From positions 806,001 to 860,553 of the forward strand of contig ML978133.1 of the NCBI GenBank assembly GCA_010015805.1: DNA of 54,553 bases, read 5' to 3'. Positions within the stretch are counted from its first letter, which is position 1. Every line of letters starts with the position of its first letter. The stretch is from Rhizodiscina lignyota. Lineage: Eukaryota. Below are positions 1 through 54,553 of this stretch, one piece after another. A model generated the notes under the pieces. It did not search any database. It was not told the DNA's origin and saw only the letters and a list, made by a program, of their open reading frames with translations. Both the position numbers and the translations under genes were made by a program.

Positions 1-423
1 CCGACACTGAACGCTGCGGCATTCTACAATCTCGTGACTTCATTCTACGAGGATGTGGGTAGAGCAGCAGATGTCGAAGACTTCTACCGACTATTTACCG
101 TTCCGGGTATGGGCCATTGCAGCGGCGGTGTAGGTGCCTGGGTTATCGATGGAGCATCGCAAGGCGGCGTGATCCCGAAAGAGAAAGGAAGCAGTCACTC
201 GATGCTGTGGTCGCTGGTGGAATGGGTCGAAAGTTCTGCCGTTAAATCTGCGAGAGGCAAAGCGCCCGAAAGCATACTTGGAACCAAGTATGTCAATGAT
301 ACCGCTAGCTTAGGCATTGAGTTTGAGAGACCCGTCTGTCGTTGGCCGACTGTGGCGAAGTACACCGGAGGTGATGCTAAGGAGTCGAGGAATTGGATAT
401 GTCCCGAGAATGGCATCTACTAA
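1..423 (+). CDS. Tannase/feruloyl esterase family, C-terminal part (5'-truncated by window)
   Basis: FYRLFTVPGMGHCSGG (catalytic His motif of the tannase family), LVEWVE..AP, and C-terminal RPVCRWP...W.C; frame is open from the window edge. Confidence 0.85.
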   Translation, partial: PTLNAAAFYNLVTSFYEDVGRAADVEDFYRLFTVPGMGHCSGGVGAWVIDGASQGGVIPKEKGSSHSMLWSLVEWVESSAVKSARGKAPESILGTKYVNDTASLGIEFERPVCRWPTVAKYTGGDAKESRNWICPENGIY

Positions 424-651
424 CACAGACATAGGCGAAGGTGCAAGCAGCCGGACTTTAAGTTCAAGGAGCAAGGTGTCCACGTGTGCGTCGCTCTCAA
501 TATGAGCGTGCTCAAAACTAGTAGTACGTTCGACAAAAGTAAAACGTGCCAACACAATATCAATAATACCTTCCCAGCACATGCTGAATCTTTCGTACTG
601 GCTCACCGCATAGTCTTTCCATAGGCTTGAGCGAACTCCAAAGAACATTTC

Positions 652-673
652 CGGCTGCATATTCTGTGCACCG
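652..673. promoter_or_regulatory. CGG-N16-CCG candidate Zn2Cys6 binding site upstream of MFS
   Basis: CGGCTGCATATTCTGTGCACCG; same spacing recurs at 7402, 13568, 14043 and 16723. Confidence 0.5.
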
Positions 674-707
674 TATATTGTGTACACTGTATATTCTGTG
701 CTCCGTA
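660..707. repeat. Three imperfect tandem copies of a 16-mer
   Basis: TATTCTGTGCACCGTA / TATTGTGTACACTGTA / TATTCTGTGCTCCGTA. Confidence 0.7.
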
Positions 708-1316
708 TGCCTTACCTACGGGAATTTTTTAGCCGGCGATATATGTCCAAGTCAATACTGAAAGTCACTCATTATTAAAATTTGCTATAATTCGGTTGCA
801 CCAATGCATAGGCGAGCCTTAGGAGTTGTCCACAAAGTAGTTGGAGAATATCATATGTTCGGCGATTTTCGCTCGGCGTTTTGCGAAACTACGGTACGTA
901 CGTCCGGCGACTTGTTTATGCTCTCCTCATTCCCCGCAACCGAACTCTTTCTACCTTGTCAATCCTTCCCTTTACTGGTACCAATGTTGGGGAACTGCAT
1001 CCTGCGAGGATCTGACAGCGGTGGTCTTCATGCCCTAATGCGGAGTCCTCTCCTCTTCAGGTGTACCCCAGATCTCCGCACTTCCCCGGAAACGACTCAT
1101 ACCAAAATTCATCCATGCCTTACTACAAACCGGTATGTTAAATAAACTACCGACGACTATGACTTGCGCAGGGAGAGATAAAAGATTGTCATCTGCTTTC
1201 GCCCGACATGCAGATGCATCTGTATTGTCTTGGGACTTGCCAAGTCACATATCTGTTGTTGCTGCTCTTCATTTGGCCGAGCGATTGTGCACGTGTTTGA
1301 AGCCGAACTCGCACCC

Positions 1317-3332
1317 ATGGCAGACGACAAGTATGCGGACAAGGGACAGACCGCGGAGATAGAAGAGAGAATTGAGAATCCCGAACATCACACTGTTGTC
1401 GAGAAGGATGATATTCAGGGCGACATCGACGTCGGTGCTCAAGCTCTACAGGGGCAAGAGCTGAACTTCACGGAGCAAGGTAAGTTCTCAATACTCTTGG
1501 GACAGACTGTCGACGTTAACAAGATGTAGAGAACAAACGCATCCTTCGGAAGATTGATTGGCGTATTGTTCCTCTTGCCGCCTGGGCATGTGGACTGCAG
1601 TTTGTCGATAAGGTGTGCTATTTCGTCCCGTTGCGGAGTAATTCATTTGTTTCAGTAGGATCTAACATCTGTAAAGTCTGGTCTCGGTGCCGCTGCAACT
1701 TATGGTCTTACCGATGATCTTGGTCTCGTTGGTCAGGAATATTCATGGTGTGTCTCCGTAAGTTGTCCCAAGGACATCGTCTGTCCGTGGTACTGAATTA
1801 ACGCTTCCACACAGATATTCTACTTTGGTTATTTGGCTGGCGCGTTCTTCTCCGGCCGTGCCCTCCAATGGTTTCACGCCGGGAAGGTCATCGGAATAGC
1901 CTTCTTCCTTTGGGGATGTACATTACTGGGCTGTGTTGGGGTTCACAATTTCTCAACATTGATGGCCTTGCGCTTCCTGCTCGGGTAAGAAGTTTCGGGT
2001 CATTCTTTGTCCGTCCGAGCTAATTGTACATTTGAAAGCATCTTTGAATCTGCACTTGTACCTGGTCTCATGCTCATGTAAGGAACCCTCGAACGCTTTC
2101 TCGCTCGTGCATTGACAATCTTTTAGTACCACTATGTGGTATACGCCCCAAGAGCAGCCCTTCCGCTTCGGTTTATGGACTATGACGAATGGTGCCATGC
2201 CCGTACCATTCCTTGTCATCTACTATGGCCTTGGTCATGTTGATCACGGTCCAGTGAGATCCTGGCGCCTGATCTTTCTTCTGATCGGACTGCTCAGTAT
2301 TGTGACCGGGGTCGTTCTCTACTTCTTTATGCCGGACAACCCAGTGACGGTGAAGTGGCTGAACGAGCGGGAGAAGGCCATCGCTGTCAAACGCGTCGCG
2401 GATTATCAGCTGGGTATCAAGAACTCACACTTCAAGTGGGAGCAATTGAGGGAGGCCCTCACGGACTACCGATTCTGGATGATGACGCTGCAAATGTTAA
2501 CCTCCCAAGCTGCGGGTAACGTGACTACTAATTTCCTGGGCATAATTATCAAGGCAAGTCTACTGAGCTGGGTTGGGAAAAGGAATCAGCTCATCTTTAA
2601 CTTGTAGGGCTTTGGCTACACTGCATTGAGAGCTCAGCTCTATACTGCGCCAAATTACGCGACCCAGGTATGAAGATCCGCAAGTTTAATGGCAATATCT
2701 AAACAATTCGAATAGGCTGTCACCCAAATGGTAGTTTCGATACCACCGACCTTCTTCCGGCCCTTCCGCAATTACAAGCAACCATTAACAGCCGCAGCGA
2801 GCATTGTTGCTGTAGCTGGAATCGCCGTACTTTATGTCACTCCAGCAGAACCCCAATACCAGGGACGCCGTCTTGGTGCCTGTATTATCATCTCCTGCTC
2901 TGGAGTGAACTATACTGTCGTCATGTCCGTTATCGGGTCCAACGTGGCTGGCTTTACCAAGAAACAAGTCACGACTTCAATGGCGTTCTTTATGTATTGC
3001 ATCGTCAATATTGTCACTCCTCAGACCTTCCTGGGTCGGGAGGCTCCACGATATCATACTGGTCTGGGATTCGTGCTCGGGTACGTATGATTTTTACAAT
3101 TCGTCTCATGTGTTTTGTTTCGCGCGGCTGACTCGTTATGTTTAGAATGTTGTCTGCTTTCATCACTCTCACAATGGCCACATGGCTTGTCTTCAGAGTG
3201 GAGAACGCTCGGCGGGATAAGCTGGCACTGACCGACCCCGACTATACGACTGGGCAAGATAATGAAGATCTTCTGTCGGGCCTCCGAGATGAGACGGACC
3301 GTCAGAACAACCACTTCCGCTACTCCGGCTAA
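1317..3332 (+). CDS. MFS transporter, allantoate permease (Dal5)/anion:cation symporter family, multi-exon
   Basis: ILRKIDWRIVP, QFVDK, QEYSW..SIFYFGYL, LRFLLG.FES, WYTPQEQPFR, WLNEREK, SNVAGFTKK, EAPRY, DETDRQNNHFRY; many short introns including a GC-AG intron at 2554-2607. Confidence 0.9.
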
Positions 3333-4028
3333 GGAAGCATAAGATACGGCACCTGATAACCGTTCTACGGCTCACGACATCATGGTTGGGAGAAGCGGGC
3401 TGCGATAAGATCGCACGATTTGCTGTGACAGTGCCTTAAGTATTTGATTTTTGTCTATGGCGATCTGATGAATCATAATTGTCTCAAAATGCGGAAGAAT
3501 TGCGAATGACAACATCATTGACAGTGTTCTTCCAGCTGATTCTATCTATTCTTGAATAAGTAAATCTCTGTTCTTTGGAAAAGTGCCGAATACGTGTTAG
3601 GTATGTGCTGTTAATAACCGGCAATCCTGAAGTCGCACCAAATATCAAGTTCTTGTTTATCTCATCAATGTGATTGACTATTGCAGCAGCGACACGCCTC
3701 TGGAAGTAGCAGCAGGTACTGATTTTCAGCTCCGCAAGATTGCTAGCACCAAGGAGCCGATTGCCTTGTGCAATCCAATAGTTACCTAGCTAATGGGCAT
3801 AACGGCCACAGAAACGGCGAACTCGATCAAGAATCGCCGCGAACGCAGACATTAACGCTGTACTGATACTTTGTAGGCCCTCTGGAACAATCCCAAGATC
3901 CCCGAACTATAACTCGTCCATTGCGGATTCCAAGCACAGAGATTATAAGTACAGGGCTCTTACTGAGACATGCAGAGAAATTTTTGGATCGGAGACAGTA
4001 CTGCTACCGTAGATCCGGGAGGGGTACA

Positions 4029-5761
4029 TTATAGCCTGCTGGGAACTACGTCAATCTTCTCAGGCCGCACAACATCTCGTGGATCTGCCGGTGGAAGCTG
4101 TGGTATTGGCAGATTCAATTCCGTCGCGACTGCACGAGCAGCCCAATAGCCAGTTACGAATGCGAGCGCAAGACCTCCAGCGTATTGCGAATTACTGAAC
4201 CCACCGGCGTCCACACCAGCAACTAGCAGTCCTGAAATCGGTTGTTTGTCTGCGGTTAATGCGCGACCTGCAGTGTCGATTGCAATGCCGCCGTATGTAA
4301 AAGTTATGCTGAGGAAAAGGGATGTGAGCAAGAGGAAAATTCACGAAGTGTGACGCTACGGAATGTAGGTCACTTACGATGGCTGCACTTCCATAGCCCA
4401 GAACGGACCCTCCCCTTCTACGAGCGGAGCAGGCGGTGCAAGTATTCTTCCCACTGGTGCGTCGAGAACTGCTTCAGAATGCCTCATTCCAACTTTGCGA
4501 TGATACTGTTCGAGAGTTCGCCGGACCTGTGCACCGTCTACACTCCAGCTATCTAGTGTACTGACGAGCTCATCTAACGTTTGAGCGCCAGCAACATTGC
4601 AACCGTGCTCGCGTGCCGTCTGGAGACGGTCTACGTTTCCACCATTGGGGAAGAGCGCTCCGAGGCAGTGCTGGAGTCGCGTTTTCTCGCTGTTCAGGAC
4701 ATTAGTGACAAAGACCGGGAACGGCACGGTCTATTGCGAGTTTGGTGAGTACTCACTTGAACAACAGGAATCCGCGACGGTTCGTCTGCTTCGCAAGATA
4801 TTGGTTGATTACTTCGTCGCCGAGTGTCTCATCTACGAAACGTCGACCGTATTCATTGATGAGCAGACAATACTTACTCTCTATTCATCCGTTAGCAGTT
4901 ATAGATTTTCATTCTCGTCAAGACATACGATATTGAGCAAGTGGTAAATATTGTTTCGGGTCAACTTCTTCTGATCGAACTGGACCAGCAAACAAATGCC
5001 CGTAATAGGTGTCCATTCCTCGACTTGTGCCCGCGCCCACTGCAGTCGCAAGATTTAAGCCATCTCCCACAGATCCAGGATTGGAACGTACGAAGATGTT
5101 GCTCCCTCCCGGTCCAAGATGCGCTGACTTGAGCTGCGGCGAGCCTTGGAATCCTCCCGTAGACAATACGGTCACTTTGGCGTTCACTTCGATATACTCG
5201 GATCTACTCTCCTGCAAAAAGTTACGCTTCACAATTGCTCCGGTGATGCGAGAACCATGGATCCCGGGCATCTCTTGGGTGAGTTTGATGATTTGGGTAT
5301 TTAGGAATATTTCGGAGCCGGTATTACTATTCTGTATACGCCGTTGGTGCAGCTTATGGAGGTGTGGGATCTTAATAGGATAGCCAATTCCAATAGTCAT
5401 GATCGGTTCGAACTTTGGCGACGTTGGTACACCCATGAGTCTCATCCATTGGACGGCTGGTAGGTAATCTTCCATCCAGGTATGCTGCAAGCCGGGATCG
5501 CCGTCTGGAACCCACGACCTTAAGCTCTCGTAGCTTTTCGGCGCCCAGCTAAGGAAACGGTCGTAAGTACCTAAAATCTTGACCAATTAAGAGAGAAATG
5601 AGAACATACAACATGCCAGCGGAATAGGCTGAGGACCCGCCAACTTGAGACAGCTTCTCGACAACAAGCACTTTTGCGCCAGCCTCTGCAGCAAATGCTG
5701 CACATGACATGCCAGACATGCCACCGCCACAAACCAGGACGTCGACAGAAATGGCCTTCAT
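4029..5761 (-). CDS. FAD-dependent oxidoreductase, FAD_binding_2 (fumarate reductase/3-ketosteroid dehydrogenase/TcuA-like), C-terminal PTS1 SRL
   Basis: DVLVCGGGMSG Rossmann motif, VEK..QVGGSSAYSAG, LSTGGFQG, GDGL, ITFTYGGIAID, AGVDAGG..Y.GGLA; 4 exons; ends VVPSRL*. Confidence 0.85.
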
Positions 5762-5983
5762 TTTTCCTTTAAAAGAAACTCCGATGCTATAAATGACGGT
5801 AAAGAATTGGGGCAGAGAATGAGAAGGTTCAACCACCAATGTTATTTTGGGCCGAATTGATGCATTCGCGAGCTTTAAGAAATAAGTACCTAGCAGCTAA
5901 AATACCATACCTTATTGCCGTGCAGAACACAAACCGTGTTGGTATGGTTTGGATTGGTGGGGAAGTATTTCCCGTTTGGAGTC

Positions 5984-6006
5984 CGGTGCATTAATTTGAG
6001 AGGCCG
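5984..6006. promoter_or_regulatory. CGG-N17-CCG variant site upstream of the flavoprotein gene
   Basis: CGGTGCATTAATTTGAGAGGCCG closely resembles CGGTGCTTTAATTTAGAGACCG at 13568. Confidence 0.45.
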
Positions 6007-6119
6007 CCGCCGGACCAATACTGAGCGCGGACTTTTATGGAATGTGACAGCCTCAACCGTATTGTATAGAGAACAATATCGCTATTCTCATTGAATATGC
6101 GGAATGTATATGACTACGG

Positions 6120-7338
6120 CTACAATTTTCCACCTGTAATCCGATTGAGAAATAGAACTAACTGCGAGTTCGAGAGCGACTTACGAGCAAGAGTGCCTTC
6201 TAATCCGCAACTAGCAGCAACATTGTGCCATGATGCCATTCCACGCTTCGCCCATTCATCCGGAACTCTACAATACGTACAGCGTCAGTAAATAAGACAC
6301 AGGTTAAAATGAGAGGTCTCAGTCTTACGAAGGGCTTGGCTTCCACAATTCCAAGTGAAATACTTCCATTGAGACCCATCCTCGATATCCAATGTCGAAG
6401 ATCGCCTTCGCTACATCAAGTGCAGGCAACGTACCGCCGTGCTGAGGCTCGCAGGGGAAGATACGACAATTCCGAGACTGTGTCATAAACGGCGGCTGCT
6501 TCAAATCTCGCATGGGATAGCCTTTCTGCTCTGGGTCTGCAACAGTCGCATCGCTTAATTGGAAATACCCAATGTCGCCAGCTTTGACGGTCCTCTTCAA
6601 TTCTTCCAAGCTCTGTTTCAATCTCTGTGAAGCATCCGGCCGGACGGGAGAGGAAGCATTGAATGGATCTCCCGCCTCCTTCGCTGCGATGTGAAAGGTG
6701 TCCATGCAAAATCTAACATTCGGGAGATTAACTAAGGCAAGAATGTCGCGCATTTGCTGCCATGTGTTGATGTGGATGCCCCATGCCACTGCTTCGTACG
6801 CAACAATCAAGTCATACTTTTGAGCCAGATGACCAAGCCGCTTCAAGTTTTCGGCGATCTTGTGGTAATCAGAAGTGAGCGGTTTTCGTATTGGATAGAT
6901 GCATGATGGAATCTAGAAGCACAGTCAGTCGACTGGAAATGAAATTGAGAAACACTCTCTGACTTGGAAGATTGAAGCCCGAAGTATGTTGCAGACCTGG
7001 CACCACAATTCAGCTTCCTTGAGGCGAGCTTCAATGTCTTCTGGATCAGCGAGCGAATCATAGAACCCAAAAGGGTTCACTGCAATGATTTCCAATGACA
7101 ATGAATCTGCTTTCTTGACAACATCGCGAGCGGCGGCGCGCAAACGTTCGGCATGAGAGGGTTCTCCTGAAAACGCGCCGGAAGTGGCGTGTGCTTCAAG
7201 ACACTCCCAAGCCACCTCCACGCCATCGAAACCATGCGCCCGAGCTGCCTCCATCTTGCGATGAATGCCATGACCGGCAGCAGACTTGCCGAGAGAGTTC
7301 GTGCTAATAGCAATGCGTATATCAGAGGACTGGACCAT
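6120..7338 (-). CDS. 3-dehydroshikimate dehydratase (qa-4/qutC)-like xylose-isomerase TIM barrel, copy 1
   Basis: IAISTNSLGKSAAGH...KMEAA..HGFDGVE resembles the qa-4 N-terminus; YEAVAWG, DTFH, QLSDA, RIFPCE, GYRGWVSMEVF; last exon VPDEWAKRGMASW...GKL*. Confidence 0.8.
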
Positions 7339-7401
7339 TTTCGCTGCTCTCGCGTTCGAACAGAAACTCGTCAGTTGCCTCCTGATATGTCGATGAGACT
7401 C

Positions 7402-7423
7402 CGGTCGACAAATTTTGCGACCG
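7402..7423. promoter_or_regulatory. Palindromic CGG-N16-CCG site in the short divergent promoter between the qa-4-like gene and the SDR
   Basis: CCGGTCG-ACAAATTTTG-CGACCGG inverted repeat (7401-7424), followed by two ACGCGT. Confidence 0.55.
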
Positions 7424-7601
7424 GACGCGTCCGACGCGTTAAGCACTCACGGGTATCTCATTTCATCAGCATACAGCCGAGTGCAGTGGAAAAAGCGCGG
7501 CGTCTATAATCAGAGTCCCGTGAATGTTCTGAGGCTTTTCAAAATGGCGTCAGACAGCAGATTGCGGTGTTTGAAGAAACGATCAATCATCCCCGTCCGC
7601 A

Positions 7602-8759
7602 ATGCCTCTTCGAGCGAAAGTCAATTTTCCTGGTACCGTGGCGGCCGCAGCAAGCCCGCGAGTTGTAATCGTGACAGGTTTGCAAGCCTTCTGTATAGAA
7701 GTTGAGTCCGTTCTGATAACAAGGGTACAGGTGGTGCGGACGGGTTTGGGTCGGCCATCGTTGATCGGTTTAGTAAAGAAGGCTGCAAAGTCATCTTCCT
7801 CGATCTTGATAAAGTAAAAGGGCCCGCCAAAGCTCAGTCCAACAGTAATTTACACTTCATCTTCGGCAATGTGGCACGTCGTGAATGCTGGCAAGAGGCA
7901 TTGGATTTCGCGAAAAAGCAGTACGGAAGGCTTGACGTCGTTGTCAATAATGCCGGTACGGACAATCCTCACCTTAGTCCTGCGGCAATCATGTTAATTT
8001 TTTTAAATCACAGGGATTACATACGAGCCTTCAGTACGTCCATCCGTACGTTTGCGTGTGATATGAAGCTCACAAAGTCGGTAGCAAGTGCACACGAAAT
8101 CGATCGAGTTGTACGAAAAGGTCTTCGATGTGAACGTCAAAGTACATAGGCCGTTTGTTGCCGCTGAGGTTCCTTTCTGACTTCTTTCTCAGTCGGTGTT
8201 CCTTAGTGCTCAAGTGATATGTCCATTCATGCTAGAGCAAGGGAGTGGAGCTTTTATAAATATCACGAGGTGTGTTAAGAGCAATGCGAATTAACCACGG
8301 CAGCTCACCAAGAAATTCAAAGCACGGGATGCACTCGCCCAAGGCCAGGATTTGCCTTCTACAATGCCTCGAAAGCTGCAGTTCACGTAAAATTGCTCTC
8401 AATTGACGCAAAGCCTCAAAGCTGATCACGAGGTAGCTCGCTTCAAAGACTATGGCCCTCGAATACGCGCCCACCATCCGTTTCAATTGTATTTGTCCTG
8501 CAGTGGGAAATACGGCAATGCAAGTGGCCTCGCATCTACCAAAGTAAAACCACTAACGAAACTTTCTCAAAGGCTGCAGAAGAGCATCGGAAACGATGAT
8601 CAATCTGCAGAGCGCCTGCGGAAGCTGGAGATGATGCTGCCTATGGGAAGGGTCACGGAACCTGAAGATATCGCTAATGCTGCTTGGTATCTGGGCTCGG
8701 AGCAAAGCTCGTTTGTCACTGGGACCATGCTTGAGGTCGATGGCGGACGAGGTGTGTGA
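7602..8759 (+). CDS. Short-chain dehydrogenase/reductase (classical SDR, FabG/TsaC-like), many small exons
   Basis: Spliced VIVTGGADGFGSAIV, NNAG, RPRPGFAFYNASK (YxxxK), PEDIANAA.YL.SEQSSFVTG..LEVDGGRGV; GC-AG intron at 8520-8572. Confidence 0.85.
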
Positions 8760-9179
8760 CATGAACGTAATCCATCTTCTTGTTGTCGGAGTAGCACATT
8801 TAATAGATCATCTACCCCTACAGACTCACAAAATGCAGGCGTTCGAATTGAACTCAGGGCGATGAGCTTGAACGAGGAGATCACGACTTTGCCTTCAGCG
8901 ACGATAGCTGTCACGAAAATGGTTTTTGTAACACATACTAATTATTACCCCGTATACCGTATCGTTACTCACGAAAGCTTAACTAAGTAGCCGCTAAGAG
9001 TTTACTAGTCTACCAGGGGCCTCCCACTCATACTCCGCATTAACCCCACCTCACGCGAATATGTTCGATGAACAAAGATTAGCTTGGGATAGTTGGCACC
9101 TAAAGGAAGGTTTCTCATAGTATTACTCTTCTCTTGTCACGTCCAAAAATAAAGCTGGTTGTCCAGTGTGCTTTAACAC

Positions 9180-11757
9180 ATGACAACGGAGATTCAGGAG
9201 TCTTCGCCCTCGGCGAAACGGCGTTCGTCAACTTCAACGCCCGCAGCATGCGAAGCATGTCGAAAATTGAAAGTACGTCTGCCATGATTGAACGGCAGAC
9301 TCTGTAGTAACTGGAATCGTGTAGATGAGATGTATCAGGGTCGAAGGTGCCGATACAAGACCGGGACCCGTCGATCCCTGCGACCGATGTAAACGCAATA
9401 AACGACCCTGTATCATCCCAAAGCCGCGTCCTCTGGGTCGTAAACATGGAGCACTCGGTCGATACCAAGGCATCGAGAAGGCAGTCCGCAAAATCAAAAC
9501 CGAGCTACGGAAAGCGCAAGCGTCAGGTGATGATGTCCTCAGCCTTCCAGGACTGGCAGATTTTGTTTCGAGCGAAGGCGACATGCGCGATATTCTGCTT
9601 TCGGATAATGCTACTCAAATACAGGATGATTCTCCGACACATCAAGATGAGAATCAATCTTCGCGGGCCGTGAATCCACGCCCCACTTCGTCATACTCGA
9701 ATGATTCATTTCAAGAGGATGCAGCACTTGTTCAAAATCCCAGTGAGAGACGGCCACACCAGCACAACGAAGAGCCTATCAGCAATCCCCTAGGCCTCGT
9801 GGCAGATGCATCTGGAGAAGCACAGGCCCAAGTAAGGCAATCCGTAGCTTCAGGAACTTCTCCAGTATCAATTGGATCAAGCACTCGACAGACGGCCTTT
9901 GCCCAGGAGAGCGAGCCTCGAAGTCTGGCCCGGCACTTGTTGAGAAGGCCTGGATATGTATCACTTGGCCTGAAGTTGAGCAGAGAAAGCCTCGAGCTAG
10001 GCTTGGATACCCTCTTTGCTCATGCTGGCCTCACGTGTCGATATTCCGACTATTTTACTCCTGCAGATACCAATCAACCTCGCGACACGGGGCCGGATTT
10101 AGACCCAGTTGACTTAGGCCTGGTAACCATGGAGGAAGCACATTATCTATTCCCAATGTAAGTTAAACAATGTCTCATTAAGAACACCTTACAAGTACAG
10201 TACTCATTTCGTCTTCCCAGGTATTTCGCTCGTCTTCACCCTTTCAACGGCATTCTTGACCCAATCTTGCATACGCCAGAATTTGTACGATCTCGTTCAG
10301 CATTGCTCTTCACGTGGATTCTGGCTATCACTTCCCAGTTTGACCACGCTTCAAGTTCGATGGCTAAGAGGTTACGGCTGCACGGAGAGAACTTATCAAA
10401 ACATGTCCATGCACACGGATTCAAGTCAGTCGAAATTGCGCAAGGATACTACGTCTCACTACTCTCCGCTACACCTGCAAAGACAATGTCAGAGGAACGG
10501 TCATGGATCTACACAAACTATGCCTTCGGCATGGCCGCTGAACTGGTTTTTGATCATCAGTCTCGACCGCAGAATTCCCTTACACCACGAAGGCGAACGA
10601 GAACTTCCTCTCCTTTGCCTCTCTCAAGTGCGCAGGAGAGTGGAATGGCAAGATCAATCGGTGCAATACGTGATCCAAATATCAACATTTCTGAGGATCC
10701 CTATCGCCCTCAACGGCTTGCCAGAAACCGTGAGCGGACTTGGCTGAGAATCCTCTTGTGGGAAAGAGCGCACAGTGCAGCTCGAGGCAGGATGAGTTCT
10801 TTTCCCGACACTGAGATAACACTCCGGATCGAAGACTGGTGGACACATCCTCTCGCGCTACCAGAAGACAGATATACGTGTGCCTTTATTTTGCTGCGAC
10901 GACAATTGGCACGGTTGCACGATGAGATAAGACGACAGGCCGAATTTTCGCACATCAATCATCATTGGGTGCGAGATCTTGTTGATTCTACTCTTAGGCC
11001 CTGGCGACAGACGTGGCTGGCACCCCCGGATGCTTTCACGACCCCGACTGCCGACCAAGTTGCCAATCTCTATCTGAGCTACGTCTACATGCATGGCAGA
11101 CTCTGGACCTTATCATTCGCATTACATGGACCCACAAGCGGACGTGAGGACTCTTATGCAATCAAAGAAGATTGCTTCGAAGCGGCAGTCAGCTGCTGCG
11201 AAATTGCTGTCCGAGACCTGCAACAAGTTGGAGAGCCCATCTACTGCATGTTAGCACCAACTTGGGCCATGATTTCGTACGCTGCTGTTCTCGCACTGAA
11301 GCTGTTCCCCATGCTACATGGCAATCGAGCTGGCTATGAGGTTGAACTTCTCGCGCTCATCTCACAAGTTGCACTGCAACTGGAGCGCGCAGGAACAACG
11401 CCAACGCATCGCTTTGGCATCTCAGCACTTCTTGGGCAACACCTGTTCTTAATACTACGCAACAGGGCAAATGTGTTGAAAGAGCTAGCGAAGAATGGCA
11501 AAGATGGGGAGGAGCGCCAAAGTGCTGCGGCTGGCGAATGGCAGGCTCTGCATAGACATGGTCTTCAGCACTTGCCCAACGAACAGCAGACGGAGAGATT
11601 GAACGACCCGCCACTGCTCTTCGATCCGCTCGTTTCAGCATTCGACCCATTTCTGACTGGCCCGCCTCTACCAGGCGAAGAGGAGTTTGCCCCTGATGAC
11701 GCGTTTAGCGAAATGATTCGTGAATGGTTCGGTCAAGGCTTTGGAGGGGTTATTTGA
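9180..11757 (+). CDS. Zn(II)2Cys6 fungal transcription factor with middle homology region
   Basis: Spliced ACEACRKLK|MRC...PCDRCKRNKRPC; DPVDLGLVT..EA..LF, YF..LHP, RNRERTW; 3 exons. Confidence 0.9.
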
Positions 11758-11868
11758 TGGGGAACTAAATCTATAAATTCTCTAGATGTCTCATTGGGCA
11801 CCTTCTGTATACGCACACCTGTACAGCAATGATCTATTTCGGGTTCTATTCCAACGCGAGCGCCTCCT

Positions 11869-13407
11869 TCACAGCTTACTCTTAGGAACATCCGGTATGT
11901 CACACTCACTAAACCGAACCTCTTCCCGCATCGCTTTGTTTACAAAGTATGGATCTTCTCTCAACGGCCGACCCAAGCCACACATATCGATGTCTCCTTT
12001 TGCAACTGCCTCCGCCATCCGATGGCTGTCACGCCAACCACCTGTGGTTCCGATCACGGCGCGAGACTATTCAGTCAGGCTACGAGTAACATAAATCGGT
12101 TGAGATTGCTTACCAGCACTTTCTTCAACTCCTGGGCCCACTCAATGAAGTAACTTCCACGTTCCTTCCTCGATGGCCTTTCGGCGAGCTCGGTCATGAT
12201 GTTGCCCCTCCAAGCTGGTGTTGCGTACGTGCCGCCAGATATGTCGAAGAAATCTACGCCTGCCTCTTCTAGCCATTTGATGACTACGCATTGCTCCGCG
12301 AAGCTTTGACCTCCTTCCATGACTATTGGGTCGGACTCAGTACTCACAGATGGGATGTTGAAGAGACATTGGATTCTTACAATCGTGGCAGCTTAATTTT
12401 GCTGCAATGACGAACCTGCGCGACGGACATTTTGCTTTGATCGCGTTTACCAATTCGAGGACGAACCGAGCGCGATTCTCAAGGCTTCCGCCATACTGGA
12501 TTCCATATCAGAGATCAATTTGGAGTGGAAGAGCCACATCATGTCATACTCGACACGCACCTCGTCTGTTCTCTTGTTTGTTTTTGGAGACAAAAATTGA
12601 TTTATGATATATCCATGGCAGGCATGTAACTGTGCGTGTATCAGCACCATATAATCAGAGCATTGCTCAACTCACAATGATGCCGTCCGCGCCAGCTTCG
12701 GCTAGAACCCCTGCAGCCCAAACATACCTCCCTATCAGCTCCTTAATCTCCGCCTTACTCAGAGGTGTCGGCTTGCCGTACGTCTTGTTCAAACAAGGTT
12801 CCAGCTGTACATCGGATGACGACTTGGGGTGCGGATTTATAAAGTCTGGGACTTGTCGGCCTGGATACTGGAGCTGCGGCAGACACAGCGCTCCGCGAGA
12901 CTTTGCTGCTTTGATGGCGGGCCGAAATGCCTCGACAGGGTCCCAAGGATTCCGTGGATCTAGCACAGCGTTGTTGTAGTTCTCAAGGCTGTTCCGGTCC
13001 ACGGGGATGTTGCCGAAGCAAATCAAGCCAGCGCCGCCGTCTGCGAGTTCTGCGGAAACGGTGAATACAAGATCATGGAATAGTGACAGGCTGTAGAGGG
13101 CGAGACATTGTACCTTGGTAGAGTTCTACATATCGTGGTAGTGGCCTGCCTGTACTTTCGATGTTGTTCTCATCGTATGATGAGGCGTATTCGGATAGTG
13201 GTGTGCGGTAGAGTCGATTGGGGATTACTTTGCCAGATAGCTTGAGAGTAATAGGCTTTTGGATAGACGTAAGCTGTTGAAACCAAAGGGACTAAAGTTC
13301 CTCGTCTGCTATTGCCATTGACAAACAAAGGGCACATCTTATTCAGAGAGAGTTTACACACGCACCTGGGCCAGAGCAGAAACAGGGGAGATATTTTGAG
13401 GAGACAT
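11869..13407 (-). CDS. NADH:flavin oxidoreductase / Old Yellow Enzyme family, C-terminal PTS1 SKL
   Basis: PNRL.[62 protein letters not shown], GLGRP; ends PKSKL*. Confidence 0.9.
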
Positions 13408-13567
13408 CTTTGAAAGTATCGACGTGTGAGAATGATTAAACTCACATACTAAGTAAGAAAATCAACGCGATCTAATTCCGTCATAATAGAAATTTCATGG
13501 CTTGAATGCTTCACGAAAATGCCAGATCCTTTCATTCTTCGACCAAGGCCGATGCCACGGGCTGGAT

Positions 13568-13589
13568 CGGTGCTTTAATTTAGAGACCG
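13568..13589. promoter_or_regulatory. CGG-N16-CCG site, OYE-proximal
   Basis: CGGTGCTTTAATTTAGAGACCG. Confidence 0.55.
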
Positions 13590-14042
13590 AGGTATCTATA
13601 TAGTAAGAACCAACAAGGTTCACACTAATAACAGCCACATGCGCAAGATTACGGTCATGTAATTGTCCCATCGTTTTTAAAAGTGTTTTAAACCGACCCC
13701 TATACTCCGTAAAACGTGAGTTTGAGCCCGATGAATCGACCACGCCTCCCAACCATCGCTCGATGGTATGGAAAAAGTTCAGCCGAGTTATGGTACCACA
13801 AACTGGCATATTCTATACATTTAACACAAATCATGTTTATTCAAGTGGAGCGCTCTGAATAAGTACACTTCAAGACACATCGAATCAAGCTTCCAAAGCT
13901 GCTCTCGCATATGTTGAAGAACAAAGCTCGTTTATGCTGCACCCGTTCGCCTTCATTTGGCCCAACAGTCTGTCACCCACGAGAACCGCCGCAATTGGTT
14001 CCACTCATGTGCTGGCAAAATGATCACCCAGAATCCAGAGGT

Positions 14043-14064
14043 CGGACCCTATTTCAATAGCCCG
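14043..14064. promoter_or_regulatory. CGG-N16-CCG site proximal to the second qa-4-like gene
   Basis: CGGACCCTATTTCAATAGCCCG. Confidence 0.55.
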
Positions 14065-14205
14065 GCAACGCGGCTCTTCATCCCCGCTCTAGACACTGCA
14101 ATCGCGATATTGACAGTTCAAATTTAATAAGCTTAACATCGATATGCTTCTGTCTTCCAACTGAGGGCTTCTTCAAGTGCTAAAAGAGAAAGGTCGAGCA
14201 GCGCG

Positions 14206-15390
14206 ATGACTACTCTTCCAATTGCTCGGCCCATCGCGTGGCCGCCAGCGTCAATTCATAATGAGCTTGGAACTGCAACACTGTCTCTTGGAAATGCGAA
14301 AGAACACAGACTGGAACCTCGTTTGCGAGCAGCCGCCAAAGCAGGATTTCGGGGCATTGACCTTTTCGACGACTGTTGGGCTGCGTATCTTGAAGAGCAT
14401 GGCTTGGACGGGGAGCGCCTGTGGGAAGCGACACCCGAGAATCTTCAGATTGCGCGAAAACTAGGCGATCTGGTGAAGTCATTAGGGATGATAATTACTT
14501 GCACTCAGCCATTGCGCAAAATCGAAGGCATCAAAGATCCTGCGGAGCGGCGAGCGACTCTGGATTCTGTAGCTAAACGTTTTCCATTTATGCGAGCATT
14601 CGACACAGACCTGGTCTTCATGTGCGCTAGCATTAGAAACGATAGCGGTGTCACGTCGGACCTCAAGACTGTCGCAAAAGATCTGGCGGAGCTTGGTGAC
14701 ATGGCTGCGGCTTTCTCCAGAGCCGATGGTGGTCGGATGTTGAAGATCGGATACGAAGGACTCTCCTGGGCGACAAGGAACACTCTACATTCATCATGGG
14801 AGGTTGTTCGTGCGGCTAAGAGAGTTAATGTGGGACTGGTCGTCGATGCTTTCAATGTTTTGGCCGTGGAGTGGGCAGATCCGTACAACCCAGCTGGGCA
14901 TGGTCGTGTCTATTCGACGGTGGAAGAGTCTATTGAGATACTATGTCTCTCTCTCGCATCCTTCGTTAATTCTGTGCCTGGAGATCGGATATTCTTCTTC
15001 CAATGCGGCGACGCTGAACTGATGAATCCAAACACGTTCAGACCTCCCACAGATCCTGGTATCCCAGCTTTGCTTCCGTGGTCACGCGCCCATCGACTTT
15101 ATCCGTTTGAGGCATCTAAAGGTGGCTATATGCCGACTGATTTGGTTACGGCGGCAGTTTTAGCGACTGGATATACAGGCCAAATATCGCTCGAAGTGTT
15201 CAATCAGTTCTTGAACGTCCCAGGTGAGCATGTCCCGACAGAGGCCGCAAAGAGGGGTATCGTTGGTTTGAAGAAGCTCGTAGACTCGGTAAAAGACGTC
15301 CCTGCGTTTTGGAACGCGTCACAGAAAGTGTCTGTGGAGGATTTGGTCGGCTTATACATGTCTCAGAGGCGGGAGAGGTCCAGAATATAA
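14206..15390 (+). CDS. Sugar-phosphate isomerase/qa-4-like TIM barrel (3-dehydroshikimate dehydratase-like), copy 2, intronless
   Basis: ATLSLG...H.LE.RL.AAAKAGFRGIDLF, YEGLSWA, DAFN, QCGDA, WSR.HRLYPFE..GGYMP, GYTGQISLEVF; ends SRI*. Confidence 0.8.
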   Translation: MTTLPIARPIAWPPASIHNELGTATLSLGNAKEHRLEPRLRAAAKAGFRGIDLFDDCWAAYLEEHGLDGERLWEATPENLQIARKLGDLVKSLGMIITCTQPLRKIEGIKDPAERRATLDSVAKRFPFMRAFDTDLVFMCASIRNDSGVTSDLKTVAKDLAELGDMAAAFSRADGGRMLKIGYEGLSWATRNTLHSSWEVVRAAKRVNVGLVVDAFNVLAVEWADPYNPAGHGRVYSTVEESIEILCLSLASFVNSVPGDRIFFFQCGDAELMNPNTFRPPTDPGIPALLPWSRAHRLYPFEASKGGYMPTDLVTAAVLATGYTGQISLEVFNQFLNVPGEHVPTEAAKRGIVGLKKLVDSVKDVPAFWNASQKVSVEDLVGLYMSQRRERSRI

Positions 15391-15542
15391 GAAGTCGGGC
15401 AAGTGCTGAAGGCTAGATGAGAGCTACAAATCGTCCAACTGTGGACTTACAATTCTTTCATGACTTCATGTAAAAGGGAAAGGGAGGTACGAATTATGCG
15501 TTTAATTGACGACCTTGAAAGGCAGTCCTGATCTTCAGAGAT

Positions 15543-16592
15543 CTACGCTAATTTCCCAAGAACATAAGGATGACCAGCCGACAAAGCTCCATCGACAGCT
15601 ATTGCTTGACCATTCATGTAGCTTGCCTCGTCACTTCCCAGGAACAGGACGACTCTTGCAACCTCATCTGGCACAGCCCCTCTCTTCAGTGGGTTTAGCT
15701 GACCGATCTTCTTTTCCGTTCCCCTTGCTCTTGCCGATTCAAACATGGCATTTGTCATTCCTGTCTCGATTAGGCCAGGGCAGATCGCATTGCACCTGAT
15801 GCCAGTGCCAGAAAGCTGATATGAGCAAGTCTGCATTATAGAGATTACTGCCGCTTTCGCGGCAGAGTAGTCTGTCGTACCAGCGTTGGAGCGTATTCCA
15901 GCAGTAGACGCGGTACCGATGATAGAGCCGGAGGGATAGGGCTTCGAGGGGGAGGTCTTGAGCATAGCACGTGAACCATATTTAGCGGCGAGGAAGACAC
16001 TAGACCTTGATATCAGCGTACCGACGGCAGAGTGCGGTGACCGAAAGCAAACCTTAAGGCATTGACCTTCATCATCTTCATAAACTCCTCTGCCGTATAA
16101 TCATAGAACATCTTCCCACTGGAAATGCCCGCGTTGGCAAAGAATACGTCTAGCCTTCCATACTTCTCTACAGCTTCATCTACCACCGCTTTGACAGACG
16201 CTTCGTCCGATGCGTCAAATTGCCGGGTATGAACGTCCACCGCAGGATATAATGAGTTGATCTCTCGCTTATGAATGTCGAGATACTTTGAGTCGAAATC
16301 GCATATGAAGATCGCCTTAGCGCCGTTCTCAGCGTACTGGTGTGCGGTTGCTCGTCCGATCCCAAGGGGAGAGTTCGTGCCAGTGATTATCACTACCTTG
16401 TCCTTACACCTCCTTCAAAGGATATGTTAGTGGTGCAATTGTTCAATTGAGTTTCGAAGGCACTCACGGTCCCGCAGAAGCCCCAGCGACTTTGCGGATT
16501 TTTGGGATTCCTTCAAAGGTTCCAGCAGACGGTATTCCTTCGACGATCTCCTTGCTAATGCCAGCAAGCTGCCGTTTTGGTGGGGAAGGCAT
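15543..16592 (-). CDS. Short-chain dehydrogenase/reductase, 3 exons
   Basis: IITGTNSPLGIG, FFANAG, DYSAAKAA (YxxxK), NAICPGLIET, QAIAVDG. Confidence 0.9.
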
Positions 16593-16722
16593 GATGAATC
16601 TGAAGCGCTCGAGCCGAAGATGTAGATAAATTGACTGATTGAGATATAATCTGGAATTTGGCAAGCCCGCAAGCCCGCCTCTCAGAGGCCATGGTGCTGC
16701 GTGTGGAGAGTGAGGTGAGCTC

Positions 16723-16744
16723 CGGTGGAGCTCGGAGGGGACCG
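16723..16744. promoter_or_regulatory. CGG-N16-CCG site about 130 bp upstream of the second SDR
   Basis: CGGTGGAGCTCGGAGGGGACCG; spacer is GC-rich, unlike the other sites. Confidence 0.35.
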
Positions 16745-18086
16745 AGGCAAAGAGTTCGAGTGATATTTTGATGCGTGCCCCGAGCTTTCTACATACAACC
16801 TCCTCTTCGATATCAAGAACCGGATACCAAGCGGCAGTAGTATAATGTCAATTGGAGTAGCTACACTCCCTACCCATTTAGATAGACAGTTACCGAAGAA
16901 ATTCTAAGTTGGCTGGGTCTTCAATCTCGCGAACCTTGACGAAGGCTTCCACCGCATTGAACTGATATCGATTTTCGAATGGATTCAGAGCTGGAGACTC
17001 CTTACTTGAGCGTCTAGCGCAAACAGTTGCCTACAAATTAAGCGTGCAGCTTAATTCAACAGACTTGACATTAGAGCTATTGTCCACGATACGTCCAATC
17101 GCCTGCTTCTAAGTTCCTTTTATGTAGCAGTGATGCTCAAGCTATAAATATATCCATTTCGAAAGCATAATTATAGTCCTGAAAGGTTTCTCATGCTCGA
17201 CTCAAAGCCAGAAACAGGCTAACCTTAATTCACGAAGCTAATCTTCGGAATCTTCACTGACAGTCGCTTTCGACTCGTGCTTGGCCTCGCATTGGAGCGG
17301 TAGACTCGTCCTCATATTTGTAGTCGGAGTCGGAGTCGGAGGCATCTTTGGCCTTTATTCTCCCTTGTCCCTTCTGTATGAGTTTGCGCTTCTTGCGTTT
17401 CGGCGCATCTTAATTCGTTGTTAAAATGTATTACAGGGTGGACTTGGGCTTTCGTCATCCTTTGGGATACCTGTTGGACGCGTCTGAAGACCCGGGGATA
17501 AAATCATCGTCTTCTTCTTCTGTTAGCTCTCGGTTATGCTTCCTCCCAAAACATAGTGTTCAGATACCAGGTTGTTCTCGTCTGGGCCTGGTCCACTGGT
17601 GCTTCCCACGCACCGTGTTCGTCTCGATGTCTACCGCAGCCACGTCCACAAGTGTTTCCACGTCCATGTTAGCCCCGTAGCTGCAGCTTAACCATTAAAG
17701 ACGCATAATCTCTTTTTTACGTCTTTTGTTGATACGTCTATCTGCAATAATGGACTGTAGAGAACGAAATGGTCAAGCCTCGACCTGCGTAAATTGGCAA
17801 GAAAAAGTGAAACCTGCATATAATTGAACATATGCTGAACTGGTAGCCTCTTTCCTTACTACTTTATCGAAATTCGTGGAAAATAAGCTCTACGTGGGAG
17901 AGGTTGAGGCCACAGAGGTGGCTCCTGGCGGAATTGAACCGATGTGTCGCGCTGGGCGCAATACGTTGCAGACTCTCTTACACCAACTCACACCATAAGT
18001 TTGCCCAGGGATGTGAACACATTGCAAGTGTCCATCTCTAGTCTGACCCATCCACATTTCCGCTCCCTCCTTTGCATCTTGTCGGA

Positions 18087-18857
18087 CTAAGCCGTGGCGA
18101 TCTCCGTTATCGTTTGATAGAATTGAGCCGGATCATGAGCAAAACGGCCTAAGAAGAGCCCATCCACTCCAGTCTTCAGGTTTTCAAACAAACCAGGGCC
18201 AGCACTTCCGCCATAGAGAATGCGTGTAGTCCCACGTCTCTTTTGCACACAATCCAGTGATCTTATATCCTTTGTCACCGCAACCACATAATCTGCTCCA
18301 GCAGGCTGAGCTGCACCAATCGCCCAGACCGGCTCATAAGCCAGAATGACTTCCGCTTCATCGGGCACCGCCGCCATCACAGCCTCGACTTGGGCTTGAC
18401 ACTCATTGACGGCCACGGCAATCTCGCCCTGGGTGCGTTCACCAATGCAAACTAGAGGAATCATTCCATTTCTCGCAGCAGCTGCAGCCTTTCGTGCGGC
18501 ATCGTCATCTGTCTCACCAAAGATTCGTCTCCGTTCGGCATGGCCAAGCTCGACGATGCGACATCCAACTTCGGCAAGAACTGCGGGAGACACTTCACCA
18601 GTGTAGGCTCCTTTGTCTTCGTAAAATGAATCCTGAGCTCCTGTGAGGATCCTGCTGTTCTCTAATTGCGCGATGACGGACGTCAAGGTAACGAAATCCG
18701 GAATGATGAAGACATCGAGCTGATCCAGAATGTTTGACGACTTGGAAATATGTGTCAACAGTTCATCAGCGTACTGCTTTGTTCTCGCAGCCGAGAAGTA
18801 CATTTTGGTAGAGACACCTACAAGCCGGCGGCGAGGAGGGGAAGCCATTGTAGACAT
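18087..18857 (-). CDS. Triosephosphate isomerase-like protein (divergent TIM; probable L-erythrulose-1-phosphate isomerase type)
   Basis: GVSTKMY (vs NWKMN), GAYTGEVSP, GHAERR, AYEPVWAIG, ILYGGSA, DGLFLGR (vs DGFLVGGASL); intronless. Confidence 0.85.
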   Translation of the reverse strand: MSTMASPPRRRLVGVSTKMYFSAARTKQYADELLTHISKSSNILDQLDVFIIPDFVTLTSVIAQLENSRILTGAQDSFYEDKGAYTGEVSPAVLAEVGCRIVELGHAERRRIFGETDDDAARKAAAAARNGMIPLVCIGERTQGEIAVAVNECQAQVEAVMAAVPDEAEVILAYEPVWAIGAAQPAGADYVVAVTKDIRSLDCVQKRRGTTRILYGGSAGPGLFENLKTGVDGLFLGRFAHDPAQFYQTITEIATA

Positions 18858-19071
18858 TATAGTATGGGTTGACAAGTTGAAGTGAGTAGGATGATCTCGG
18901 TCGCGACACTTATTTCTTTATTCTCTTTGGGCCTAGCGTTTCCTTCTTCGATACTAGCGCCATTTCATCAGAAAGGTACACTATTGACTATCTTTCCCCC
19001 TGGATCTTTACACACCAACTCAAATTATTCTATTGCCTCATCCGACTAACTAGAATGAGTAGAAGTTCGAT

Positions 19072-19627
19072 TTACATATCCTTTTCTAGGTCGATTATAG
19101 CAGCCACTTTCGCCGCACTCGCGCTCTTCTCGTCGAATACGTAACCCAGCCACTCCTTAGCCAACCTCCGTGCAAGCTCCAGGCCAACTACTCTCTCGCC
19201 CATACAGAGGACTTGTGCATTGTTGCTGAGGACCGCCCTTTCCACCGAGAAACTATCATGCGCCGTTACTGCTCGGACGCCCTTGACCTTGTTCGCTGAA
19301 ATGGCGACGCCGAGTCCCGTCCCGCAAATGAGCAGAGCTCTGTCAACTTTGCCGTCGGCGACGAGTTTTGCAGCGTCTGCAGCTCGATGAGGGTATGCCG
19401 TTTTGTCTTCGGTTCCGAAGCTGCCGACATCTATCACGGACTCGACCCGAGGGTCCGCTTCGAAGTCGGCTTTGATCTTGTCCTTGTATGAGACGCCTGC
19501 ATCCTGAGGAGTAAGACCGGCTGTTAGCTTGCGTATGAAGTATTTGAGGCTCAGAATGAGCTCTTATCCGAAGGTAGGTGGAACTAACATCGCAGCCCAT
19601 GGCAATCTTCCACTTTGGAGCAGCCAT
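19072..19627 (-). CDS. rpiB: RpiB/LacA/LacB family sugar-phosphate isomerase (probable erythrulose-4-phosphate isomerase type)
   Basis: [51 protein letters not shown]; one intron. Confidence 0.9.
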
Positions 19628-20074
19628 CTTGTGGTTCTGGTTGTTTGTTCTGGACTTTACAGCTGGACTCCTGCATTTTAGCCACTGGAACTTTTTTTCG
19701 ACTGCTCATATGACGTTACACATGTGCGGAAAATACTAGTCCGGCTGTCAATGTGGATCTCGCCTGATTTCGGTTTACTCTATCAAGCGTCCCGACCGGG
19801 TCAATCACCGTCAGTAGCAATTTACCCCTCCATTTACCCCACCTATCTCGTGAGTAACTACGACGATTCAAGGCTTGTGAAAATATGGATGGGCAGAAGC
19901 TGTTAACTCTGAGTCCTAGTTTCTGACTTGTCGGAAACTTCCTCCTTCTCGCGAGGAAGACCACGATATCCAATTCGATCAGTGTACACCCGTATTCGAT
20001 ATACTCCCACCGTCTCTCATCCACAAGGTACACCTTATCCTACCACATAAAATAGCTGTTGATCGGAGCACATC

Positions 20075-21841
20075 ATGTCGAAACGACATTTGTTCGACTC
20101 CCCTGATGGACTCGTCGTAAAAGGACTTCGGGGCATCGTCGCGTACAACCCCTCACTGGGACTCGACGAGGCAAATAAAGTGGTCTTCGATACATCATAC
20201 AATAAGAACAATGTCTCTATAATTAGCGGAGGGGGTTCGGGACACGAGCCTGCTTGGTCTGGGTACGTGGGCCAGAATATGCTCGCGGCTGCAGTTCAGG
20301 GCGACATTTTTGCCTCTCCAAGTACAAAGCAGATTCTCGCAGGAATAGATGCCGTACCATCAGACAAGGGAACAATCCTGGTCGTCACAAATTACACAGG
20401 CGATTGCCTGCATTTTGGGCTCGCTTGTGAAAAGGCTATTGCAGCAGGCCATAAATGTCGGACAATTATCTGTGGTGACGACGTTTCGGTGGGAAGGCAA
20501 GGTAGTCTCGTTGGAAGACGCGGTCTGGCGGGCCAGATCGGTGTGTTGAAAGTAATGGGTGGTGCTTCTGGCGCTGGTGCTTCTCTCGACCAAGTCTACG
20601 ATCTTGGAGTTGCCTTCTCCCAGCAGATTGTATCCATTGCAGCCACACTCGATCATTGCCATGTGCCAGGTCGAACGGAGCATGGCATGTTTACCGGCGA
20701 CGAGATGGAGATTGGAACAGGCCCTCACAACGAACCTGGGTACAAGAAACTGTCACCAGCCCCATCGCCTCAGGATCTGGTTAAGCAGATTCTAACGTAT
20801 TGCCTGGATGAGAACGACTCAAACAGAGGATACGTCAAATTCGACCCTAGTGACGAGACCATGCTGCTCGTCAGCAACTTCGGCGGCATGTCAAATCTCG
20901 AGATGGGAGCATTAATTGACGAGCTGCTCGAGCAACTTGCGACGAATTGGAAGATTGAGCCGATACGCGTTTTCTGTGGTTTTCTCGAAACCTCACTCAA
21001 CGCACCGGCATTCTCAGTATCAGTGATTAACGTCACCGCTGCTGCAAAGAACTGCTCATACTCCGTGGATGAGATCAAGGCTTTCTTTGACATTAGGACG
21101 ACTACGAATTGGGAGTATGTGGCTGGCTCCCAATCGCAGCGGCGACCTCGAAAGGAGCAATTCGTGCAGCCGATACCGGAGGAAGGGAAGACTGTAGATG
21201 AAGCCAAGGACCTAAAGATCGATGCAAAGTTGCTGGACAAGATGCTCCGCAACGCCTGCGATGAGCTAATAGCTGCGGAGCCGGACTTGACAAAATGGGA
21301 TACAGTCATGGGCGACGGCGACTGTGGCGAGACACTCAAGACTGGAGCAAGCTCTCTGATTGCTGCCCTCGATTCAGGTCTGGCATCGAAGGGCTCCGTC
21401 GTCACCGTGCTGCAAGATCTGGAAGAGATCGTGGAAGGAAAGATGGGCGGCACTCTTGGTGGTATCCTCGGCATCTTCTTCGTCTCGATGCGCACTGCCC
21501 TTGAAGATAACGTCGCCCTCGCCCAGAGTGAAGGCATACCAAAGTTGTGGGCAAAAGCTATCAAAACCTCGTTGGACAATTTGAGCCGCTACACACCCGC
21601 AAAGGTCGGCGACCGCACAGTCATGGATACTCTCATTCCCTTTGCGGATGCATTGGGCTCCGGGAGCTTCGACGATGGTGTGAGCGCCGCTATCAAGGGA
21701 GCAGAAGCTACGAAGACGATGAAGCCAAGGCTTGGTCGAGCTACATATGTTGGAGCTGGCGCAGAAGACAAGGACCTGCCTCCTGATCCTGGAGCCTGGG
21801 GTGCCATGGTGGCTATCAGGGGCTTGAAATCGGGCACATGA
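20075..21841 (+). CDS. Dihydroxyacetone kinase family (Dak1+Dak2), probable tetrulose kinase
   Basis: SGGGSGHEPA, IFASPS, NYTGD, GRRGLAG, GPHNEPG, D..MGDGDCG, MGGTLG, GDRTVMD, GRATY, PDPGA; intronless 588 aa. Confidence 0.93.
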   Translation: MSKRHLFDSPDGLVVKGLRGIVAYNPSLGLDEANKVVFDTSYNKNNVSIISGGGSGHEPAWSGYVGQNMLAAAVQGDIFASPSTKQILAGIDAVPSDKGTILVVTNYTGDCLHFGLACEKAIAAGHKCRTIICGDDVSVGRQGSLVGRRGLAGQIGVLKVMGGASGAGASLDQVYDLGVAFSQQIVSIAATLDHCHVPGRTEHGMFTGDEMEIGTGPHNEPGYKKLSPAPSPQDLVKQILTYCLDENDSNRGYVKFDPSDETMLLVSNFGGMSNLEMGALIDELLEQLATNWKIEPIRVFCGFLETSLNAPAFSVSVINVTAAAKNCSYSVDEIKAFFDIRTTTNWEYVAGSQSQRRPRKEQFVQPIPEEGKTVDEAKDLKIDAKLLDKMLRNACDELIAAEPDLTKWDTVMGDGDCGETLKTGASSLIAALDSGLASKGSVVTVLQDLEEIVEGKMGGTLGGILGIFFVSMRTALEDNVALAQSEGIPKLWAKAIKTSLDNLSRYTPAKVGDRTVMDTLIPFADALGSGSFDDGVSAAIKGAEATKTMKPRLGRATYVGAGAEDKDLPPDPGAWGAMVAIRGLKSGT

Positions 21842-22058
21842 GGAGACCTATCGGTTTGTTGGCAATTCGCCTCCAACTATTGACTGAAAATAGTTAATGT
21901 TGACTGTATCATAATTTATCCCATTTCTCAGCGAGTCAAAGCAGACCGAGCCCTTGGAGCCCTGATAGCTAACCAAATTAGGAATAGCGTCATCTCATTA
22001 AAAGCGACATGCATTCTGTTTCTCCCACACACCAATTTATTTACATGTACGCAACTAT

Positions 22059-23764
22059 CTACACCTTGAAGGTAGTGCTCTTTATTTCCTCTGCTAGGCT
22101 CTCTCCAAACTCACCGCTATAGCCATTTGCCTCCAAGTACTCACGCCACTTAGTATCCTCGTTCTCCAGATCACGTTCCTTATCCGGGATGAAGAACCAA
22201 GAGATCAAGCCGCCAGTTAAAGCAAAAGCAGCACCAATCAGGAACGTACCCTGGTTTCCCTTTTCAGGGGTTGAGAAAGAGTCCTGAATTGGCGTGAAGA
22301 CTTGCGTACCAATTGCCGCACCCGCCTTGCCGACCTAATCAAAAAGTTAGCTTGGACACAAAACCACAATGATATCTGACTTACCGCCGCTGCAAAGCCT
22401 AAGAAATGGCCACGAAGAGGTGTTGGGAAGGATTCTGCGCCACAGAGGAAGGTTGCGACCTGGTCAAAAAGTTAGCGCCGAAACGGAATGACGATGATAC
22501 AAGACTTACACCTGGGCCCATCTCGCCAAGGCTGTTGAAAATGCCGTAGAGCACAATGAAGAGCGCGAAAACACTCTGGATTGGCTTCAGAGCGCCTCCG
22601 ATAATGAAACCAAGGAGGGACCACAAGAAGAAGCCAAGTGTCATAGTCTGCTTGCGTCCAATGCGGTCCATCAGGAGGCCACCGACAATGCACCCAGGGA
22701 GATAGAAGCAGTTGACAACGGTACCATAACCAATGTTTTGGATGAGAGTGTTGTTGGGATTAAGTTGGGCAATGATGGTACTCGAGAAAATGCCAAAGGG
22801 ATAGGTGACGAAGTCGTACATGAACCACGACAGAGACGTTCCCAGCATTGGCTTCCAGTATCTCTTAATGGCGAGCCAGTATGGAATCTTGTTCTTCATC
22901 GCATGCTTCCGGTACTGCGTCGAGTTGATGATTCGGATACGGAAGAAGAAGAGAGTGACTGGCAAGACAAATCCCAGGCCAAAGCAGACTCGCCATACTC
23001 CGACGGAGGTGCGCTCATTGTAAGCGGCGAGGACGATGAGGGCGACAACACCAGCAACCACAAAGCCAAGGTCGATGGAAAAGTCTGTGGACATGGCGAC
23101 GAGAATACCGCGACGCTTGCGAACGAGAGGTGATTCATCGGAAGCCTCGGCGGTACCAGTGCCGCAGACTGGATATTCGCCTCCTGCTCCAAAGCCAGCT
23201 ACTCCTCGTCCGACGATCATCATCCAGAACATGCCCAGTTGGCTAGTACCATGAGCGGCCGTTGCAAGAACGACACCCAATACAAGGAAGGCTGTAGCGA
23301 AAATGATACCGGTTCGCCTTCCCATCTTGTCGATGGCCCACCCAAAGAACAGCATCCCAAAGATTTCGCCAATGAGGTAAGAATTGCTGAGACGAGTCTT
23401 GATAGTCGACGAGATGCCATCTGGATACAGGTCGCTAAATAGCGGCTCCATATAACCAATTATCTACTCAGTGTCAACACAATGTCATCAGTGCCAAATC
23501 CACATTGGGTGTAGCGCTACCTGCGCATTGTATCTAGACATGTAATTAGTACAAGATTCTTATCAGGTGTACAGCTACCAACCCATCGGAAAACAGTGCA
23601 AGTCCAGAGACTACTACAGTCATAATTGACGAGATGCGTGTAATCTTCTGAGTAACACTTATGTCGACCCCATCGGCCACGCCAGTCGTAATAGCAACCT
23701 GAGGGTCCTTGGGGTCACGATCCTGGAGATCAAAATCAGGAACATTATCCTTGTTATTGCTCAT
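22059..23764 (-). CDS. GIT1: MFS glycerophosphodiester/phosphate permease, Git1-like
   Basis: SGLALFSDGY, GEIFGMLFFG..ID..GRR, GAGGEYP, WFMYDF..YPFG, DRIGRK, GEMGPG, ESFPT..RG.FLG.AAA.GK.GA..GTQVF. Confidence 0.85.
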
Positions 23765-24583
23765 GATTGAAGATGTAAGAGACAATGCCAATTGGGCTGC
23801 TTTGAGAAAGATATCTACAGCTCTTGGGCTGCAGTTTGAACTTATCTATCACTCTCTACCCTGCTTCAAGCTGTGACCCAGGGATCTACATATATTTCTC
23901 ATGCTTTGCCTCCCTTTCGGATACCTGCCGTTCAAGATCTGTGTCTGACCGTGAGGTTTGATGTCGATTAGAGCCACAATCTTGGGCCGGCGTGAAGTGC
24001 GAGCGTTCAATTTCCAGTCGGAAGGGAACGTGCAAGGTCCCACATGTCTCTACATCAAGCTTTGCTTAGCTCTGGGCCTGTGCCCTGCGTTTCTGGAATT
24101 GTTCGACTCCAACCATGTTCAGGTTGCTTTGAGGTGGAGGTTGGGGCATTTGTCGGAGGTAACATGCGACAACACGTGCTGCGCTTCGGGGATCTCATTC
24201 ACCAACGTCAACTTCGGCTCGCATGCAAATCACCAACCTTTTCATCACTCCCCGGAAACCAACAAACGCGCTGAAAAGCTTGAGGACGCTTCGTGATCCC
24301 TCGTGGGGCTTGCGGAGCCCGGCGTGGCGGGCTATCTCTGAATCGACCTTCTCGCCGAGGTCGACGTTTGCCCTCCAATCTTCGCCTGCCTGGATCTGGT
24401 AAACTGAAGCGACCGACTGTCTTCGGGGTTTTCTTTTTCTGTTTCTTGTTGAGTGCATCGGAGGCCGTGCCGACATGTGATGATGAAATTCTCGAGATGA
24501 TCTCTTAAGTGGATGTTGAGATACGGAAATAAGAGTGACCAACATAGTCCTGTACATGACACACGTCAATTTAGCGCGTAACA

Positions 24584-25574
24584 ATGTCTTATCAACTCTC
24601 GCAAGAGCAGCGTGAGAGCTTTGAGAAGGATGGTTTTCTAGTTCTACGCGACGTGCTCTCAGAATCAGAAACGAAAGATGTGCAGCAATGGGCACAGGAG
24701 GTTCATGACTGGCCGATATCGCCAGAGTCACCATGGATGCCATACGAGGTTATACGAATCCGAGAAGGCGAAATCAGCGGCTAATGTTCTAGACAGGAGG
24801 TCAATGCGAGCGGCAAGAGGGTTCTCTGTAGAACCGAGAACTATGCAAACTATCACGACGGATTCAATGGCTTCCTCAGGGGCAAAAGGCTCCGGGGCGT
24901 CCTTGCGCAGTTGTCGGGCGAGCCAATGAATCTATTCAAAGAGAAGATCAATTACAAGCTCGCTGGCAGCGGTATGAGCTGTGGCGCAATGTCGACTCGT
25001 ATGAAACGTGTCTGACGACAATCAGGAGGCTTTGCTCCGCACATCGATTCGCCGGCATATAGACAGATCAAGGACATCAAACACTTGACCATTCTGCTTG
25101 CTGTTGACTCGGCAAATATGTCCAATGGTGGGCTTGAAGCTGTGCGAGGTAGCCATAATATGAAGGTCCCTTTGGGGGATGATCTCTGTATCCCATCGGA
25201 CTGGATTCAATCCCATGAATGGACTCCGATAGACCTCGAGCCAGGTGAGAAATCAGTCTTGACTCCAAAGTTGCCGAGTACTGACTGGAATGCAAGGCCA
25301 GCTCCTAATCTTCGGCTCCTACTTGGCCCATCGTAGCGGAGCTAATCGAAGCGATACTGACCGCAAAGCGCTTTACGCGACGTACAATCGAGCGAGTGAA
25401 GGAGACCTTCATGATGACTACTACGAGCATCGCGCAAAGAACTGGCCAGCCACTCATATGCGAAAGCCGGACGAGGACTATGCTGAGGGTCAGCTGCTCT
25501 ATGGATATGGGAGTCCGATGTTGAGCGTCGTGACAGGAAAGCAACTTGTCTTTGAAGGAGATGTGCGTGGCTAA
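24584..25574 (+). CDS. phnY: Fe(II)/2-oxoglutarate dioxygenase, PhyH family, PhnY-like (aminoethylphosphonate hydroxylase-like), 4 exons
   Basis: Spliced F.KDGFLVL, CRTENY, LFKEKINYKLAGS|GGFAPHID (HxD), NGGLE...GSH, AHRSGAN.S...RKALYATYN. Confidence 0.75.
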
Positions 25575-25943
25575 TGAAATATATCATCGCTTGAGATTGC
25601 TTGGTTACAAACAAGTAGAAATGATTGTCCGTGGAGCGATATAGAGCGTTCCTATGTTCAAGCGCGCCGACTGAAAGCATCGCAGAGTCTTCTCAAAAGC
25701 TCAAACGCAATGCTCCACCAGAGTGCGATTCCAGGGGCCACTTCTCAGAAACCCAATACCAATTTAGGAAATTGCACAGGTCCGTGAATGAGCTTTATTC
25801 CCGAGAGATTGTGACCAATGAGGATTGCAGATGCTGGATGCCGTGTTTTCACACCTCGGGGGAGCTCCGATTCCCCTGACAGATAAATACTGTCTTGCGC
25901 TGGCGATTGAGAGGCCTCCGGCATCTAGTGACGTTATCCTTGT

Positions 25944-26582
25944 ATGCCACCAAATTCGAAAATGCGTGCTGACGACTCCTCTCCATCTGAGAGAACCAAT
26001 TATCTGATCTCTCTATACGAGAAGGCGGGAACTGGGGATTACATCGGCGAACGCATTTCTCAACTCGAGCACTCACTGCAATGCGCGCATCTCGCTTCCT
26101 CATCGGGCGCTGATGCCGAAACAACAATTGCGGCACTGTTTCATGACATTGGGCAATTTCTTCCTGCCGATGATGTTCGAGCGTTAGCAAGAAGCGTCCA
26201 GGACATGCGGACGGCTTCGAGCGATGACTTGGAAGGAAGTGTCGGAAGAGTTGGTCACGAAGCAATCGGTGCAGAATATCTGACACGCCTGGGCTTCTCG
26301 ACGAAGGTCTCTGCATTAGTTGGTGCGCACGTGGAGGCGAAAAGATACCTCTGTGCAGTTGATCCGACATATGAGCTCAGCGACGCCAGCAAAGCCAGCC
26401 TAAGATTCCAGGGTGGGCCAATGAATGAGGAGGAACGACAGGAGTTCGAGGCAGAGGGTTGGTACAAGGAAAAGTGTGCATTGCGGAAATGGGATGACGG
26501 AGCAAAGGTTGTAGGGTTGGAGGTTGAGGGCCTCGACACTTACCGCCCGCTCATTCAGGCACTTCTCGAGGCGGAAGCATAA
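25944..26582 (+). CDS. phnZ: HD-domain diiron oxygenase, PhnZ/TmpB-like (C-P bond cleaving)
   Basis: DYIGE (YxxE), SQLEHSLQCA, AALFHDIG, HEAIGAEYL, HVEAKRYL, LSDASKASL..QGGPM, LRKWDDGAK. Confidence 0.85.
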   Translation: MPPNSKMRADDSSPSERTNYLISLYEKAGTGDYIGERISQLEHSLQCAHLASSSGADAETTIAALFHDIGQFLPADDVRALARSVQDMRTASSDDLEGSVGRVGHEAIGAEYLTRLGFSTKVSALVGAHVEAKRYLCAVDPTYELSDASKASLRFQGGPMNEEERQEFEAEGWYKEKCALRKWDDGAKVVGLEVEGLDTYRPLIQALLEAEA

Positions 26583-26638
26583 CATGGTCCAGGGGACTTC
26601 CAATATGTGTACATTGCTGGTAACTCTAGAAATGCTTT

Positions 26639-28546
26639 TTACAAGTCTCCCATTTGAAGGCCCATAGCCATCCCACTTGCTTGATGCCACAGGATATGGC
26701 AATGGAACATCCAGATGCCCGGGTTGTCCGCCTTGAACCTAAGCACTGTATAGCCGCGCTTTGGCACATAGAATGTATCTCTTCTCACTCCAAGTTCGGT
26801 GTTCAATGGACCTCCTGGGGGTACTGGATTCTCGAAAGGGTTCCACGAGCCCCATCCAAAGCCTGCGTGTGTCTGTAGGACGTACACGTCATGACCATGC
26901 AAATGAAAAGGATGGCTGCCATCATCGAGATTGTTGAGCACAAGGTCGATCCAGTACGGAGAGACAGAGTCGGCGTTTGTATCACTTGGGAGCTGGATGT
27001 GAGGAACGAATTGGTGCGCGTCCCACTGTGAGCGCGGAAGTGCGAGGAGATAGCCAGGAGGTGACGCCTGTGGCTCCCAGGAAGTCTGGTTGATATATCC
27101 ATGGGGTATGTTCGAGAGATGTGCCAGTTTCTGGGTCGTAGAGTACAGGACCATCGTCATGTTCGCCACTCTAGGGAGTTCCTGCGTACTTATTGCAGGT
27201 GCCTTTGCCGCATCGAGGTTGTAAAAATTCAAGATGCCGCTGTGCACATCACTGCCGACTCCCCTGTTGTCAGAGAACAGTAAAGGGAAGAGTTGTGAGT
27301 CTGTGAGAGCGGGATTGGGATACTTGAAATTCTCGTCTTCAAACGTGACCTGCAAAGCTGGATCTCGCAGATGGTCGTCTCCGGTGAATACAATGTCCAC
27401 CCTCTGTCCGGGATAAAGAACGCCAACCGATCTGGTCAACTGTCCTTGAATGTCGCTTCCACCGTCAACATTGATAGGTAGCATTCTCCCTCCCGTGACC
27501 GAGACAGTGAACCCGGCAAGATCACCAACATTGACGAGGCGCATACGATAGTGTTTAGACTCCTCGAAAGAGAATATTGGGGCTGTGCGTTGGATGCAGT
27601 CCAAAGGTCGCGCTCGTGTTGCCATCGAGCAGTTGTATGCACCTACGCCGTTCAAGAGCAACGAGTCTGGGACTGGTTCCATACCGAACGATGCGGCCCT
27701 CATGTACCATGCTATGACATCCTTTGCCGAGCGATGGTACCAGTCACCGATCATTAGCAGCCTCTCCTCCTCATACTCATACAGTTGCATGTCGGATTTG
27801 GTGTCCAAGTCGATGATGGGCTTGTGGACAATGAATGCCCCAAACAAGCCATCTGCTCGCTGGACTCCATCGTGCGCGTGATACCAGAAAGTGCCATGCT
27901 GGTCATCGGAAACTCGAAATTGGTACGTGAAATTGGCTCCTGGCTCGATTGGCATTTGTGTAAAGCTGGCGGCACCATCCATCTCGTTTGCACCTCGCAT
28001 GTGAAGGCCATGCCAATGCATTGCGATTCCGTCGTCTTCCAGGCCATTCTCCACGTTAATGACAATCGTGTCACCCGAACGACATTCGACACTTGGCCCA
28101 AGAAATTCATTATTGATCAGATAGACCGTCTTCAAGACGCCATCGGGGCGGCGGGGTCCAGCTGTGATCCTCCATTGATGGCGGATCACAGCTGGCTTGC
28201 GGTGTACATGCTCCTCCGGATGGAGCACGTGATTCAATCGATGCTCGATATCATCAACTTCATTGGAGCCGCTCTGCTGCAGCCTGCCAGTCTTCGGCGA
28301 TCGAACGAATCGGAAGGAGAAATATGCGGCGCTACATAATATGAAGAGAAGCGCGAAGATGCCCACCAGCAGCCTTCTAGAGCGGTTGGGATACCTTGAA
28401 CCCGGCCCCTGACGTCCTACATGCTCTTCACTGCTCTTTTCATGCTCTTCAGACAGCCGGCTCTGATGTTGAGGTCGAGTTAGACTTCTCTTGCGGAAGC
28501 CCTTCGATTGGCCTGACAGGGGTGCGGACAAGGTTTCGTTTTCCAT
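26639..28546 (-). CDS. Multicopper oxidase (laccase-like, AA1) with N-terminal membrane anchor, intronless
   Basis: Copper motifs HWHG, WYHAH, HPFHLHGH, HCHILWHQASGM; hydrophobic LLVGIFALLFILCSAAYF near aa 60-77. Confidence 0.93.
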   Translation of the reverse strand: MENETLSAPLSGQSKGFRKRSLTRPQHQSRLSEEHEKSSEEHVGRQGPGSRYPNRSRRLLVGIFALLFILCSAAYFSFRFVRSPKTGRLQQSGSNEVDDIEHRLNHVLHPEEHVHRKPAVIRHQWRITAGPRRPDGVLKTVYLINNEFLGPSVECRSGDTIVINVENGLEDDGIAMHWHGLHMRGANEMDGAASFTQMPIEPGANFTYQFRVSDDQHGTFWYHAHDGVQRADGLFGAFIVHKPIIDLDTKSDMQLYEYEEERLLMIGDWYHRSAKDVIAWYMRAASFGMEPVPDSLLLNGVGAYNCSMATRARPLDCIQRTAPIFSFEESKHYRMRLVNVGDLAGFTVSVTGGRMLPINVDGGSDIQGQLTRSVGVLYPGQRVDIVFTGDDHLRDPALQVTFEDENFKYPNPALTDSQLFPLLFSDNRGVGSDVHSGILNFYNLDAAKAPAISTQELPRVANMTMVLYSTTQKLAHLSNIPHGYINQTSWEPQASPPGYLLALPRSQWDAHQFVPHIQLPSDTNADSVSPYWIDLVLNNLDDGSHPFHLHGHDVYVLQTHAGFGWGSWNPFENPVPPGGPLNTELGVRRDTFYVPKRGYTVLRFKADNPGIWMFHCHILWHQASGMAMGLQMGDL

Positions 28547-29312
28547 GAAGACTCGGAAATGGCAAATACTCTTCTCAGCTCACCATCAACGACGACACTC
28601 CATCAACACCATATGAACTGCCTCAGATCTACTTGCACCATCGGTGACAAAGGCGCATCTTTCGATCGCTGCGAAGTCACCCTAGCGTGGGGTCAACTCA
28701 AGAGCGTCAAGCACGTCGACCGACCCGGCTTCCGGGCGCAAACGCGTGGCCCCCAGACGTGCCCGGATCTTTGTGCGCAGAACGGCGTTACCAGCACGGG
28801 AAGGTATTATCAACGCAATTCGTCGGCCGGGGCGATGGGGAGCTACATCCCACGGAGGGAACATGGAACTGTAATCAAAAGCAGGGATTAGAAGAAAATC
28901 TACACTACTGCAATAGTGTTGCCTGGTACCTGGTCGGGAGAATGGTGTCTAGTCCAATCGACGACAACCTGATCGCACACGTGCAGGCTCATTCATCTGC
29001 GCCTCCGTAAACCGTCGTACAGACGACCGGACTTCTCCAAACGAACATGGGAAAATGTAGCACACGTGCCAAGCCCAGTGGGAGCTGGAAGCTATAGCAC
29101 CGGCCAGAGCTTGAATAGTACAAGCCTTTTCAACAAGTGCTCGACGAGTATGGCAGGTCGAAGGCAAGGCTAGACAGCTTTACGAACGATCCGCCCAAAG
29201 GGCGGCACAAGCGCCGATTTCAATTGCCAATGGTAAAGCTATAAATCAAAATATCCTCGTGGCGATTGATTGCCGGCAGCTTCCCTCAGTTACAATCCGA
29301 CAGCTCAAAGCC

Positions 29313-31439
29313 ATGCCTCTTCTCGCGTCTTCTCTCCTTGCCCTGGGGGCGTTTGCCCTATCCGCCGAGGCGGGTCTGTCACAGATCGACCATGTCGTAT
29401 TGTTCATGCAGGAGAACAGAGCATTCGACCATGTAGTTCCATTGCCATGGCGTTTTGGAAATGTTCTAGCTAATGTTTAAATAGTACTTTGGTACCATGG
29501 CGGGTATCCGCGGGTTCAAAGACCCTAACCGCCTGCAAGCCCCCGGCCACAAGCCAGTCTGGTATCAAGATGTCGATAGCAGTCTCTCAAATGACACTGA
29601 TAGCCTGCTGCCATGGTACTTGAACTACCTTGGTGGTGACTGGGTCGAAGCTACACAGTGCATGGTGAGCATTCTCTCATATGCATTAATTCGCAAACAC
29701 CTGCTAATATTGCTCTGGTGATATTAGTCTGCGGGAGACAACGGTTGGAACGACAACCACGCCGCGCTGAACGACGACCTCAACAACAAGTGGGCGCTCA
29801 ATAACACACCATGGTCGTGGGGTTACTACAAGCGATCCGATCTCCCAGTCCACTTCGGAATTGCCGAGGGTTGGACGATCGGTGACATGTATCAAGAGTC
29901 CGTCATTGCTTCAACCAACCCGAACCGTGTCTCTTGGGCGAGTGGCAGCATCAATGCACCTGGCTCACCTCAGACTCCGGATGAGGGCGGCATCACAATT
30001 GATAACAACGAGACTCCTGGCTGCGAGGGTACCGATTTGAACTGCTACCCGCTGAAGTGGAAGACTTTTGCGGAATACTGGGAGGATGCCGGTGTGTCTT
30101 GGCAGCTGTACCAAGATGTCGACAACTTGTAAGTGACCACATAGTGCAAGACGATGCCGGAGCTGTACTGACTCTTTCCGTGTTCTAGTGATGATAACCC
30201 GCTCGCCTGGTTCCAGCAATTCCAGCAGGCCTCCAATACCTCGGCGCTGGGCAAGAAGGGCATGTCCTTCCTCGGACTTGACAAGTTTTACGAGGACGCG
30301 AAGAACGGGAACCTGCCCTCGATCTCATACATCATTGGTCCGGCTGAGTTGAGTGAGCACCCTCCCTATCAGCCAAAGGACGGTGGGTGGCTCCAGCAGC
30401 AGATTGTGAACGCTGTTGTCAACGGCAAAAACTACGACAAGACTGCTCTGATCATCAGCTTCGATGAGACTGGTGGATGGGGTGACCACGTTGTCCCAGT
30501 AAGCCTCCCAAAGTTCCTGATTCGAAAGAAGTGCTCACACATCACATTAGTATCATTCTCCTAAGAACACACCCGGTGAATGGATTGAGGACCCATATAG
30601 CAAGCTTGGAGATGTCTACACCGGCCCTGGTTTCCGCCTTCCCTTCTACATCGTCTCACCATGGACACGTGGAGGCCACGTCTTCACTGAGCGCTCCGAC
30701 CATATCTCCCAGATCAAGTTTGTTGAGGAGTGGCTGGCTTCCAAGGGCAAGCATGTTGTCACAACCCAGGTCCCGGCGTGGCGCCGAGCACACATGTCGG
30801 ACTTGACGAAGGCCTTTGACTTCAGCAAGGTAAGTGGCTTAATACCCTTCGCTGATTGCGTGATTCACTGACGATTCATAGACCGACCTCTCGATACCCA
30901 ATATTCCCAAGGCCGATACCCCAAGCCTCGACTCGAAGGGAGTATGGAATGGCTACGCTGTCTGCGAAGCTGCCTTCAATGTCACTCGCCCGCCTGTGCC
31001 ATACGGCAAGCAGACCGAGGCCACTTCCCTTGTAACGGAGTCTGGCTTCAAGTCTGTGCGTGGCCAGCTTACCGAGGGTCGCTACCTGACCTTCGAGGCT
31101 AGTGGATACGCCCTCGGAGTTGCTGGATCTTTTGTTGTTGCTCAGAGGGCTACATCGAAGCACAACAGCAAGTCTCAACGCTGGGTCATCCACCAGACAG
31201 TAGATGGCGGCCAGGGCGCTGCTGAGGTCATCTTGAGCAGTGCCGTAGATGGTCGTTACCTAGCCAAGGGCAACAGACTGACGAGTGACAAGAGCAGAGC
31301 GCAGGGATTTAAGATCGTGGATCAGGGTAACGGAAAGGGTTACACCATCCAGGCCACGAGTGGACAGCATCTGGGCATTTCGCGTGCCAGACTGTGCACC
31401 TCAAAGACGAGCTGGAACGTATTCAGTGTTACTTACTAA
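29313..31439 (+). CDS. Secreted phospholipase C / phosphoesterase family, multi-exon
   Basis: Signal peptide; [56 protein letters not shown]...SPW.RGG, DHISQ, WRR.HMSDLT.AFDF. Confidence 0.92.
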
Positions 31440-33045
31440 GTTCTTTAGAGAGCCTTGAAAGCCTGGTCAGGTCAAAATAAAAGTGTTTTTTCACGCTTTC
31501 AGCAACGCCAGTATTAGAAGCGTAAAAAAAAATTTCTTAGGCCTGTCACATGCTTGCTAAAGAGCTCTCGCAGATATTCCAGAGCATGCCGAATAGTTGT
31601 CTGAGGAAAGTTGTGAAAGGGGCCCACGTCTGCCCAGCGGGGCTTCTCGGGATTGTGACAAGGCTGAAAGAGTCACAGTCGGAACAATGATGTGCAATTC
31701 GGCCATAAAGAGACAGCGCAGCGAGTAGGACTCCGCGAGTGTCGGATTAGACTTGACGAGCAGTTTGACAACGTCAGTGCCGTTGCTTTCCTTGACTCCC
31801 GAGTCGGCCGGAAGCTGGCTGCAAATTGCAAGGCTGTCGTTAAACCAACCGGTCTGCCATATGCTCCGAGGAGGTCCGAGGGCTTCGTCGACGTGCAGGC
31901 GAATGGGCCTGCGAGCTCTGTCGGGTCTCTCGCATTGGATGTAGAGCTCCTGCAGAAGCTCACACTCTCGGTGAACTTGTGTCCACGAGGGTGATTGTGC
32001 ATGTCTTCTGCCTGGTGAGGTAGCACTCCGTGACTGCGACTACACTGTGCCAAAGTCATGAAAGTATGGCGCATTTCGTTTCTGACATTGGTGCCGCCCA
32101 TAGAAGGTCGATCCGACACGGAGCAAGCCCATACTGCGAAGGCGGTCCAACACTGTGGCCGTACTTCTTTTTCTCCACACGATCGGGCGTATGCGTCGAT
32201 GCAGACCGCTGAACTGCTGATAAGTCCGGCCAATCTGCCATTTCCGGACATTAGCCTTCCACTCGTGAACCCTCAGGGCTTTCGTTGACGTGCAGATGGA
32301 CAAGCTCGGGGAATCTTGGAGATGTTTAGGATATGCACGTCACCTTCTGCCTCATTCCCACCATTCGCTATACTCGCCACGCCACATGGAAAACTCCTCC
32401 GGGCGCAGCAGTATTGGCCAAGAAGAGGAGACAATTGAGCCAGCCTGCATCTTGTGGCTTTTACGTTCAGCACGGCACGGCGGCCGCACGCAGTTTTCGG
32501 TTGCCTGATTTGAGGCGGAGCCTCAGCCCCAAATCTTCACATCCATTTCCCCCCTCTCACGCTGCAAAGCTCCGCACCCATCCATTTCACCGCCTCCGAC
32601 TCGAGAAGCGTCGTCAGTTTCGAGAACATTCCCGTTAACCCCGTTCTTTATATGCATGAGTCTTGGTGTTGAGGATTCCGCAACTGACCGATTGCTTGCG
32701 TAGACCAGGAGCTTCCGGCCCCTTGTTGATGGCTTTGATGGCTGAGGCCGCAAATCTTGTGTGCAACTCAACAGGTGAATTACGCAACACTGTTAAATCC
32801 ACAGCCCCGGTTGAAGGGTCTATAGTATGATCGCGGTGTCGTAATATTTCCGGTGAAACCAACCCTCATTGCTGCCTTCTCAGACCTTCCCATATACTAT
32901 ATAGGTAGTTGACGTTTCCGACGTGGTCAATTCATCCGTCAAGGCAAACTCATAATACAAAAGACACCTTTCAACTTGCGGCCCTCGCAGTCTCATATAT
33001 TCCGACTACTATCACCACCCCTTTCAATACCTCGTCTGCCCAATC

Positions 33046-34005
33046 ATGCCTCTCTTCGAGCGTGAGAGAGTCTGGGAGTTCCCAGAAGATTGGCGTCATC
33101 CACCCGCATTCCCATTCCCAGTCCCAGCTCCAAAGAGACAGCGAACCGTTCATGTCTCTCGCGATGTTGAACAATTACAGTCCGTTTCAATTCTCTTCGT
33201 CGACGGTTTCAACGAGGTACGCTCCGTCATGGCTCAAGCTCAGGCGGAAATGATTCGTCTAAAGACGTTGAATGATCGCGGCTTCAACCTGTTCACCTGC
33301 CTCGACTCTGCTGGCCTGCGCGTCAGCACTTCTCTCACACGCAAAGGAAGCTGGAAACACTATCCAGCCGGCAGACCGGCCAATCGCATTGCCCTGGACG
33401 CTCTCATGCGCCACCCGCACCATAGGGAAGGACAAGATCTCGAGCATCGCTTCAAGGACAAACACGTCTCCCGCGGTCTCGATTATGAAGACTTTGACAA
33501 ATTCGACTACATCGTCACCTTTGACAAGGACTCGCTCTCGAGACTTCGAACCCTTGAATGGATAGCATACAGGCGTGCCCGTCAGCAGGGAAGACTCGGT
33601 CTCCATGCGAAAACAAAGCTGCTGGGCGAATACCACCCCGGTTACGCCTCTGCAGTTCAAGTTCCCAGGCCCACGTTCAGCAACCTGATTCATCGTTCGG
33701 ATTTCGAGCCTGTGATCCACGTCATCGATGCTGAGCTGCACAACATGCTTCGTGCCGTCGCCGGTCTACATCGCCCTGAGCGAGCCTCTCCGTTTGAGCT
33801 CGCGCTTACTTACAGGAGTCGACAATTCCTCGCGCATAACTTCAGAGTAACCGACATGAAATTACGCAGATTGAAATATCTCTACAACAGGGTATATGTC
33901 GACGAGGAAATTGAAGGGCGAGATACGAGAGTGGTCACAGTTACGGCAAGGGAAGAAGAGAAGCTGAGGGAAGCATTAGAGGACGCGCGATTACTGCTCG
34001 GTTGA
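33046..34005 (+). CDS. LMW protein-tyrosine-phosphatase-like protein lacking the catalytic Cys
   Basis: SILFVDGFNEVRSVMAQA aligns with the LMW-PTP P-loop VLFVCLGNICRSPMAEA; DSAG, H.SR, DFDKFDYIVTFD, KLLGEY. Confidence 0.65.
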   Translation: MPLFERERVWEFPEDWRHPPAFPFPVPAPKRQRTVHVSRDVEQLQSVSILFVDGFNEVRSVMAQAQAEMIRLKTLNDRGFNLFTCLDSAGLRVSTSLTRKGSWKHYPAGRPANRIALDALMRHPHHREGQDLEHRFKDKHVSRGLDYEDFDKFDYIVTFDKDSLSRLRTLEWIAYRRARQQGRLGLHAKTKLLGEYHPGYASAVQVPRPTFSNLIHRSDFEPVIHVIDAELHNMLRAVAGLHRPERASPFELALTYRSRQFLAHNFRVTDMKLRRLKYLYNRVYVDEEIEGRDTRVVTVTAREEEKLREALEDARLLLG

Positions 34006-34714
34006 GCAAGGAGTTTCAAGAGTGGAGCGTTGTGGTGCAACGATGTAGTTGTCGGGCAAGTTGAAGAAGGGTGATGTCGTTTTGTACGCATCTGCATCGA
34101 TGGTTTTGCCGGTCGTTGGAGCCTCCCTAAATTGCTCAACACTTGGCCATACTTCCCAGATTGGAACATTTCGGCTTTCATGTGAATCAGTCATGGCCAT
34201 GGAAATGTTTTAATAGATTTTCTCAAGGCTCAGGGTAATATGTATCTTACTTTGGGTTTCTGGACGGACGGAACAGTTGTACGCTATGTAGTTCCCTCAC
34301 AGAATACGAAATTAAAAGAAGAGCGTTCGGATTCCACATCTGAAGCCGATGAGACATACCGGCCTATCACGCTGAAGACATTTGATCGGTTAGCGGCGGA
34401 TATGTTCTTCAATGCAGAGAGGTCTCGTGCCGTGCCGGCTTCACCCTGCATGCCCGAGGTCGGTGCCACCACGAGGACAAGGGCATTCTTACATCACCGT
34501 CCAATTTCTATCGCCCTTCCCCACGCCCAACTTTCAATTCGTCTTCTCTTTGTTTTTTAACAAACAACGCCCGGCAGAGACGTCCAAGTCTCATGTCTGC
34601 GCCCGTATCGCTCTCCCCTCCGAATCGGTAGCGCCGGAAATCACGACCACGCGATCTCACTCCCGATAAAGCCACTAGCAAAAAGGCCGACAGCGGCGCC
34701 CGGAAGGCAAGGGC

Positions 34715-36094
34715 ATGTCCTGGGGCCCTCCAACGGGCAATCATGCCTCAGACACCCATATGTCGCTGGACAAATCACAGGAGATGACGACCGCTATACA
34801 GTCGAAAGCATCGGCGCGTTTGCTGAAGGAGCCGGCGACGGACCAGGAGTCGATGGTCCCCATCCGGACAAAGGATCGGGAACGCGCCCCGGCGGCGACG
34901 AGGCAGAAGATATTGGACAAGAAAAGCTGGGACTATATTGTGAGGAGCGGGCTCGCGGGAGGCATCGCAGGGTGTGCGGTATGCGATTCCATTGTCCTTC
35001 AATGCTACTGTTGATAGATGAAGTTCGGACAATGACTAATTTGAGTACAGGCCAAAACCGTTGTCGGACCCCTTGATCGCGTCAAGATCCTCTTCCAAGC
35101 GTCGAATCCTCAATTCCAAAAGTACACTGGCAGCTGGTCCGGAGTGGCGATGGCCATGCGAGACATCTATCATGGTGACGGTATACGGGGTCTCTTCCGA
35201 GGTCACTCAGCGACGTTACTCCGCGTCTTCCCCTACGCTGGTATCAAGTTTCTCGCATACGAGCAAATCCGCACGCGCATAATACCGGATAGGTCGTACG
35301 AGACGCCGATAAGACGCTTCATGAGCGGCAGCTTGGCGGGTATGCTAAGCGTGTTCTGCACATACCCGTTAGAGATGGTTAGGGTGCGCATGGCATTTGA
35401 GACGAAGCGCGAGGGACGATCAAGCCTTACGCGCACAATTAAAAAGATATATTACGAGCATCCCGAGCCTGCGATGAATAGTGCTGCGGCGATCAGAGGA
35501 GGCAACGGAAATCCCTTAGCGGCAACCGTGGCAGCAACCAGCTCCACGATACATACAGTGACGCCCCGGTATGGCGTTGCAAACTTCTTCCGAGGCTTCA
35601 CGGCCACGCTGTGTGGTATGCTACCGTACGCAGGCGCGAGCTTCCTGACCCACGACACAGCTAGCGATCTGCTTCGTCATCCCGCAATCGTGGCATATAC
35701 TACCATTCCAGGTACTGCCGGGGCAGCATACTCTTACAACACAGATCACGAATCCCTCAAACTTTTAAACAAACCCTCAAAACGACAAGCAACTGATCCA
35801 CATAAGCCACCGCAACTCCGTTCGTGGGCCGAGCTCTCAGCTGGCGGTTTCGCCGGCTTCGTCAGCCAGACCGTGTCATACCCTCTCGAAGTGATCCGCC
35901 GGCGTATGCAAGTCGGCGGCGTGGTCGGCGATGGACACCGACTCGGCATGACGGAGGTCGCAGCAGCGATTTTCCGAGAAAGAGGGTGGAAGGGGTTCTT
36001 TGTGGGCCTGGGCATTGGCTACGTCAAGGTCATACCGATGGTCGCAACGAGTTTCTTTGTATATGAGAGGGGCAAATGGGCTTTGGGGATATAG
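34715..36094 (+). CDS. LEU5: Mitochondrial carrier, Leu5/SLC25A16-like CoA transporter, 2 exons (start may be 34759)
   Basis: DYIVRSGLAGGIAGCA|AKTVVGPLDRVKILFQASNPQF.KY, GHSATLLRVFPYAGIKF, YPLEMVRVR, YPLEVIRRRMQ. Confidence 0.88.
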
Positions 36095-37203
36095 ATATTT
36101 ATGCTGCTGGAGAGTGCTTTCTCCAATTTCGTTTGTGTTCATTCTGTGGGCGTTTGATGGGTTGCGGGCTGGCATGAGAGGACCGCGACCTACACAGCGC
36201 GGGAGCCCCTCAACCATTTGTGGATCGGTATGGGCTTTGGGCTGGTTCTTCATTGTGTTTATAGCAAAATGCCCGCGTTAAGCGACGGCGTGCTGCATTT
36301 GGCGGTCATGTAGATATTTCTCGTCTACGTTGTAGAAAGCGAGGACAATTCAGACGGCTCATGGAGCACTTTCTGAAAGAAGTAGTAGAGGTGAATCTAA
36401 ATTGAGTCCAGAATTAAAGCTTTCTGCTCCGTCGTGAATTTGAACCTGGAAGTCCCCGGCAGGCCATTTCCCTATTGGAACACGGCGTCTCATACTCCTA
36501 AAAACGCAGTCTATTTCTTCCCTCTTTCAATGATCATTAAGCATATGTACGGTGACAGGAAAAGTATTCCCGTCGACGAAAGGCTTCTAGGCGTTTTTGT
36601 CTCCAGTTCTTCTCCCGTCATCGTTCGATATGCTGCACTCTCTTTACCGACCTTGATTCCCGGAGCGATTAGCTTACTCCACCGACGCTCGATCGCTCCG
36701 ATCACGTTCCCCAACGTCGTGCTTTGAATATTAAGACAGCAGGCATTGGATTTCTGTTCCTCGCCATTCGTACCTTTATTCCCGTTTTCATGCATCATCC
36801 GTTGACGTCGGCGTTAACATAAAGTTGACACTCGTGGATGAGTCACTTAACGCCGGTTCCCTGAACTCGGAGTACTGCTCTCTCCTTACATTTACCTACG
36901 GACTATAAACCGGTGGCCGGAAGTGGTAAGCGCCCCGAGAAACTGCCCTTCCAGGCAGCAATTATCAGATTGATCTGATAAAATATATAAAACTGCCCTT
37001 CTCGTCTGATCGGACATCACCAGAGTTTAATGAATTCCTTTCGAAGAGTTTCAAATAAAAGACTCTTAGCTTCGACTACCAATTCCTCGTCTCCATTTCT
37101 GCTTCACGAAGCATCCCGTTACGGCCGTTCTCAAGCTTTGGATCTTCAACTCCTAAGATCGAGATACCTCTACTCTCAAAGCATCAACCATCAAGCGCCT
37201 AGA

Positions 37204-37905
37204 ATGACTTCCAACTGGAGCATTCCACCAACGGGGCAACCCGAGATGCCCGCCGGAATAATCGACCAACTTCAAGGCGTCGAGACCAAGGCCCAAACCC
37301 TCCTTAACCCCGACCCTCGCCTCCAGAAGGCACTGGACGCTTCCAAAGCCGCTGGCCTCCCTGAAATCTACATCTCCGAGCAGCAAGGACAGTACCTGTC
37401 CATCATATGCCAACTTGTCGGGGCTAAGAACGTGCTCGAAATCGGTGCCCTTGGCGGGTATTCCACGATCTGGTTGGCGAAGACCGGGGCGCACGTCACG
37501 AGTATCGAGATTAATCCCAAGCACCGAGACGTCGCGTTGGCCAACACCAAAGGCCAGGGGTTTGACAATGTGGACGTGATTTTGGGGTCATCGCTCGAAG
37601 TAATGCCAAAGTTGGCTGAAGAAGGGAAGAAATTCGACCTCGTTTTCATTGATGCCGGGTGGGGCGATCAATGGGACAACTTCCAATGGGCAGTCAAGTT
37701 GACGAGGAAGGGGGGTGCCATTTATCTCGACAATGTGGTGATGAAGATCCTTTATGCGAAGGAAGGGAAATCAGAGGAGACCTTGGTGGAGAAAGTTGGA
37801 AAGGACAAGAGGGTCGATGCTACCCTCATCAATACCATTGCGGCTTTCAGAGGCCACCCTGAAGCCATGGTTGACGGCTTCATATTGGCTACGGTCAAGG
37901 AGTAG
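37204..37905 (+). CDS. O-methyltransferase family 3 (catechol/CCoAOMT-like), intronless (ORF extends to 37030)
   Basis: AGLPEI.IS..QGQYL, VLEIGALGGYSTIWLA, FDLVFIDA, LDNVV, DGF. Confidence 0.85.
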   Translation: MTSNWSIPPTGQPEMPAGIIDQLQGVETKAQTLLNPDPRLQKALDASKAAGLPEIYISEQQGQYLSIICQLVGAKNVLEIGALGGYSTIWLAKTGAHVTSIEINPKHRDVALANTKGQGFDNVDVILGSSLEVMPKLAEEGKKFDLVFIDAGWGDQWDNFQWAVKLTRKGGAIYLDNVVMKILYAKEGKSEETLVEKVGKDKRVDATLINTIAAFRGHPEAMVDGFILATVKE

Positions 37906-38775
37906 CCATCGTGTCTGGACTGTCAGGCCTTTTGCGTCGTCTGTCTCTACTGAGCCTTCGCTCGCCGCTCCGTAGGACGATAACTAACTTTAGATGTGGG
38001 AAGAAGAATGGAATCTTGAATGAAATAAATTAATAAAATCCTGCAGGGTTACCAATTTACCTAGTAATATTTCCATAGCCAGCACTGTCCCAAAGTCCAA
38101 TGTGTAGAACAGCCGACTTGCTGGCACGGTAGAAGGCAATAACCCCAAAGACAGATTAGACTGGCGTGGTTTCTGCTAACAGAAGGCAAGGTGGGAGGTA
38201 GTAGTAAATGATGAGGAATTAACAGCAATAGGCTCTAGGCACATGGCAAGTCTGTCTCTGGGCAGTGGACGCGGAAGAAAAAGAAAGAGCTGGATATTTT
38301 CTCTGGAGCGAAGGGAGGCCCCGGAGATCAGCCGACTTAGGGGCCGTTCAACCTAATTTTAGGTGGCGTCAACCTAAACTTGGCACCTAGGCTTGGTTAG
38401 AGCGCTCCTCACGTCTACTCTACCTAGCCACCTTGACTTCCGAATTCCCCTCGTGGATTGCGATACATCAAGTATTTCCCATGCATCGTCCAAAGTAACT
38501 CATATGGGTTAATGCCACAATTTGTGTATATCAACTTACTTGGATTCTCGGTTGGTGGTGATTACACGTGCAATTCTCTACACAGCTCAAAGCGAAACCA
38601 GCCAGGTGGCTTAAGATCACCAGCACTCTGCTTCGTTCCTCTTGACGCTTCCTGTAGCTCCTACTAGGTTCTCCAAGGGCATATATATGACACCGCTGCT
38701 GGCACCGCGGAACCCTCATCAAGAATCACAAAATCCAGGTCCAACAGATTCCAAACTTCTTAACGTGAGATCAGA

Positions 38776-40095
38776 ATGGCGAATTTGGCGACTCTCCCAC
38801 TTGAAATAGCTCGCCGTATCGCATCAGAAACTACATTCGAGTCGATATGCTCTCTTTCCTGTGCCAGTCGTCGCCTTCGGCAAGCTTGCTTGGACTGGAC
38901 TGTTTTTAGAGATCTGTTACGCCGTATTCATGATGATACCTCTCAATATGTTTCCCGAAGTGGCTCAACAGAACTCTCGGCTTGGAGGCACTGGGCTCTT
39001 GCGGAATCAAAGGCGTGCGGAGCTAGTGGCCTTGAATCTGATTTTGCTGTGTGGGGTCCTCAAATTATAGCACTTAATCGTAAGGCCCTTTCAACTACTC
39101 TGGAGATTTTGACGTCTAATAGTTGATCAGATCCTTTACATGCGAATATCCACCTTTTTGCGGTTTTCAGACGAATTGGCGAGCTTTCATCCCGCAACGC
39201 ATATGCGTATGCCTTTTGTTTCGCAGCTCGTGCGCTTTCATACGAGCTGTCCTCAGATGGCGACGCCGATGCATTCTACTCGTGCATAGAGGACGCAATA
39301 TGCGGTTCGGATTTGCCCCCGTCCTTTGCACGTATCACCGACTCTAGAACTACTGGGTTGAATATATTGGGCTCTCTGTGGGAAGAAGAGTGGGACTGGG
39401 AGACAGGCCTCCGGTCATGGCCTCCAGAGGACCAAGGAATGCATGTAAAGGCACTCAAAGCACTCGGCGTCTTGGGCGTCGAGCTCAAGTCTGCTGTCCA
39501 TACTGGAAAACTGAAACCAATCGACACGACTGTAAACGGGCCACCCGACGCTACCAATCCGATGAACGTCTCAATTCCAATACGAATTCTAACGTCAGTC
39601 ATTGACATCCCCTTCGCAGAGTTCATGAATCTCCCAGTACCTTTTGACAGAGCCTCGGCAGATCAACTCAGGAGGTGTCATCTGTCGACGATGACTACGA
39701 ACGAATTCATTCAAGACGGTACATGGACAGGAATTATTTACTGGCCAGGCGCCTTCCAATATTTGCTTCCCTTTGAGCTCTCGACCATCCCCGATGACGC
39801 AGATGCAGACGTTTTGGAACTGAAATCGGACCGAGTCTTTTCCCTGTCTCTAAACGGCTACTTTAGAATCACGTTGAGGAAAAGCAGTGGGGTAGCTCTT
39901 ATCTCTTTTGAAAAGAGCGCCAATGATCGATTTCCTTTGCCGTGGCAAGGCGTACTGACGCCGTTCGGCTTTATAGGGAGCACTACCGATGGTTTTGGCG
40001 CTTGGTTTTGGTTGTGGAAGAGCAATTGGTCTGGACAGTGCGATGTGGCTAATTTAGTCAAAAGCGAGGCTTCAGCAAGGGGATTTCTTCTTTGA
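38776..40095 (+). CDS. F-box domain protein, probably 2 exons
   Basis: N-terminal LATLPLEIARRIA...SICSLSCASRRLRQAC F-box pattern; GTAAGG donor near 39080; C-terminal W.GVLTPFG.IG...G.WFWLWK. Confidence 0.6.
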
Positions 40096-40545
40096 GACTG
40101 CTTACAGACTGAGCGCAAATGAGCCCCAAGATCGACCTCCCGGCCACGACGGTTTCGATGGAACACTTTGGATTGCGGAAATTGGCATCTTCATCTCATC
40201 CAGTACAACTCTGGGAGATCCCGAGCAACTGTCGGAGGGTGTTCGCTAGGCCTTAGCGCCCTTTGCCGTGTGTATATCCCACACTACCTGCAGTGAGCTT
40301 TCTTCCTTCAATCAACTCTTTTCAATTGTGATTGACAGCAACCTAGTTCTCGAAGTGGCACGACTCCCCGCACATCTGGACCAGGTATGGGAACGCCCTT
40401 GTTCCATGTCGAACTGGTCCGTACACTGCTGCAGTGTCGATCAAGCAGACCCAAGTAATGCGCATCTCAAACGTAGACCAAAGCGAATCGCTCGCTGACG
40501 ACAATTACTTCGCAGACAAAGACAGGCAGTCATTAGGAATTTGCA

Positions 40546-40870
40546 TTGTCTGCCGTAATTGTCGTCGGCTTCGGTGTCGTCGGGCTGGCAGTTGTGGCCA
40601 TCCCAACGCTGACAATCACCTACATTGACTGCTACAAGCCGGCGGCTAGCGAAATCATGGTGATTACGACTGTGTGCAAGAACACGTTTGAGTTCGGCAT
40701 GACCTACTACATGAACGATTGGGCAGTAGCCGAGGGCTTTATGCCGCCTGTTATGCTTGCTGATGGTAATGACGGGGGGAATAACGTTGATTGGCACGAT
40801 TGTATGCTTGTTCTTTCGCAAAACGTGCAGGCGCTGGACGAAAGACTCCAAATTACATCAGTTTTGAAAG
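40546..40870 (+). pseudogene. Fragment of an MFS transporter C-terminus (DHA1/Hol1-like), frameshifted, no 5' part
   Basis: VIVVGFGVVG..VVAIPTL.ITY-IDCYKP...EIMV..TVCKNTF.FGMTYY.NDW....GF.PPVML, after which similarity continues only in another frame. Confidence 0.6.
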
Positions 40871-41411
40871 ATGAGCAGGAGAAGGAGATGGTAGTCAGCG
40901 ATCTAAACGTATTGGAATGGGTAGGAATTTGGTGGTCCAATACAATTACGTAAGCTTGACTAGAGATCCACCTTGGATTCTAGGGGCTTAGCCCACCCAA
41001 AATTCGGTACGATCCCACCAAAATCTCTCGCCCCGGGGTACTAGCTCCTTCCCGCTGCACCCTTGCTTCAGGTGCGCCCTAATTTGTGGATCCTACGAGC
41101 TCTCACTGCATCTCACACTTTTCTACATTACTTCGCAGCAAACAGCCCAACCGACACTATACGCCGCCAAAGTTATTATAGTGTGTGATGCGACCTCTTT
41201 GAACACTGTAGAGATTAGCGTTTCATGCATGATATTCCTCTATATGCATCCGATATGCATTGCACTTGCTCCGCCTCAGCCTGATGCTGTTCAGCCTGAT
41301 GGATTTCCTCGCTCAATATCCCGAGCCTTGTAGGTCATTTCAAACTTGTCGTTTGAATTTCAATTGTGTCAATTCTTCATCGTTCCAACTGTATGTACAT
41401 TGTGGAACAGA

Positions 41412-42643
41412 ATGGCGGTTATCGGGCTGTCGTCGGAAAACAGCACGACGGTCAGCCTTCCACTTGGGACATCGAATCATGGCAACCCAGACTTGATCTG
41501 TTTCCCAGCCTCGTGGATGGACATTGTCACATTCTTTCTTGGAAACTATGTTGCCCACGTAGTCACCACTGTCACTCCGCCTGGGCTCTCACAGGGTCTA
41601 TTCTTTCAGTCGTTGATATACACTCTCGTCTTTCCCGGGATCGGAGTCGCAAGAGGAGTACAAGCTATTCTGAGCTTCGCCATATTTGCAGACTCGGACC
41701 TTGACAAGGCTGCTCGTGCCGGCGCCTTGTGCAGAGTTGTTCGCAAAGACCAATGGGCCAGGTCGGAGTTGGAGACACGTCTCGTCGACGATTACAAGCG
41801 TAAGCTCGTTGGAGTGTCTAGCTAAAGTATATAACGTTCTGACTCCTCATAGCTAGCTTCATCGCAAAGTTCCGCAAGTCGTCTATTTTCGGCCGATATC
41901 ACCTTCCCCCAGGCTACGCCTTCGCCCTGGTCCCCCGAAACGCACGTTTCGAGCGCGATGGATCCTTCTATCCAATGAATCTAAGCTCGCAGCGCAACGT
42001 CATCAAGATTTGCGTTTCAATTGCCCAACTGACCTTTGCCACCTTCACGCTGTACAACTCCCGCGGGGACCAGGTGAAGGAGTTTGGATACGCAGCATTC
42101 GGGCTGACAGCGACCATGTATGCGGTCATGTCGCTCCTGAATCTGTTCGGTAATGTGATGTGTCCTCAGTACTCAAGCGTTTTTATGGTCAGCACGTCAG
42201 TGATGGACGAGGCGGTTCAAAATCAAGGCTTCTTCGATATGATCGTGGCGAGACTGGACGATAAGAACCTGGATAACTACAGAGACACGCGAGAGCGTAG
42301 TTGGGCAAACAGGATCGAACTGCGGGATCTGCTTTGGCTCCCAATCTCGTTCGCTCCGACGGCTCTGTCGCTCGTGGTCATCTGGTGGATGAGTGGCTTC
42401 AAACCGGGAGACTCGACATTCACGCAACAGTTCTTCACCATGAGCTGGTTGGCGATTGGGTCTCTCGTCGGTATAAGAAGTACTCGATGGGAAGAAAAGC
42501 CACGGGAAGAAGTTACAGCTGCGAATCGGCTGGGCTGGCTTTGCGCGCAGATTGGGATTCTTCTTGTACTCGGGTCGTTTGTTGGATACGCATTTTATGT
42601 TGTTGCGCTCGAAATCATCCAGTTTGGGATTTGTAAATCATGA
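41412..42643 (+). CDS. Hypothetical multi-pass membrane protein, 2 exons
   Basis: C.PASW.DIVTFFLGNYVAH, AARAGALC.V, LY..RGDQ...FGYAAFGLT...YA.MS..NL; several hydrophobic segments; intron near 41812-41851. Confidence 0.7.
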
Positions 42644-43140
42644 GCTTGTATGTATGTTGGATATTTTGCATCTTCTTGTTCCCTGCCGATGTATCTCTTC
42701 GGCTCCACGTCGTAATGGGCCGCCGAACCGATAGAGTAAACCTCTCGTGGCCACGTGGCAACATGCTACTATAATGCGACTTTCCCTCGATTTAGCAGTG
42801 CTGTGCGTGATTAGTGTTATCTAAAATCTCCGAGAGTCCAATGGTGCCGACATATGTTGCATCAATAATGGATGCGTATGCCTCTCGTACATCGTGGACT
42901 GGGAGCAACAGCTTTCATGTTTCCACATCTCAAGTGATCAGGGTATACTCAAACCCCATGTACGCTCACGTAGACATCCATATGGACTCTCTAAGCTCTC
43001 CTGGCCCCACTCTGCATAACTTCTCACAGCCACAATGGATGGCGCTCGCCTGCTAAAGTCTTGGCTGGCAGCCCAGTCGAGTTCAGCCCTGCTATGCATC
43101 GTTCTCGGGATTTCACTCTTCTAACATCATTATCAGAATT

Positions 43141-43698
43141 TTGAAGAACACGGAATATTCACCCATCTTTGGCATCATGAGGTCCGGTTCGACTCCATTT
43201 GACATTGTTGGCCTCATCAACTTGAAATTCTTTACCAAGGGGTTGAGAAAGGCTCTGAGATGTGAAGGCGGGCCCAAATCGGACCAACAATTCGAAGAGC
43301 GGCAATGTCAGGATCTGTTATCCATCTTGAAACAATCCACAACGCCCAGTATATTCTGTGTTCCGGGCCAATATCACAGTAGTATCGAGGAGTATGCTGC
43401 GCGAACGGCAGAACTCATAAAGCGCTTTAAGAAACCCACCAAAAGACACAATATATCGAGGGGGAAAGCATCACAACGTAGATTGTTTAGCAGCGCTCAT
43501 CGAAAGAACGTACAGGACAATTTGGACGAATTCAAGCGACTCAAAACGTCTCTGCTCGACTTCGTGCACCATACAGCGGACAGATGGGAGCAAGTTTTAA
43601 AATCTACAGAGTGGGTTATCACTGTCCGGATGAAGCACTTGTTCTGGTCTAACTATTCTTTTAGGCTGGGGCTGCTCTTGTGTCCCTTCCTTTCTTAG
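43141..43698 (+). CDS. Hypothetical ORF, possibly a partial or degenerate gene
   Basis: 185-codon open frame with helical/basic composition; no motif recognised. Confidence 0.25.
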   Translation: MKNTEYSPIFGIMRSGSTPFDIVGLINLKFFTKGLRKALRCEGGPKSDQQFEERQCQDLLSILKQSTTPSIFCVPGQYHSSIEEYAARTAELIKRFKKPTKRHNISRGKASQRRLFSSAHRKNVQDNLDEFKRLKTSLLDFVHHTADRWEQVLKSTEWVITVRMKHLFWSNYSFRLGLLLCPFLS

Positions 43699-44000
43699 AC
43701 GCAAATGGAAAACAACTTATACCTGTAATGACCTAGCACGTGTGCTCCAATTCTTGCAGAGCCAACGAACTCTCAATTTGTATTTTCCGGAGATAGATAA
43801 TGAATCAAGCTGGATGTGTTAACCGGAAGGGCTTGGAATGGCTTGTAATGAATTTTGAAGGAAGAAAGCTCACTGCGGGTGGTGTGGGATATATACATGG
43901 CAAAGGGGGCTCTGAGGCCCAGCGAACACCCTCAGACAGGTGTTAAGTGAGATTTGCTCATTGCTTCCCAATATATTACACACTCGTCTCGGATAGAGCA

Positions 44001-45137
44001 TCAGCACGAGATATCGAGCAACCTCTTCCCACAGGAAGCAATCGCCGCGTCGCGAATGGAGTAGTCGATCAGCTTCCCCGTGCCCGGAGCTATGGCCTCG
44101 GTGAAATTGAAGTCCGCAGGCACCGTGAAGCCTCCAAACTCCTGCCTGACGTTGATGATGTTCATCAACCCCTCCTCGTTCACCGTGAAGTTGCCTCCTG
44201 GGGACACCTCGCCGGTATCGGCCTGGATTGCGGCGGTGTAGTCCAGTTCCGCGGTCTCGAGCGTAACGTTTAGCTGTTTGGCAATTGCATTCACAGAGCA
44301 GTTCTTGTTGGCCGGGTTGTTTAAGTAGAGGTTGGCGGCGTACATGGCGGAGACGAAGCGCGTCAGCTTCGGAGTCATCGTGGCGTTGGCCAGGGCATCT
44401 TCACGGATGGTGAATGCGGTAGATACAACCGGGTCGACAACGTCGGCGACATACGACAGGATGTTCAAGCGCTGCGCAGCAGGTAGCGTTTCGGCTGCTG
44501 CGGTGAACGGGTATGTGAGGATAGTTGCATAGACTTCTGTCCCATTCGGAAGGGTTCCTGCGACCAAGTCGGGATAGCGGAGATTCGTGCTCCCCACAGT
44601 CTGTGGTATTCAGCATTTCGTGTCTTACATGACGATCTTGTTAGCATCCCGTACCTGAAAATAGTAATCTCCATTTTCCAGCAGTAGACCATGGGACTCT
44701 AGAATCTTCCTGAGGAGATAGGCATATCCAGACACCGGCGAGTCCACAATCAATGGCTTTCCCTTCAAATCTTCGACAGTCGTTATATTCGGAGCCGAAG
44801 CCAGTGTCAAATCCGGGCCTTGATCCAGTTGACCAATAACGGTGAGGGTTTCATTAGAGTTGAAGCGAAGATTGACAGCATTGTCGATTGTACCAGTCAG
44901 GATATCATAACCGCCATTCAGGACCTGAGCGTACGCATACGTCGAGTTCGGAACCGCTTCAAAGATGACATTAAGTCCAGCCTCGGTAAACAGACCTAAC
45001 TGATTTGCGACCGAGTAAGTTGCTGTCTGCGTAAAAGCGCCGAACACGACGGTCTCTAGCGCCGATACATTAACAGCCGCCAAGATGCAAAAGATTGCCA
45101 GCAACATGTTGCCACATGAAGTGGTGAGAAGAGACAT
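44001..45137 (-). CDS. Secreted protein with periplasmic-binding-protein type 2 fold (NMT1/THI5/SsuA-like), 2 exons
   Basis: Signal peptide; VA..LGLF.EAGLNV, TVEDLKGK.L.VDS..SGYAY.LRKILE..GL; intron near 44602-44654; 10 NxS/T sequons. Confidence 0.75.
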
Positions 45138-46630
45138 GAACTAAAAGGAAACATGTTTCTTCTCCGCAGCATCCTCCGGAAAATAAAAGTAGAAAAGAGC
45201 CATCCGCGCAACACATTAAGGGATGAATCGATCCGGGGAAGCGTGTGGTGGCGTCGACTTTAGCCATTCTGGCCTTCCTGATTGGCATCCGCATAGCACG
45301 TTATACTTATAGAGACTAAGTCTGGAGCGAAGGATTCTTAGCGTATTAAGGTTATATGTACCTGAATGATCCATTCTGGGGGTTATTGGGCCGACGGATG
45401 TGGGTTGATGTCGATGGCGGAGTGACCCCTGGACGCGGCCGTGAAGGATGGCACTTGCTCTTGGCAACCGGCTGGGAGCAGAGCGACAGGTGGGATGTAC
45501 CGAACTTTATGTGGCTCAGCCCCTAAAATCGGTTCATCTCCGGGTGCCTGACTCGCCTCTAGGATACAGACTCCTTTGCGTTACTACTCTTTCTGTATGA
45601 TCCTCACGACCAGCTCAGGTCAAATCAGTCACTTCAACACAAACACTGAACACACATCGATCGCAAATGTTAAAAAAAGATTCAGGCTTCGAGCCCTTAA
45701 ATTGTCAAGAGCCCTACTCTGCCTCTATTCCCAACACCCATCCCCAGCGCCTTGATTCACAGATAATCACGGGCTCAGTTCAGTGCGCCTCTGCAGCTCC
45801 AGACTCTTTATAGGTACAGCTCCCCATTTTAGCAGCCAAGGAAAGATATTCTGCGCGCCAGCGAATGATGTGAACGGGTGCTTGACACATACTATACATG
45901 CTCCTCCTCTCCTCCCCTTCCTCCTCATTACAATCGCTCCTTCGCGGATATTATGCGCAGCGTGTTCCAGCTGCTTAGGTAGCGTAGTCCAAAAGGCCCC
46001 CGCCGAAAGCTATCCCATGGTGACGCCGTCCGAGTTTGATGAACACGAAGGTATGAACATAGGAAACAAGTGGATACATTGCGAAGATGGGTGCCATCCA
46101 GCGAGCGAACGTCTGAAGGGGGGTATGCAAGCAGCCAATCCTGAAGAAAAAAGCTCTGCCATACAAGCGAAAGCATGCAAAAAGGTATTGTCGGCGCCAC
46201 CTAAATGTGCAATATAGGCTTTCTTCTTCCAGCCATGCGAGAATATACAACGGCAGAACAAAGGAAAATCGGGTTTAAAATGTTTGGCGCAAAAGTGGGA
46301 AAATGGTATCAGCTCGGTCCCAGTCTATAAACCACCGCCGCCAAAGGCACTCCGTGTCGCAAATGGGGGTATGAAGGGTAAAAGCAAAAAGGAGTGTGCA
46401 AAATCTGCAACTCCCGATTATCCGGTCGACAAAATATGCCCGCCTGCTAGAACGTCTCAAAAGCTAGAACAGTAAGATAAGAATATAGATGGGGAAAGAA
46501 ACATTGAGAAAAAGTGAGAGTCGTCGACGCCGGAAACGCCCTCGTAGATTCCGTCCATCTCGTCATCTCCAGAGAATCAGCAGGCCGTCCCAGAGACATG
46601 AGGATAGGAAAGCGTTGGCGAACGTCGAGA

Positions 46631-49184
46631 TCATCTGTACTGCGAGCCTGCAGCGAAGATGCCGCCCAAGGCTGCCGCGGCCCAGTCGTTCTCCTCATAT
46701 GGCGGTGTCGGCCACTGAGGAGCGAAGCCGTTCGCATTGTCCCGCGGTTTGGCAATGTCGAGCGGTTTCGTCTGACTCTGCAATATGCCCTGTCCGAAGC
46801 CAACATTATTTCTGTTTGCAGACGGAGACGGCGTGAGGTACGAGGCGGCTGGCGTCGGGTCCGTTATCGCCTGGTGCATTGGAGGCCTTTGTGTACCTTG
46901 GTTGTACGAGTAATTGTTATGCTGCGCGGCGTGCCGGTCAATGTTGTTGACAGCGCGATGCACGGACGCAAGAGCCTCATCAAGCAACTCCTCCTCTTCA
47001 TCGGGAGTCTCGTATCGCTGGCTGCCATGCGATTTCTGCTGTACTGCACGACGCGTACGACTTGATATCGGTCCGTTGCTGGGTACCATAGGTGTATTCT
47101 CCTGACCAGGAAGGGGCGGATGACTTTTGTTTCGGTTCGAGAGACGCTGGGAGCTCTTGCGGACGGGAATCGTCGCAGTTTGGTGCGGCTGCGCTTCGAG
47201 ACTATATCTGACAGTCTGGAGTGCTTTGTCAAGCTCAGCGAAATCAGACTGGGGAGCTTTGCCATCCATGCCTAGTTGTTCAGCAAGCATGGATTGACGA
47301 TTGCCGTTTGGAACCCAAGGATTGCAGCCAGCATTGGCCTCCAAGTCCTCCTGGTTTGGTGACATTGGTGTTTGGTATCGTCCAGAAAACCTTCTTGCCC
47401 TCTTCCTTAGGTGGGAGAAAAAGCTTTCCTTATGGGCACTGGTCGGCGAAGCCAGTCCAGAGTTCGCGTTAAGAGCGCGCTCCGCCTCTTGTCTGGCAAG
47501 GTCAGGATAATGAGTATGATTACCGTTGGATGCAACGGACAATTGTCGTCCAATCTTCTTAGACTGCTCGTCAGCATGATGCTGTTTTTGTGCTCGTGCT
47601 GTCGACTGAACAGTAACACCATCGGAAACCAGAGGCGATATTGGTCTGATAGAGGGTAAGATGGGGATCGGAGCAGCATTTTGAGGAAGACCATTCGCCC
47701 AAGTCGCACGCTTATTGTTGTTCGGTCGCGGCTTTTGGGCTTGCGTCTGTACCTGTTCTGACGTGTTCGCATGTACAGGTTGCGGTCTCGGTGATGGAGC
47801 GGGAACTGGCGTGTGAGTAGGCAGTGGCTGCGTTGGAACGACGGGAGCGGCACTTTCCCGTGGGACCAAAGACTTCCTAAACCACGAAGATGTCTTCGTT
47901 GTCAGACTCTGGACGCTGTCTGATGGCTCCCTCTGGAGCTCGCTGAGATTCGACTTTTTGCTGCTGAGGAGTCGAGATGAAGAGGTCTTTGGCCGCAGAG
48001 GATCAAAAGCATCTTGGAAGTACTCGTGTTTAAGAGCTTGTGCTGAAGTGGGTCTGTTCTTCGGGTCCCACATCAAACACCAGGTGACAAAATCACTCAG
48101 ACTTGCCGGCCAGTGCGGCGCCTGCAAAATCGAATCCATGGTATGTGGAGCCATCTTGGAGCAGTCAGTGTTTGAGCTCAGCCTTGAAAATTAGAAATGC
48201 ATACCTTTGGGAATGAGAAGCCCAGCTTTTGAGCGAGTCGGACCCCATCCTTCCACTCTCCACCTCCGACTTTTGCTCCATGCTTGTTGACCCAGCTTCC
48301 AGGGCTTCCCATGATTTCGCAAACACGCCAGACTTGATCAACTTCATTTCCGCCCGGGAACAATGGCTTCAATGTCGCAATCTCCACGGCCATCGCACCA
48401 ACGGCCCAGATGTCAACGGGAGCCGAGTACTCACCAGCTCTCAATAAAACCTCTGGAGCCCGGTACCATCTCGTCGAGACGTATGTCGTATATGGAAGCC
48501 TTGAGTGTGTTTCTCGTGCCAAGCCAAAGTCGGCAATCTTAATTGTGTATGCGGGAGGTGTCGATGGCGGTGTGACGAGCGCGGAATATCTCTTGAAGGT
48601 GTTTCCCATATCCTGCGGTGCAGATGTTGAGACCAAGATGTTCTCCGGTTTAATATCACGATGGAAAAAGTGGTGATCGTGAATATGTTCCAGTCCAGAG
48701 ATGATTTGGAAGAGGATGCTCTTCACGCTAGCACAGTCCAGTTGCTTATGATCCCGAGCTTTCATAAGCTGATACAGGTTGCCATCCATGTATTCCATTG
48801 CAATGTGTAGCTTCTTCGAGAAGGGGTCGAGGAAGATGTCGAGAGCTGGTACAAGGTGAGGGTGATTTGGTAGCGTCCGGAGGAAGATGACCTCGCGAAG
48901 CTCGGTACATTGGTGGAAGGATTCAAATGTCTTCTTCATCGTCTTGATGGCAACCTGGACGATCGATTAGCAATTCTTAGCCGCAGCTACATTTCAGTAC
49001 GGCTTACCAGAGTTCCTCGCCTAGCTACATGTGCGCCAGCGCTGCGGACGCGCCCCAGCGCGACACTACCAAAGCTGCCATCACCAATCTCCTTGAGGAC
49101 TTCGAACTTGTCGTCGAGGGCCACGCCACCTGAATTGGAGGTTTGAGGCCAGCCTCTGAAAGACGCGTCGTACGCTACAGTCAT
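46631..49184 (-). CDS. ime2: Ime2/Crk1 (MAK/ICK-type) Ser/Thr protein kinase, 3 exons
   Basis: IGDGSFGSV, VAIK, HRDIKPEN, DFGLARE, PYTTYVSTRWYRAPE (TxY loop), WDPKNRPT, long low-complexity C-terminal tail. Confidence 0.93.
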
Positions 49185-52100
49185 CGTTGCCTGTACTGTT
49201 CGCGGTCGTTGATTCGCAACGGGAGCTCACAGTAGCTGACTGTATGGCGTATTCGTGCGGATTGTTGTTGGAGTTAGATGGCGTCCTACTTTGACATAGC
49301 CGTCGTGGAGTCCAGAGAGGTCGCAAAGGAGGAGAAGGTTGAAGTTCGAGGTGGAAGACCCTGCAGATGCACAAGAGGGGAGAGCTTCGGGGTATACCAC
49401 AGTGATGGAACGACCAAGAGCTGGACAGTGCGCGTCAATGGCGACAGTTTGGGGCGCAAGAAGGAACGTCGAATCGACTCGATTTTGGAGAAGCGTGGTT
49501 CAAAACTAACGAACGGCAGGTGCATAGACCCAGGGGCGTGGATTTGCGGATGGGAAGCCGATGGTAGGTCCCAGCTCTTGCTTCATTCAACAAGAAGAGC
49601 TCCCAGTCCCACACCTCATAGCGCGTCGAGTGGCTTGAGAACGGTAGGTGTCAGGATGGGACGTGCGTGTGAAGCAGTTGCGCTCTTTACAGGAGAATAG
49701 CAGGGGAGATTAATGAGGCGTACCCCCTAGTCGAGCCTGACGCCGTCCACTCTTGAAATTAAATCTCCGAGGATGAGTGAGAAGACACGAGCAATCGATG
49801 TGCCTGGCTTGCAGAGAGGAGCAGAGTGTCGTCCTTTGAGAGATGAGATGGCGAGAGCTTGTTGGCTGCGCATGAATCAATCTCGGGAGCGTTTGAGGCC
49901 TGGGAGCAGCGATGGACATGCAATGTATAAAAAGAGTGGACACGTAAAAACGGGGGTAGATCAATAATAACAAGAGACGGAGCGCGCAGGGCAGGTCGAA
50001 GTGCAATATCCGGACGTGCTCAGTGCGGCTGTCAAACGGGTTACGGGAGCAGCGGGCAGCTCGCGTGAAGCAGGCACCTTACGCTGGCCGGATCGCCGTT
50101 GAGAATACGCGGGATCGGAGGCCGGCGAGCTGATGATTAGGGAGGTCTCTGCTGCTGGAGAGTCGAGCGCAATTTGGGAGGAGGCAGAGCGCGCGATTAT
50201 GCAGAGAGGTCGGAGGCGCGTCGTCGTCAGAGCAGAGAGTATGGGGGCCAGCGTGGTGGAAAGAGCTGGGGGTGCATGAAGGGCGCCCGCAGGAGCTTGG
50301 GGAGTCGCATCAACAGCGAGTCAACAGCGCTCCAAAACGGGCATGGCAGTGGAGGCGAGAGAGGAAGGGGAAGCGTCAGGGAGCGCAGAGGCACGGGGGG
50401 AGGAGGAGAGCGGGCCACAGCGCAGCACTGGGCGGTCCGTTCCTGCAGTGCGTAGCGCAGCTCGAACATCACCACTGCTCGCTTGGGGCCGACGCTGCTG
50501 GCCAGGTATTTCTGGGTATCGTCCGTCGGCGGCCCTTTGCCAGTTCTTGCGTCTGTTCCCGCGCTGCTTTTCGTCGGAGGGGTGCGCGGGCAGAAGGCTC
50601 TTCAGGTCACGGCGCGCGCATCCCACTCTCGCTCTGGCAAAACAACGCACTCGCAGTGGAGGTTCTGGAAAGCGTGGAAGCTTACAACGAGCAGCGCAGG
50701 CCCAAGCAGCGGAGTGAGCGCCACGTAGTCGCTCGTCAGGGGCTCGCTGACACGCCTCGCACGCTTGGCCCAGAGCGCACTGGGCCGCGGGCGCTGGAAG
50801 ATCCCGCTAGGCTCCTAATGGCCCATCACGCTGCCCCTTCCCGCATGCGGCGTAGCGCGGCCGGGGTGGGTATTTTGGGCAGCGCTGGCCCCTATTCCAA
50901 CTTTCCAACTCGCCGGCCGTGATGATTGCAGCGTCGGCCTTTCGCCGCAATTGTTTCGGGTGCGACAGCCTGGCCCATGACATCGGATGGGTCGACTCGC
51001 TCGCTGGAAAACGAGCGCGCCGGCCAGTCATTTTGCCCATCAACACCCCGATACACGGTATTTCGCTGCCTCACGCGTTGACTGGCCATGCCAGCCTGCA
51101 GCATGCTCGCCGGATAGGCTTTGCGGGCCTTGCCATGGCGGCGCGCCGGCCGTTTGGGGCTCGCAGTGTGATGCTGCATGCAGCCTCATGCGGATCTACA
51201 CCCAATGTGCCACCCCGTTTCACATTGCAGCCGGCCCAGATCAACCCACACGCGCGGAGCATCACGCTCGTCGACGCGCTGAGTCGTGCCCATCACCACA
51301 GATATTCAGGCACGCCGCACTCGCGGCAGACCGGCGGCACAGAGACTCTTCTTCCTCTCCTTTCATCACTTGAAGGATCGATTGCGCTCGCGTCTCTATG
51401 ACGGCCGGGCAGTCAGCCTCGATCCCGACGCTCGAGTCCGGGTCCCCAGAGATCCAAAGGCTTGGCTTGCTCGCTCGTGAAGCCGGTTAAAGGCGCGGTA
51501 TGACGCGCTCCCCCAACGCGTCGAACCTGATTTCTCTCATCCGCAGTCAGACCGACACTCAGCAGCACGGGATAACCTGGCTAGGCTCGGAGAATTGAGC
51601 GCCATTTCTTGTTTTCTCTAAAGTCCAGGTGCCGCTCTCCATCACTCTCGACTCTCGCTTGCGCATTTCGCGTCACTCTCGCGTTGACAAAGGAGCAATT
51701 TCTTCTGAAATGACGAATGACAATTCTCGCATTCCACACATTTCTCCCTCAGGGGCCTCGGATCACGTTATTGGCTTTTCCATGTCACTTTTTGAAATTT
51801 TCTATACGATGTTTCAGAGGCCTGTTAGGAGAATTCCCATTAGCCTGGGCTAACGGTCTCCGTGCCGTCGCCCGTACGGCCCGAGCAGCTGTGCAGTGTG
51901 GAGCCCTCGCCTGATCCTCCTGTTCCACAAAGATCTTCTCCATGGACTTCCTCTCTGTTGGAACAGATGCCGATCGGGAGTTCGAGCGCTGTGTAACCGT
52001 GGAGTTGTCTCCCGTCACGGTCCTTTCGTTCAATGATCGCAATATTGCGAAATGTGATCGTTGTGATGGAATCGCTATAGCACAAGCAAATATTGGTGGC

Positions 52101-52691
52101 CCACGACATGTTGCATGACGCACGACCTCCTGCAATCTTCAAGGCCGTCTCGTCACGCTGCTCATGACTCTCACCGCATCTATTACCTATTACCTGCTGT
52201 GCGGAGTACTGCTCACCGCATCTACCTTCCCCGCAGGATTGTCAAGGACTCGAGATAACAAAGCCGTCCGATCGTCCTGCAGCCACGGGCACTATAGGAG
52301 TCCAGCTCAGCATTGCAGCACGCTTGGGTATCTCCCAATGCTTCGACCAGTGGCTCGAGTTCAACGATCTCGATTGCCAGATCATCAATAATGCTCACCC
52401 AGTATTATAGCTTCTTACATTATTAGGTAAGAGATTTGGACATTACCAGAGGGATGTGGCCCGTACATGACAGCTTAGACGTAAACACTGGAGATAGATA
52501 TGGTAAGAGTCATGGTCAACAAAGTAGAGAATGGAACAGCTCATCAGTTTTCATCTAAGCTCACCGTCTTTCTTTTATCCTAGTGTCAGGCCTAAAACTG
52601 AAACCAATAGCACAATCTCAAGTGATTCACTCTCAACAACTCTGCAGTACCTATCAAGACAAGCAATGCACCTATTATGTAAAGAAACATC

Positions 52692-53924
52692 TTACAACAT
52701 CAACGTAGCGAAGAGACCAGCTCCCACCAGCACTATCCCAGAGACAGCGTTCACCACAGCCACACCCTCGAATTGAATCGGAGGAGCTCCCGCCGCCGTT
52801 CCATTGCCATGAGTGGTCCCGTTCCTATTTGACGTGCCATTACCAGTTCCCTGACTGCCAGTGGAATTCCTCCCAGTGCTCCCACTCAGAGAACAATTGC
52901 TGACTCCCAAAGACGAATCCACGCCCACAGTGAACACAGACCCTCCCGTCCCATTCAAGCTCTGCACCAACAAGCCTAACATCCCATTCCTCGCAGCCGT
53001 GTACACGATCTGCGCGAGCCCATTCCCATCCGTCTTCGCCGTCTTGATGACCTTCCCACCACCGCTCAACTCCGCAGACAGCTCCTGCTCCCCGATAGCC
53101 TGCACCGTGAAATTGAGCCTCTCCCCCTTCCGCGCATCATACGTAAACCGACTCTTCCCGCCCTTCCCCAATGTCGCCGCCGTCGCAATCCCCGCGCTCA
53201 GAACCCCATTGCCCGCCCCACCGCTCGACGGGGCCCCGGTCAACCCACTCGCCAGCACCTTCGCCACAAACGCGCGTTGCGCGTCCGCGCTGCCAATCTC
53301 GCTGTACACGCCGCCCGTCGCCAGCACCGCCTTCAGCATGGCGACGAAGTCGGCGTCGGAGTAGTACCCGCTCAGCGCGCCGTCCTCGTTCAGGAAGCCG
53401 AAGCTGACGCGCACGCCCAGCTTCCTCGCGCGCTGCAGCTGCACCGTGATGTCGGGGAAGCTGCTCTGGCCGTCGGTGAGGACGACGACGCCGCTGCGGC
53501 CGCTGGTGCTCCCCGCGCTGCCCTTCGTGATCTCGTCGATGCCCGCTTCCACGCCGGACGCGATGTCCGTGCCGCCGTCGGCGTCGATCTGGTCGAATGC
53601 CTGGTCGACGCTAGGGCTCGCGGGGTCGCCCAAGGGAAACAGCACCGATGCGGAGTAGTCAAACTCCACGACTGTGACTTGGTCGGCGGGCTTGGACGGC
53701 GTGGCTTCCGATTTGGAGATCAGGACATTGTTGAGCGCGCGGGCGGCGGCGATGCGTAAATTGTTTGGGTCCGTGTCGGCGTTTGAGCCCGAGGAGTCGA
53801 CGACGAGGGCGATTTTGCGGCCGCCGGTGCCGCGGTCGATGGCGGGGCAGGAGGATGGTGCAGATGCGGCGAGGGTGGAAGGGAGAGATGTTAGGAAAAT
53901 GGAGAGGAGTGGGAAGAGATGCAT
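52692..53924 (-). CDS. Secreted/GPI-anchored von Willebrand factor A domain protein
   Basis: Signal peptide MHLFPLLSIFL...LAA; MIDAS DSSGS, GGTDI, LTDG; Ser/Thr/Gly/Asn linker and hydrophobic C-terminus. Confidence 0.85.
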   Translation of the reverse strand: MHLFPLLSIFLTSLPSTLAASAPSSCPAIDRGTGGRKIALVVDSSGSNADTDPNNLRIAAARALNNVLISKSEATPSKPADQVTVVEFDYSASVLFPLGDPASPSVDQAFDQIDADGGTDIASGVEAGIDEITKGSAGSTSGRSGVVVLTDGQSSFPDITVQLQRARKLGVRVSFGFLNEDGALSGYYSDADFVAMLKAVLATGGVYSEIGSADAQRAFVAKVLASGLTGAPSSGGAGNGVLSAGIATAATLGKGGKSRFTYDARKGERLNFTVQAIGEQELSAELSGGGKVIKTAKTDGNGLAQIVYTAARNGMLGLLVQSLNGTGGSVFTVGVDSSLGVSNCSLSGSTGRNSTGSQGTGNGTSNRNGTTHGNGTAAGAPPIQFEGVAVVNAVSGIVLVGAGLFATLML

Positions 53925-54553
53925 TTTGGGCGATTGTTTGATAGAACGGTAGAGAAATGAAGCGAGTGGAAAGTAAAGGAAGAGAAAGAGCCGTTCTACC
54001 AAGGAGACCTGAAGTTGGGGAATAGAGTGTTATTTGACCTTATGAACTTCATAACAACAGGGCTATTTTTACAGTCATGAATCTATGGCTGTGCTTCTGG
54101 TGCCTGAGACCTTCGGTCACGTAGGGCTGTCCTTGATCTTGGTTGACACAGAGGTCCCCAGTGAACCGCCAAGTGAACATTTGCTGGTAGAGAGTAGAGG
54201 CTGTTAGCCAATGGTATTGATTATATCGAACGCTGTCAAGGCAGCCGCATCTCTTGGAGGCAGACTCTGTGATGTTGGATGCCAAATGTAGCAACGAGGC
54301 TGCCACATGAAGAAGGCTGCGGGAAGCCGTTCGGCATGGCAATAGGGCTGCAATGTCCTCACAAGTCGGGCCGGTTGGCTTTCAGGAATTGACAGAAGCC
54401 GTCTTGGACGCAGTAAGGTGTTTGATTCGCGATTCGATCCAGGGTTAAGCGAAAGTTGTGGTCTCAGTGGCGAAGCTCACGATGGAAGATGCCGCGAGCT
54501 GAGTTCGTGATACGAAAACTGTTCAGCTAGGGCGCTTGCCTAAAAGGGAGGGG

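Follow-up and report, generated by a model that had tools for sequence, protein, structure and literature searches.

Does an inverted CGG repeat that recurs in the promoters of a predicted catabolic gene cluster mark the binding site of the transcription factor (TF) encoded in that cluster? The first-pass annotation of the window (the whole 54.5-kb stretch of DNA analysed here) had proposed this for CGG-N16-CCG and had taken the motif as a marker of cluster membership. The cluster includes the 3' end of a tannase/feruloyl-esterase gene (1..423, + strand), an MFS transporter gene (1317..3332, +; one exon matches MFS_1, and the D-galactonate/anion symporter model scores below cut-off) and a gene for a FAD_binding_2 oxidoreductase (FADox; 4029..5761, −) of the TcuA/flavocytochrome c/3-ketosteroid dehydrogenase superfamily, which is under all named cut-offs shown. 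These are followed by qa4a (6120..7338, −; 3' end approximate), encoding a dehydroshikimate-dehydratase-like AP_endonuc_2 TIM barrel; the short-chain dehydrogenase gene SDR1 (7544..8759, +; from six-frame translation); the gene for the Zn2Cys6 TF that is the candidate binder (9180..11757, +; ~820 aa modelled, with introns at 9267-9318 and 10152-10214); a gene for an Old-yellow-enzyme family flavin oxidoreductase (OYE; 11800..13407, −; 3' end approximate); qa4b (14206..15390, +), an intronless gene for a 394-aa AP_endonuc_2 TIM barrel that is QuiC/DSD-like but below cut-off; and a second short-chain dehydrogenase gene, SDR2 (15543..16592, −).

Exact CGG-N16-CCG matches were found at 652, 7402, 13568, 14043 and 16723, and a CGG-N17-CCG match at 5984, all as first annotated. 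That list was accurate for the sites it named but incomplete, since it omitted a stronger N16 site in the proximal MFS promoter (1131..1152; 175 bp to the ATG, core A/T 8/8, YCGG..CCGR), as well as a weak N17 variant near the SDR1 ATG that may be due to chance (7498..7520) and two N16 matches within the MFS gene, at 1996 (intron) and 3213 (exon). The distal MFS promoter site (652..673; 654 bp to the ATG, 6/8 core bases A/T) is secondary; it lies inside a local tandem duplication, and a degenerate tandem copy comes right after it. The site at 5984..6006, with FADox 233 bp downstream, can be read as N17 or as N16 with one mismatch. Its spacer had been called nearly identical to that at 13568, and 13 of the 14 leading bases do match before a one-base slip; its leading 15 bases also nearly match an ortholog site described below (L028). 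The site in the qa4a/SDR1 divergent promoter (7402..7423) is an extended palindrome, as proposed, with 12 of 16 spacer positions self-complementary and CCGG at both ends, and the spacers are otherwise largely non-palindromic apart from their A/T content. The remaining N16 sites precede the OYE gene by 171 bp (13568..13589), qa4b by 152 bp (14043..14064) and SDR2 by 141 bp (16723..16744). In total, exact-spacing counts in the cluster promoters are 0 for N15, 6 for N16, 2 for N17 and 1 for N18. Everted and direct CGG arrangements gave no independent peak, and the six direct N17 matches probably arise from the CCGG ends of N16 sites.

The frequency of the motif was compared with chance across cluster promoters totalling 3,524 bp, a set whose borders were placed by the analyst after viewing the window. 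The six N16 matches compare with 0.46 expected from a 450-kb background of the source genome (P 9e-6), or with 0.66 expected when counts are averaged across spacers (P 6e-5, or 0.002 once corrected for 31 spacers). When the promoters were dinucleotide-shuffled, none of 5,000 shuffles reached six matches at N16 and a single one did so when every spacer of 0-30 was allowed, and counting just the five originally named sites still gives a corrected P of 0.018. The motif is thus commoner than chance in these promoters, as had been claimed. The opposing explanation is that CGG and CCG triplets simply flank A/T-rich promoter tracts and that the spacing was picked post hoc. It draws some support from the whole window, where N16, with 11 matches, is unremarkable among spacers 0-30 (range 3-17), and from the ~4.6% chance that a single site, such as that at 16723, falls within 250 bp of a given ATG. 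The N16 excess is restricted to promoters.

A functional site might also be expected before orthologous genes. With the spacer fixed beforehand, we searched seven promoters of qa4b orthologs (dehydratase-like) from other fungi, a test covering one cluster gene. An exact N16 site was present in four of the seven, a result equalled in 2 of 5,000 shuffles, and the neighbouring spacings N15, N17 and N18 were not seen at all. These sites are centred 135-200 bp from the ATG and are positional counterparts of the one at 14043; the spacers have diverged (3-11 of 16 bases shared) yet are A/T-rich. No blastn alignment was obtained for any promoter pair that includes the window promoter, and MAFFT alignment of the eight promoters did not place the sites in one column, so the case for conservation is one of pattern and position, not of alignment. 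The exact site is absent from the other three promoters: L026 and L027 retain only a degenerate half-site and an A/T tract, and L031 has nothing. Three of the four positive loci (L029, L030 and L032) are related, with 78-89% protein identity and a common downstream element, and treating them as one lineage reduces the result to 2/5 (P 0.034). Conservation in orthologs therefore holds, with that qualification.

Sites from the window and the orthologs together define a refined motif, YCGG-N4-W8-N4-CCGR. The core is rich in A/T (means of 6.3 and 7.25 of 8 positions, versus 4.0 in 59 background N16 sites), and the Y/R flanks are present in 18/20 cases versus 60/118 in the background. A matrix trained solely on the four ortholog sites and scored over the 54.5-kb window ranked 13568 (21.4 bits), 14043 (18.9) and 1131 (15.9) highest, and scores of at least 14 bits occur once per 450 kb of background. 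The site at 16723 was not ranked by this matrix; its position and flanks fit, but its core is G/C-rich (A/T 2/8), and it is doubtful as a genuine member of the set. Genome-wide, a tight form of the pattern, partly tuned on these very sites, occurs 15 times in 33.4 Mb, three of them in this window; an N18 control of the same pattern occurs 14 times, so N16 is not enriched at this scale, a further point for coincidence. Against coincidence stand the corrected and shuffled probabilities, the independent ortholog test and the cross-trained matrix, and we regard it as very improbable. These results support the motif as an inverted CGG repeat of Zn2Cys6 type that is conserved and not a product of chance.

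The protein encoded at 9180..11757 carries the six-Cys signature and a helix after the linker. Its orthologs lie within 10 locus tags of qa4b orthologs in 9 of 11 readable pairs (far apart in two of the 11 genomes) and within 10 locus tags of FADox orthologs in 8 of 9 pairs; the Zn2Cys6 gene thus travels with the FADox and dehydratase-like genes across many ascomycetes. In this protein class, the spacing of CGG repeats is described as set by the linker and coiled coil (PMC10954478). Here the linker is ~18 residues long and Gly/Arg-rich (PxxRPLGR[KR]xGxxG), is free of indels in 38/38 homologs, in all of which G9, R10, G13, G16, Y18, K23 and A24 are invariant too. In a structure model the chain is coil from Cys54 up to a helix at 73-96, with pLDDT under 50 in the linker region. 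Given the gene linkage, the in-cluster TF is probably the binder of the motif.

The site could instead be a real regulatory element recognised by another Zn2Cys6 protein whose gene lies elsewhere, with the linked TF having another role or acting as a co-factor. A TF ortholog is visible at none of the four motif-bearing ortholog loci, two of which (L029 and L032) break off within qa4b or shortly past it. At L030 the motif is present with no TF ortholog within 10 kb on each side (21 kb in all), which favours another reader, as does L028, which has three top-scoring N16 sites: one before a shikimate-dehydrogenase-like gene, one before qa4b and one 165 bp upstream of an unrelated Zn2Cys6 gene, the last resembling autoregulation by that protein. 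(The gene upstream at L030 was also considered as a shikimate dehydrogenase and rejected, having no Pfam match.) However, nothing in the source genome closely resembles the L028 protein (best 34%), and the surroundings of its two best matches there contain no strong site (best 8.2 bits). Nor does the linked TF itself have a close paralog there (28% at best). Within the source genome the motif is restricted to this cluster; the 12 tight-pattern sites outside the window are scattered, several within long ORFs, a visual check of ORF starts showed no cluster-like gene, and the number of these sites is to be read beside the N18 control. A separate reader is thus unlikely, and the linked TF is the preferred candidate.

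How this site compares with known ones bears on how it might be read. The Gal4 linker is roughly half as long as the one here, Oaf1/Pip2 is a yeast heterodimer and War1 responds to organic acids. As in Gal4-type sites, inverted CGG triplets occur at a fixed spacing in promoters of co-located genes; unlike in those sites, the spacer is 16, the core is A/T-rich, a Y occupies position -1 and the linker before the helix is longer. Gal4 is given as CGG-N11-CCG and a PglR candidate site as CGG-N3-CCG, the latter also inferred from enrichment and conservation (PMC4872168, PMC10954478). The spacer had been called unusually long; it is long but has precedents in the Oaf1 element, CGGN3TNAN9-12CCG, equivalent to N15-18 (PMC3897899, Table 2), and in the War1 weak-acid response element, CGG-N23-CCG (cited in PMC4872168), which shares the long inverted spacing but has 23 rather than 16 bases.

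The Oaf1/Pip2 oleate response element, an inverted CGG repeat whose range takes in 16, suggests a further alternative: a heterodimer of that kind may read the site, or two monomers may each occupy a YCGG half-site independently. The A/T tract would then keep the DNA free of nucleosomes or help it bend, and would not be contacted by protein. The mostly non-palindromic spacers would fit this, as would some tolerance of spacing, seen in the N17 variants at 5984 and 7498 and in the half-site-plus-tract remnants of L026 and L027. In contrast, the spacing peaks sharply at 16 in both the promoters and the orthologs, and only one TF gene is present in the cluster. Identity with the Oaf1/Pip2 element was rejected, its TNA signature occurring in 0/8 window sites (2/6 sites from other fungi); the peak at 16 and target genes outside fatty-acid oxidation also set the present site apart from it. 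This arrangement is accordingly improbable, and a homodimer of the linked TF remains the favoured reading.

On that reading, YCGG-N4-(A/T)8-N4-CCGR likely serves a small catabolic regulon as its upstream activating site, and we infer TF binding, dimer state, activation and minor-groove contact as follows. Each zinc cluster of a TF homodimer would sit on one CGG, while the Gly/Arg linker and the following amphipathic helix would bridge the 16-bp spacer, the linker probably contacting its A/T-rich minor groove. In response to an inducer, the TF would turn on the genes for the transporter, FADox, the two dehydratase-like proteins, the SDRs and OYE, acting through sites that precede their start codons by 75-235 bp. 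The TF gene would not be autoregulated through this site. The most likely inducer, as a guess, is a plant-derived alicyclic (hydroaromatic) carboxylic acid.

The motif is absent from the TF promoter and from the tannase promoter, which lies upstream of the window. Because both lack a site, the motif marks most enzyme and transporter genes and not the whole cluster, and tannase may therefore fall outside the regulon. The proposal that it marks cluster membership holds to this extent, with weaker cases at 16723 and at 652, the latter ~650 bp out. The mechanism would not surprise a specialist, since the site class is textbook. Its value is practical: a testable DNA site is assigned to a TF family in which our literature search found no named member (relatives occur across Aspergillus, Penicillium, black yeasts and Leotiomycetes, and An09g03290 gave no match), and the motif helps define the gene content of a conserved catabolic module. 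The strict N16 spacing and invariant long linker also offer a clean case for how linker length determines spacing in the Zn2Cys6 family, and the 24-bp site with a minimal promoter is a ready reporter for screening plant acids as inducer.

Literature searches returned no description of a CGG-N16-CCG site, with N16/N17-CCG variants in one bacterial paper only, and searches on cyclohexanecarboxylate and on qa paralogs returned nothing on this cluster, so the catabolic regulon is apparently uncharacterised. A broader reading is possible but tentative: a widespread fungal regulon in which a Zn2Cys6 subfamily, with its invariant Gly/Arg linker over a strict 16-bp spacer, reads the A/T minor groove and switches on a route made up of FAD desaturase, dehydratase, SDR and OYE. 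The route would aromatise a cyclohexane carboxylic acid of plant origin, distinct from quinate, and would have its parallel in an actinobacterial operon that encodes three related flavoproteins. Assignment to the bacterial chc cyclohexanecarboxylate aromatisation enzymes (ChcB2/ChcC1/ChcC2) was rejected for both FADox (79 and 67 bits versus NCBIfam cut-offs of 1000 and 900) and SDR2 (exon 81 versus a cut-off of 350). Scans of viral contigs with TF and qa4b alignments found no relatives.

The qa/qut quinate cluster likewise unites a qa-4-type dehydratase, a permease and a Zn2Cys6 activator (PMC12610400), as the window cluster does with its qa-4-like genes, permease and Zn2Cys6 gene. Unlike qa/qut, however, the window cluster has no annotated dehydroquinase, quinate dehydrogenase or repressor gene. 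Membership in the qa-1F/QutA regulon was rejected, the sole window match to the 16-bp consensus having three mismatches and lying inside the TF coding region, with none in promoters. A separate, canonical-looking qa cluster is present elsewhere in the source genome (on C7), with a qa-1F-type site that differs from the same consensus by one mismatch.

Inverted CGG repeats at a fixed spacing are the standard binding site of Zn2Cys6 proteins, and the CGG-N16-CCG element of the window matches this pattern and is a further example of the class. The five sites listed by the first-pass annotation (652, 7402, 13568, 14043 and 16723) and the N17 variant at 5984 are all present in the sequence, although that list overlooked a promoter N16 site at 1131 and an N17 site at 7498. 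Over the whole window N16 is unremarkable, with 11 matches (spacers of 0 to 30 range from 3 to 17). Promoters were defined as six intergenic stretches (3,524 bp, TF promoter included), using gene models from translations and Pfam and borders that we chose after the data were seen. They contain six N16 sites versus 0.46 expected from 45 stretches of the source genome (450 kb of mixed coding and non-coding DNA; P = 9e-6). The mean over spacers gives an expectation of 0.66 (P = 6e-5, or 0.002 after multiplication by 31), and the spacer-corrected P is 0.005 once the empty promoter of the upstream tannase gene is added. Six sites were reached in 0 of 5,000 dinucleotide shuffles for N16 and in 1 of 5,000 for any spacer. 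Neither the TF promoter nor the tannase promoter yielded a site, and the 12.9 kb preceding the window has no exact N16 match.

Some minor features accompany these sites. After the site at 652 comes a degenerate tandem copy lacking the left CGG (652–710). The cluster promoters also contain four CGG-N26-CCG matches (905, 6028, 7402 and 13558; P = 0.003, uncorrected); in two of them one half-site belongs to an N16 site as well, giving an extra half-site one helical turn off. Adjacent triosephosphate-isomerase-like, RpiB and dihydroxyacetone-kinase genes (18087–21841) resemble a polyol or tetrose catabolic module, and the two promoter stretches inspected there lack an N16 site; nor is there one among the cytochrome P450 and homocysteine S-methyltransferase genes that come before the tannase gene, upstream of the window (L006:5461–10000).

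The sites are also distinguished by composition. The central eight bases average 6.3 A/T in the window and 7.25 in orthologs versus 4.0 in 59 background N16 sites, and YCGG/CCGR flanks occupy 18 of 20 positions versus 60 of 118. A matrix built from four ortholog sites only, which reaches at least 14 bits once per 450 kb of background, gives its top three window ranks to 13568, 14043 and 1131, in that order. Further down come 7402 (fifth), 7498 (seventh) and 5984 (ninth), and the matches ranked fourth and sixth lack the CGG-N16-CCG form. Conversely, with the window sites as training set, the qa4b site is the best match in all four ortholog loci (L028, L029, L030 and L032). The 16723 site fits in position and flanks, has a G/C-rich core and falls outside the top 15; the chance of such a match before a given ATG is ~4.6%. 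Genome-wide, the tight pattern YCGG-N5-W6-N5-CCGR occurs 15 times, three of them within this cluster, and its N14 and N18 analogues, with 6 and 14 occurrences, are absent from the cluster. The signal is thus local, as for a small regulon.

Conservation was assessed upstream of qa4b, a dehydroshikimate-dehydratase-like gene. Scanning a metagenome collection with its aligned relatives yielded 12 loci, of which seven close orthologs (67–81% identity; L026–L032) were used and five distant loci (27–30%) excluded. With the spacer preset to 16, four of the seven carry an exact site within 500 bp before the ATG (equalled in 2 of 5,000 shuffles), and none carries an N15, N17 or N18 form; treating the related L029, L030 and L032 as a single lineage reduces this to 2 of 5 (P = 0.034). 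Site centres lie 135–200 bp from the ATG (152 bp in the window). With just 3–11 of 16 spacer bases shared, the sequence between the half-sites drifts, whereas the half-sites themselves and their distance are conserved. A half-site and A/T tract remain in L026 and L027, and neither site nor remnant was seen in the L031 qa4b promoter. The L026 gene lies among housekeeping-like genes and the FAD oxidoreductase (FADox) gene of L031 appears truncated, which may explain site loss there. The three related fungi also share a second element, CGGRTATTYGATCATCCAT (L029 ~3505–3525, L030 ~9893–9911, L032 ~2138–2156), which lies downstream of the N16 site by some tens of bases and was not seen in the window's promoter. 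Overall, the N16 motif is almost certainly a genuine, functional element. The original observation is confirmed and strengthened; its interpretation stands only in part.

That interpretation assigned the element to the Zn2Cys6 protein (~820 aa) encoded within the cluster at 9180–11757. A comparison by eye of ordinal locus tags within strains places TF and qa4b orthologs at most 10 tags apart in 9 of 11 pairs (they are distant in FE257 and G4B84); for TF and FADox orthologs the same limit holds in 8 of 9 (42 apart in N7462). All three are consecutive in two Penicillium strains. By locus tags, this trio (4029–15390) is kept adjacent across many ascomycetes; no published function for it was found in the literature searched. 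The linker after the sixth cysteine is gap-free in 38 of 38 aligned homologs, picked among at least 120, with the consensus xIPxPRPLGR[KR]xGAxGRYxG followed by a helix with invariant K and A. In an AlphaFold model of the homolog P0123, a coil runs from residue 54 up to a helix at 73–96, the linker being modelled with low confidence. Because linker and coiled coil determine CGG spacing in this family, according to the accessible part of PMC10954478, the long A/T-rich spacer would suit this long, basic, invariant linker. The chief result against the cluster TF as reader is the arrangement in L028, where the three best sites precede a shikimate-dehydrogenase-like gene, qa4b and a Zn2Cys6 gene unrelated to the cluster TF (hhalign probability 0.3%). 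None of the fetched loci has both the motif and a cluster TF ortholog. The source genome holds only 33–34% relatives of the L028 protein, with no strong site by the two best, and no close paralog of the cluster TF (28%). The linked TF is the probable reader of the element. The L028 segment (8355–17593) also encodes a CoA-transferase III and an acyl-CoA thioesterase, so that the same motif occurs in another gene context.

The spacer had been called unusually long. It exceeds that of Gal4 (11) but falls within the Oaf1 range of 15–18 (PMC3897899) and below the 23 of War1 (PMC4872168), as given in the accessible parts of both papers. None of eight window sites fits an oleate element, and by the qa-1F consensus the motif is not a qa-1F-type site either. 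The source genome has a canonical-looking quinate cluster elsewhere (C7:633000–650000; L094–L096), and this one carries a near-perfect qa-1F-type site; a moderate N16 match (11 bits) ~840 bp before its qa-4 gene is probably due to chance. The A. niger dsdA paralog NRRL3_07603 is not quinate-induced according to the accessible part of PMC12610400, and is not equated here with the qa4b ortholog An09g03290. The accessible part of PMC10512348 yielded no motif information, and the main texts of the literature searched, where an earlier description could be missed, mention neither a fungal N16 site nor An09g03290.

The cluster encodes an anion-type MFS transporter, a TcuA/KstD-superfamily flavoprotein, two dehydroshikimate-dehydratase-like barrels, two SDRs and an OYE, all below the named cut-offs among those shown. 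Shikimate-dehydrogenase-like genes adjoin the qa4b orthologs of L028 and L031. Relatives of the flavoprotein (~35–40%) occur at 59 actinobacterial loci (L097–L155), 48 with one MFS family, 47 with SDR2-like SDRs and none with a qa4-like or OYE gene. In the two loci that were annotated, the gene order is IclR, SDR, ShiA-like transporter and three tandem FAD_binding_2 genes, one of them the FADox relative; L097:706–8969 and L100:1229–8894 are examples of these operons, whose genes reach no named NCBIfam cut-off among those shown. Together, the cluster and actinobacterial gene contents suggest oxidation and aromatisation of an alicyclic carboxylic acid, the substrate itself being a guess, and A. 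niger supplementary expression tables may be informative about the inducer.
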